Assembly: GCA_965649765.1 (NCBI GenBank) | Contig: OZ287758.1 | Location: 21,328,001-21,392,000, forward strand | Direction: 5' to 3' | Length of the DNA: 64,000 bases | DNA from: Bispira polyomma | Lineage: Eukaryota | Shown here: positions 1-64,000 of the stretch, in pieces | How positions within the stretch are numbered: position 1 is the first letter of the stretch | Layout of the letters: each line of letters opens with the position of its first letter | Position numbers and translations under genes: made by a program | Notes under the pieces: generated by a model | Told to the model about the DNA's origin: nothing | Database searches by the model: none | The model's input: only the letters and a program-made list of their open reading frames with translations

Positions 1-534
1 GAAAGTATATTGTTTATTCCAACAATATTAAGTCGGAATCTTTGGGGAATGGTTTGCATTCAAAACGATACCGATGTGAGGATGGTCTGCTTGTAGTGTA
101 GAAAATGTAACATTGCATTGTGTTAGATTCACATTCATACTCACCGCATTGATCTACATTTGCAACAATTCTAAAATTCACTGAACAGTCAGGGTATTGT
201 TGGATTTCGGTAAAAATAATTCTAACATGTCACAGCTGTGTCTGCAATTGTGATTGGCAGAAAGCCCCAGTAAAATGCTGCATATACACATGATGGAACA
301 GCCGGTGTTTGTGTACAAACACCGCCTTAGTGGGCCTAAACCTTAAATCATGGTAAAATTCTGTGTATACCATGCTTTATCAGGTGTTATTCCTATAATA
401 TACTAAAATACCACTAAATTCTTATGCTGTAATAGTAGTAACTATTTTCAAGATGGCGGCGCCCTGTGAATTTTAGAATTTAGCCTTCTTTATGTGGTAT
501 TCAAAGCAGTATTTAACTGTGTCTTGGCTGCCAG

Positions 535-790
535 GGGTCGCTGTGGCCTAGTGGTTAGCAAGCATTGCGCTTCACAATCAGTAGTTTTTTACCCTCTAGG
601 ATCCACTGGCGTGGGTTTGACTATCGTCGATGCCTATATGGGAAAGGTCGTAGTTCCTTACTGTGGGCCGCTGGTTTCAGGGCAGAACCTTGATCAACAG
701 TATGCAATGTTTCCTCCAGTGTTTCCAACTACCCATCCCAATATAACCTAAACAGGTACTAGAGTGGACATTAAATATCGCAATTCAAAA
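535..790 (+). mobile_element. tRNA-derived SINE
   Basis: A-box-like head GTGGCCTAGTGGTTAG at ~543. The 3' part (GGTACTAGAGTGGACATTAAATATC) recurs inverted at ~55595-55690. Similar heads occur at ~11215, ~46050 and ~48160. Confidence 0.55.
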
Positions 791-2149
791 AAACAATGTT
801 CTGACTGCCAACCCAAGTAACTGGCATTTTCCTAACTAAAGACAGAGGGATAATGATGCCACAATTTATCAATGTCCACAATATTTGTAATCCAGAGGAC
901 TACTGTTTTAAGTGGTCTTCCAATCCGCTATATATCTCCTTGTACATGGTCGCTCTAGGCTAGGAATGAACCCAGGTCCTCTGCATTTCTATCAGAGTGT
1001 GTTGCCCAATATGCGACAGTGGCAGATAATACTGGGAGTTTATAGATTGATAATTTTGGATACTGTTTGTACATAATTCTTTATTGCTCATTATTTAGAC
1101 TGAAGGTGAAAGTTCTTAAAGCTAGCATGCTGGGATATTGAGCAGTGATATTAGATTGTTAATGTATTATTATGACTTGGCTATGTATGATAAAATGGGT
1201 TCGCATACTTTTATGTTCATATTCTAATGACCTATAAAAGTATAATTAAAACATTACCAGATGTTAACTGTTTACTCGAATACACTTAGCTGCCTTACTT
1301 CCTCTGTCAGAAATGACACATATATGTGAAGAATAGACTTTATAAGTATTGATTTAAACTGTACCAAATCACAACCACAGCATTTACCTCTAATTGTGTA
1401 TGTGTATCGTCATGTTATGTATCATAGAAAGTATATCCACATATTTTCATAGAGTAACTAGCTATTAATATAGTCGTTCATAGGGTTTAAATAGATAATG
1501 ACATGTCTGTTTAAACTGGACGGATATACAGCTGATCAACTATCTTCTCACCCTGTTTTTATATACACTTGCTATACAATCACAAGGGTCAAACTGTACA
1601 GTTGGTGAGATTTATTATATTTTACGAATCCAAATAAATGGTCTAAATTTAAAAAAAAAAAAAAAAATTGTGCTATTCCTGTATATATGCAATAACTGTA
1701 CTCCGTGTTTTATGCAATAACTGCAATCCGTGTATATATGAGCACATTTTAAAGCAAAAGTGGTATATGTGTGTACATCATGACTTTATCTATTAGTTAC
1801 TGAATCAGGAATCTTCTAAGGTATAAGGACACTAAGGTATAAGGTGTATGCAGAATCATCTAATACTCAAGTGTAATTCTAGATTATAAACTACTTGAGA
1901 TGCATTAAAATGTCCTGACAACTTTAATAATTCATATAGTTCAATTATAAACATGTGACTCGAATAATTAAAGAAGAGTTAAAGAAAAACCAACTTGTCT
2001 CATCAATGTTGCTATGGTATTGATGTACAATCAATTAAAAGGGTTTGGACATCGTTATTTACATATTACAAACAATGTTATACCATAGGTAACAAATCGA
2101 AGAAAACAAATTTACACACATTTGCCAGCCTATATATTTATGCCACAAT

Positions 2150-2283
2150 TAAATCCAAAGGTAAGGGCTCAGGTCTCCTAAACTAAATTTGATGACCTCA
2201 ACATACCCCAGTGGGCGACATGGAAACTCTCAAATTCATTACAAGCTTCAAGCCCCAGTATAATGAGAGACATGATACAGCAG
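2150..2283 (+). pseudogene. Relic of a YR-retrotransposon gag ORF
   Basis: 2185-2283 translates KFDDLNIPQWATWKLSNSLQASSPSIMRDMIQQ. This aligns with YDDLSLPQWASGQLANALQVTDPLISREIIQQ and FDELTLPQWAAGQLANALLVPNPAEMKDMVRQ in the two intact gag ORFs. Confidence 0.8.
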
Positions 2284-2607
2284 CATATATTACAAAGACA
2301 ACTTTAAATATGCCTAATTTTGCTGATAATGATTCAATTTTAAAAATTCTAATGGTGCTACATAATATGTAAATAGTTTAATTGCACTACTTGATATGTA
2401 ACATACATTGTTATAGTGATATTTAGGCCATCGTGTCATTAACTTGTCTTAAAATATACGACCATGGTCCATTTCTACGCATCAATGTGTCATTTTCTCA
2501 TTATATATCAACGATGTAGATATGATAAAACTGGCTATAAAATGTACTTACCATTGTACACATTATTGTAAACTAAGAAAATTGTGAAGATTAATTAAGA
2601 ATTGAAG

Positions 2608-5600
2608 ATGTTAAGCCACAAGCTACAGACAGTCTTGGTGCTGTTGACCATTGCCATTGCTCCAAGCTGGCAGCATGGGTTTCTTTACACTCCACCAAGT
2701 AGATCTACAGCCTGGAGGAAGGGGTTTGATACCCCTCCAAACTACTCCGATAATCAGCTCAACTGTGGGGGGTTTGGGGTAAGAATTAGGTATATCAGGC
2801 TAGTTCTTGACAAATATTTTAGGATATTTTCATGTATTGAATTTGTATTGTAGTTTTGATTTTAATGCGCCTTATTGATGCGAGACATCTTCTCAAGTGC
2901 AACAACAGAATCAGTTAATAAATCCCAAAAACAAATCCAGGGTTGTAACTAAGGATGTGGGGGTGTTGAGGAAGGAATTAAGAGGACAAGTTTTAAGTTG
3001 TTTCCTAAACTCATGAAGCTCATCTATTAATCTAAGCTCAACATGGAGAGCTTAGATATGTGTAGATATTATACCACACAATTAGAATATTTTACATGAT
3101 TAAGGAATTGAATTTGGAATATTTAGTTGGGATTTGTATTGCTTGCAAAAGCTAAGGTCAAATTGAAACGATCTGAATCAAAGATGGAAGAAACCTGTGT
3201 AGTGCTGAAGCACTGTCAACCACCGACCCACGGCAAGTACCTGACAAACTTTTCCACATGAAGGAACAAACAGGATTCAAACCCACATTGATGAGATCAG
3301 TGATTATAAAGCAAATTATTCCAACCACTAGGCCAACACGACCACAATATATGATTAAGGAATGGAATATTTTAATAATTAAGGGGACAGACTCTTTCTG
3401 TTAACCTACAATAGGAAGTACATACAAAAGACAATACAAAATGATAAATATAGCTTAACGTTTGCAAATTTTTACTTACATAATGCAGTAAGATATGACC
3501 TAATATTATAGTTAAAATAATGTTAGTCACATATTATTGACATTGTTATAGTAAAATGTTAAACTATCACTGGCACATGAAATAAATGTTAGCTAGTGTA
3601 GTTCTCCTATGGCAAGAGTGTACATATAATTATTTTTCCAGAAATGCAAGATTATAAACCAGTTGGGTAGTCTGAAATACTTTTTGAACTACTTTAAAAA
3701 AAGTAATGAACTGTGCACAAATAGCAAAAAATTACATTGAGTATGTCATCTGGTCTAGGTGAAATGTTCACATTATGGAAAAATGGATTTCCAATTAATC
3801 ATCAATGTTACATAATGAAATATAGATATATTTTGCCTCATTGTTTCCATCAAAAGGGTCAGTAGCACTAGGATTGGCTAGGTAAACCTTTTCTGTATAC
3901 AAATTTGCAAACCTGCAATCAATCCACCAATGTTGACTAAGACTTCGCATTGCTAATTGTAGCACCAGTGGGGAAATAATGACGGTATGTGTGGGGAGTG
4001 TGGTGATCCCTGGGATGTGCCACTGGGACAAAGACCAAACCAAGTTGGTGGCATGTATGCCACTGGAACCATTGTGGGAGAATACACACAGGGGCAGGTA
4101 TGTTTCTGCATGACAGTGATTTGTAGCTTCTTAAAATATTTAAACTAAAAATTGAAATTTTATCCATTTTAGGACTGATGTCAGAGAGTGACAAAAATCC
4201 AAATGCGACTTACAAGCGTATCTATAAAACAGCACTGGAGTCCAATGTGTTTATACTGTGCCATCCGAGAGCAGACCTGATGGTGTAAACGGGAAGATCG
4301 ACTGACGAGTGTATCATCACTACCTTTGTCTTAACAAAACTGTGAAATATAGTAACATCTGTTTAATCGACATCTGCTTCTAAGTTCCAGTTGAATTTAG
4401 AATATTAGGACTTAACCGACTAGGGGCCCAACACTGGCTTCCTTACTATATTGTGTAACACCTATCCTTTAATTGACTACACAACAACTTGTGTACGTTC
4501 AGCCTACTTGCAGATTGGCAGGAATGACATACCTCCTGAGTCGAGTGTATTTTTTGTAGACAGCTTTATTTTGATTACAAAGTGTGATATAACAATAAGC
4601 ATAGTTTAGGCTCCAATCGGACACTAATTATAATTGGTATGCATCTTAGCTAATAAATGTATGGTGTTCATTGATGCTTTAAACCTGCTTGTAATAATTT
4701 CATGTGTAGCTTTAGATTCTCATGAGACATGGTATATATTTGAAATAGAAACTTGTTGTAAATTAATATCACATATAATATGTGTGTATTTGTTCACCAG
4801 ATAGCAGATGTGACAGTCCAGATCACTGCTATGCACCAGGGATGGTACGAATTCAGGCTTTGTCCAGTCAATGACCCTAGTGTGTAAGTGTAGAGCACTG
4901 TGTTATTAATGAAGTTATTTTAGTTCAATAATTTGACATCAATGTAAACTTTGCCATAGTATTTACTTTACTGTGGCATAATGAACTGGACTTTCTGTTA
5001 CTCAATTGGTGCCCCTATATTATAGAATAGTCTTCTAGTTGAGCTTAGATCACTAGAAACACTTTCTGAGTTCAGGAGAAAACGTGTGCGCCCCACATCC
5101 TTTCTTATGATCTAGCTATGTTTTTGACTAATTGATTGGTGATTATTATGTAATGGTTCACTCTTGCTTTTACCATATATACATACTAGTCATTTGAGAA
5201 TTTAAACCAGCACAAACTATATTTTTTGCATGGTACCACCAGATAAAAACAATTACACACTATTAGTGAGAGTGCAAATCTTAAACACTGTTACATCGTC
5301 TGGGAGCATGTATTATATGTGTAAGTCTATAACGCTGCAGACCAGTGTATCTTCAACAACTTTATATTTCCGTAGTTTTCAAGTCTGATGTGCTTTTACT
5401 ATACAGACCAGCCACTTGGGAATGTTTAAACCAGCACATACTAAAGTTTCCAGATGGTACCACCAGATACACCATTGGTTCTGATGGTCCAGGTTCTTAT
5501 ACCTTCCAGCTCCAGCTTCCTGCCGACATCAGCTGTTCTCAGTGTGTGTTACAGTGGATGTGGCATTGTGGTAGGTATATATTGCTGGCGACTGCTAGTA

Positions 5601-8600
5601 ACTACAAGATTAAAGGTAATTTAAAAAAAATTCAATATAGTAGTGACAATTTATACCTTACAAATGTTTTTATTTAATATACCAATGCTGCCTTTTATGT
5701 TTAAGAATTTTCATACCAACTAATGTATATAATCTGAATCAGGCAACAACTGGGGTACCAATCCTGATGGTGAAAGCTGTGTAGGCTGTGGTCCACAGGA
5801 ACAGTTCTATGGTTGTGCTGACATCACCATTCACCCTGGAGATGGAGAAACCCCTGCCCCTACAGAAGGAACTGTGAGTTCACATTTGTCTTAGCATTGC
5901 TCACCTTAAAAGCAAGAAATAAAATATCCTTAATTAATGCTGCTAAACTGGCTAGACTAAATTTTCCTTTATAGCTCCTAGTTTTAAAAATAGAATAAAG
6001 AAATTGTTGATTGATAAATATAAAATAAACTGGTTATAAAATATTATAGAAAAAAATTTATTATCAAACCAGTATCATATATTTTTACTTGTTTTGTACG
6101 ATGGTATCTTTTTATATATGTATGTATGTATTTGTGTATATATGTAGAAATAGTTATTACCATTTATTTTATTACCATTGACTTAAATTTACAATAGCAG
6201 GGAATGTAACTTCATAAGTGATTTCACTTCAGACACTTTCTTTCAGCATACCCATTATTTGAATGTATATATGTAATTTTATGCTGAATAAACGAGTTTT
6301 ATTATTATTGTATTTGTCTTGGATAACCTATAATTTATGAAGGTTATTAACATATTAACACAGGATCTTTTGCAAACACCATACGGTAATAGTAATACCA
6401 CTATCATTAATCGTGAACACAGAAGATCATCGATGATGAAACTTTAGTGTAAGCCTATGCTTCCTTTCAGCATGTTTTTATCGGCCGACGTCGGCCGATT
6501 TTTTCCCTCATTATACAATACTACCAAGTGCTTCCTTTCATCAGATTTGCATCAGATCCGATCAGACGTCGGCCGACGTCTGTTTGGACAATAGTTTTTA
6601 TCTGTCAGGGAGGGGAAAATTCGGAAGGACTGACCGATTTTGAAACAAAAATGGTTGCAAAAATGCTATCACAGGTATAGTTTCCATCCCATACATACTC
6701 AATATTCATCAGATATTGAAGTTAAAAATGGACTGAGAAAGGTTATTTTATTGTGATTGCTGTGTTTTTCCCCCATCAAAATCCGTTAAGAAACGGCTCA
6801 GATATTAAGATTAAAAGATGGGTACCCACTTAACTTCCTCCTTATATTGTAAATAATTCATCACAAAACGTCATAATGACGTCAGTTTTGTAGCTACGTC
6901 ACAGCTTAAACATCAAAAACTAAAAATGGGTATACTTACTTAACTGTATATATCTTAGCCGTTTCTCAACGAATTTTGGTGGAAAAAAAGAACTGTAATC
7001 ACAATAAAATAACCTTTCTCATGCCATTTTTGAAGCCAACATCCGACGAATATTGAGTATATATCTGATGAAAGGAAGCGCTACATCGGCCGATGTCGGA
7101 CACACACAAATCGGCCGACGTTGGAATATGCTGAAAGGAAGCGTAGGCTTAGTACATGACTATGAACTAAAATTATTATAATTACATTCTCATAGACAAG
7201 TGACACTGTGGAGCCCAGCACCATCATCACTAGTGAAGCTCCTGAGGTTACTGCTAGTACAACTACATCACCATCAGATATTACCACCACTACCAGTACC
7301 ACACAGGCCACCACTACTACTAGTGAAGTTACTGAGACTACCACTGCTGCCACCACTACCACAGAAACCTCCACTCCCACAGAAGCCACCACTCCCACAG
7401 AGGCCACCACTACCACTACACTGCCCTCTGGTGGAAGGTCAGTCCCCTGCTAATTAGCAAGAAACATTTTTTGACAAATTACGTCATCATTATTGATGCA
7501 CAATCCATATGTGTTTATTAACCCTGCCACTGTTTTATAATATATTGTGACATGGGGACTTGGACATGTATCGCTCCGCTGTACATTTTTGTACCAAAAT
7601 ATACTGTACCACATGCTTCTATTGTATTATGTTTTGCAATTTTTTATCATTGATGCAAAGCATCTTCTAAATCGCAATAACAAAATCAATTGAGCAACAG
7701 ATGCTTAGGTTTGTACTTGAAGTATTTGAATTGAATTATGTGGATGTTTGTTTTAGTTTTTGTTTTAAAAGTTAAAAAGTTGCTTATGTAAAAGTGAAAC
7801 TATTCACGTCCTTAACTCAAAGAAGTTATACAACTTATTATTATTATAAATTTTTAATGCGCTTTATTGATGCTAAGCATCTTCTAAAGCGCAACAGCAG
7901 AATCATTGGTCCAATCATTAAGTCCATGGACATTGCTAAGTTGTAAGGAAGGAAGTAGGAGCGTGCATGAGGGAAGCTAAGGTGGGTAAGCAAGGTTAAG
8001 AAGATAGGTTTTAAGCTTTTTCCTAAAACCGATAAGTGTGTCAACTGATCTGAGGTCGACTGGAAGACTGTTCCATAACTGTGGAGCTGCAGTGGAGAAT
8101 GCTCTGCATCCCACCTTCCTGATTGGTCTGACCGAAGTGACGGAGAGTCTGTTGCCTCTCTTGTGGTTACTGAAGGAAAGAAGGGAGGCAAGGTAGGGGG
8201 CTGTTGAGTGACTACAGCCTTAAAAGTAGTAACGTGAATCTTGAACAAAATTTATTGATGACAGTGCTGAGAGGATGTGTATAAAGGGTGAAAAGTAGAG
8301 GGCCAAGGACGGATCCCTGGGGTACTGCATATGGTAACTTTATGGAAGATGATAAGTGATCATCTAATTTAATTCTTTGTGCCCTAAGAGTAAGGTAGGA
8401 TCTGATCCTTTTAAGGACACTGCTATTTATAAAGAAACCACTGCTTGAGAGTGTCGCAGAGTAGGACATGATCAATAGTGTCGAATGCAGCTGAGAGATC
8501 CAGGGTGAGGGCAACTGTGTCATTGTGGTCCAGTGCAAGATTGATATCATTGGTGATAGAAAAAGGGCACTTTCAGTAGAGTGAAATTTTCTATAAGCAG

Positions 8601-9512
8601 ACTGGTGTCAATTTTCAATGTTTTGTCTATTAAGGTGGTCAGAAATTTGTTGAGCTACAGCTTTCTCGAAGACTTTTGAGACGAAGCTGAGGTTTGACAC
8701 CGGTCTGTAGTTTTTTAGCTGGTTTTTAACAAGTCTAATAATCTGACAGTTAACAGAGAAATGTGTTGGTTTTTTCTTGCATTCAAAATTAGATCCTGAC
8801 CTCCTACGCTTGTAATTTTGATATATTATATATGCAATAATTTGAATAATGTTTTCAGTCCCAAAGAAACCTAAACATAACTACAAGGTAAATGGATCAG
8901 GTGGTGAATAGATCAGATGGTGACCCTGGTCATTCTACCAATCACCTTATTTATGCTTGTGAGAAGTAATATGTTCACTTATCTTTTATTAAATGCTTAA
9001 TAAGGAAACTTAAAACACTTAACGATTCAAATAATTATAGAGCTCTTACATTAAGCCATACCATGGGTAAATAAATTTGAACCCCTTTGAATTGCAGTTC
9101 GGCTTTAAATATAATTGTGTTACTACCAATATACTCTTGTTTCAGAGAAAATTCAATTTAATATCATATAAAAAACAACACTAATGTATGTATAAAGATG
9201 TTGCATGCCAGTAAAGCCTTTGATCAAGTTTGGGAATACATAGATATATAAATATGCTTTTAAATAAGTTCATTAATATTGGAAACAAACAATAAATACC
9301 TTACTATGGATGAAAGTCAAAAAACTTTTCAGTACCATGGACATAACATTATTAAACTACATTTGGCACATTCTCTAATAACTTGATCCCTTGTGCATTT
9401 TAGTTGTATCTGGATTGGAGAAGAAGGTGCAGGTACTGATGAATGGTGTGAAGTGAACTGCAATAATACCCCTGCATTTTGTCCAGATGATATGTGTCAC
9501 TGCGGTGAATAG
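2608..9512 (+). CDS. AA15-type LPMO paralog 1, 344 aa; join(2608-2778,3963-4097,4801-4883,5407-5570,5743-5873,7196-7437,9404-9512)
   Basis: Signal peptide, then HGFLYTPPSRSTAWR...NY.DN.LNCGG, CGECGDPW, ITAMHQGWYEFRLC, CSQCVLQW and GCGPQEQFYGCADI; Thr-rich linker; six-Cys tail. All introns are GT-AG with compatible phases. TATAAAA at 2536, AATAAA at 9621. Confidence 0.92.
6450..7151. mobile_element. MITE / non-autonomous DNA transposon with a nested second MITE (~6696-7059)
   Basis: Outer TIRs TAAGCCTATGCTTCCTTTCAGCAT / ATGCTGAAAGGAAGCGTAGGCTTA (23/24 match). Inner long imperfect TIRs begin TACTCAATATTC and end GAATATTGAGTA. Confidence 0.75.
7855..8735 (-). mobile_element. Degenerate L2/CR1-like LINE fragment in LPMO1 intron 6
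   Basis: Minus-strand RT motifs YRPVSNLSFVSKVFEK, AAFDTIDH and VPQGSVLGPLLF, with frameshifts and an internal deletion. The 3' tail (AGAAGATGCTTAGCATCAATAAAGCGCATTAA) is also seen at ~2862-2910, ~7650-7700, ~9685-9740, ~48270-48320 and ~49620-49650. Confidence 0.8.
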
Positions 9513-11214
9513 AAGTACACACAAAGATAACTTACCTGAAACAAACCAACAATGTCAATCATTAAAAACAATGGCATAGAGTGAAATTATAGCATTAAAT
9601 GTGTTAATATTAATACTGACAATAAAGAATCTATAGCTATCTCATATGTTATTGTTGTTATGATATTATTATTATTATGGATTGTTAATGCGCTTTATTT
9701 ATGCTTGGCATCTTCTAAAGTGCAACAGCAGAATCAGCGATCCAAGGGTAAAGTCTATGGGCAAGGTAGCGTCCGGGGACAAGGGGCGCAACTCCCTTTC
9801 ACCCTTTACATGGTGAAGGGTGCCGTAGCATAATGTCGTAGGTACAGTAACATTTTGGCGACAATATTAAAACTATTTGTGTATGCTTCATAAAAAAATA
9901 TCTTGTTTATGAATGAATCTGGTAAAAAAATGTTTGTATCATTGTATTTTGATATTTTTCCAGGACAAGTGACTTTTAAATATGTGAGTTTGAGCAGACT
10001 TAAGTTAATGTAGTAACACAATCTTATCAACAATTATCACAGTTTAGGTATTTTAATAACAGCAAAAAAATTACATTCAATGTGGGTAGCAACGGTGTAG
10101 CATATACCTAGACAAAGGTACAGCTTAACAATATCAATAACAATATGTACACGTGCATAAGGTGTGCATCTAGTTACAAATGGGAGTTAGTCTTTGAGTT
10201 ATTTGTACCAGCAGGGTAAGTAGAGCTCAGAGTTAACAATTAGATGACTATATTATTGTATAAGGGTGAAGCAATGACTGACACTCTTAGTAACCACCTA
10301 TAGAGCCCATTAACTTTGTGCAACACTCTTTTCCACCCTTTTCCCACCAATTGTGATTACAGTAATAGCATGAAAGTCAGATACTTATAGTTGTTAACGG
10401 GGTGTACAATGTGAATATTTGTAGCACAACTTCTCCTCCATGGCGGAAAAACACAGATCATCTTCCTGGTACCATGTTGGGCTATTACAATATTTAGAGG
10501 CATCTTAGTTTTTGGAACCCTTTTCCTGCATAAGAAACAACCTTTGAATGTCACAACTCTAAAGATCTTTTTTTTTTTACTTTTGGAACTTAAAATCACT
10601 GCCAAAATTACTGGAAAATACTTTTAGACACCAAAATCACTGCAAAAATGACAACTTCTGAGTTACATATCTGTTTGGGCGGAAACTACTTTACAAAATA
10701 ATGCCCCAATTGTGTCTATCTCTGCCATAGTTCCAGCATTTGAAAAGTGAAAAAGTAAAAAATGTTATGGGTGTGTAGAATGTTAGACAAGAACTACTGG
10801 TCAAAACCAAATTACTAATAGAAACAGAAATATTTTTGCAATCACACAATGATGCTGTAATGTGTATCATGGAAAGTTAAAAGATATGGCTATTATATCA
10901 TTAAAAGATACAAGTATTTGTATATGATACATGTTCAGACTGAATGTTGTTCTTGTTTCATTACTAGTTTATATGTAGAATATGTCACATTTCCTACACA
11001 GTGCTTTGAAGACACCTTGGGATGCATGTCGTTAAAAGAAATTTGCAAAAAAGAAATCCGCTGAATATTATGAAAATTCTAATCAGTCTAGTAATAGTAA
11101 ATTAGGCACTTACAGTGGCTAGCGTAATAAGCATCTGCAAAATTCTCACTATAATCTCAAGATAGCAGTATTAAACTGCTCCATCTATTTTGAAAACTGT
11201 TATCTTACCATCTG

Positions 11215-11520
11215 TGGTCCCGCATAGCCTAGTGGTTAGGGAGTTGGTCTGATGATCAGAAGGTCCTGTGTTCTATTCCCGGTACTGGTCACTAGTTTCA
11301 TTGGCAGAATAACATTCTTGGGAAGGATGTGTACACGTGTTTGTCTCGTGACTCGGATGACCACTTAAAATGGCGGTCCTCTGTCACAGGGTCCTATCCC
11401 CACTGGCAGGCTAACAATCATTGGGGACATTGATAATTGGTGTCATCCTCAAGCCTCTCTCTTCAGTTAGGGGAATAACAGTAACTGAGGCAGTTGACTG
11501 TTGCAGTCAGGAAAGGGTTA
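11215..11520 (+). mobile_element. tRNA-derived SINE
   Basis: Head TAGCCTAGTGGTTAGGGAGTTGG...GTTCTATTCCCGG resembles A/B boxes. The core GTGACTCGGATGACCACTTAAAA recurs at ~23988. Confidence 0.55.
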
Positions 11521-13140
11521 ATTAGCACTCTAAATACCAGATGAACGTAGATATATGCGCTGATTATGAATCTGATTACGATAACAATTACCACATGCAA
11601 AAATAGAGCAGTTTTCAACATCTAGCCTAGTTATCTTTTTATTAGCTTCTACATATAAGCTAGGATATGTGCCTTTTTGAATATAGAGTACAGTTCTTGA
11701 GATACTGAACAATTGTATTTACATATTTACGTCTAAAATCCCATTCAGTTTATGATCCTTGTTATTGACACTAGTTGAAATTTTTCAATAGGGAAATCGC
11801 TAAGTAAAAAAAAAAAATTGTTGTGGGCCATTGCCAACCCCTGTATATATTGTCTAGTACACCTTTGTGTATCTCCTATTTCCTCTCTATATAAGTAGCA
11901 ATTCTACAAAATGTAAATATATTTAACTACTTAACATTAATTTAAATATTTTGCAATGTTATCAAACATGAAGATAGCAGGAATTTTATAGCAACCTTGT
12001 ATTATGTTCAAGAGGTGGGTCGGACTCAACATCTGGTGCAGCTTTATTGTATGGCACTGTAATATAAACTCACGTCAACTATGATAAAATCTACTCATAT
12101 ATACAATAATAGCTGAACAAAAATTCACTAATGACATTTTCTTTAGTGCAGTATAACTTAAGTCAAATCTAAAATTAAGGAATGTGAGATAACAGAACAT
12201 TTCTGTGTACAAAATTTGCAAAGTATTGTTGATAATAATTATTGCTGTGGAACAATGTATATGTTATTTTGTAAGGTTGTCACAGTAACAGCTAATTAAC
12301 AGATCAACATTAAATCATATAGATTTTATGACTTTAAAGACTAAATTATACGAAACAATAATATATTCAAATGAAACTAATTTTAATGTAATTGTAACAA
12401 CTTCAGTATTTTGCATGAAAGCCCCTGGCTTGCACAATAGCTGACATTCTCCAAGGCATGCTTTAAACAATGGTTTGTATGGTTCTTAGGGCAAATTTCT
12501 CTCCTTATATAGAAATAAAATAAATAAACTAGACTTTCTTCAGGTCATTTTGTTCCAAACATTATATGAGGGCAGTATGACTTTTTGATTGACACTGAGT
12601 TTGTTTCTTTTTTCCCCACAGACAACACTCACCCAATTCACATAGTAGAATTATAATGTCTCCATGCATGGTGGATAGGGATAAAATACAAAAGACTTGT
12701 GAACAAGTCTACTGTAAAACTTGCTACAGCTCAATTTCTAGATGAAAGAAAACTTTGAAGAAAAAACTTACTTAGTATTCAAGTGAACAAGCATCCTTCC
12801 TTAGATGGTAAAATATTATTTTTGTCAAAGATTTAGAGCAAGGAAATAGAAATTTAGTTTTAAAAATTAGAAACAAATTTATCTAGAAAATAATTCTCTA
12901 TAATTCTTGTAACGTTATAAGTATATCTAACCTTCAATACGATAAGTAAGTAGAGCTTTGTGAAGAGCACTTTACTTACAGAAAGTAACAGTATAAAGTA
13001 TAATATTTTAACTCACTTGGATTCTAAGTAAAACTTAGGTGAGTAGAGTTTTCCAGTAGTTGTGAATACCACTTATAAGAAAAACTTTAAAATTTGAAAA
13101 AAAATCCCTTACTTTGGAAATTGAAAAAAACAACTCGTGC

Positions 13141-13384
13141 CTACACTAGGATGTAAACACTAGAGATCACATGAGAGATGGTGTACTGTTTACAAGCCGA
13201 TGTCTATATTAGGATGTAAGCAGTAGGGATCACATGAGATATGGTGTACTGTTTACAAGCCAATGTCTATATTAGGATGTAAGCAGTAGGGATCACATGA
13301 GAGATGGTGTACTGTTTACAAGCCGATGTCTATATTAGGATATAAACAGTAGAGAACACATGAGAGATGGTGCACTGTTTATAA
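13141..13384. repeat. 63-bp minisatellite, ~3.9 copies
   Basis: Units start at 13141, 13204, 13267 and 13330 (CTATATTAGGATGTAAGCAGTAGGGATCACATGAGAGATGGTGTACTGTTTACAAGCCGATGT). Confidence 0.9.
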
Positions 13385-14039
13385 ATTAACCCTTCTCTGT
13401 AACTTGTAATTCAAAGTCGCTTCGCAAGAATAACTATACCTCATTCTAGAATTGCTATTGACTATAATAGCAAGCTGACGCCAATATGTGTATTGTCCTT
13501 TATTAATGATGCTTCACTCTGAACACAATGACTTTAATTATAACCGAACAGCATCTAAAGAAAGACTTTGTAATGCATGCCATAATAGTACAAATCTTCA
13601 TGAAATGTTGAAGTTTCATAAAAAATGTTTTGTAGGCTTATGTACCTTTTTGGATAATAAACAAATATATGTAACCCATAAGGTAAGAAGACCACAATTG
13701 TTACTGCACATATTCCGTCATATATTTTTTAGAAGGTCAAATATTTCATTTAATGCTTTTTAATATTGTTGTTATTTTAAATTTACAGTTGTTAGTTTGT
13801 CTTCTATTGTATATAAGTTAGTAAAATGCAATCCTGATAAATGTTTTATCTCAAGGTGGAAACTTAGAAACAAAAAAAAACAAAACAATTACCATCTGGC
13901 CTAACATTTTGTAAAGAGATCATTCCATAAGTTGATTATTAACTCTTTGCTGGTCATAACGCTATTACATTTGAAAAATACAATCTCTACATTGATTCTT
14001 TGCTTGTGCATTGAACAAAATTTGAGAAGACAATATTCT

Positions 14040-15223
14040 TTTATATAGATGTACCATTTTACCATTTGTTTAATGACCGGTGACATCTCTGTCTGCACTT
14101 GATGAACCTTAACAGTCTGTGCAGCAAATTCACTCTCAATCTTTCTTGCCTCGATTATGAACTGTGGATCACCCGCCAGTTCATCAAACTTGTGCCTTAG
14201 CACATACCTGATCTTGTCATCATGCATCTTTGTCCAAAATTGGGTATTCACCACAATGTCATAGTTTTATGGACTAATAACATTGGCATCCTTCCTGGTG
14301 ATTTTACTGGCTAGGTCCTAAAGCCTAGAGTACCAGTCAGTAAAATTCTCACCCACCTACTGTGAAGCAGCATATAATTGCGCCAAAAGAACATGGGGTG
14401 GATTCACATCCCCGAACATCATGTCAAACCGACTCAAGATATCGGCAATGGTCGCATTTTCACTCATGTACAGTATAATTTCCTGTGCCTGTCCTTTGAT
14501 GGATCTTTTAATTGCGGTCCGAATCATACCCTTCAAGACATCCCTGCTTGATTGGACACTGCATGTCATATCTGAATTATTCAAAGGAACAGTCTTTTGA
14601 GGTACCTGAAATGTACTCACCCTAATGTTGTGAATAGTATTAGAGTAACCAAACTGAAAAGAATATTCATCACGAGGTGTTGAAGAAGAGGACATATTTC
14701 TCCCGTGTGCAGGAAACGGATTTACTATTCGACGATTGCCCATTGGCATATGGACACTTCCAACCCTGGACTCATCACTTCTGAACCCAGTAATATTTAC
14801 CCCTTGACCAGTAGCTGGAACTTCCATGACTGCTCTCAACTGCTGTTTCTGGTCCACTGACAATCCTGTTATGGCTTCCAGTGTGTCACTCAGCTTAGAG
14901 GTCACCTTCGGACCAGGATTTGGTTTCTGTGGTCTCGTAACTGTAGTACTCTGGTTTGAGTTGCATCAGTATTTGCTGCAACCCAGAAGTAAGTCTGGAG
15001 ACAATACCAGCGCTACTAATGAGGGTATTCCCTTGGGACCGTTGAGCAATAACCTCAGATAACTGCTTATCCCTGAACACCACAATAAGGCGGTGTCACC
15101 ATGCAGTGTCTCCAGAATAACCTTTGCTGGGTCTCCTTCTGGGTATAACAACTGGCAAACTTTCAAAGTTTCAAACCCGGGTGCTAAGCTTCCGACGTAG
15201 AGAATATTAGACCCCGACATCAT
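14040..15223 (-). pseudogene. Decayed Ty3/gypsy (PNMA-like) gag
   Basis: AIKRSIKGQAQEII...ADILSRFDMMFGDV...LLAQLYAASQ*VGENFTDWYSRL* and QFWTKMHDDKIRYVLRHKFD...FIIEARKIESE resemble the PNMA/gypsy capsid. Multiple stops and frameshifts; no pol seen. Confidence 0.7.
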
Positions 15224-15637
15224 ACTTTTTTACAAGTTCACCCAACTATCCCTCAAAACAATTTCAATCTTTACACCAAAGATCTACGGTGAAAATGCAT
15301 AGCACGACCCAATAGGGGTCTGCTACTTCAGTTCAACCAAAGGAAAATGTATTACTACTTTAAGCCCTAGGGGCAAATTCGACAACTGTAGCATGATTCA
15401 TCCAACCGTGAACTGGCCAGCCAATTAGGGGTCTTCCCTCCCAAATTCTGCATTCCTGTCCTAATATCTTCCATTTTGGAAAAGGATTCAGCAGTATACA
15501 CACGTACATTTTTTACAGCCAAGTTTATGAAGGCTCTGCTGAATCCAATTGCTTTTAGTATTTTAGTTTTTTATTCTATTGTTTGTTTTTAATATACTCT
15601 ACTTTTTATGTGTTTGTGATATATATATTGTGGTAAA

Positions 15638-16891
15638 ATGGGGAGGACGTCTGAAAGGAAATTAAGACACACTAAGAAGACCCCAGCTACTGAAGGCAGT
15701 AAGGCAACAAAGAAAGGTACAGCAAAGAAAAGCAAATTGGGTAAGAATACTCGCATTGATGACAGTATCATAACTAACCCCAGTAGCCTCTTTGATCAAG
15801 CTGAGGCCGACCACGTGTCTCCATCTACCCGATCTCGGCGTCCGAACCCCACCGGATCATCACACCAGGCCAATGAAATGCTAACCATACTAAGGCGGCT
15901 TGAGGAATCTAACGCGCTACTCACCCATAGGTTGGATCGAGTAGAAGCTAGAGACTCGACTGCTCAGTCAGCATCTCCTTGCCTAAATCCCACACGTTCC
16001 GCTCACCAGGTCGCGTTGGGTAACGACATCACGGCTCAGCCACACCTCTCAGCTCCAGGTTCCATGACGAATCCTAGTCACTCGTATCCACAGGCACCGC
16101 TGTCGATCAGTACCACGGCTCAGCCACACACGTCAACAGCCAGTTCACTTAACCGGGTCGACTACACAACTGATGCAATCGTTCCCAAAGCAGACATCCT
16201 GAAGACGTTGCCAGACATACAGGCAAGGGTCAACGAGAGGCTAGCCGAGTACAACCTCCAGGCCCAGGCCGTATTTACCCAAGGTAAGGCTGCTCTCAGA
16301 CAGAAGTCGGGGAGATTTAATACTACAGACATACCGAACAGCAACCCGAAGACTAGGTGGGCAAACGAGGGGTGGACGGGTACTTCTTCGCGTAAACGAC
16401 CACCTTATGATGACTTGTCGCTTCCTCAGTGGGCATCTGGCCAGTTGGCCAATGCTCTCCAGGTCACGGACCCTCTGATCTCGAGAGAAATTATACAGCA
16501 GGTCGTTCTATCCCTCAGGGACGCCGCGTCACTACCATGGGAGGTCGTCCGAACGGCCTGGGCGTTAAACATGACCGAGATTGAAGAAGGTAGACTGTCC
16601 TGGGGGGACACAACGCAGTGGGCCCTCAACAGGCTCAGTGCGTCACAGCTAGCTATGGTGAATTCTAAAACCACCAATGCTTCATCTACTCACGTCGGAT
16701 CAACAGCCAAGGTTATTTGCAAACTGTATAACTCCGGAAAGTGTTCGCATAAAGCAGATCACAGCCAGTATAAGCATGTGTGTTGGCACTGTGCTACCGT
16801 GCTTCACAAAGACGTATACCACCCAGAATTTAAGTGTTATAAGTCCAACTCAGCTAAACAGGCAGAATCAGGCTCTTCTTCTACCCACTAG
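15638..16891 (+). CDS. gag: Gag-like ORF1 of element 1 (417 aa)
   Basis: Basic N-terminus, coiled-coil-like MLTILRRLEESNALLTHRLDRVE, and a C-terminal Cys/His cluster CKLYNSGKC...HVCWHC...HPEFKC typical of DIRS-order ORF1. Confidence 0.88.
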   Translation: MGRTSERKLRHTKKTPATEGSKATKKGTAKKSKLGKNTRIDDSIITNPSSLFDQAEADHVSPSTRSRRPNPTGSSHQANEMLTILRRLEESNALLTHRLDRVEARDSTAQSASPCLNPTRSAHQVALGNDITAQPHLSAPGSMTNPSHSYPQAPLSISTTAQPHTSTASSLNRVDYTTDAIVPKADILKTLPDIQARVNERLAEYNLQAQAVFTQGKAALRQKSGRFNTTDIPNSNPKTRWANEGWTGTSSRKRPPYDDLSLPQWASGQLANALQVTDPLISREIIQQVVLSLRDAASLPWEVVRTAWALNMTEIEEGRLSWGDTTQWALNRLSASQLAMVNSKTTNASSTHVGSTAKVICKLYNSGKCSHKADHSQYKHVCWHCATVLHKDVYHPEFKCYKSNSAKQAESGSSSTH

Positions 16892-16910
16892 GACATTGAC
16901 CAACTACCAG

Positions 16911-19900
16911 GACTAGGGCCATCTTGTCATAACAGTGAAAGTAAGAATAAGTTAGAAGTATATGTAAAACAGAATTATGAAGACCAAGACATAACTAAAG
17001 CAGATAAGCATATGGTTTCATTGTTAAATAAGATGGAAAGTAATAATTCGTATATTTTTTCAAACAAACCTAAAAATGTTAATGTGAATGTATTGTCACA
17101 TGAAAGTGAAAATGTAAAAAATGTACACACTGTTAAACCGGAAATGTGTAAACCTAGCTTGTCAATCAGTACTGACAAAAAGAGCATTGATGATAGCCAT
17201 ATTGCAGTTAAAAATTATAATGTCATTAGATTGCCTAACAAATTTGGAAAGATAAAAAATTCATGCACTGCTAAAACGGCAATGTGTGATCCTAGCTTAA
17301 CAGTTAGTATCGACAAGAAGGTTAATAATAGTGAACCTATTGGGGTCAAGAAATGGAATGTTCAGCAATATATCAGGGCCAGTGTACTGGACTCGAGTAC
17401 CAGTACTAGAATGTACACAGATGACAGTTGTGGTCAATTCACCAAATTTGGGGGGTTTTCTAAAAATAAAGGTGATATTAAGATAAATGGTCTAGATAAT
17501 TCACACAGCGAAGTCCCTGTATTTTGGGGAAACAGAAATATTGGTGAACATTCAGAAAGAGAGAATAAAAGAAATTTCACAGTTAATGCTGATTTATGTA
17601 ATGCCAGCAGTGTTAATGCCAGGTATGGTACCCCAAATGAGACAAAAGTAAAAGTTACCATCTCTACTACTAATTGGTTGTTTTGCATGCCTCACATTAC
17701 ACAAGGAATGCCTGTGGTTTTTGTGCAGTCTGAGCTGCCACATGTTTCTGGTTTTTACACCTCATGGGATGAGGATTTTGGGACAAATTTCTACAGATGT
17801 AAGAACCCACCAACTGGGGTAATGTCAGTGACCAGCATAGTCACAACTCAAATAGCTTTGGCTAATTTTAGGGATGATTTTCAAAACAGCAACAAGGTTG
17901 TAACAGTTACTGATGATGACAAATGTAAAGCTAAGGATGCTTGGCATGATTTTCAAAAAGAAATGTATTGCAAAAACAATTTCAAAAAAGGTTATACAGA
18001 ATATGTAACAAATATCATTGACGAAATGTTGTTAGACATAAATGTAAATACAACATGTGTTGTCAGTAATGACAGACCAATGGAGGTTCAAACCTGCCAT
18101 AAAGGTAAAGTAGCGTCGTGCGATCTCTTCTTCCAAACTTTTGGACATTTCTCACAAACTACCACAAGTGCCACCATAGTGGATAAGGATATTAATTTCC
18201 CCAACAAAACTAAGGGTTTCTTGGCAATCTCAGAAACCAAGTTTAGTTTTATAGGACCTGACAGGGCCCCCATACACATTACTTCAATTAAGGAAATGTC
18301 TGAAATAGCACAAACCATTAGGGATACGGGATGTCCCAATTATAAGGGAGCAAGGATCCCCCTGGTATCAGGTCTTAACACCAAAGCATGGGAGGAAGTC
18401 CTTTCAAATTACCCAGATGAACTTTTACTACAATATATCAAGTTTGGTTTTCCCCTTTCACTTACTTGTCCAAAGGATTTAAAGGTCAAGGATACCATCA
18501 ATCACCACTCTGCACTTGAATTTAAGGACCACATAAGGCAATATTTAGAAAAAGAGAAACAATGTGGGGCCATGTTAGGACCTAGTTTAGACATTAAGGA
18601 TGAATTATTTCACTGTTCTCCACTGCTCACCAGACCTAAGGACAATTCCAAAAGGCGTGTAATTTTAAACTTGTCTCACCCCAGGGGGGAATCACTTAAT
18701 GACAATGTCAATAGGAAACAATTCGATGGAGTGGACTTCACCTTAAAATTTCCCACAATAGACGATATAGTAGAACAGATTCGTAAAACACACACTCCAC
18801 GTATCTTTAAACTGGACGTCGCGCGCGCTTTTAGAAATTTGAGGGTGGACCCAGTCGATGCCATGAAATTAGGAATCAAATTTGACGACCATAAGTACGT
18901 TGATCCGGCGGTTGCGTTCGGCTGGGTCCACGGCTCGGCTGCTTTTCAGCGTTGCTCGGATGTTATAGCACACACCATGGAGAAGCACAACCATAAGATC
19001 TTCTGTTATATCGACGATTATGTAGGCGTTTCTCCAGACTCGGAAGCAGAAGAAGCTTTTAACCAATTATATGAACTGGTTACCAAACTTGGTTTTCCGT
19101 TAAACCCAGAAAAAATTTCAAAACCAAGTTCAAAAGTCACCTGTCTTGGCATAGATATCGACATTCAGGCAGGCACTATAAGTATTACTCCCGAAAAAAT
19201 ACAGGAAACATATAACCTCTGTTTAGAAATAGTTAACAAAGTTTGGATATCTAGAACTAAATTTCAATCAATATTGGGAAAATTGCTTTACATCCATAAA
19301 TGTGTAAAGCCTGCTCGAATGTTTATAAACAGACTTCTTATGGCGTTTCGGAATAACAGTCAAGCTAAACGATTTAAAATTTCGCATGACATGAAGGCTG
19401 ACTTATTATGGTTCGTACAATTTCTACCACGCTATAATGGTATTACGTTCATCGATCCGGTAATTGCTAAGCATAAGGACGAGGTTTTTATTGATGCATG
19501 CCTCACTGGCCTAGGGGCCATCTACACCAATGAGGTTTTCGCTACCCCATTATACAACATCTATAATAGGGCTTTATCTATCGTGCATATCGAAATGCTT
19601 AACATTCTATTAGCTTTAAGGGTCTGGGGTGAGCAGTGGAGTCATAGACGTATAATCATGAATTGTGACAACATGTCCGTTGTCCTGGTAGTTAGGTCCA
19701 ATAAGACAAAAGACGATTTTCTTGCTTTATGTTTAAGGAATATCTGGCTAATCTCGGCTGTACATGATATTACAATCGAGATTCAGCACATTAAAGGTAA
19801 AGACAATGTAATTGCTGACCTCCTTTCAAGACTTTTTTCTGAGCAACCCCCCCATAAGGGACAGTTGGAAATATTAAGGGATTCCTGTAAGTGGCACACC

Positions 19901-19939
19901 ATTCCACTCCAGTACTTTAACCTAGACTTAAATATATGA
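16911..19939 (+). CDS. pol: Reverse transcriptase/RNase H ORF2 of element 1 (frame open from 16892; first ATG 17012; start given is the predicted splice acceptor)
   Basis: KRRVILNLS, KLDVARAFRNL, FGWVHGS, YIDD; RNase H DACLTGLG...EMLN...CDN...ADLLSR. No methyltransferase domain seen. Confidence 0.92.
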
Positions 19940-20925
19940 TTTCAGGATCAAACCACATCACACAAAGATTCACAGACTCAGCATGGCAGAGGATTGACTG
20001 TGCTTTGCGTCCAAAGACTACACAGACTTACAATACCCAGTTTAGAACCTTCATCTCATTTACTTGCTATGCTGGAATAGAAGAAATTACCACACACTCA
20101 TTGATTGCATTTCTAGAATACTTGGTACAAACAGGGGCGTCACCCAACATGGTTAATAACCATCTTGCAGCCATTAAACATATGGCCAAGAAGTTGTACT
20201 GGGATACAAAAATTTTTGAAAACAATACAGTGTCTATGTTTACTAGAAGCTTGACACATACATCACCATTTAGACCTTCACCTAAAGGAATTTTCCACAT
20301 TGAACACTTATTACTGATCTCCAAAGCTTGTGATATTTTAAGAGACCCACCTCTATATAGGGCCATTTTCATGCTAGCTTTCTTTGGATTCTTGAGAATA
20401 TCCAATATAGTCCCTCACTCCAGATCCAAATTTGATCCAACTCGTCACTTTCTAAGGAAAGATATAATCTTTGGCCACCCAGGTGCACACTTGATCTTGA
20501 AGTGGGCAAAGAATTTACAAATTAGATCACAGTTTCACATTATACAGATACCCTTACTGGACAATGTTTTATTATGTCCAGTCAAGGCCATACAGACATT
20601 ATTGAAATCTAGACCTCTGTCACCTGATGCCCCACTTTTCGTCAGTAATACTTACCCACACTATCCAATTGTAGAAACACATGTGCGTTCTGCACTAGCT
20701 TCAATACTTACACATGTGGGAATTCCCACCAAATCACATAGTTTCCACACATTTAGAAGATCAGGGGCAACATATGCCTTTAATAATAACGTGTCACTTC
20801 AAAACATCATGGCGCACGGCCTCTGGAGGTCATCTGCAGTCTGGTCATATTTGCATCAGAATTCTCAAGCAATTTCTGCTGTCCCTCTCACTTTCGCCTC
20901 CTCTCTATCTAAACTTCCTTCCTAG
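19936..20925 (+). CDS. Tyrosine recombinase ORF3 of element 1 (329 aa)
   Basis: Catalytic set: R (FLRISN), HxxR (HTFRRSGAT), HGLWRS and Y (VWSY). Confidence 0.93.
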   Translation: MISGSNHITQRFTDSAWQRIDCALRPKTTQTYNTQFRTFISFTCYAGIEEITTHSLIAFLEYLVQTGASPNMVNNHLAAIKHMAKKLYWDTKIFENNTVSMFTRSLTHTSPFRPSPKGIFHIEHLLLISKACDILRDPPLYRAIFMLAFFGFLRISNIVPHSRSKFDPTRHFLRKDIIFGHPGAHLILKWAKNLQIRSQFHIIQIPLLDNVLLCPVKAIQTLLKSRPLSPDAPLFVSNTYPHYPIVETHVRSALASILTHVGIPTKSHSFHTFRRSGATYAFNNNVSLQNIMAHGLWRSSAVWSYLHQNSQAISAVPLTFASSLSKLPS

Positions 20926-22689
20926 TTTGGCTTGGGTGATTTTAAAATTACCTTGTATTTTAATAATTTATACCTATTTTACACCTACCTGTATATAGAT
21001 TTACTAACATGTACAGAATTTAAATAAATTCCTCAAACCATAGTTTCACTGTCTTCTGCTATACTTACCAGACTATCTTTCCACTACAACTTACCTTCTT
21101 TCCATTATACCAAGTAGAACTGCGGTCAAAATCAAGGTTAAAAAAACCAAAAAAAAACAACAGCCACCTGACTCCGCTATCTAACCAGGGACTATAAACA
21201 CAGTTTACCACAACTGTTTCTTAAATAAATTTAGCTCTGCAACTGTAAGATCAGCTTCTTAATTCAACATAAAGTTGACATAAAATAAAAGCAGTGATTT
21301 CAAGATACACTATATTGCAATAAAGTCCAAATTGTACATCTTATCGCATTAAATCTTGAACTGCAACTGTGACTCAACTGCTACCTAAATATATAAGTAC
21401 ATTAAACATATACTCTAGCATTCAATCGGACAATTTAAATCCAGGATATCAAAACCAAAATTGTAATACAAATTAAATCACATGGAATCACAAGCAGAAA
21501 AAGTACATGTAGAACATGCAAGCACCATTTAAGTAAATGCTGTGTCCAGCACAGTTACAATAAATACATCGTGACTAAATATTACATAAATATATCACTA
21601 ACTACCAAACTTGATGCACGTTTAAATAACATAAATTTAAATAACAAATTAAAGTGCTCACAAATGTCATGGGATATAATCTCCCGAAATGATATCTACT
21701 CACCGAATGATTTATAAGTAAACAAGGTGATTTAAGGAATAATTTACTCAGACACTATAAATATTACTTTACCGGTTGAGTACAAAATATTGTGCAAATA
21801 TTACTTTTCCTAAAAACAAATGCACTTAGTAATAGTCAACTTAATTACAGATCTGAAGCAGTCATATATATAGCAGTAATGCAGAGTCTAAATTACCATG
21901 CAGAGTTAATTATCACAATTATCATGCAAAAACAGTAAAAGAAATAAACCACTTGTCCAGCTCAGTCCACTTAACTACAACACTTATCAATAGTCAACAA
22001 AACTCAATCCAAATTCCAGCTTTAATCAAATCTAAATGTGGTGAAAGATTATCACTTCAAAAATTTTGCAACCCTGTTCGCTTTCGGCAGAATGTTCCAT
22101 TAAACAAACATGCCCAACTTTCCAACACAAACTAAACACACTTAACGGTAGACAATACAGTGCTGAAGGACATCACGATAACGGTCTCTTAGGCTGTAAA
22201 TAGTTACACAAAGGTATCTGGCGTGTCTATATATTGGTATGATTACAAAGACTGCTATTTTTTACCATGAAAATGTTTTTTTTTTGCATATGTACATACA
22301 ATAAATAAAATAAATAGATATATTGAACATACATAGATAATAAATAAAAATGTTAGAAATATTTATTTACTCACCTACATTTTGCAACCCCCATCACCTT
22401 TGGACCAAAAATTAATCAATTTTAGGTCAAACCTGAAAAAAAACGGGTCGAACGATCTGAGAAAAAAACGGGTCGAAACATCTGGATATCGTCACAATTG
22501 TATATTTGCTGCACCTCATTTTGTAAAAGTAGGCTATAATCTTTGACTAAGTCACTGATGCTAGTAAAGTTGTGGTTTTTGGAGATATCAAAAGCCTTGT
22601 TTAGGGGTTTTCCAGCCACTGTGATGAATTTTTTACACAGAAGCTTTTCATGCAAAATTGCAAGATAGTCTTTTGGTTTTACTAAAAAG

Positions 22690-23550
22690 AAAGAAAACTA
22701 ACAGTACAGAACGTGTTTATATAAGTCATGAGGATTTGTTTTACATAGTAGCACATTTTGGTCTTGTATGCCACACATCCATAATGCAAAATATTTTCAT
22801 TTATTAGAAAAAATACCGGGTATTGTGCTCAAAACTCTCTTGACCCAAGCCGATTTTACGGCGATTATTAAGTTTTTAAAATCAATCATTTTAAGGCCTC
22901 CATATGGTAGATCATTAACAATAGTTCGTCTTTTGACCTTTGGGCGTTTTTTTAACCCCACAGGAAAATAGACAGCATCGTGTCAACCTCATGAATAAAT
23001 TTGTCGGGAACAAAATCATACTACATAAATTAATAGTTTGAATAATTATGATGGCTTTTAATGACTGTAATTTTTTTCCCTTCAAGCTTAGTTTCCGTTT
23101 AGACCATATATTAATGATAGGTTGAATTGCCTCTAGCTTAGGTTTTAAATTGAGTTTGTAAATTTTCATCTTTATTTTGGGAAAACCGGATTTTTAAAAG
23201 GTTCCATTTTCCATGCAATCTTCAAACTTTTATCCTTTTTCATAGTTTCATCAAGGGATATCAGTTCTGTCTTGGACTTATTTAAGTCCGGAACATATAC
23301 TAAAGATATCCAACCTTTGAAAAGCCTGTTTTAGGGAATTTGTGTTCTCGAGAAACAAGGTTGTATCATCAGCCATCTGGTTTATTTTGTAATCCATAAT
23401 GCCAACCTTCATACCGTAACAGATTTATCACTACGTATATCGACGACCAATAATTCGACCACAATTATGAACACTAGTGCACTAAGGCAGCAACATTGAT
23501 GTATACCTCGTGGAAAATTAGTTGTTAGATGTAACAAAATATCTTCTTAA
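22690..23550 (-). mobile_element. Degenerate L1/Tx1-like LINE ORF2 fragment
   Basis: Minus-strand QMADDTTLFL, INIWSKRKLSLKGK and LPYGGLKMIDF, with frameshifts. Confidence 0.7.
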
Positions 23551-24538
23551 AATATAATATATGTGATGGTGATACCTAGATACTTAACTGTCAAAGTTAA
23601 TCAACTAGATATTGTTCAATAGTAGAAAGGCTGCAATAATAATAAAAAAAAGAAGAAAGACTTTGCCTTAGATCTAGTATACTTTTGTACTAGATTTAGG
23701 ACAAAGTCTAGACTTAGCCCATTTGTGAATACCGCTGTTGATTTTGACCAGTAAAATAAAACAGCATTTAAACGTCATCATATGGGAAATATATCTTGTT
23801 ATATCATTTTATTCCTTTTGATTTCATAAATATAAGTCAAGCAGACTCACACTCGTTGACAAAAATATATAACGTACACTTATTATTGGATTTTATTAAC
23901 CATGAATTGGAAAAATATGTATGCAAATTCGAGTTTCGCTTAGTGGGTAATATACTGGCTTAAGAATGCAGAGGACATGTGAGCCTAGTGACTTGGATGA
24001 CCACTTAAAAAGCAGATCATCTCTCGTTAGATTATACTCTAGTGGCAAAGTGAAGAACATTAGAGACATTGACAAATTTTCCTCCTTAAACTTCAATTAC
24101 TGGTACTGATTGGCTGTACCCGGAAAGCCAGGAAAAAGTCAATAAGCACTTTGATTACCACATAAATTTGTCAACAAGCAACAAAAAAGCAAATAAATTT
24201 ATTTTTTGTATGATAAATGTATGCAATATTACATTATGGGATTAAGAAGGTATATCAATAGCATATTTAGGCAGTTGGTATAAAGATCAGAATGTCCCTG
24301 TTCAGCCCTTAGAGGATGTATTTTCATCAACATGTTGATAAATAAATAAAGTTTATAAATTTATCAAATGTTTTGGACGTTGGTCAGTAAAACACATCAT
24401 AACAACGTTTCGAACTGCAAATAAATACAGTAATACTGATTTTTTTACTCTTTAAACAGGAGATCCTATCAGTTTCACCTTTTGTGGATAACACAGTAGT
24501 GTTATGGTCTTAAAAATAGTTTTTTTTGTTTGATTCAG

Positions 24539-27144
24539 ATGGGCTGGCAACTACCAATATTTCTTTCTTGCTTAGTAGTAGTTGCTGTGTATTTTGTATT
24601 GATGAGTCAATTAGTTATAGATGACACCAGATATCAACACACAGGTTAGTGTTTGCTATTTGCTAAATAATTGCCATTGTGCATTAACAATAAATAATTT
24701 TAAATGCATGCTGTTTCAGTGAAACATTATAGTAAATGGACTACACGAAGTGAACTAAGAATTACTTCAGAAAATGTTTTCTTTTTCTTTTGAGGCATTG
24801 ACGTCTGCTTAGAAAGTGTTTGTTTTAACAGTTACACATATTGGTCCCCTTAGCCATATTAGTACATGAGTTAACAGTTCAATCTATACATTCCACAGGA
24901 TAGTCATTGATTTTGTACAAAAATGGTAAAAATGTGCATTCCACAGTCCAGGTCATTGAATAAATGTTTATGCAAATAGGTTTTGACATAATCTTTTGTT
25001 TTAAATTCATGTTTGTACATTTTTTTAGAGTCATAATATTGGTTTTGATATAAGATTTTCAGACCATTCATTTTAATTAATTACCGTGTATTTATTCAAT
25101 ACTTTACTAATATCAATAACTTCACGATTTATGAATGTTTAACTGTAGGGTTGGTTAACCTATGTGTATACCAAGTTGGTTAAGTACACATGTATGGGCA
25201 AACTCGGATAGATAAAGATGATATATGTTACACAAGATCAAAAGTAGTTTTTCAAAGTAATTTATAAAATGGCAAATCCTCATGAGGATATCGTCCCATC
25301 CATCATTAAAGATACCACTTGGAATTCTGGCAATACACGATATAGTTCCCACATTTATTTTTTTATTAAAAAGAATAAAATCTGTTACCACTAGCGATTT
25401 TTTAAAAATTTTGTTCTCTATTGTACAGTAATATACCATATTTTGCGTTGCAAATTGTCATATATGTAGAAATAATGATTCGTAATATCTGGTGTCAAAA
25501 TTAAGCCAAATAATTGAACTTTGCTGTATAAAATATCTTCGATTAATAATTTAAAAACCCTTTTATAATTACTTATACGTTATTTTTATTTAAAATAAAT
25601 CTTTTAATAACATATCACCCCTTTTGTTATGTACATTGGGGCGTGGGCATGAGTTATTATTAGTTAAACTTTGCTGTTTTCTTAATGAGAATGCCATACC
25701 TATGTAATGTGTTTACTGGAGTATCTCTCAATGAGAATGCCATACCTCTGTAGTCTGTTTACTGCAGTAACTCCCAATGAGAATGTCATACCTGTGTAGT
25801 ATGTTTACTAAAGTATCTCTCAATGAGAATGTCATACCTGTGTAGTTTACCTCTGACTGAATGCAGTTATATAAAGTTCTATGTTCTCTCACAGAGATCC
25901 AGCCAGTGGTGACGACTAATAATACATTTGCTGATGCTGTTGCTGATGCTGCCACACAACAGCAGAAACAAAAGTGCAGCCAACATCACCATGTGTTCTA
26001 TCTGAAAGTATATAAAACGGGCAGTTCAACATTTACCAACATCTTAAACAGAAAAGCACTCACTCATAATCTCACCATTTGTAGAGTTGAAAAGGGTCCA
26101 TATTTGCACCCACATCTACTAAAAATGAACAGAACTGATTTTGAAGATCACATAAACGATGAGAAGTACAAATGTGATATGCACACCAGTCACACTAAGT
26201 ACAATTACAGCATGATTCACCAAGTAATGCACAAAGACACTATCCTTGTAGCAACATTGAGATATCCTTTTGACAACTTCAGATCAAGCTACTATTTTTT
26301 TCAGAGGAACAGACAGCATTTGAGAGTCAAAGCAACAGGAGATCCTATTGAGAAAATGCTTAAAGATAGTACGTATAGTGCTGTGTCTAAGAGATACCAG
26401 TTCGGAGGTAAATATGAGTTTTACAGGAATATAATGTACAAATATTTTAAATTTAATGACAGAAAGGCCGGAATGCACAAAGATTATCTGCAAGAAAGTT
26501 TTGCTCAAATTGCCAAACAGTTCAAGGCCACTATTCTGACTGATTGTTTTGATGAAAGTCTTATTCTTTTTAAAAGAATGGTGTGCTGGCAGACGAAAGA
26601 TATTGTATACATCACGCATAAAAATGCAACTTCTCTTAGATATATGAAACAAGCACAAGAATATGGTCCTTTATTGTTAAGACATAGGAATATATCATCA
26701 GTAGACTATGAATTATATTCCTATTTTCTTCAGGTTCATCAGCAACGTGTCACCGATGCTGGAATTTCTTTCGTTCGAGAAGTTAACGATTTTAAAAGAA
26801 TTAATGCAGATGTAAATAAATTCTGTTTGACCATTTTTGCAAAGTTTAATTATGGTACAGCTCAGCTGAAAATGTTAATGAAGAGAAAGATTGTTATTGG
26901 AGAGGGAGAGTTTACCAAACAGTTTCCTATAACAGGTGGAGATTGTTTGTTAATGTCGCTAGCAGGTGATAGGCTAAATGATGCCATCAAAGCCATGAAT
27001 TACCCTCTATCTTGTAATAGCAAAGCTTCTACGGTTCATGTGAATCAAGTGTTTTGTAATTCTAATGAGGATAACTTTATTTATAAGAATATCCCAATTC
27101 AAATGTTAAAGAGTATATTAAACGATCTTCGGTTACTATATTAA
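24539..27144 (+). CDS. Galactose-3-O-sulfotransferase-like type II membrane protein, 451 aa; join(24539-24644,25895-27144)
   Basis: Exon 1 encodes a signal-anchor (MGWQLPIFLSCLVVVAVYFVLMSQL) with a phase-1 GT/AG intron. 5'-PSB-like FYLKVYKTGSSTFTNIL, 3'-PB-like LRYPFDNFRSSYYF, plus FDESLILFKRMVCW and DYELY. Confidence 0.82.
25684..25845. repeat. 46-bp minisatellite, ~3.5 copies, in the sulfotransferase intron
   Basis: AATGAGAATGYCATACCT starts at 25684, 25730, 25776 and 25822. Confidence 0.85.
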
Positions 27145-27519
27145 TATATTCCAATCCTTTGTAGTTTTCCATTTTGTATCATACTGTAAAGTAGACTACT
27201 ATGTCCATGGTAACAACAACTATGAGGGTGTATCAATGTACTATTTATTATGCAATTGTTTTTGTTCGGTTCAATTAGAAAATAACTTAGTCACTACGAT
27301 TTACCAATGCATACATTTACATTGTTATAGGCAATTTCTGCAATCATAATTTAAATTAACAATTAATGTGGGATATTTATTCAGAGTTAAAAATATGACT
27401 ACTGTGTCATTATACAACAACATAAACTTTCATAGCATGTGAATAACCTGGTACTTTAAATATTGTAAATAGGTAATTCATAGTAGCAATCTTAACGTAC
27501 CATTTTAGTAGTAACTAAT

Positions 27520-28160
27520 GGCCTGGTCACAACTGCACATGCTAATGTCCCCCAACGTAGCGAAGCCATACACACTGAAAACGTGGTAGCTTTGTGTCAA
27601 AGTGACGTCATTTTGATAAAGAGGAGTTGATTGTGACGTTTCATGATGTTCCGTGACGATGTTGGTACTTGTACACACGAAGAGGGGGCAAAAAATGGAC
27701 CCTTTACTGGTAGGATATTACTACCTACTACTACGCAGAGATAATGTACTGCTACTTACGGCTGTGGTCTGCTGCCTTCCACTACTTGTAAAACTTTCTG
27801 AACTAACGGAGACGATCTCACTACTTACTGGGGCTTCTTCGCTACCTACTACTACACCTACTACTACCTACTAACTGATACGTCTATGCTACTTTCGGAA
27901 ACGTTTGGGGATGAACAGAGAAACGGGGACAAACTGGAGCTGTGACTGTAGTGTTTCAAACAGTTTGAAACACTACACACAGAAGACGAAACGGAAACAT
28001 TTCCGGAACGATATCATCTGTTGCACAATGTAACGAGACTATTATAGAAGGGATCCCCACTTTCTACTATGTTTCCAAACATTTCCAAATCTCACACAAC
28101 ATGACACAAACGTAGCTCTAGAACGAGTAGGTGTGACGAGAACATTAGCAGCACATTAGT
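27520..28160. mobile_element. Possible DNA-transposon remnant
   Basis: More GC-rich block with CTACTA-type repeats and short inverted ends (TGCTAATGT / ACATTAGCA). Boundaries are uncertain. Confidence 0.3.
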
Positions 28161-29150
28161 GTAGTAAAATGTAACTGTTATTTATGTAACTGAACTGGTT
28201 TTAATAATGTATATGTTGTCACATTGGGTGATGTCACCTAACTGGTTAAAGTGTGGTAACCTTAATATATGGACAGTAGGACAATAGTAATTAGTCAGGG
28301 TGACCTTACTTTCTACACCTTAACTTATATGTGTGCTAAGTTGACAACAAGAACAAATATATTAATGTTGTTTTAATTGGTGTCTTAATGGTACTATGGG
28401 TGTAATTTTAGAACAGAATACCAATATTTTTTTTTCTCAAACCTGTGCTTGTTGTTGAGTAGTTGGTTGGACATTTTATTGATGCCATATTTGTACTTAA
28501 CTGTCTAACCCATATTGATCATAGTAATGTTGGCTGCTGTAAACAAAGGTTAAAATGTGGAGCTGTAGTTAATGAAAAGCTGATGTAAGTCACAGAGCAT
28601 GTGTCACAATTGTTATCTCCAAACACACTCTGTGTTAGATTGGTGTTATTTAAATATTGTGTCATCTTACAGTCAAATAGAAATTGCACAGCACTTGTAA
28701 GTTTCTCACGATTTATGTTGACACAATATGATTTATATCTTCTTTGAGTATGTTCTCTCTTGAAAGACATAGTTGAATAGGGAGAAATTGCATAGGCCCA
28801 TTAGATGATTTTAATTTTTTTTAACATTCAAGCTTTGATCACTTGCATTTTACATGTATTTACAATGTCCTTTTGAAAGTTTTCAATCATATCCTTATGG
28901 ATACTATTGTTTATTACATTATCCTTGAGGGCTGACCAATGTATACACGACACATATATACAACTATAGATTTATTATAATTAACACATCAGAGGTTAGA
29001 TCTTCCAGACTATATCTACAGAAGTGGTTATCTCACTCTGAAATAACTATTAGCATTTTGTAAAAGTTACAATAAATTAAGCTGGACAATATATGTATAC
29101 AGTCACTCAGCCAAGTCACATAGACGCCTGTATTGAAGCAACTGAACAAA

Positions 29151-29382
29151 TGCACAGCAGGACCCTTTAGGGGCCTGATACTTCAGTCCACTTACAAACC
29201 TTTTAACTTTCATCACAACCTTAATTTCGGTTATACCAACAATATATGTAGCTATTTACTGGGCTACTAGCCAATCACAGCCCACACACTTGTTGTTTAG
29301 GCTTCACTTTCCAAATCACCATTTTGAATCTACATTCAAGCTATAGAATTCAAAGCAACAACAAGTGAAAACTATTTTATGA
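29151..29382 (+). repeat. Split direct repeat A1
   Basis: Identical to 34775-35006. Contains AGCCAAT and CCATTTTG, both also present in the element 1 leader. Confidence 0.95.
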
Positions 29383-29468
29383 AATAAATGGATTGTATTT
29401 ATGTGATTTTATTATTTTAACTTGGGTTTTATGACACATTGTGTGCTACATATTGTGAATCAATCGAC

Positions 29469-30854
29469 ATGGGTCGTACTAAGAAAACGCCCACACACAG
29501 CTCCGTTAAAAAATCGACCAAGAAACCACTTACAGCAAGAAAGACAAAGGAAAGGCAAGTAGTTGATTCTCTCGTCTTGGACCTTGACGGTCAGTTATCA
29601 CAGGTAGTGGGCCCCTCTAGTACTGACAATTCTTTTCAACAGATACATAGCGATGCCTCGCCAATGATGCCGACTCGGGGGCCCCTACTTAGGCCGGGTT
29701 CCGACACAACCAGCAGCCAGAATTCTGACCAAATGCTTGCCATTCTCATGAGGCTTGAAGCCTCTAACGCCGATTTAGCTGGCCGTTTGCAGAAAGTAGA
29801 GCAACAGGCATCGACTAACGCATCCATGTTACCTACCTCATCCCTCCTCAGGACGGGTCACACACCGGCCATCGGGCAGATGGGAACCACAGCTTCCCTT
29901 AACGTCCACGGTACACCTGCATACAACCAACCTGCTACAGGCCACCACGGTCAGATCGCTGCCGGATCACTACCACAGACGGGTTACCCCCCTCAACAAC
30001 CAGCACAGGGTAACGCTGCGTTCGCGCTTCCCACTCAGTCAGGCAATATTGCATCAGCTTATATGCAGAACGCTACACCAGACATCCCCGTAGCAACACA
30101 CACGGGCTACGCGGGTCACGATTACCAACGGGACGGGATCGTGCCGAATCTAGATGCTTTAAGAACCTTACCGCACGTCCAGGCGGAAGTTACCAGACAG
30201 CTTGCTCAGTATTCAGCACTTGCACAGCGAGATATAACACAAGGTAAGGCATCTCTTAAGCATAAATCGGGTCGGTTCAATAACACAGACGTCACTTCCA
30301 TGGATCCCAGGCTAAGGTGGCCTAATGAAGGGTGGGTAGGGGGTTCTTCAAAGAAGAAGCCAACGTTCGACGAACTCACACTGCCGCAGTGGGCTGCAGG
30401 GCAGCTCGCTAACGCTTTATTAGTACCTAACCCTGCTGAAATGAAGGACATGGTAAGACAAATAATATCAGCACTCAGAGATGCTTCATCTCTGCCGTGG
30501 CACGTTGTCAGGACAGCCTGGGCTCTCAGTATGCACGAGGTGGAGGAGGGCCGGCTGTCCTGGCAGAACGACACCCAATGGTCACTGAATAGGCTCAGTG
30601 CTTCCCAGTTAGCCATGGTCAACAGTGCAAACGTAGGTACAAGCAACAGCAATTCTAGCAACGACTCTAAACTTATTTGTAAGTTATATAACAATGGTAA
30701 ATGTACCCACAAGTCAGATCACGACAAATACAAACACATCTGTTGGCATTGTAGCCGAACCCTGGGGAAGGACTCCAACCACCCCGAATTCAAGTGTTAC
30801 AGATCCAACAGTAAACAGCTGGACACTCAGGTAAACCAAGGAAAGCAAAGCTAG
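29469..30854 (+). CDS. gag: Gag-like ORF1 of element 2 (ATG 29469, MGRTKK...)
   Basis: Homologous to element 1 ORF1: MGRT start, coiled coil, KSGRFN.TD, LRDA.SLPW and the Cys/His tail. Confidence 0.88.
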   Translation: MGRTKKTPTHSSVKKSTKKPLTARKTKERQVVDSLVLDLDGQLSQVVGPSSTDNSFQQIHSDASPMMPTRGPLLRPGSDTTSSQNSDQMLAILMRLEASNADLAGRLQKVEQQASTNASMLPTSSLLRTGHTPAIGQMGTTASLNVHGTPAYNQPATGHHGQIAAGSLPQTGYPPQQPAQGNAAFALPTQSGNIASAYMQNATPDIPVATHTGYAGHDYQRDGIVPNLDALRTLPHVQAEVTRQLAQYSALAQRDITQGKASLKHKSGRFNNTDVTSMDPRLRWPNEGWVGGSSKKKPTFDELTLPQWAAGQLANALLVPNPAEMKDMVRQIISALRDASSLPWHVVRTAWALSMHEVEEGRLSWQNDTQWSLNRLSASQLAMVNSANVGTSNSNSSNDSKLICKLYNNGKCTHKSDHDKYKHICWHCSRTLGKDSNHPEFKCYRSNSKQLDTQVNQGKQS

Positions 30855-30873
30855 GTAATTCTTCAACAACCAG

Positions 30874-33593
30874 GAGAACGAACTATAGTTAAAGATAATT
30901 GCAAAGTAGAAGTAAGAGACGAGCATGATAGTAACATTAAAATTGTAAAAGGTGAGCTTAAATCTACTGGTGTTGATAATATACTGTGTTATGGTAATGA
31001 GAACAATGAACATATTAACGGAAATGAGAACATAATGCAAAACAATGTGAACAAAACGTACTCTGGTAATTCCACAAATGTTTCAAATAAGGGCATGGGG
31101 ACGGAGTACAACTGTATATCAGAGCATTATGACTTATTTTTGTATGACAGTGCACAATCCACATGCAGTGGAAGTAGAATGCAGTACTGCAACAGCGAGT
31201 TAGCTGGTTATGTTAATTCCCAATACTATGATGGTAATTCTAAAGAAAGAGAAAGTAAAAATCAGATAGAAGTAACAGTCACTGTCACCAATTGGCAACA
31301 TTTTTGTAAAAAATGGTCCGTTTGGGCTCCAATAGTATTCTTAAACTGTAGCTGTAATGAAATTGAAGGGTTTTACTACATATACCATCATAGTGGGGAC
31401 AATGAAATGAAATACATGCCTGTGTTTAATCTACCTCAAGGAGATCTGCAGGTCATACACAGATATGTCACAGCCATATATTATGATCTCACAGATAGAT
31501 GCAAAAAATTACTAAGTAAGGTTAATCAGTGTAATGCTGAGGATATTGAACAGGCAGCCAATGTTTTCGACAATTTCAGTAAAGATGAAAAGTGTTACAA
31601 ACAGTATGGCTGCGACTATTCTGAATATATAATGAATATTATTGATATTATGTGTGATGATAACTGGAAAGTAGATGACAATGCAAGCAGTGCAGACAAA
31701 TTCAATGTAAATACTGCAGCTGGACACGAGACTCCAAGGAGTGTGCCCTGCGATGAAATATACACATGTCCGATTCGCGATTTCTTCTTCAGAACTGACA
31801 GGGTCAATGCCGGCACCAGTAAGAACATTAAGGAAAATTGTCATTTCGCCCAATCAGGAAAATCAGTGGGATTTATTCCATTATCTTCCACAAAATTTCA
31901 CTTTATTGGTCCTGATCAGGAGCCAGTAAAAGTTGATTCAGTCGGTAAAATGGAAAAAATTGCTGCTATAGTTAGAGGCACGAATCTCCCTAATTATAGG
32001 CAGGCTAGAATTCCTTTAATTTCGGGATTACACCACACAGCGTGGGAGGAAATGCTTACTGACTATTCGGATCAGCTATTAATACAATATATAAAATTCG
32101 GGTTTCCTTTATCTCTCACAGAACCAGGGAAACTAAATAATTCAAAAACTGTCAACCATTACTCTGCTTTGCAATTTACGAAAGAAGTCGGGCAATATCT
32201 TGAGAAAGAAAAGTCAATGGGGGCGATGTTAGGCCCAGTTAAGCAAGTGAACTCACCACACTATCACTGCTCACCCCTTTTAACCAGACCCAAAGACACA
32301 GACAAACGTAGGGTCATTTTAAATCTTTCTTATCCACCGGGGCAGTCACTAAACGAGAATGTAGACAAAGCACTGTTCGATGGGGTCAAATTCATATTAA
32401 AATTTCCTACTATTGACGACATCATAGAGGCCATTCGGAATACTCATGATCCAGTGCTGTTCAAGATCGACGTGGCCCGAGCGTTCCGTAACTTAAGAGT
32501 TGATCCAGTTGACGCACTGAAACTAGGCATACAATTCGCTGAAGGGCAGTACATTGACTCTGCGGTCGCGTTCGGGTGGATACACGGAAGCGCGGCTTTT
32601 CAGCGTTGTTCTGATGCCATAGCAGCCTATATGTCGGAACGCGGCTTTAGAGTATTTTGCTACATCGATGACTACATATGTGTATCTACTAGAAGTAAGG
32701 CTGACACGGGTTTCCGTATTTTGAAAGATTTATTGCTTAGGCTAGGTTTCCCAATTAACGATGATAAGCTTACACCTCCCACAACTCGCCTTACATGCCT
32801 AGGCATAGACTTTGATATTACTGCCGGCACTATTAGCATACAGGAAGACAAACTTATAAGCATAACCAAAATGGTAAATGACACCTCTCAAAAATTGCAC
32901 ATTTCACGTACTCAGTTTCAATCTTTATTAGGAAAATTATTATATGTTCACAAGTGCGTGAAACCTGCCAGAACTTTCATAAATAGATTACTTCAAGGTT
33001 TCAGAAGTGATCACAATGCCAAAAAAATCAAAATTTCTTCGGAAATGCGCCATGACATCGACTGGTTTCAAAAATTCTTACCTCAATATAACGGGATCTC
33101 ATACATTAACCATAGGGACATTTCCCATATGGACGAGTTACACCTGGACGCCTGCCTATCAGGTTTAGGAGGTGTCTGGAACAGAGAAGTGTACTCCACA
33201 CCATATTATAATGTTTATCAAAGAGAGCTTACCATAGTGCATATAGAGATGCTGAACATTGTCCTGGCTTTAAAAATTTGGGGTGAAAAATGGGCTCACA
33301 GTAGACTGATAATTCACTGTGACAACATGGCCGTCGTACTGGTTGTTGAAAGTCAGAAGACGAAAGACGAATTTCTAGCATTATGCTTAAGGAACATTTG
33401 GCTACTTATAGCCACATATGACATTAATATTAGCATTAAGCACATTCCAGGCAAGGAAAACATAATAGCAGATGCCCTTTCTAGAATTTATTGCAAAACT
33501 CCTCCCAGCAGGGACATGTTATATAATTTATACAACAATTATGTTTGGAATCCAGTACTCATACAACATTTTGACCTAAATTTTTTAATATAA
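30874..33593 (+). CDS. pol: Reverse transcriptase/RNase H ORF2 of element 2 (frame open from 30855; first ATG 31035; start given is the predicted splice acceptor)
   Basis: KIDVARAFRNL, YIDD, DACLSGLG, CDN and ADALSR. Confidence 0.92.
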
Positions 33594-33599
33594 TTACAG

Positions 33600-34576
33600 G
33601 TGCTACTGCCATTACTCAGAAACTCATCACTTCAGCATGTGGAAGGATTGACACGGCACTTAGACCAAAGACTTCTTCTGCTTACGAAAATCAATTTAAG
33701 ACTTTCCTGGCTTTTAATGTATTTGCAGGCATTGCAAATACTTCGGTTCATTCAGTACTGGCCTTTTTGGAATATTTGACACAAAATAACATTTCCCCTG
33801 CTGCGGTGTCAAACTACCTTTCTGCTCTAAAATTCATGGCTAGAAAGTTCAATTGGGATTTAGCTCCATTCAATCACAATTCTGTTGCATTATTCGTCAG
33901 AAGTATGACAATTAATTCACTATTTCGTCCCAGACACAAGGGATTGTTTGATATCGCACAGCTAGCACAGATTTCCATAGCATGTTCTATTCTAGATGAC
34001 CCAATATTATACAGATCCATATTTATGGTGGCCTATTTTGCTTTTTTGAGATTATCCAATATTGCCCCTCACTCAAGGGCCACATTTGATAGAACTAGGC
34101 ATTTTCTCAGACAGGACTTAATTTTTGGGCATCCTGGGGCTCACATCATCCTAAAATGGGCAAAGAATTTACAAAATAGGACAGATACACATATAATACA
34201 AATTCCAAAACTACAAAATAAGACTATTTGTCCAGTATTGGCATTACAAACCTTACTAGCTTCCAGGCCCCTTCCTCCTGCTGCACCACTTTTTGCAGTA
34301 GCTGGTACACCACATCACACCATAGTACAAACACATGTAAGGACAGCTCTGGAAAAAGTCTTGACACACATTGGAATACAATATTCTTCACATGGATTCC
34401 ATACTTTCAGACGTTCTGGAGCTTCATTTGCATTTAATCATAATGTATCCCTACAGAATATAATGGCCCACGGGCTTTGGAGATCATCTTCAGTTTGGGC
34501 TTACCTCCAAAAAACCTCCCAGGCTGCATCAGTCGTGCCTCATACCTTTGCCTCTTCTATTCCTTCTTCTCTGTAG
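33600..34576 (+). CDS. Tyrosine recombinase ORF3 of element 2 (no N-terminal ATG; frame open from 33575)
   Basis: GATAITQKLITSACGRIDTALRPKT aligns with the N-terminus of element 1 YR. FLRLSN, HTFRRSGAS, HGLWRS and VWAY are present. Confidence 0.9.
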
Positions 34577-34582
34577 TTGGGC

Positions 34583-34774
34583 TTGGGGCTTAAAATTTTC
34601 TGAATTTTAACCATTTTTACACTTGTTTTTCTGTACATATACCATTAACATGTATATATAAAATAAAGCTCAAACTGAACCGGTTTATTTACTTACACAA
34701 AACATCACACGTGGCTTAAAATCCATTACTTAACATCTTGAACCCAACTTACACCTTGTAACTTAAGTGGACTG
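34583..34774 (+). repeat. Split direct repeat B1
   Basis: Identical to 35765-35956; contains AATAAA; abuts A2. Confidence 0.95.
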
Positions 34775-35006
34775 TGCACAGCAGGACCCTTTAGGGGCCT
34801 GATACTTCAGTCCACTTACAAACCTTTTAACTTTCATCACAACCTTAATTTCGGTTATACCAACAATATATGTAGCTATTTACTGGGCTACTAGCCAATC
34901 ACAGCCCACACACTTGTTGTTTAGGCTTCACTTTCCAAATCACCATTTTGAATCTACATTCAAGCTATAGAATTCAAAGCAACAACAAGTGAAAACTATT
35001 TTATGA
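34775..35006 (+). repeat. Split direct repeat A2
   Basis: Identical to A1. Confidence 0.95.
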
Positions 35007-35174
35007 CCCACCTCCTCCCCTATGACCACAGCCTAGTGCTTGACGAATAATCAGCGACTTAAGCTTTATGTTTTCTTTAATATCATGTCACGACAAAGTG
35101 AATAGTCCACGTGGAAATACGGGCAAGTCACTACTATATTGGAATTGTAATTCGGTCGTTTCCAACAGGGAACT

Positions 35175-35358
35175 CGGCAACAGAGCGGACGGCGAAGGTT
35201 CGAGCCGGTGGCCGTGTGAAGGGGGGATCCTGTCTCTTATGCCTCCACTGGGTCATATAATGCATCGCCAGGAGGGGGTATGACAGGCAGGATTTCCCCT
35301 TTGCTAGGTGGTTGGTGCCCTAGGCCATCGGTTCTAACGTTAGCCTGAAGCGCATGCC
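35175..35358 (+). ncRNA. Candidate structured RNA motif in the A2-B2 spacer
   Basis: 12-bp stem 35202-35213/35323-35334 and 17-bp stem 35219-35235/35285-35301, with G-U pairs valid only on +. A homologous covarying motif lies at 54972-55132 (minus). Confidence 0.65.
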
Positions 35359-35764
35359 AATGGATGAAATTGAGAAAATTACTTGTGGTATCTTAGTAAA
35401 TAATGTTAAATACAAGCATATAAACTGAGAGTGGTTGTAAATATTAACCAATAATGAGAGAGTTTCTAACAATTAGCTATGTTGAACTTCAGTAATGATA
35501 TAAATGTGGTATATGGACTGTTTATGGCCACTGATGATGTAATTTATGTGTCGATTTATGCAAGATTTATTGTTTTATGTGTAACTTTTAGTATCTACAT
35601 ATTTCACTATATGGCTTGAAAGGTAACAAAAATGATACCAGTTTTAAGGTGTACTCTTACGTATATTGTATAATTATTTAATGGCTAGTCCGCATATTTT
35701 TATGTATTTATTATTGGCTAGTCCTTTACGACTTAAGTCTCTGTTAGTCGTTAGTCCTCCTTGA

Positions 35765-35956
35765 TTGGGGCTTAAAATTTTCTGAATTTTAACCATTTTT
35801 ACACTTGTTTTTCTGTACATATACCATTAACATGTATATATAAAATAAAGCTCAAACTGAACCGGTTTATTTACTTACACAAAACATCACACGTGGCTTA
35901 AAATCCATTACTTAACATCTTGAACCCAACTTACACCTTGTAACTTAAGTGGACTG
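35765..35956 (+). repeat. Split direct repeat B2
   Basis: Identical to B1. Confidence 0.95.
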
Positions 35957-37267
35957 GTTACTGTAGTCAAATGTATGATAACTAAGTAAAATGAATTTCA
36001 TTAAACCTATCATTTGTTGTTACTTGCGTATTACAGTTATGGATTTTGTTTTATAAATGTTATTTAGTTCACTGTTAATTTTTAAAATACATCTGAATAT
36101 CCTGAACCATCATTACATGTATATTCTGTTAAGGTTCCATGATACTATATATATATATATATATAAGACAGGTGACATAAAACCTGATCAGTTAGCTGAT
36201 GATGTTTACATATATATATCAGTTTGCCTACAATAAGACAAAATTGACCAAGGACTTTTCGTGACACAGAGTTTATCCTATATTGGCAGAATAGATTTTT
36301 AAAGGGTGCGGAGCTCTGGTAATCAGACATTGAGCATGTGGTCACTTACTACAAGGTCATAAAGTTATCACTTATCCCACGACTTCTATGTGTGAGAAAA
36401 ATTATTTTTGGTAAATTATCAGTTTGAAAAACATTGTGAAGTGGAACCTCATTTTCTCAGTAAAAGCTTTATTCAAGGTACACCGTGTAAAGGTTTAATA
36501 TCAGGTAAGATAAATAACATGATATTAACCCTTTCGATCCCTAAGTTGTCGGCAAGCAGTCAACAGCATTTGTTACTCCCAGAACCTATGTCTGTCGTCA
36601 ATCAGTCGAAATCCCACAAATATTTTTTTAAATTTTTACTCATTTTCTCACAATAGAAAATTATTTGTACAGTAGAATCGTTTCCTTAAAAAATTATGTA
36701 TAAGGCTGTCATTAAATTCCGGAAGTAGTCAGTGGTGTGTGTTAGTCTCCCCAGATTTCTGTAACCTATTATAAATTGCTTTAGTTTCCGGCGATATTTT
36801 TCTCTTGGGGTTAAAAGTGAAAAACACTTTAGAAATACATTATAAAAGTATGAAATATAAAAACATCACAATACACTGTATATTTTGGCTTATCAAACAC
36901 AATCACAAACTATATGGACAACAAATACAAATTGTATATAGTTTAAGTTATAACAAGACTGCTTTTAAGGGTGCAGAGCTTCGGTAATTAGTCATTTGTA
37001 CATGTGGTCATCATGTAGCTGTAGAGTTATCACTTGATCACATGACTTCTTTGTGCTAGATTTTTTATTGTGGGTAAGTTATCAGTTTGACAAACCTTGT
37101 GCTCTGGAATTGACTATGTGTCCCACTGTATGATAAGATATAAGGTGTATGTACAGAAGGTGTATTTAAGTCAAGTCATACAACACTATCATCACTACTC
37201 ACAAAAGGTTGTATTATACAAGAGGAAACTATTTATAAAATCAGTAAATTCACAATAAATAGCCAAC

Positions 37268-37854
37268 ATGCTGTTGCTTTTTGTAGTTTTAAGTTTGTTT
37301 GTTTCTCCAAGTCAACAACACGGTCGTCTGGTCAATCCACCCAGTCGGTCAACTGCATGGAGGTATGGGTTTGATACCCCTCCAAACTATACAGACAATG
37401 AACTCAACTGTGGTGGAATGAATGTAAGCTGCTATTCTTTTCAGCGAATGTAAATACAATGACATTGTATGCAGTATATTTTTTGCAATAAAATTTGTCA
37501 AAGTACTAGGTACATGATACTCATATATTTATAAAAAAAAATGTTTTATTGCCTGTATAGAAAATATGTAAGATATATCTCTATTTGTATTAATTTTGCT
37601 TCATTTTAAGTAGGAAAATTTGAAACTTTTCACTAGAATAAAGCACATATTTTTATTTAAATAAGTCTATCGTTACAATGCTCCTGCAGAAACTGTTTCA
37701 TCATTTGGTCAAGTTAGAGGGTTGGCCAAGGTGTGTATGTAGGAATGTTGATAGTACACTTGCTTAAGTTTGGGGGTTTGCAGAACAACAATATTAAACA
37801 ACTACTCATGCTGATTTTTTAACCAATAAAATACGCATCAAATATATTCTTAAG

Positions 37855-37901
<47 letters not shown>

Positions 37902-40900
37902 CAGCACCAATGGGGTCAGAATGATGGTAAATGTGGGGAGTGTGGTGATGCCTGGGAGATACCCCTGGGTGAAAGACCCAACCAGGTGGGAGGGATATAT
38001 GCCACAGGGACTATAGTAGCTGAGTACATAGAAGCAGAGGTAAGATATGGTCACAAGTTTTGAAAAAAGAACAAGCTGCAGAATGTCAAACCAATCTACA
38101 AGAGGTAATATATAGTAACCAGATAATAGGAATATTCAATCCGAGTGACACATATTTGTCCACTTTACAGCATTCATATAAATACAAGAGGTATGTAAAA
38201 AAAATATTTATGGCCAGCAGATGATAAAAAAAAGTTAGCGGTCTCTATTCCAGCAGTTTGTAATTGTAATTGAGATTGTAATTAGACCTTTATAGTGCTT
38301 AATCTCCCCTTAACGTAGGAGACTCTCAGGCGCAACAGCGAATGGACAAATGGTTAAGGAGTTGGTTTGCTTAATGTAGGGTCTCCAGTTGAAATGCTAA
38401 CATGGTTACACATGCATCGAGGGATAAGATATGAACCATGTGAATGATTTGTAATGAAGAATACATCAATATAATTTTGTAAAAACTAGAACACCTAAAA
38501 ACAAAAGAGTTGTAATTCACATCTATGGTTTTATGACTATGTACCAATGGGGATTTATTGAAGATTGTGAATAATTATGGTAACATTTGAGATTGATATG
38601 ATTGTGTAGCCAGTGTTTCTGTCTATAGTTAACATATTACATTGTGTGACTACTAAATACCAGGTTTGCAACATCTGATTATTTTGTGTTTTTTTGGTAA
38701 AAGGGGAATAAAATAAATGAAAAAAGAGTTCCTCAGTTTCTACATACATTTTGCCAAAATTGTCCTCAAATGTTACACTAGATATTGTGGAATGCGATCC
38801 AACCACAATACCCAAACTTATACCAAATGATTGAGAGCAGTGGGATATAGTAAATGTAATAAAATTCCTGGATTTTTGTAATCCACTGTGATTGAATTTT
38901 TGTGACTGATCAAACTTAGATGTACCTGTTCTAAACCGATACACCCCAAAAATCTAAACACCTACTTGAGTGGCTCATAATTCAATCCAAAACATACCAT
39001 CTGATAAGACCATTACATTAAATATGGTAAAAAGATTCAGCAAAATTTGTTTGACAAGACAATATTACTCTCAACCTTGACAAAGCACAAGATGTTATAA
39101 AATTTTGTCCTTACAATTTTGACTGTCAAAAGTATTTCCTTTAATTTACTGACATCAAAGACAATTAAGAACAAAATTGAATGTGAATTAGAAGTGTTTA
39201 TTATGTATAGTACTTTAGTGATAAGAACAGTTATATTAGTATCATATAAATGAAACAAATAAATATAATATGACATTTATAGTTAATTGATGTTGTCGTG
39301 GAGATCACAGCCATGCACCAGGGCTGGTATGAGTTCCGATTATGTGCAGTTAATGACCCTACTGTGTAAGTATGTATATACCAGCCATTAATACAGCTAC
39401 ACTCTGTTAATAGAGGGCTTTTATATTCTTTAGTTTCATTTTCCATGATCCCATTTCTGTCAAATGCACATCGATGTCAAATCATATAATTACTGCTTAA
39501 GGATATCTTTAAACTGGATATAAGTAATGTTGTTTTACTTAGATTTGAAAGAAAAATTGCATTTGTATTACCTCTTTCTCAGTAATAATAAAATGTAAAT
39601 TAGAGATCATCTTGAATACTATAAAATGAAAACTTCAATTTTTTAATTTAGAATCACAATAATATGTCCCTCAAACTCAGTCACAAGAGTAATAAGTCAG
39701 AGCCTGTTGTATTTTGTATTGTAGTCCAGTGACTTGGGAATGCCTTAACCAGACACTTCTTCAGTATGCTGACGGCTCCACAAGGTATTACATTCAGGAA
39801 GAACTCACTGGCTTGTATGAATTCCAACTGTGGCTTCCCTATGGAATCACATGTTCTCAGTGTGTGTTACAGTGGATGTGGCATTGTGGTTAGTATCCAA
39901 AATAAATGGGTGAACATTAATCGTAACTGGCATTTATTGGAACAGTAATATTGTAAACTCTACAGGTGAAGCTTAAACAAAACAAAAGGAAAAAAAATAC
40001 CACTTACATAATTTTTCCCTAAATCGTTGATGGCAGACGTCAATTTAAAAGTAATTTAGATCTATTTTTTAAAAAAATCTTCATGGATAAAATACATGCT
40101 TTTGTTATAATGAAATAATATTTAACTATCTATAACTTTATTGATTGGCTATTACTATGTTATTCCTCAGGAAACAGATATGATACGTGCGACGATGGGA
40201 CAGGTGATGTTGGGTGTGGACCACAAGAACAGTTCTATGGCTGTGCTGACATCACAATACACCCGGGTGATGGAGAACCACCAGCTAGCACGACTCCCAG
40301 GGTATGGATATAGAGTATGAGAAATCAAAAGGGCCAATTAATACTTCATTAATACTAGTTAATAATAAATAAATTGTTGTCGATATACCTAATGCTGTAA
40401 AAGCTGATGCATTATACAAAACCAGAAAGTTCCATTACGTAGTGGTAAAGTAACCTAACAGTTGTGTGCAATATTTATAATATATTTTATTGTTCAGTAT
40501 CATATACCATTATGCAGAACATTATTAATATTAACATGCCATCTTACACTTCATGGAAACTGTTTCGTTGAATTAGTTTAATGTACTTTCGATTGTATCT
40601 AAATATTACTACACTCTGGTGACTAAATACGTTTGTTGTAGACCACCCAATCTACTACCGAGTCCACTGCATTTACTGGCAGTACCACTACCCAGACCAC
40701 AACTACCACTACCACACCACCACCTGACGGGGAGTAAGTATACTCAATACACTACAGAACAAGTGATACTTTTGTATTAAACAGTGTATATCATTCAAGC
40801 TGTGATTAGTTGTATTACAATGATAATACAAGTATACAGATTATGTAAATAGAACAAAATCAGTGAGTCATATTAGTGATAACAATGTTGACAAACATCA

Positions 40901-41376
40901 TGCCAATTAAGCATTTCAATTGAAAACTCTGTTTTACCCACAGCTGGATGTTTGACGGTATACTTTACTATCACATACACCATGACTTAGTGGTTGTAAA
41001 CACACTGGTTTCTTAATGCAGGTGTTTGTCATAGTTTGGTGGGTACAATATGATATTGACTCCTGTATAGTAGTAGTTTCCCTCACTTACCTTAACCATA
41101 TGACATAGATATTGAAATTTACTTCAATCAACCCTGTCTAGTGTTGGATTAATTGGGTGTCAGTGTAATTTTAAGCCACATGGAGTTATAGTAGCATTCG
41201 AATCTTGTATATGTGCTTAGCTAAATGCTGTATCCTAGATTTACAAACCTATTTTATATTACAGCTGTGTCTGGATAGGAGGTGAAGGAAATGGAACAGA
41301 CGATTGGTGTCAAGTGAATTGCTATTACAACCCTCCCTACTGCCCAGAGGACTTGTGTCAATGTACAGGCCAATAG
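37268..41376 (+). CDS. AA15-type LPMO paralog 2, 290 aa; join(37268-37423,37905-38039,39283-39365,39725-39888,40171-40301,40642-40733,41265-41376)
   Basis: HGRLVNPPSRSTAWRYG, ITAMHQGWYEFRLC, GCGPQEQFYGCADI, Thr linker, and CVWIGGEGNGTDDWCQVNCYYNPPYCPEDLCQC. Same intron positions and phases as paralog 1. Confidence 0.92.
37859..37900. repeat. (TA)n microsatellite
   Basis: About 20 TA units (one CA interruption) directly before the exon-2 acceptor of LPMO2. Confidence 0.9.
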
Positions 41377-42972
41377 GGTGGGGTCATTTATGTCTTCAAG
41401 GATGCAGAAACCAGTGGCATAAGTTATAACTGTAGAACATTCAGCAAGATGATAAATGTGATATAGCTTAACCATTGGTTATGACAGGTAACACTGTCAG
41501 AAATATGTAATTAATAATAAGTATTGAAAGATAGAATAAAATATTTTGGAACATGGTGTTTTATTGCCACTCTTTTCTGCACTATATAACTTTAATCAAT
41601 AACAATAGAGATATTATAAGATATAGTCTGTACGAATTGTGCAACTAAGAACTAGAACTATGTTGAACAAGTGTATTCATTCATTTTAAAACCAATAATG
41701 CAAACGTCCTGTATAATTAGTACATAAGAAAAATGTATCTCAAAAGTACCGACTGAATCATTATCTTTTGTGACCCTATTTTTCATATCTATTATTTTAA
41801 GGTAAAAGGTGTTTTATTTTACAAAAGCAGTTTATAAATAAAACAAATGAATTGTATATACTTCTATGCGAGTTATTCTATATTTATAAGGTCACAGGAT
41901 GACAGAATATGTTTCAATTTAACTGGAATCATAACGCAAAATATATATGTAAAAGTACATTAAATGGTTTTAGTTGAACATCTTAACACCCTTAAAAGTA
42001 TAGGTTTTGGAGAAGTTAAAATGCAAAATCTGGAATTTCAATAAACTTTACCAGCTCCTTTCCCCCATTTATTCATTTTATAGCTTAAGTCAAACAACTG
42101 CAGTAGTCCAATTTCTAAATACACAAAATCAAGATAGCTGCAGTTTTGTATCAACGACTCATTCTGTATTACCTGGCTTATTGTGTTTTGACTTATGTTG
42201 TATGAAGGACTTGTTTTGTACCAAAATTGACTTATTCTGTATCACAAAAGTTGATCTATTTTTGGTCATCACTTGACTTAAACTTATCAAAATTGGCGCA
42301 AAACTCTTCTCACTCATGTCCGTATCACTAGAGGACATGCATAATTTAACACAAAATTTAGTTATACAAGAGTATATTAACCGGAAACAACTTAAAATGT
42401 AATCAGGAAATGGTCATCTCTTCAGCATAATAGTTAGCCATGTGCTGCAACAGTTTGGATCAATGGCTCGTTTTGTATTACCAGATTTATTGTGTTTCAG
42501 TTTCAGACTTATTTTCTAGCAATAGCTCATTTTGTAGCAAAACTGACAGATTCTGTATCAACTGATCGGGTCATTTGGTAATATCACTTGACTGGAAATA
42601 ATTCATAGTTTAAAATCTGACTAGTTAGCTGATTCAGCTTATTATGATATAGAGTATCTTTTAGATTGCCAGAATCAATTTCCATGGATATTTTAAGGAA
42701 ACAGAGCTCAGTTAATTCGACACCGTTCACCTGATCATGCAGTAACTATCACATACTACATGAATTTTAAGTGTAGCAAAAGTTATTGTGGGTAAGGTAT
42801 GTAGAGAATTTTTTATAGTATACAATATAAAAAACTTTAATGTGTGATAAGATAAGGAAGTGTATATATGTATACATCATGTGTAATTAACTGAATTGGT
42901 TAAACATTAGAAGTTGCGTCATACAGGTGGAAACCCTTTTGTAAAGATTGTTTAAGTGTAAACTAGTCGAAC

Positions 42973-45900
42973 ATGCTGTTGCTTTTTGTAGTTTTGAGTT
43001 TGTTTGTTTCTCCAAGTCTACAACATGGTCGCCTGGTCAATCCACCCAGTCGGTCAACTGCTTGGAGGTATGGCTTTGATACTCCTCCCAACTATACGGA
43101 TCATGAGCTCAACTGTGGTGGAATGAATGTAAGCTGCTATTCTTTTCAGGGAATGTAAATACAATGACATTGTATGCAGTCTATTTTTTGCAATAAATTT
43201 TGTCAAAGTACTAGGTACATGTTACTCATATATTTATAAAAAATGTTTTATTGCCTGTATAGAAAATATGTAAGATACATCTCTATTGATATTAATTTTA
43301 CTTCATTTTAAGTAAGAAAATTTGAGCAAAACTTTCCACTAGAATACAGCACATATTTTTATTTAAGGGTTTAGTAACGTAAACACATAAACTGATTGCC
43401 AATACCCACGTTATATGTGTTTGAGTTTCTCTGAAACTGCACAACTTTTATTTTGTTGCCTGTAAGTTGTGATTTGCAGTGCTGTGAATACAATTAAATT
43501 GTATGCAATTTCCTTATTGCATTAAATGCATACTGTACTTGGATATATAATCCCCTATAGAATTTATATGAAATATATATTTGTACTTTTATTGACTATA
43601 TTGAAGTAAAACATTGAAGTACCACATTTCTGCTGAGAATACAGCACACATTTGAGTGAGTCAATCTTTACAATGCTCCTGTTCAAGCTAGTTTACCGCT
43701 TATCATAAAATTAACAGTACAGTAGACTTGCTGACGGCCATTAGTTTCCAGAACAGAAATATTGATCAACTATCCCGTTCTAATTTATACCACCAATAAA
43801 ATGCCCATTTTGAGAAAAAGTAAATATATTGATAGTGACGGTAAACACAAATTAAATGCAAATTCACATATTAAAGTACTTTATTTATATAACAGCACCA
43901 ATGGGGTCAGAATGATGGTAAATGTGGGGAGTGTGGTGATGCCTGGGACATACCTCTAGGTGAAAGACCCAACCAGGTGGGAGGGCTGTATGCCACAGGG
44001 ACTATAGTAGCTGAGTACACAGAGGCAGAGGTAAGATATAATCATAGTACACATTATAAAATGATGTTGCAGTTGCAAATGCCTTGGTTGCAAGTTGACT
44101 TGACAATTTCAATTTACTACTATAAAGTATTGAACAAGGGCAAATAAGTTACAGAAAATTCAAAATAATTTCCAAAATATCTGGGTCTAGATTATTTAAG
44201 GTTTCAGCCCATCCTAAATAGAATAGTTTCCATGCAATCCAAAAATTACAGTCTTTCGAAAAAAAAATATTCTAAACCTATTTTGTATCAACTTGTTTTT
44301 TCTGCCATGACATATGTACTACTCTAATTGATTGGAAATGCACCACAGGGGATGCTTCAACATCGATTGGGGTTTAATAAAAACAGGATGAGTGTGTTCT
44401 GCCATTGCTTTGTGTTTAGAGAGTTGTTGTGCTTATCAATGGTCCCCTGATTTAACTCCAAGAAATGTCACATGTGCCTTTCAGGGATAAATATCATCCT
44501 TGGATAAGGTGTTAATACACAATTACCATCTGTCCAATGGGACTATATTGCATGACTCCCCATTTTTGAGAAACCAGTACCTGAGAGGATTCATTGACAT
44601 AAAACCTAAAAAAAAAAATAATGTCATCTGTTCACTGATAGGGAACAAAATATTAGGGTCATAAGTAAGTTGTCATAAGGTTTTTATTATTATTTTACCA
44701 TTGTTCTCGTAAACTTAGCAAACAAAATATCTAAAAAAATAATGATATTTGTAGTTAATTGATGTCATCATAGAGATCACAGCCATGCATCAGGGCTGGT
44801 ATGAGTTCCGATTGTGTGCAGTTAATGACCGTACTGTGTAAGTATGTGTATACAAGCTATTAACACAGTTTCACTGTGTTAATAGAGGACTGTCAACAGT
44901 TGCGCCTCCTTTTTTCAAGAAAGTGATATACTTTGTTTGGACTTTACATAGTCCTCACTTAAAACACCAATAGAATATATTTTTTTTAATGTCTACAAAT
45001 AAAATAATCGCATCTTAAATTTAGGCTTTAAATTTCTAAATAACTGCTTCTTGTGCATATACTGACTTCATGCCATTCATTCACATAACTTTGTCCCTCA
45101 AACTGAGTCACAAGACCAAGAAGTCAAATCACGTTCTCTTTTATATCGTAGTCCAGTGACTTGGGAATGCCTTAACCAGACACTTCTGCAGTATGCTGAC
45201 GGCTCCACAAGGTATTACATTCAGGGGGAACTCACTGGCTTCTATGAATTCCAGCTGTGGCTTCCCTATGGAACCACCTGTTCTCAGTGTGTGTTACAGT
45301 GGATGTGGCATTGTGGTTAGTATCAATGTAAACCTTATATAAAGTTCATAAAGTGGAATTTATATGCTACATCATTGTTTTATTATCCAAACATTCAGCT
45401 GATGACATCATTAATGCTCCCTAAAAGTTTTTTTCCATTATATTGATATTTCCAACATATTGCTTTCCTACTATTTGTTTATGTGAAGATGTAACAGTAA
45501 ACCAGCTGGTCTAAATAGTATGTGCATCATTCTAAATCAATTTAAGCATTTTAATAATGTCATTCATACTAAGAACAGTATTTCCCTTTGGTTTAGCACA
45601 AAAACGGATGATTCTCATATTACAAGCTCATGTTCTTTATATTGGTTAATTCAAAAGTATGGTAAAATCTACACAAATGTGTTAAAATTAATGCCAGGTC
45701 ATTAAACAGGTCATCAAATAACTTAATATTTCAAACCATAGAATTAGTCCACTATATGAGCCGTAGAAACACTTTCATTATATCTGTGGTTCATCTTGGG
45801 TTATTCTTTAACCAACCCTTTCTTAGCAGCAGAAATTCAACCATATCTGTAGCTGATATTTCCCCAACTATAAACAGATACGTTAGATTTATCCTTGATT

Positions 45901-47262
45901 AATGTACGCAGGATTATGAGAGATGACAGCTAGTAAAATTCATCGGCCAAGTTTTTTTTAGCTGTATTTACTTAAAACATGCCATATATGCACTATTCTC
46001 AATTAGCAAAGAAAATCAAAACAATATCAAATAATATACATTAATCCATGTGGTCTTTTGTGGCCTAGTGATTTGTAAGTTTGTCTGGTGATCAGAAGGT
46101 CCCGGTCTGGTTCCCTGTTTCAACAATAATAATAACTGTAAAGTCGGTTGAGACCACATTAGAGGTGATATCAGACTACACACATTTCACAGCTGTACCT
46201 ATAGACTACAATGTTCTTGTTCAGGTAACAGATATGGTATATGTGATGATGGGGTAAATGACTTAGGGTGTGGACCACAAGAACAGTTCTACGGCTGTGC
46301 TGACATCACAATACACCCAGGAGATGGGGAACCACCTGCTAGCACGACTCCCAGGGTAATGGAAAGCTAATGTTTCATTATTATTAGTTATAAACTTCTC
46401 AATATTTACAAAAGTGATAAAGTTTATGTGTACTGTCAATCTCTTCAATGTTGTAAATATCCTTGAATTTAATAATTTATATATGCTATTTTTGACCTTG
46501 TAACTAATTATCACTGCATACTGGTAACTAAATACCTTTGTTGTAGACTACCCTGCCTACTACCGAGTCCACTGCATTTACTGGCAGTACCACTACCCAG
46601 ACCACAACCACTACTACCACACCACCAGCTGGTGGGGAGTAAGTACCCACAATACACTACATAGCTAGACTAAGTGCCACATTGTATTAGACAGTGTATA
46701 TCATTTAAATTGTAATTATGGTGTTATTAAAAGTATATGAAAGTAACAGGTTTGTCAGCGAGAGTAACATCAGTAATTCATTTTACTGATAACAATGTTG
46801 ACAAATATAATTCCAAATGCGTAATCTAAAATGAAATCTATGTTTGACCCAACATCATAGTGATTGGAGGTATATACTTTACTATCACATACATCATAAC
46901 TTAGTGGTTCTAAACCCACTGGTTTGTTTATGCAGGTGTTTAGTGGGTACAATACTATATTGACTTTAACCATATGACCTAAGATATTGAAATTTACATT
47001 GAACTTCAATAAGCTCAAAGCAACCCTGCCTACCGTTAGATTAAGCATGTGTCAGGTTAATTGTCTCCATGTGTCACATGGAGTTATAGTACCATTCAAA
47101 TCCTGTATATCTGCTGTATTCTAGATTTACAGACCTATTTTATGTTACAGTTGTGTCTGGATAGGAGGTGAAGGGAATGGAACAGACGAATGGTGTGAAG
47201 TAAATTGTTATAATGATCCTTCTTACTGCCCAGAGGACTTGTGTCAATGTACAGTAGAGTGA
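42973..47262 (+). CDS. AA15-type LPMO paralog 3, 290 aa; join(42973-43128,43896-44030,44755-44837,45152-45315,46225-46355,46547-46638,47151-47262)
   Basis: Close duplicate of paralog 2 with identical exon lengths. His brace intact; no stops. Confidence 0.92.
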
Positions 47263-48978
47263 TGTCATGGCTGTTATTACATCTTCAAGTATACATAAAA
47301 TAGTGAAATTTGTTTAGACAATAAAATATGATAAATGTAATATAGCACAAACATTGCCATATTAACAAGACTGTATCCATTGTTATGTATTTAATATTTC
47401 AAGTTTGTAGTATGTGAAGCAACACTGTCACAAATATAGTTAATATTAGGCTATGAAAGATTGAATAAAATATCTGGTAATATTGTGTCTTTTTTGGCCA
47501 CTCGTGTCTGCATTATACTAATTTAGTTAGTTCAACTATCCATATAAATACAGTTTTTTTGTATATTAACTATACAAATGATGTAACTGCAAAACTACAA
47601 ATATGTCGCATCAAAAAGAGTTCAAATGCTATTGTTTCCTGCAGACAATAAATAAAAAATGGTCTGTTCTAATTTTACATGAACCAATGTGAAATACTGA
47701 CTGAGAAAAATTGGCATTGTGTCTGTGACCTATTTTCGTATCTTTTCGTCTTGGGCCTGTTCTGATAACGGTTTGCATCATTAACTGTGTTTATCTGGAG
47801 GTAAAACATGTATTTTCCCACAGACACAGCTTAGAGATAATATTATTGCAGCGTATCTGGTTCTATTTAAGTTTATCTTTATATGATAACATATATAACA
47901 CATATATTCATAATTGTAACGATCAAGGGAGGACAGAAAATATATTTAGTTCACTGTAATGAAAAGTACAAATAGATATCAAATATTAATATTAAAATTT
48001 ATGCCTCTGTAAGGTTTAACAGCCAGTCTCAGAAGTAGTATTGTTATAACAGTTAGGATACACTCAATGGAGTTTAAATAGACATTGTTACCCCTTCAGC
48101 CCAATATGTGAATGTATTGCTGTAGGATAACTAATACTCTTGCCTAATGTTGAGAGGCCAGCAGTCGCCTAGTGGTTAGAAGCGCCTGCTTCACAATAAC
48201 TGACGTCTCACCAATGTGACCAACCTTCCTTACAAGATAGCTTATGGACCACGCGATTGGTTAACCGATTCTGTTGCTGTGCTTAAGAAGATGCCTAGCA
48301 ACAATAAAGCACATTCAAAATACATGATAATAATAATAGTTAAATACCTTTGCATTTAATGTGCAACCATATAATATGTACCGGTACAAATTTCTAAATT
48401 ACATTTCATTAATGCATAATTTTATATAGAATATATTAGCAAAGAGGAATTTTTTTCTTAAGTCAAAGGAAATCCCTAACAACTCCCTAATTTGGTCAAT
48501 ATACTTAAACCATTATCCATGATATTCATTATGCTAATTAGAAGTAGTAGGCTTTGTCACTATTGTATCATATTCAAATTAATACTCAATGCATTTATCT
48601 GGTGTTCAAAGTGCCAATTAACATTTTCTTGATTGCCTAACTATTTCCAGCCAACACCATTAACTGTCATTCCCTAACTGAAGCAACACATCAATTATTA
48701 ACTTTCCCAAGTTTCTTAGCCTGCAACAGAGGATAAGAGCCAATGTCAAAGAACACCACCATTTTTAAGGGTCATCCCAGGCACTTTAACTTGCATAGGT
48801 TTCCCATTATTGCTTGCCTTTTTAACACACAACTCTGTTTTTGTGCTCTGATAACATTAATTGATAAGATATAAACCTATATATTTTATAACTAAGTTAT
48901 CTCATTCGACCAAGTTGGAAATCTCATAGCACATCGCCACTAACATAATTAGACAGAAGGGAGTTTTGGAGAATTAAG

Positions 48979-51900
48979 ATGGGCTCCTCTATACCATTCT
49001 CAGTAATTGTATTGTTGGCACTTGTTCCGGACAGCTTACAACATGGTAGACTGCTCATGCCTCCTAGTAGAGCATCCGCCTGGAGATATGGCTATGACGT
49101 GCCCGTGAATATCGATGACAATGAGCTGAACTGTGGTGGATACTCGGTAAGAAAGTTATATGGCGTCAGGTGGTTTATCAGAAAGTAATCATCACAGATG
49201 TATAATGAGTGGCTAAAATGGTGAATACATTTCCCTCATTTTTAATTAAATTGGAAAATATTTTTTAAAACTATCTGTGTAGAGTCAAATTTTTTATCTG
49301 GCGATCCATGTAACCCATCTAATGACTTTCAAAGCTGCTATCTCTCAACAGTCCTCCCACCTTGCTGCCCGTCTTTCCTTGAGCAAACTTAAGAGGGGAA
49401 AATTACTTTCTGTCTCCACTGTAAAACCTACAAGATGGCAGGACGCAGGGCTTTCGCTGTTGCTACCCCTTTTTATGGAATAGTCTCATAGCTTAGATCA
49501 CGTGAAACACTTTCTGGGTTCAGGAGAAAGCTTAAAACCTATCTTGTCAAACTCGCTTATCCCCCTAGTTTCCTCCATGTACAGCTCACGTCCTTTTGGA
49601 CCTTTTGTATTGAATCTTTTGTTGTGCTTTAGAAGATGCCTTGACTTAATACATAACGATCATGCACGTTAAAAATGAAAAATACAATACAATGGAATAT
49701 ATGTAATTTACATCTCCTTACAAATCTTTAGTCAGCACATTGTTAATATTAGTTAATGCTGGTATTATTACTCGTATTATTCAGAAAATCTACATGCCAA
49801 ATGCAAACAGTGGTTTAAACAAGTCTTCTGTCAAGTCAGCTTCTGCATATTGTAATTTAATATTTACTACTACAAAAGCTTAGTAGACTGTAGAAAATTA
49901 TATCTAGTACATTTATAATCCTACTTTGTAGCTTACAACCCTCTTCAGGAGGAGTGATGACATATGACGTTAGCCAGCTTACTTTAACCAATTCAAATAG
50001 GTGTTGCACAATTAGCGATAAACATGTCAAATAAACTGTAGAAATAAACGTGTTTTCAGCACCAGTGGATTACCCATGATGGCAAATGTGGCGAGTGTGG
50101 TGATCCTTGGGATGGACCCAGAGATCATCAAGTGGGCGGACCTTATGCCACAGGCACTATCACAGGGACTTATAACACAGGCCAGGTAAACAGGAAGTAC
50201 TGGTAGTCTGTATATTATGTTAAGGTTTTGTTTGAATAAATTAAGGTAGCTTAATTTTAATGGCACTTCTCACGATGGTTGGACGAAATGAAAGCAGGGT
50301 AGTTGGTCAAGGTTTTCTGCTCTGCAAACCGCTGGCTTTCAGAGGCAAGTCGATTCAACTCCTCCACCTAGGCCCCTATTATTAATATAATAATAATAGC
50401 ATCAAGCAATAACATTTAAGAACTGTAAATGTAAAAATGTAAATTCCAGGTTTATAATCTGATATCACCACTCTTGAGGTCTCAGCCGACTTTACACGTT
50501 TCACCCCCAGCCTGGGTTATTTTACTTTTCAACCAATTGTTCAGTCTAAGCTCCCTCAGGCAGCATACTAGCTGTCCGACAAACTAACCATTAGGCCACA
50601 GAGACCACAATTCAAACCTTTGAGAGCATTCTCTCAAACCTGTCTTATATTTGGCATAAAGCAATAAATGTGTGATTTGTTGCATTTAAAAAGCCCAAAA
50701 CAAACATATTCGAATATTATATATTTGTGATGCATTTGTCATTAATCTCAGTCTAATTTCATACACATGGATAAGTGTGGTTTCTCGAAAGCAATCCACC
50801 AATTTAGAAATAACATGACGTGACAACAACTTTGATACATACTGGCCCACAGTTTCCTGCGATTTTTACACTTAGGTTTTGCTTTACAATTCATTGCTCT
50901 CATGTTCTACAGAACGGCCACAGTTATGTAGAGGTAACGCTGTTGCTTCCATCGGTGCTGTCTGGGTTAGAATATCAGCTACAGCATGCATGTGGTAGAG
51001 TTCATAGCATATTTGCTGGAGACTAGTAGTTGACAGTACAAAAATTCTGATCAGTAATTGTTCACCTGTACCGCTTCCTGCTACTAGTCGTAATTTAGTA
51101 TGCAATTATGCTATGTGCACTATACCGGGAATGTGTGGACAACGTAGATGTGAATATAATACTTTACAATTGTGCTTTGTAAGATCAGTGAGAAAAATCA
51201 ATACTTCTATGCATATAGTTGTTGTGTTTATCTGGACTATGAGGCCTTGGCCTTTTAGCTCATATATAATGTGGTGAACATTTAGAGGACTAAAGTGCTG
51301 TCGAATACATGGTGGAATCAGTGATCCGAATCCACACTTCTGCCTAGCCAAACGAGTTGTTTATTTGAGCTACAGGTTTAGAGAGCTAGAGACAGTTCTC
51401 CTTTGTATTCTACTTTGTATATAGATGTGAAAAGAATCATCTACAAGTGTGCTTTACAAGATCAGTGAAATCAATACTTCTATTTGTATAGTTGCTGTGT
51501 TTATCTGGGCTATGACACCTTGACCTTTTAGCTCATACAAAACATGGTGAGCTAAAGGGCTGTATGATCACATGCTACATATGTTTAGTCCATAACTACA
51601 GAAACATTGTCAGTGTGGCTTACTGGGTGACACACCCAATAATACAAAAAATACATGACCACTTTAAACGGCAGCCCTCTGAAATTATTTATAAACCCCA
51701 GTAAGAAACTAAACAAATGAAGACATTGATGAATAATCTCCCCGAAGCCAATAATACAAAAAATTGCGTTCACTTCGTACTGTGGTGGCCTGAAGTACCT
51801 GCTTCACAATCGCTGGTTTCTCACCAATGTACAAATAGTAACAAACTTCTGGTTGTTTTTATTCTCACACTATTCCCAATAAAAATGTTAATGACTAATT

Positions 51901-54900
51901 ACTGTCGTATTGTTTTCATATTTCATGATATAGTATGTATTTCTGATAAAACTAGACTTCATATTTCTTGTTTTAGCAAATATTATGAAATTACATTTTC
52001 TTAATCTACAGACAATAGATGTTTTGGTGCAAATCACAGCTCAACATTATGGCTGGTATGAATTTCGTCTTTGTGCAGTCAATGACAAGGATGTGTAAGT
52101 TATAAAGGCTGATGTTTTCTTTTTATGTTTTTCTATAACATCTAAATCATAGGAAATGGCAGTGGAGGACACGAGTTCAATTCTTGCCTGAGGAGCTCAG
52201 GTTTATACAGATACACAGTGTCTGGCACTTTAAGCCCTCTGTAATTAGGTCTAACCCCCACTGGAAAGCTAACATAGATTAAAGACATTGATCAATAATC
52301 AACCCAAGCCCTCTGTCTAAGAATTGTAGAAACATTTTTACTGGGTGAATTTAGTATATGTGTGTTAATGGTAACGATAAAAGAACTTTCGACAGTGAAA
52401 AAATCCAGCATGTGTGTACTTGTTGGATGATTTGTACCAACTCTGATTATTGCCACTGATCAGATATAGCATGGACAGTTTAATTGTTACAAAATCATTG
52501 TGAGGTAATGTTGGTATTGTGTTTTTTATGTTGGATCAATACCTGTTTCATGTTGCAATTGTGTGATCGTTTTAATTGCATTGCCTCTGGACCAACCCCC
52601 GAGGCAAATAGTCCACTGTCACTGACACAATATCATATACTACATCAGACCTTTTACTTTAAGCTTGTCAACATCTGAATATATTGTATGACACACTCCA
52701 TGTTTTTATTTTACAGGACTGTGACGTGGGAGTGTCTAAATCAAAATAAGCTTCACTTCGCTGACGGCACCACCCGTTACTACATTCCAGATGGTGTGGG
52801 AGTTGCCAATACTTCCTTGAGCCTTGAGATCCCTACTGGGATGACATGTTCTCAGTGTGTACTGCAATGGATGTGGCACTGTGGTAAGTTGGACCTTTGA
52901 TTGAGGACAGAAAAAGATTCATATTTATGTAGGCTGTGCACCAGTCAAGACATGGTAGACACCAAGAATGAAGAGTAGGGGATGTCTGTTTGAAATATTT
53001 TGGGGCCTCAGAAATAGCGATCACCGGGCTTCAGAGTAAGCACAGACAACAGGATGGATTATGCGACACATATTGACATAATTACTATGATGATAGGATT
53101 AAATACACAATTTACAATTAAAAATGCATACTTCATGTTAAACACATATTATCAGACATATTTGTACAAGAACATGTATTGGTAAGTGGGAATATACACC
53201 TCCTCAGCTGGGCCACCATCATTAGGCATCTTTATTAAACTATTTTATACATTCTTTCATTATTTGTACAATTGCTTTCCTTTTTTACCCAAAGGCTAAT
53301 ATCTGATTGCTTGAAATTACAGTACTATATGTTACAGTATTAGATAATTGTGGCTTTAACATCACTCAAAAGACATTACCAGAATAATCTATATAATAAT
53401 CACTAGGTTTTATTATTTGCATCAGCCACTGTTGTCTTATGTAAAACACCTTTGTTTATTTCATATCAAGGTGGGCTATTCACTAGTGCTAGGTTTTGTG
53501 CTCTACAAACTACAATCCTTTGGCAATTATATGCCAACTTTCTGAGATACATACCACGGAATAGATTATAAATCTACAACTGCGGATGTTGGAGGCGATT
53601 TTAAACTGAAAATAATCTCATCGAATTGTGTGATCTACCATGTAATGGGTACTCTTATTCAATTTGTGTGCACTTTTATTACATTTTACTTACTATACCC
53701 CTTATTATCATACCAAATACAAGACAATATTATATATCTTAATATATAAATCTCTACCTCTAGGTAACAGCTGGAATACATTTCCCAATGGAACTGCCTG
53801 TACAGGATGTGGACCCCAGGAACAGTTCTATGGCTGTGCCGATATCACCATTTTGGGGAATGGGGAAACGGTTCCTACCACTGCATCTGTAAGTTTGACA
53901 AGTAAGGAAAACAAAAGTGGAGTTATGAGCATATACATGTACTGTTTTAAAAAACTGACTCTTGAAACCCTTAATTATGTCCTACATATTGTTGAGCCAA
54001 TTACTCTTGCATCCCAAACAATTGTAGCGTAAAATATGTACTGATGCATAATCGAGGATATAATCAGTAGAAAAAAATAGTAGCCACAAGTATAATTGTC
54101 AAAGACATTACATAACATGATTGACAGTTTTAGGCATTGCATATAATGACTTACTTCACATATTGACTGTAACATCATCACCGATGAATCAGTTCAAACT
54201 AATTAACGAACATTAGGTGTGAGTATAACCTCCTTGATGGAAGTAATGACGATGCTAGGCTGGGGAGGCTTTTGGATTTTCATCATGTGTAGCAATAGAT
54301 CATTAGCTGATTATATATAATGTAAAGTCATTTTTTTAAGTATGGCTTTCAACATATCTAATATCAATCCCAATGGCCTGTTCACTGATGAACGAAATCC
54401 AAGCAGGATTGTTGGTCATGGTTTCCTGCACGACAATTCACTGGCCTTCTACAAGTCTACTTCCAACTTTCCCACATACATGGCGGACCGAAAATTACAC
54501 CCACGACTGCACAGGTGTAAGCAGCACCTTAGAGGATTCCATAATCAGTTTGGCTATGTAAACATGCCGGGACCAGAAAAAAAAAATTTTTTTATAAAAG
54601 TTTACACATAGCAGGAGTCACTAAAACACACACCACAGACTACAACCGGTATTCAATAATGGCCTCAGTTTCCTAAGTGAGTATGAGTTGACACTGAGGT
54701 AAGTGGTAGGTCAAATGTGAATACTATTTTGTTTGGAGAAGTTTATTCTATACAGGTAGGTAAAAGTACTTTAAAATTTAATTTGTAAAATTTTAAAATA
54801 TTCCCATAACATGACTATTATGTGAAACAATACTGTGAGTAGGACTAGACTGCACCACATGAAATAATACAATTCATAAATGTATATAAAATAAATCCCT

Positions 54901-56784
54901 GTGATATAACTAAGAATAAATTTCGCCACATCAGAGTAAAATAAAGAGGTAGTATATGGTGTATCCACCAAAGCCACTCCACGGTTGAAACCCGGGTCCT
55001 ACGGCACCTAGTCGCCTAGCAGTGAAGGTTCCCAACTGCAGAGCTGAATTCCCCGGTAGCCCACACCAGGGGAAAGATGCAGCTGGGGACCAGCACCACA
55101 CGGATCTGGGTTCGAACCACCGGCAGTGGCCCGCTAGTTACATACGTATACCAATTCAACCACAAAATACATGTAAAGTAGATAAAAGTGAGTAAAATAA
55201 CATATAAAGTAAGTAAACTTGAGGTGAGTAGGGGAAGGAAGGTGGGAATTTAAAATTTCTTGATGTTTACTGTTGAATTACTTAATTCAATATGGTGGAA
55301 AGGGGGATAAATAAGTCAAAGCAGAGAGGGCCCCTAATTGGGTGCCACAAAGGGATAGAAAGATGAAAGGAGCGGATACCTAAACTAATTAAGGTAGTGT
55401 TAAATAAGAAGGAGGGGTTTTAGGAACTGAACTATTAGACCCCTGTTGGGTCATGATGTGCACACGTATAATTTTTTAAATGGGAAAGTCTGCTGTACTA
55501 ACAATTTACTTGGCTGAGGAACTGAGGGAAAATAGAATAGTATTTTGGGGTGTCGATGGTTTGCCGACAAACATAGGGTTTGAGTTTGAATTTTGATGTT
55601 TAACGTCCACTCTAGTACCTTTTAGTTAGGTTATATTGGAACGGATAGTTAGAACACTGGAGGAAACACTGCATACAGTTGATCAACATATGGGAGTAAC
55701 ATATGATGTCTACTGCTAGCCGCCAACATTGGAGTCAAAAGGAGTAAACCATGACAATTGATAAAAAAGGTTTATTTCTAGACTATCCCCACATCTACAG
55801 AGTCTACCACAACGACGACAACGAGCACCACCGCAACTACCACTACTACTACTACTACTGCACCAGGATCTACAACTTCTTCATCCACTGGTGGAGAGTA
55901 AGTAGATCCAGAATTACTAAGGAGCAAGATGTTCTTGTTTCTAAGTGCATGTATATTTGTCTATCCTATGGAACATTCCTAACATCTCATTAAATTATAC
56001 CTAGAATATTTTTAACATGTCATTAAACTTTACATTGATAACTTTGTTATTGAATGTGATGTCCACTATATTTAAAAAGCGTACACTAAATTAATGTCAT
56101 AAAAAGAACCATATAAGGAATGAGATATCAAATATAGTTATACAAACTGTAATTGCAGTAGTTTAGGCTCCTTGTCCTTGGAGCCTCGGTTAATGTACTC
56201 TATTTTTACTGACAGAACACTAATGGGTCCTAAGCTATACTGACGATCAATAATATGGTATTTCGATAAGCTTACATTGATATTTATATAATTCATAAAT
56301 AGTTTATACTAAAGCCAAAAAATACCGGCTATAGAGAAAGTAGAAAATACAGTAATTCCGGTGTTTCAACTTATATTACACAAATATGTCCAACAAATAA
56401 AAAAATTCATATTGAAAGACAAGAACCACCATTGTTGACTATGTAATCAGACATGACATCAAATCAAATTACTTACTTTACTCAGCAATAATATGAAAAA
56501 GATCACCTCTTCTGATTCAATTGAACTTTTTTTGCATTAAGTCTATACTTTTGGATATTAAAGTGTCACTTACTGAATCTATTCAAGTACATATGCCAAT
56601 GGGAATTAATGTAGAGTAAGAAATGATAATACCTATTCATGGTCAATGTCTTTCTTTCTGTAGCTGTGTGTGGGTAGGTGGTTCAGATGGAGATGATGAA
56701 TGGTGCCAGGAAAGCTGCAACCATGTTCCTCCGCACTGTCCATCAGACAAGTGTGACTGCGATGGAGCTCTGCATCTGGGTTAG
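48979..56784 (+). CDS. AA15-type LPMO paralog 4, 301 aa; join(48979-49146,50060-50185,52012-52094,52717-52883,53764-53888,55782-55897,56664-56784)
   Basis: HGRLLMPPSRASAWRYG, ITAQHYGWYEFRLC, GNSW...GCGPQEQFYGCADI, Thr linker, and CVWVGGSDGDDEWCQESCNHVPPHCPSDKCDC. Confidence 0.92.
51145..51550. repeat. Diverged direct repeat (~130 bp, two copies ~276 bp apart) in LPMO4 intron 2
   Basis: AAGATCAGTGA...ATCAATACTTCTAT...GTGTTTATCTGG...CCTTTTAGCTCATA at ~51181 and ~51458. Confidence 0.7.
54666..55462 (-). mobile_element. ORF-less A-spacer-B derivative of a third YR retrotransposon family, in LPMO4 intron 5
   Basis: The minus strand starts TGCACATCATGACCCAACAGGGGTCTAATAGTTCAGTTCC (A start), then CCAATTAGGGG, CCCACCTTCCTTCCCCTA (spacer start), the structured motif and CTAGTCCT. 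It ends in a B-like tract (TTTTAAAATT...ACCTACCTGTATAG...TTAGGAAACTG). Confidence 0.82.
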
Positions 56785-57399
56785 AATACAGAACCAGTCT
56801 GCATTGTCAAGGACTGAAGATCAATGGACATCTGTGAAGATTGGGACTGCAACATATTTTGTTGGAAATAGTATTTTGTGGCCACAAATTATTTTTCGTT
56901 CTTGCGGATTTGTTGAAAATTTAGAATGATTTTCTTTATACTAGATTACAGGGTGGTTAGGTAATTTTAACAATAATCAATTTCACAAGTATATTTTAAC
57001 ATGCATTGTATTGAGTCTCTTAAAAGTGGTGGATTTGTTGACATATTATTTTAGTAATTACTAATAAGAATATTTGTGGGTTTCATTTGAGAAATAAAGG
57101 CCATTTTTTATTCCACACAAAAACAGGCATATATAAGTTTCACATAATATTATGAAACCTTTTTCTTCACCACACTTTTTGGTGTGGCACACACTCAAAC
57201 AAACGTGTAAAAATGTTAATTATGTGATACAAGTTACAATGGTGCTTATGTCACATTTGTGTATTGTCAAATTTGTTCCTTACAACATTACATTTGTTAA
57301 ATTATCAGACACTTTTGTCTACTATTTCGTGCCTATTTCATGCCAGAATTAGTGTTCCAGACTAGCCCAGCCTTTACTGCACACTCCCAACAAGTGGCT

Positions 57400-58520
57400 T
57401 GTTTTTCGTCCAGTTACAGACATGGAAAAATCAGGAGTAAAAACCTATGACCTAGACACAGGACCAATTTTCCTATTAATTGAATATCTCAATATTCTCA
57501 TCAAACTCAAGTTTAAGTGGCGTTTCTTCTTACTAACATAAAAGTTGTGTGTGTCATTTAACCGCTTAAGAAGCCTGCCCTCCACAATGCAATAGTGAAA
57601 ATATAGTGTACCTAACCTTAATTTCGGAAAATAATTGAGAGAGTTGCAGCAACTCAACTAACATATTACCCACTCTGGACAAACTAACAAGTATCAATCA
57701 GCTTACAAATCTATCCAGTCAACAGAGAGTGCACTGCGCTACATTTAAATTAAGCCGTAATTCATATGGCAAAAGGGTAGGTATATGCATTCAACTTTCT
57801 ATATCTTTGAAAGACGTTTAATACTAGTAATCATTAAATCATATAATCAAGACTTGAACCATTGTTCGGAATTACTGGTGCCACATTCACCTTATTTCAA
57901 ACCCTAAGCGGCTTCACAATAATCTGTCATTTGTCCTTTACTGTTTTTACTTTAAACTACTCTCCATTATTCCACAAGTAACACCCACAAGAGTGTTAGA
58001 TTCCACTTATATGCAGATGACACAACTATATGTATTTAACTCCAATAATTTCTTTTCTGGAACTTGAAATGCTTCATTAATACACAATCTTAGATATTTC
58101 AAAAGAGGCTGAAGGTTAATCCAGACAAAACAGAGGTTATGGTTTTTGTTGACATCTGACAGTGTGGTCTTTCCATGTCAGGCTCCTGCACAACGAGGGT
58201 ACTGCGGATGATACTGCTAGAAAAATGACTGTGAATTTTGATGCTAGAATGTCTCTCTCGGTAAATATTCCTTATGCCTGTAAATCAGCATAGTACTATG
58301 TGAATGATTTTTACCACATATTGGATGTTCCAACTGTTTACCAACTATTGTTACTCACGATTGTAAGGTGTATCACTATTTCATCTGATCAGACTCAAAT
58401 CTGTCCAAAATTATTTTGTAGAATAATCATGACATCCCTTAGGTTTTCAACATCATCTGCGCAAATAACAATCGTACACTGACTTACAATCTGACAAACA
58501 ATAACCTAAAAGACTGCATA
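57400..58520 (+). mobile_element. Highly degenerate L2/CR1-like LINE RT fragment
   Basis: Remnants YQSAYKS..STESAL, FHLYADDTQLY and LKVNPDKTEV. Confidence 0.65.
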
Positions 58521-60029
58521 TTATTACGCCGTCCTCTGGATATCAGAATCAGTTCGCCCAAAGACTCTATTTGCTCTTTTTCAACCAAGCTTTCAGTGAA
58601 TCTACCACCGAGGATATCATACCATTTTCTGGTGACTCTCGTTTATCCAACCACTGCAATTCTACAAACAGAAATGGCAGAAAATACCAGCAAAGAATAG
58701 TAGCATACCATTTGTCTTGATCTTGAAGTTTTATACCCAGGCAAAGTTATCGTGTTGTTATTGTACCTACAGCATACTATTGTAGTAAAATTCTTTTATA
58801 AAACATCTTCACCTATTTCAGACTTCTTAAATAAATTAGACCTGTGACTTATGTTAAATTATAATTATAATTCCCATTATAATTAGTATTATCAGGATTT
58901 ACCAAAAAATGTTTGCTTTACTGGAATATTTGTATCAATCATATATAGTCATAATATGTTAAATTTACAGAGAAGCTCTTTTTTATGTTTTTCAATTACG
59001 ACTAAAAAAGTACAGACAAAACCTGAAAGATAAATAAATAAATTGTAAAAATATGAAAGTGTCCTTTAAGTTATTAAATTAAAAAGATTCAACATTATTT
59101 ATGTTTATAGGCGTAAAAAAGGAATGATATTATGTGTTTACCTATTTTACCTATCATTTTATTAACACGCCTTACATTTTGTCCATCCATGCGTGCAACA
59201 GGAATCAGATGTACTTTTTGATCTTTTTAAACTTATTTTGCACATGTGTCTTATTTGGTCAAAATCCAATTAACCAAATCCGCATCAGTTTGCTTGCCGC
59301 CAATTTATACTCAAAGTTCAGTATCACTTAGCAATTAATTGACTAAATAAAGATCCACACTCCTATCAATGTCGGTTTAATAACATGGAACGCATTGTGA
59401 CATTCAGCTATTTTTATTTGCAATTAAAATATGCAGTTTCAAGACTATTCAGGAAACACCTCATGTGGGTTGTCACTTGCGCCAGCGGTTTTTAGAAATA
59501 TCTGTACACATCAAACTGTGGTATCTATCACACTGTATATCATTTTTTATGGCAATAGCCTGTCAACTGTGTCTTTGATTTGCAGGATAATTAGTGTACA
59601 TTGCACGCGTCCTGGCTGTATTGATAGTTCACAGGCGTGATGCAATGAAAATGTCCTGTGAACATGACAAATGACAGAAGTAGGTAGTTATAAAATCACA
59701 AGTTAAGGGTGCCTTTAACAATACTTTTGAAAAGCTACCAAAACCCTTCGTGTTTTTATTGTTTTGTTTTAAAAATAAAGTTATATTTTTGGACAATAAA
59801 CTTGTTGCATTTCATCATTAAGAAAAACAAAGAATAGCAGGCTTGCAAATACCATATATGTTGTCCATAAATTAAGGACTTCGGAGGACACAACATTTTC
59901 TCTGATGAATACCTGTTACAATGCGTAATTATGATAGTATTCAATTCCCAAACATCGCTATTCTATCAACAATAAACAATGTAATATACAAAAAATCTGT
60001 GCACATGCGCTGTGGTGACTGGTTTTGCA

Positions 60030-60037
60030 TATAAAAG
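60030..60037 (+). promoter_or_regulatory. TATA box of the Gly/His-rich gene
   Basis: GCATATAAAAGGG about 95 bp upstream of ATG 60127. Confidence 0.55.
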
Positions 60038-60126
60038 GGTAGCTGGTAGTCTGTCTCCTCAGTACAAATACAAGAGTATACATACACACACATACGTGTA
60101 CACTGCAGTTGTAACCACAAAACAAC

Positions 60127-62196
60127 ATGGATACCAAACTTCTGGTTTTGTTCTCACTTGCTGTAGTGATCTCTTCAGGAATGTAAGTTTTGTAATGATT
60201 CTGGATAACACTTTTAAAAATTATTTTGTATATTTATTGGGATAATGGAAGAAGTCACTATTTTAGAATAGCATAATAGATACTTAAACCATAAAAACGT
60301 TAGAAATGTTTATCAATCAATAATTTATGCTGATGACATATATTTTGATTCTGTTAAATATTTATTCAAATATTTTAGCAGACATCACCAGTTTATAGTT
60401 TTAGAAGTATAGAGTTTTGGCATTGTAAATTAAAAATAAAATAGTGGTATATAAAATATCTCTATATATTTTACTCGAAAGTCTTAATATCAGCATGTGC
60501 TTGGGCTAGCAAGTGTTTTAAAGTACATTAGATTTGTTTCTTTTAAAACTTTTGATGTCGAAATTACCACAGGGTAATTAATCAAAAATTTTCAACAATG
60601 TAAATAGCTGGCCTTCAGCAAGTCTACTATAACCCATGATAGCAGTAGTGTGAAGAGTTCTGAATGGTAAATTTAAACCATGATTATTCCAGGGCTGAGT
60701 TCCATGGACACGGGGGCAAAGGCTATGGCGGTCATGACAACTACGGACAAAAAGGATATGGTGGACATCAGGATAAGAGCTATGGAGAGAAGAGCTATGG
60801 CCAGAAAAGTTACGGACATAAGAGCTATGGTCATGAGAGTTATGGACAGAAAGCTAACAGGTTCGAGTCTTTCTTTATTTACTACAATCTGGCAGAGCAA
60901 AATTTGTAAAACATTTTAAAAGATTTTTTTTTTATTCTAAACACCTAATTTGTGGGTTACTTATCTTTGTTATATTCATTCTAAGAACAATAGTTTTTAA
61001 AGATTTTTAGGATGATTTTTTTACCCTTTCTCTTTTTATTGTTTGGAAGTAAGTAGAATAATGGAAGTGCTCACATACAAATTATTACATTTTTATTCAA
61101 CTTGTATGAAGAATTGCAATTGGAAAAAATATATGCATATTTATATTAATAACTGACAATATAACTGACAATTTGTTAAATTACAAAGCAAAGATAGTTG
61201 ATGCAATGTTTATAACAGTGAGGAGGTGGATCCACTCTCACTGCCTCCTACATGTGGGAACATTTACCATTGGTAAAGCGAATTGTCCTGGTTTGCTTCA
61301 GTAAGAAATATTGCCATAACAATATGACAAAAGATATGATATATAACTAAATGTATTCCCCACCTAAATTATGTAAATACTATTAAAGAATGTATATATA
61401 ACTCTAAGCAATGTATATATTGTGTTTATATTTTAAATATCGTTTAATTGTATATACAACCAGTGTTAATATTGTCAGCTTAAAAAACTGTCCATTTCGA
61501 TCTATCACAGTTGTTTACTTTTGTAACAATATACTCGGAGCACTGGGCAGCTATAATGAATTTTAACATTTTTTGCCCCAAATCATTAACCAAGAGTACA
61601 TTGAAAATAATTATTAACACATTACTGTAAACACTTGTGGAAGCTAGTGTATATTATCAATTATTTTGGATAGTACAAACATAAAAGGGAAAAACTATTT
61701 ATCTTGCGCTTCAAAAAGTTATGTCATAGTATATTTTGTTTAAAATATTTATTTGTTGACCTCCTAAACTGCATTATTATAGACACACTTATAAGCCTCC
61801 AATTATTGTTACATTTCTCTCTGTTTCAGTCATGGGGGCCAAGGTGGTTATGGAGGTAAAAGCTATGGTGGTCACGCTTCCCATGGTAACCAAGGAGGTT
61901 ATGGCAGTGTTCATGGAGGTTCCCATGGTGGTCATCGAGGAGGTTTTGGCGGTAACCATGGAGGCTATGGTGGTTTTGGTGGTGGTCATGGAGGTTCCCA
62001 TGGTGGTCGCCATGGAGGCTTTGGTGGTTTCCATGGAGGATTTGGAGGTCTTGGAGGTGGCCGTGGATTTGGACATGGAGGCCATGGTGGATTTGGTGGA
62101 CATGGTGGCTTTGGTGGACATGGTGCTCATGGTGCTCATGGTGGATTCGGTGGTGCACATAGCGGCCGTGGTGGATTTGGTGGCTTTGGATATTAA
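60127..62196 (+). CDS. Secreted Gly/His/Tyr/Phe-rich low-complexity protein, 196 aa; join(60127-60182,60693-60860,61830-62196)
   Basis: Signal peptide MDTKLLVLFSLAVVISSGMA. Exon 2 has KSYG repeats; exon 3 has GGHGGF repeats ending GGFGGFGY*. Two phase-2 GT-AG introns; AATAAA at 62316. Confidence 0.88.
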
Positions 62197-63339
62197 GCCA
62201 ATATCCTGAATGAATTTTACTTACATATCATGAGGACACAGAGTTTTTTTGTAATAATTGTCTCTTCAGCAAATGTTTATGTGACAAAAAAAGTTTGTAA
62301 GATTATTCCAAATTGAATAAAGACCCTTTTCAAATATTATTTGTTTCATTCACCATCAATATGTTTATATTCTTACTTAATGTTTTTTTTATTATTAATT
62401 CATTTATTAGTTAAGTGGGCAGACGTCTAAATAAAGAGTGACCTACATCGGAAGCCATTAAAACTGAATTTGCATACCACATATGTGAATATTTTATCCA
62501 TCAGACTCTGCACTGTTCAGTTTATTCTGTATACAAATGCTTGATTGATGTTGTATCATCAATTAAATTTGAACTTTCTTGCAGAGTATAAGAAATGTGT
62601 GTTTTGTACCAAACATGAATGCCATTGGATTTATTCTGAAACTTTTGTTACAAAGGGATTCAGCTCTTACCTGGCCTGACCAGAACGGGATGTCCAGTCA
62701 TTTAGGGTCTATTATTCACCAATTGCATTCAACTCACATGACCAAGAAACCTGCTTTTCCTTATCATGTGCTAGGACATTGATCAGTAAAGACATTATCT
62801 TCAGCTAACTCCAGAAGCTATCTTTAAATATTTTACAGTCTTCATTATTTTAAAAAAAATTACTTTTTTAACTTTGTTTTTTTACAGTTTAATTGGAGCA
62901 AAATATGTAAAAATATGTAGTACATTATGACAACAGATTTTATTAGATCAGCATTCATCTGGAATGGTAAAAGAGGATGGAAAATGAGGGTGGTTATAAG
63001 GTTATCAAAATATCTTCCTTTAAATGGTGATCTAAATATGCTTGGGTGGGTATTGTTTAGCAGATAAGTAATAAATTTATATCCAAATTTAGTACCAAAT
63101 TAATCTCATAATCCCGAGAAAAACCTGTTTTGAATAATGATGGTTGTTGCCAATCGCAATACTTATTTAGAAATTTTACCCAAACTTAATAATTATGTTG
63201 GGACTATGACACCAATTTTTTCCAAGTTTACATCAGCTTCAAACAAATATAATGTGTCATTATTTAGTGTTATATCATATAGTTTAACTCGCAAAGTATA
63301 AATCCAAATGTTTTTTTGTTTTTTTTTCTTGTTTTTTTT

Positions 63340-64000
63340 TCCATATATATGCTACAGAACAGGTACACATTGTAAACAGGTATATAGTTAGTATATAATT
63401 ATACGAGTTAAAACATGTAACTGACAATGTCGCGAAATAAACTTTTTTAGATTTACACATTAAACAATTACTGATAATAACTGACCAAAACGATCTTGAA
63501 AAATATTTGTTTTACCATTTTTAATAAAAATAAATGTTCTACTTTAAGTTTGCTCTTTAAAATACAGAGGAATTTTAAAAAGGAAAGTTCCTTGCTATCT
63601 TTCTTTGATTGGTAAATATAGTATTTGCCAATTAAAATTGTATAATTCACACACAAATAATATTTTGTAGCATAACATATTAATCCAAATAGTATTTGCA
63701 ATACTGTAAAGTTTACATTAACATACATAGATACTAATAACCATTTCTCTACTTGTTTCCAGAAATTAACAGCTTTGCTTCAATAAAAAAAATAGTGTTC
63801 AATGTTATCAATAGATATACAACTGTGGCACAGTGGTGACTCTTTTATATTCCAAATAGACAATTTATAATTACATGGAAAGATTCTATGAAGGATTTTA
63901 AACTGAAGGCTAACCAAATAAGTATCTTGCAAGATCTTGGATGGCAGCAAGTAGATATTATGCCAGTTCATAGTTTTTAAAAATGTGTAGTATTCTACCC
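63340..64000 (-). mobile_element. 3' end of an L1/Tx1-like LINE (runs off the window)
   Basis: LQFKILHRIFPCNYKLSIWNIKESPLCHSCISIDNIEHYFF is a zf-RVT-like CCHC region. A-rich tail on the minus strand near 63310-63340. Confidence 0.7.

Follow-up and report, generated by a model that had tools for sequence, protein, structure and literature searches.

Recombination on folded single-stranded DNA is, to our knowledge, so far known from integrons and from Xer-dependent phages. The integron attC site is recombined as a folded strand, in which an outer box, an unpaired spacer of 5–6 bases and an inner box follow one another, and the product is resolved by replication (sections on attC in PMC5027507, PMC2727003 and PMC4792948). 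CTX attP(+) consists of two tandem cores that are active only on the folded plus strand via XerC/XerD, and the integrated duplex is inert (cited section of PMC4246890). According to the cited section of PMC9345347, the SE elements of Vibrio, which are strand-biased circularising integrative elements, use a tyrosine recombinase (YR) and move one specific strand, as we propose below for our elements; unlike these, they are bacterial DNA elements without reverse transcriptase (RT), and their circle is copied out of the donor. DIRS-1 of Dictyostelium is itself a YR retroelement with single-stranded cDNA and self-pairing ends. It differs by its inverted repeats and ICR, by the antisense polarity of its single-stranded cDNA, and by a published double-stranded-circle model with a shared trinucleotide (cited sections of PMC7192593), whereas no shared core seems to be needed here. 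Ngaro elements, of the order DIRS, are defined by split direct repeats in the arrangement A1-ORFs-B1-A2-B2 and by the absence of a methyltransferase (definitions in PMC4157794 and PMC9210276). For Ngaro and PAT elements, the sections used of PMC7192593, PMC8547959, PMC9210276, PMC6681497, PMC4157794 and PMC3783388 do not mention a folded junction, name a strand that is cut or report the exchange of a single strand; this set of papers does not extend to the first Ngaro descriptions by Goodwin and Poulter.

The 64,000-nt stretch of DNA analysed here (the window) holds three pieces of Ngaro-type YR retrotransposons (Table 1). Elements 1 and 2 each comprise ORF1, an RT/RNase H frame and a tyrosine recombinase, with RT/RNase H and YR on one strand and the YR last. 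The repeats show the Ngaro layout, i.e., split direct repeats A1 ... B1-A2-B2 past the YR, with a spacer C added. The methyltransferase domain, which would separate them from Ngaro and place them with PAT/DIRS1, is absent, as Pfam gave only RVT_1 and RVT_3 in both ORF2s. We hence assign the window elements to the known class of Ngaro-type retrotransposons on the basis of layout and domains. They share with Ngaro a gag-like ORF, RT/RNase H, YR, internal repeats downstream of the YR and the lack of a methyltransferase; they differ in that a unique region C of 376–1256 nt separates A2 from B2, and in having no SGNH ORF. Element 1 likely owes its layout to recombination between B1 and B2, and the third piece likely arose from recombination between A1 and A2.

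Table 1. Features of the three retrotransposon pieces and of the B1-A2 junction (positions in the window)
Feature	Position	Strand	Remarks
Element 1, A-ORF1-RT/RH-YR-B	15296–21122	+	without A2-C-B2
Element 2, repeat A1	29151–29382	+	CCAAT at A position 121
Element 2, ORF1	29421–30854	+	gag-like by position; TAG end in frame with ORF2
Element 2, ORF2	30855–33593	+	reverse transcriptase (YIDD) and RNase H-like domain
Element 2, tyrosine recombinase	33575–34576	+	R..HxxR..H..Y intact; Cre-like predicted fold
Element 2, repeat B1	34583–34774	+	AATAAA at 34662
Internal B1-A2 junction, predicted hairpin (attachment site)	34764–34818	+	
Arm 1 = B end	34764–34774	+	elements stop after its CTG; putative cut between 34774 and 34775
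7-nt spacer, cut side = first A bases	34775–34781	+	consensus fold: 5 unpaired, 2 paired
Inner arm 2, variable loop, inner arm 3	34782–34801	+	arm 2 CA, one likely extrahelical base
6-nt spacer, uncut side	34802–34807	+	
Arm 4	34808–34818	+	complementary to arm 1
Element 2, repeat A2	34775–35006	+	
Element 2, region C, unique, non-coding	35007–35764	+	begins with conserved CCCACC..CCCC tract
Element 2, repeat B2	35765–35956	+	right end of the element
Third piece, A-C-B without ORFs	54666–55462	-	A start 55462, B end 54666

The YR retains its catalytic motifs, and its structure was modelled with a pLDDT of 81. Structural comparison of this model gave Cre/Tre as best folds, with IntI (2a3v) at rank 34. 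The integron-integrase profile TIGR02249 was not matched by the YR (14 bits, cutoff 265), and the extra helix of the IntI I2 insertion was not visible in it, as judged from predicted secondary structure alone. A PDB sequence search came back empty. ORF1 of element 2 had no Pfam match; it ends, as in element 1, with a TAG beyond which the RT frame runs on in frame (16889–16894 in element 1, 30852–30857 in element 2). Neither RT frame has a nearby ATG, the first Met being residue 41 and 61, respectively, and the TAG between ORF1 and RT frame is a candidate site of stop-codon readthrough. An Rfam search with element 2, region C included, gave nothing at gathering score. The GC-rich core of region C (35100–35350), likewise without Rfam match, is possibly a structured RNA driven by the CCAAT of A2. 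Apart from the retrotransposons, the window contains a single-exon galactose-3-O-sulfotransferase-like ORF between elements 1 and 2 (25861–27144), a family of related host genes in tandem, with Thr-rich tails (about 2600–7400 and 37200–55900; repeat families D2–D14), and a Gly-rich repeat ORF near 61800–62200.

An earlier note on this DNA had proposed that the end of B pairs with A across the B-A junction. The pairings that it named are present in all three pieces. In element 2, 34764–34774 is the exact reverse complement of 34808–34818 (identical 11-mer at 29184–29194), with a gap of 33 nt; in element 1, 21114–21122 pairs with 15329–15337 at 8/9 positions, again with a gap of 33 nt when counted from the A start at 15296; and in the third piece, on the minus strand, the arms match with one bulge and a gap of 33. 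A true B-A junction exists in the window only in element 2. Element 1 and the third piece pair between separated ends, and true junctions for their families were found elsewhere in the genome (L111–L114, L155). A lone 11-bp pair is within what chance can give: 20 block-shuffled versions of the window contained 0–5 such pairs each, 19 in total, compared to one in the window itself. Because a single pair of this kind is not rare, the weight of the complementarity rests on its position and on its conservation across families.

Conservation was assessed within the 1.03-Gb assembly (75 contigs). Eighty stretches were taken by YR similarity alone, hand-chosen among the matches listed (roughly 120 in each of three listings); 48 of them have B1-A2-C-B2, 15 only A-ORFs-B, 6 are altered and 11 unclear. 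With element 2, this gave 52 real B-A junctions in 16 families (85% single linkage). The B/A boundary drawn from repeat divergence brackets a CTG in 44 of the 45 copies in which both repeats could be mapped. Outer pairs 1–6, formed by the six bases at the B end and six bases 33 or 34 nt into A, are Watson-Crick in 16/16 families, all of which come from one genome and one YR clade (57–100% identity), with few independent changes behind the statistics. Pair 5 is G-C in eight families and A-T in eight, and pair 6 is G-C in 14 and C-G in two. When B ends were shuffled among families, which ignores kinship, 16/16 was reached in 0/20000 shuffles (mean 6.5). In the named structure 90% of cells are paired, compared to 18–41% in slid controls. 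Its covariation score of 0.239, versus 0.099 after shuffling, was reached by 0/500 shuffles, kinship again being ignored, and RNAalifold returned the same two stems flanking a 5 x 4 internal loop. On a tree of 31 YR copies (YRs of this genome and three relatives), we read no fewer than two double changes for pair 5, a further two independent ones for pair 6, and no broken state. Inner spacer pair 7:1 shows three compensated and three broken changes on this tree, and the deeper inner stem is weak, with one pair broken in 8/16 families. The 15 A-ORFs-B copies, end read against end, each keep at least six pairs. The comparison of termini from many families, suggested earlier as a check, hence finds the complementarity maintained in all 16 families, with compensatory changes between them. 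Searches in other species yielded one locus in metagenome contigs, which ends before any junction, and viral contigs held no related locus.

The junction is built from four arms. Arm 1 closes B with ACTG, and arm 2 starts with CA 7 nt further on, often followed by an unpaired base. Arm 3 (GG..CTG) is a direct near-repeat of arm 1, and 6 nt past it arm 4 starts with CAGT. The spacers of 7 and 6 nt are invariant, and the loop absorbs length change, giving a gap of 33 or 34 nt between the outer arms. ACTG/CAGT forms the core in 16/16 families, and an extrahelical base is preferred in 9/16, on the cut arm. By prediction and covariation, the arrangement of outer stem, unpaired spacer and inner stem is thus present. 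A GACCC-N4/5-GGG(G/T)C hairpin between the arms, put forward earlier as conserved, does occur in the three window pieces but does not generalise, being complete in only 4/16 families; the conserved part of the inner stem is AG-CA/TG-CT. Past the YR of L110, B is followed by 6 nt of A and then by foreign sequence (its left end was not found), and past that of L105 by about 20 nt of A and then foreign sequence.

Insertion ends define the crossover. Left ends were located without their first 7 nt, and all 99 distinct 5' ends start with T followed by G or A, i.e., at the base after CTG; among the 75 left ends with a reference, 69 match it at 7/7 positions. None of the 144 3' flanks carries the 7-nt spacer, and two match it at 6/7. 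Seven of 61 paired insertions have an alignable empty paralogue. At the six empty sites with >90% identity no base was gained or lost, some of them lacking any base shared with CTG/TG, and at the seventh (that of the window's third piece, about 80% identity) the insertion lies one base off. What looked like a target duplication at L157 was a host tandem repeat. Three contig runs hold the insertion, and no empty site was found there. Ends and empty sites together bear out the B-A junction as the recombining site and make it the exact recombination point. No element ends at the second core, arm 3-6-arm 4, which is intact in 261 cases and locally altered in 2. If both strands were exchanged across a spacer that does not match, both products would be expected. 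As only the sense-strand product is present, we infer from these footprints that only one strand is exchanged.

The target is loosely defined, and mainly on its left. Position −2 is T in 77/99 and never C, −4 is A in 56/99, −5 is G in 38/99 and −6 is A in 51/99, so that the left side loosely matches arm 1 read in the same direction (A-G-A-V-T-N), with position −1 free. To the right of the cut, nothing beyond a weak excess of G at +2 (39/144, 23.8 expected) is seen. Two candidate features were discarded. A TG core common to junction and target amounts to at most a weak bias (G at −1 in 28/99; T at +1 in 54/144, 48.7 expected). A right-arm A at target +8, seen in 52/98 of the first flanks and then set as a prediction, occurred in 18/46 new flanks (p = 0.29), and a 6-bp target spacer was dropped because this A failed to replicate.

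YRs cut at the 3' edge of the bound arm, giving a 3'-phosphotyrosine and a 5'-OH. On the sense strand, the cut of the fold would be CTG/T and thus coincide with the observed end, and the bound arm would lie to the left, on the side of the target preference; both points argue for a sense-strand cut. We therefore favour, with a probability of somewhat under 0.6, a reading of these sequences in which the B-A junction is the exact joining point with nested arms, would fold on the sense strand and would be cut once by the element's YR, after the CTG of B. The folded single-strand substrate postulated in the earlier note thus remains the best reading; its identification with first-strand cDNA does not, since ends and left-sided target preference fit the sense strand.

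Mechanistically, arm 1 would pair with arm 4 and arm 2 with arm 3, bringing two inverted CTG arms around a mostly unpaired spacer of 7/6 nt. The YR might become linked by a 3'-phosphotyrosine both to the B end and to a double-stranded target that loosely resembles arm 1 on its left side, whereupon the two 5'-OH ends could swap without spacer homology. Host replication or repair would then resolve the junction and only the sense-strand product would be fixed. The most speculative step concerns the intermediate, which could be a gapped circle whose first-strand cDNA reaches no further than the transcribed part, between a late start in A and a poly(A) site in the middle of B. Only the new B2-A1 junction would be single-stranded on the sense strand, and the internal B1-A2 junction and all chromosomal copies would be double-stranded and inert. 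Such a circle, with the sense strand alone across the new junction, would explain strand, asymmetry and inert chromosomal copies. The wider analogy, of a retrotransposon on the integron/CTX route that combines a Cre-like YR, a sense hairpin folded only in the gapped intermediate, a one-strand swap at almost any site and inert integrated junctions, has in our estimate slightly less than an even chance of being correct.

In a double-stranded circle of the full element the same junction would occur twice, so that half the insertions would be expected to be permuted. In family 2 there were no permuted copies, and 30/30 A+ORF starts have host DNA upstream. B-like left flanks numbered 0 among the 75 ends with reference, and 2/99 end in CTG. 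The C motif follows in 116/120 junction matches (B+A queries, overlapping loci counted twice), compared to 0/70 left A copies; the other four junction matches look broken by eye, judged without alignment to ORF1. Region C opens with CCCACC..CCCC..ACCACAG exactly at the A2 end (35007–35030; 14 families), never after A1, TAGTT(G/T)GG precedes B1, and B starts at TGGG. These motifs resemble priming or jump sites, which would fix the repeat borders. Copies at L004/L005, L006/L007, L182/L183, L189/L190 and L201 carry an additional A-C-B unit in tandem, which may be the reciprocal product of the frequent deletion to A-ORFs-B or stem from an extra copying round. In L141, the A repeat together with some 750 nt of host flank on its left is duplicated within the 3' repeats (1097–2085 and 7217–8204, element orientation).

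Alternatively, the pairing might serve reverse transcription or end regeneration, as an RNA or DNA panhandle that brings the B end into line with the A start, like the ICR of DIRS-1, with the YR acting on a double-stranded, nicked or linear end. We regard this as unlikely. The fold is equally good for RNA and DNA, with z-scores that are alike for both and for both strands (median −3.8 plus, −3.0 minus), and because of this covariation is compatible with DNA and RNA folding alike. Two ends held together would also explain the use of only one junction copy, and DIRS-1 ends are restored through self-pairing (as set out in the cited section of PMC7192593). The inverted CTG arms, the fixed 7/6 spacers, the repetition of arm 1 by arm 3 and the likeness of the target to arm 1, however, would all be left unexplained by a panhandle. 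Furthermore, CCAAT lies at A109–128 and AATAAA 81–136 nt before the B end in 14/14 families with complete repeats. These positions suggest transcript ends without both arms, and the transcript, hence also the first-strand cDNA, probably lacks the whole fold.

The four arms could also be protein half-sites on double-stranded DNA, the first tandem core being cut and the second accessory, with one strand exchanged as in VGJ phage, which does so from double-stranded DNA (cited section of PMC4246890). The symmetry of the site would then stem from recognition by the protein. It had been argued earlier that the 33-nt gap is too long for a YR spacer. This argument fails, as the duplex reads as two ordinary-looking tandem cores, arm 1-7 bp-arm 2 and arm 3-6 bp-arm 4. 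Since the inner arm sits 7 bp from the cut, spacing alone leaves double-stranded DNA possible, and the Cre-like YR would fit as well. The pattern of changes, in contrast, makes duplex half-sites improbable. At positions 4–6, arms 1/4 are complementary in 48/48 cells, compared to 28/48 for arms 3/4 and 17–20/48 for arms 1/2; changes are thus coupled between the nested arms 1 and 4, which favours folding. Target preference does not track them: G at target −5 occurs in 18/44 cases for arms with G and in 13/31 for arms with A, which argues against a shifted protein specificity as cause of the arm changes. Moreover, spacer bases pair with each other, and a symmetric circle should yield permuted insertions, none of which were seen.

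Very unlikely, in our view, is that antisense first-strand cDNA is the folded substrate. The minus strand folds nearly as well; the plus strand is more stable in 13/16 families, by 0.86 kcal/mol on average. Wobble pairs are ambiguous (spacer pair 2:6 is G-T on plus in 15/16; pair 5:3 is A-C in 6 and G-T in 3), and neither wobble pairs nor energies picked a strand, so both were given up as a strand criterion. The antisense single-stranded cDNA that DIRS-1 accumulates (cited section of PMC7192593) counts against the sense-strand reading, and on the minus strand the bulged base would sit on the 3' arm, as in attC (cited section of PMC5027507). Canonical cuts on a folded minus strand, however, should give ends at A7/8 or A33/34; none were seen, all 99 ends lying at A1, and the spacer is missing from all 144 right ends. 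The target preference, too, lies left of the crossover, and this side would bear the phosphotyrosine only under a sense cut, given the general YR chemistry. Finally, that the complementarity is a functionless, inherited accident of related termini is hardly credible and already largely refuted by the changes on the YR tree, as independent double changes and six unbroken outer pairs, in families whose YRs are 57–100% alike and whose neighbouring sequence has diverged, outweigh the kinship of all families and the occurrence of an 11-bp pair at such distance about once per shuffled window.

The sense-strand fold resembles attC in its outer box, an unpaired spacer of similar length, inner box, frequent extrahelical base and variable loop, and the putative one-strand exchange with a double-stranded partner, resolved by replication, would resemble that of IntI. 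It differs in several respects. The RYYYAAC/GTTRRRY core is absent and ACTG/CAGT stands instead; the bulge is on the cut arm, whereas that of attC is on the opposite arm; there is no conserved +1 microhomology, the target is nearly free, and the arms are conserved in sequence. In addition, the YR is Cre-like and not an IntI, and the substrate would be made by reverse transcription. With CTX attP the junction shares two recombinase cores in tandem, but CTX uses the host XerCD, one site (dif) and an attP of about 150 nt, in contrast to an own YR, a 55-nt site and dispersed targets here. The junction thus belongs to neither attC nor CTX attP.

The elements are of a known class and their mechanism would be a new variation on known ones; our analysis specifies a 55-nt substrate, its strand and its cut. 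It addresses two puzzles, i.e., that an enzyme with a loose target leaves many chromosomal B-A junctions alone, and that permuted copies are missing although the proposed circle would contain the same junction twice. If true, in split-repeat YR retroelements this route would take the place of the symmetric double-stranded-circle model, and a single-strand integrase for animal cells, scarless and nearly free of sequence requirements, could come within view. Folded single-strand recombination would then have arisen also in eukaryotic retroelements, with a Cre-like enzyme.

Follow-up and report, generated by a model that had tools for sequence, protein, structure and literature searches.

A conserved three-way-junction RNA between the A2 and B2 repeats of Ngaro-like retrotransposons in Bispira polyomma: a putative cis-acting module

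Structured RNAs are found in several kinds of retroelement. The retroviral packaging signal Psi, a part of the 5′ leader placed downstream of the splice donor, binds nucleocapsid. The constitutive transport element (CTE) of Mason-Pfizer monkey virus and the transport elements of IAP and MusD are cis-acting helical RNAs of at least 150 nt, located in the 3′ untranslated region. The 3′ stem–loops of LINE and R2 elements are recognised by the reverse transcriptase (RT) and shared with partner SINEs, with target-primed reverse transcription taking place at the 3′ end of the RNA. The msr/msd of retrons has flanking inverted repeats with a branching G and sits next to the RT, and ribozymes are known in other retroelement orders.

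It is not known how tyrosine-recombinase (YR) retrotransposons select, prime, and copy their RNA (PMC7192593). For DIRS-1, a 3′ hairpin has been proposed as a primer (Poulter and Goodwin, cited in PMC7192593), which is, as far as the citing account describes it, short (4792–4805) and placed at the very 3′ end of the mRNA. Ngaro elements are laid out with split direct repeats, A1-[ORFs]-B1A2B2 (PMC8547959, PMC9210276), so that their 3′ end is drawn as B1A2B2 (PMC4157794, PMC8547959, PMC9210276), and they lack the methyltransferase domain of DIRS and PAT elements (PMC4157794, PMC9210276). A description of a cis-acting RNA structure in Ngaro elements was not found in the literature searched.

Here, we describe such a structure in a 64,000-nt stretch of DNA from Bispira polyomma (GCA_965649765.1, contig OZ287758.1, positions 21,328,001–21,392,000 of the forward strand)—hereafter the window, whose numbering is used unless a locus is named—and in the 1.03-Gb genome around it. 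The host of the structure, element 2 (Table 1), shows the split direct repeats of the published layout: A1 and A2 as well as B1 and B2 are 100% identical, and B1 abuts A2. No Pfam match to a methyltransferase domain was found in element 2, whose ORF2 ends 36 aa past the RNase H match; this fits Ngaro rather than DIRS or PAT, and the element is a Ngaro-like YR retrotransposon. It differs from the published Ngaro layout in the 758-nt spacer that separates A2 from B2. The longest ORF of this spacer encodes 71 aa (35068–35283) and overlaps the 5′ half of the structured region described below—here called the island. The Pfam Phage_integrase match in the window is ORF3 of element 1, and a protein homology search with the YR (ORF3) of element 2 found 215 homologues. 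The word AATAAA, present in B1 (34662–34667) and B2 (35844–35849) of element 2, lies in the middle of B in family F1 of element 2, in two subfamilies of its sister family F2, and in a third lineage, L090 (position 78–90 of B in L038, L043, and L090); L091 and L092 also carry it in their repeats, as judged by eye. As it occurs mid-B in every family examined, polyadenylation could take place in B1 as well as in B2.

The copy of element 1 in the window (15638–21122) stops 197 nt past the YR stop codon, after a single B-like repeat and without A2-spacer-B2; a second B follows after another 694 nt in at least one further member of that family (G000:C9:26660150–26661033). Between the two elements lies an intron-less ORF (25861–27144) with a galactose-3-O-sulfotransferase domain (Pfam E 2e-31).

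Table 1 Features of element 2 and of the F2 unit near 55 kb in window coordinates
Feature	Position	Strand	Remarks
A1 repeat of element 2 (family F1)	29151..29382	+	100% identical to 34775–35006
ORF1, gag-like by position	29439..30854	+	Without Pfam match
ORF2, reverse transcriptase and RNase H	31035..33593	+	Pfam RVT_1 (E 4e-10), RVT_3
ORF3, tyrosine recombinase	33767..34576	+	64.5% aa identity to ORF3 of element 1
B1 repeat	34583..34774	+	100% identical to 35765–35956; AATAAA at B1 position 80
A2 repeat	34775..35006	+	TATA-like and CCAAT-like words
A2-B2 spacer, 758 nt	35007..35764	+	AT-rich except for the island
Structured island	35185..35350	+	Covariance model R1 127.9 bits, E 4e-30; MFE -90.4, z -6.5
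P1, 5′ strand, contains GGTTCGA	35191..35213	+	Fold and pair counts
P2, long hairpin	35216..35304	+	Base of invariant G-C, U-G, G-U, followed by covarying pairs
P3, short hairpin (UAGG..GGUGCC-N-UA)	35307..35321	+	Fold and pair counts
P1, 3′ strand	35323..35345	+	Fold and pair counts
B2 repeat, end of element 2	35765..35956	+	AATAAA present
ORF-less A-spacer-B unit of sister family F2, 795 bp	54670..55464	-	Limits from 29 other copies
Island of the F2 unit	54972..55130	-	R1 180.4 bits; fold z -3.1 to -3.3

The island is the sole strongly structured part of the A2-spacer interval: in a sliding fold scan it reaches a z-score of -6.6, compared with -3.3 to +1.8 elsewhere. The segment 35175–35358 folds with a minimum free energy (MFE) of -97.3 kcal/mol (z -6.2), and none of 200 shuffled sequences folds as well. 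The earlier note on this DNA had described a three-way junction here, and this shape is indeed very stable in the fold of the 35 kb copy. RNAalifold likewise yields one shared three-way junction with 42 pairs, 13 of which differ in both partners between F1 and F2. The stems listed in that note pair as stated when checked by hand: P1 of element 2 joins GAGCCGGTGGCC with GGCCATCGGTTC (12/12 pairs, two of them G-U), and the base of P2 forms 17/17 pairs, including three G-U; in the second copy, P1 forms 10/12 pairs and CCCAGCTGCA pairs with TGCAGTTGGG at 10/10. That copy also folds on its own (54972–55140, minus strand: MFE -78.3, z -3.1). The island is a three-way junction with an invariant core, in which P1 ends in CC/GG, a 2-nt GU linker follows, P2 starts with G-C, U-G, G-U, and P3 starts with UAGG. 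The words of this core are real as well: the pattern CCGTGTG..TGCTAGG..GGTGCCNTAGG has 254 exact matches in the 1.03-Gb genome, whereas the reversed control has none.

The conservation of this fold can be followed beyond the two window copies. Across 37 distinct copies, 96.2% of the cells in the paired columns do pair, compared with 31–47% when the partners are slid by one to three columns. In the same alignment, 15 pairs are changed on both sides, a number not above that of shuffles (145/500), and the covariation amounts essentially to one deep split—F1 versus F2. Further lineages were read by eye from matches to the junction pattern and its reverse complement, 80 nt each, giving at least six lineages (P2 types) with different stem sequences and retained pairing. 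All of these P2 types begin with the same G-C, U-G, G-U, and the next three pairs are then GUG/CAC, AAG/CUU, GAG/CUC, GUA/UAC, or AUG/CAU; in the middle helix of F2-like types, one pair is A-U or G-C and another C-G or U-A, while two further types have a wholly different, still complementary middle helix (all by eye). As to the strand, the shared structure holds 321 G-U cells compared with 29 A-C cells, which points to the sense strand, since decay by deamination would be symmetric. The earlier note had seen G-U pairs favouring the element's sense strand in both copies; the overall pair counts and the folding energies of the F1 island at 35 kb (-90.4 sense vs -54.1 antisense) agree with this, but the energies of the decayed F2 copy at 55 kb barely differ (-77.5 sense vs -75.8 antisense). 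Taken together, a conserved, covarying, sense-strand structure that belongs to the element, and not a chance hairpin, is supported.

A covariance model, which the earlier note had suggested as a check, was built from 17 copies (R1). It recovers both islands of the window—and, with filters off, matches nothing else there—and finds at least 150 matches above 100 bits in the genome; the first-look candidates number at least 128 for the F1 island and at least 664 for the F2 island. In 210 kb of fetched loci, R1 gives 70 matches, one per A-spacer-B unit, always at the same place, and none elsewhere. Most of 29 other F1 loci are full elements, and nine of the 29 are ORF-less A-spacer-B units of 1182 bp that start exactly at A and end exactly at B. 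At the end of some F1 elements, the unit is repeated in tandem as B-A-spacer-B-A-spacer-B, with a period of 1182 bp and an island in each unit (L003:909–3184 and L022; also L025 and L026 at G000:C3:22730814/22731995 and C10:2021637/2022821). About half of the F2 copies are directly preceded by a YR ORF with 60–62% protein identity to the YR of element 2, and in these YR-linked copies B1 and B2 flank the spacer. L090 is a third lineage, whose YR ORF lies directly before the unit and is 61–62% identical to both F1 and F2. The island holds the same slot, between A2 and B2, in at least three families of one clade.

Between families, the island stands out against its surroundings. L090 and F2 are 0.86–0.87 identical in the island, 0.65–0.66 in YR coding DNA, and 0.63–0.64 in B, and the flanks of their spacers are at the level of shuffled sequence; judged from these alignments, no non-coding piece other than the island is strongly conserved between families. 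In single loci, the islands L090:1501–1660 and L043:1513–1671 are 87% identical, and the F1 island is ~55% identical to both. F1 and F2 islands are likewise ~0.55 identical, with the fold and the junction words kept. The YR genes of F2 and L090 are, however, equidistant from F1. Since the F2 and L090 islands agree at 87% and those of F1 and F2 at ~55% for equal YR distance, this disagreement between island and YR relationships points to module exchange or very uneven rates.

Three public runs, stored as contigs, behave like DNA when mapped to 33000–36300, with a contig depth of 12–20 in the unique flank, ~360 in the element, ~3250 in the A repeat, and ~1230 in the bin of the island. The A repeat (34776–34997) thereby reaches ~9 times the depth of the ORFs and spacer, far above two copies per element. 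Three of ten deletion joints in these contigs break inside the island (34929>35248, 35281>35805, and 35310>35750), each at roughly single-copy depth. One contig of run X3, with a loose end at 35210, joins an F1-like P2 to a different 5′ strand of P1 (..GGCGGATTTGAACACGG) and may point to another lineage whose P1 is altered.

The module does not extend to all relatives. YR homologues at 46–64% identity all come from the ENA assembly ERZ22147071, from which 11 loci (L091–L101) in eight YR protein clusters were fetched, with YR proteins 52–64% identical to that of element 2. In these 11 loci, R1 with filters off gives no match and the junction words do not occur; several of them do have B1..B2 spacers, and no fold comparable in strength to the island was found in the three spacers scanned. 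A different, duplicated GC-rich hairpin of ~60 nt occurs in L091 (5322–5388 and 5468–5534) and in L100/L101 (~545–601 and 713–771 nt past the YR stop codon); it occupies the same B1-B2 interval, and the two families that share it keep it at ~80%, compared with 66% for the rest of their tails. The earlier attribution of the island to YR retrotransposons in general is not supported, given its absence from these 11 loci in eight YR clusters of ERZ22147071. Because related elements do without it, the island is not essential to the basic Ngaro mechanism; it is a lineage-restricted module, and other clades use its slot for something else.

The motif had not been recognised when first noted, and it has no counterpart among the RNA classes searched. 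No Rfam 15 family matches the window at gathering thresholds, and with E up to 10 the islands show only weak hairpin-type matches, the best being mir-504 (24 bits compared with a threshold of 57). In searches by eye, a primer-binding site complementary to a tRNA 3′ end was rejected, as no TGG-led complement was seen. The island was also rejected as the recombination site, which must lie at the B|A junction. The island is confirmed as a real RNA-level module that was found neither in Rfam nor in the literature searched, and it is a candidate for the cis-acting structured RNAs of retroelements.

As to that function, we tentatively favour a reading that falls somewhat short of probable: the island may be a structured RNA module that sits in the 3′ untranslated tail of one clade of Ngaro-like elements and acts in cis to mark read-through genomic RNA. 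Two RNA species are possible because AATAAA occurs in both B1 and B2—a short mRNA that would end in B1 and a read-through RNA that would end in B2. The B1A2 junction, the presumed template for rebuilding the element ends, would be present only in the read-through RNA, and the spacer with the island would likewise be carried only there. A protein-binding fold at this position could flag the replication-competent RNA, so that Gag or RT would package it or choose it as template, and ORF-less A-spacer-B units might be used in trans via the same mark. In such a placement, where only replication-competent RNA carries the structure, the island would resemble Psi; it differs in being a 3′ site downstream of an internal poly(A) signal. 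With the stem–loops of LINE and R2 elements, it shares a structured 3′ RNA that is present in autonomous elements and in ORF-less partners, but it lies 330–600 nt from the element end. With the DIRS-1 hairpin, so far as the latter is described in the citing account, it shares the retrotransposon order and the proximity to the RNA 3′ end, and it differs as a 160-nt junction with inherited sequence downstream.

The main rival is one that we regard as rather unlikely: the island could recruit a host factor as an export or stability element and let intron-containing full-length RNA leave the nucleus. Like the CTE and the IAP and MusD elements, it is mostly helical, measures 150–180 nt, and is located in the 3′ untranslated region, shortly before a 3′ repeat. 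Families with ~40% protein divergence share an invariant junction, which would suit an unchanging host partner no less than one encoded by the element, and relatives with unrelated GC-rich hairpin modules in the same spacer are reminiscent of export elements that are analogous without being homologous. No similarity to known export elements was found, the comparison covering position and shape, and the island differs from those elements in its three-way junction and its tyrosine-recombinase host. An unlikely reading takes the A-spacer-B unit as a transcription unit of its own or as a non-autonomous mini-element, in which A would provide the promoter, B2 the terminator, and the island the core of a short RNA—a hitch-hiker signal or a regulator. 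The TATA-like and CCAAT-like words of A, the frequency of ORF-less units (nine of 29 F1 loci, about half of the F2 loci), the tandem B-A-spacer arrays, the copy of element 1 that ends after B1, and the discord between island and YR relationships are all in its favour. Solo units are, however, also expected from recombination between A1 and A2—isolated AB repeats have been reported for Ngaro elements (PMC8547959)—and the contig depth of the F1 spacer is about that of the ORFs, meaning no excess of mini-units. Decidedly unlikely is the idea that the A-spacer-B unit may be a separate mobile module, a small circle riding on the Ngaro machinery, and the whole element a co-integrate of an autonomous unit with this mini-unit, joined at the B|A recombination site, with the island as the signal by which the mini-unit would capture RT or recombinase. 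This would explain why the islands of F2 and L090 agree at 87% while their YR identity is 65%, and it would likewise explain copies that end after B1, the tandem arrays, and the unrelated modules in the slot of relatives.

The remaining readings carry little of our confidence. That the island primes reverse transcription or serves as its initiation scaffold, in a retron-like way or by self-priming, is improbable. In favour of this, the fold is stable, conserved, and on the sense strand, and it lies close to the 3′ end in an order whose priming is unsettled—the earlier note was correct on this point (PMC7192593)—and for which a 3′ hairpin has been proposed in the case of DIRS-1, according to the same citing account. 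Yet the stretch that separates the island from B2 (414 nt in F1, ~166 nt in F2) is single-copy within the element and faithfully inherited, in F1 at 97–99% identity, and first-strand synthesis must therefore start 3′ of it; this makes the role of a minus-strand primer, as suggested earlier, unlikely. Close relatives without the island are moreover unexpected for a core priming device, and, other than in retrons, the YR gene and two repeats separate the island from the RT gene. Highly improbable is a DNA-level palindrome or decaying inverted duplication without RNA function: P1 of F2 does contain the perfect palindrome GGTTCGAACC, and the F2 copy in the window folds as well in antisense, but symmetric decay would not produce an eleven-fold excess of G-U over A-C, and the stems have changed in many lineages while still pairing, with the three-way shape and the invariant junction kept. 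A self-cleaving ribozyme of a new class, the suggestion of which found no backing, is barely plausible. A three-way junction with invariant junction nucleotides is also found in hammerheads, but no hammerhead core (CUGANGA, GAAA) was seen at the junction by eye, the ribozyme models of Rfam, the hammerhead included, give no match with E up to 10, and cleavage at the island would remove the inherited 3′ sequence. Least plausible of all is a captured tRNA-derived SINE or Pol III gene. The T-loop or Pol III B box of the earlier note survives as a word match—GGTTCGAACCC fits the B-box consensus, and the island shares the word GGTTCGANNCC with the head of tRNA-derived SINEs—but no further: ARAGORN finds no tRNA gene in the window, no model of the tRNA clan of Rfam matches at E up to 10, no cloverleaf was found, and an A box was not seen by eye upstream of the island in F1, F2, or L090. 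A T5 run directly 3′ of the island occurs only in L090 (L090:1661–1668) and is absent in F1 and F2. The word itself is part of stem P1, where both strands look T-loop-like because GGTTCGAACC is palindromic. An independently inserted SINE, which the earlier note had named among the cases against its reading, was not found either: all 70 inspected copies lie inside A-spacer-B units, at the same position in three families, and no free-standing copy was detected among the 70 R1 matches or, as an extra match, in the 210 kb flanks of the fetched loci.

Tyrosine-recombinase retrotransposons are the least understood retroelement order. With its invariant junction and numerous natural compensatory variants, this well-defined, abundant fold of ~160 nt offers a handle on them for binding, probing, and reporter work. 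The A2-B2 interval, which is usually drawn as empty, appears in these elements as a slot whose conserved functional modules vary from clade to clade.
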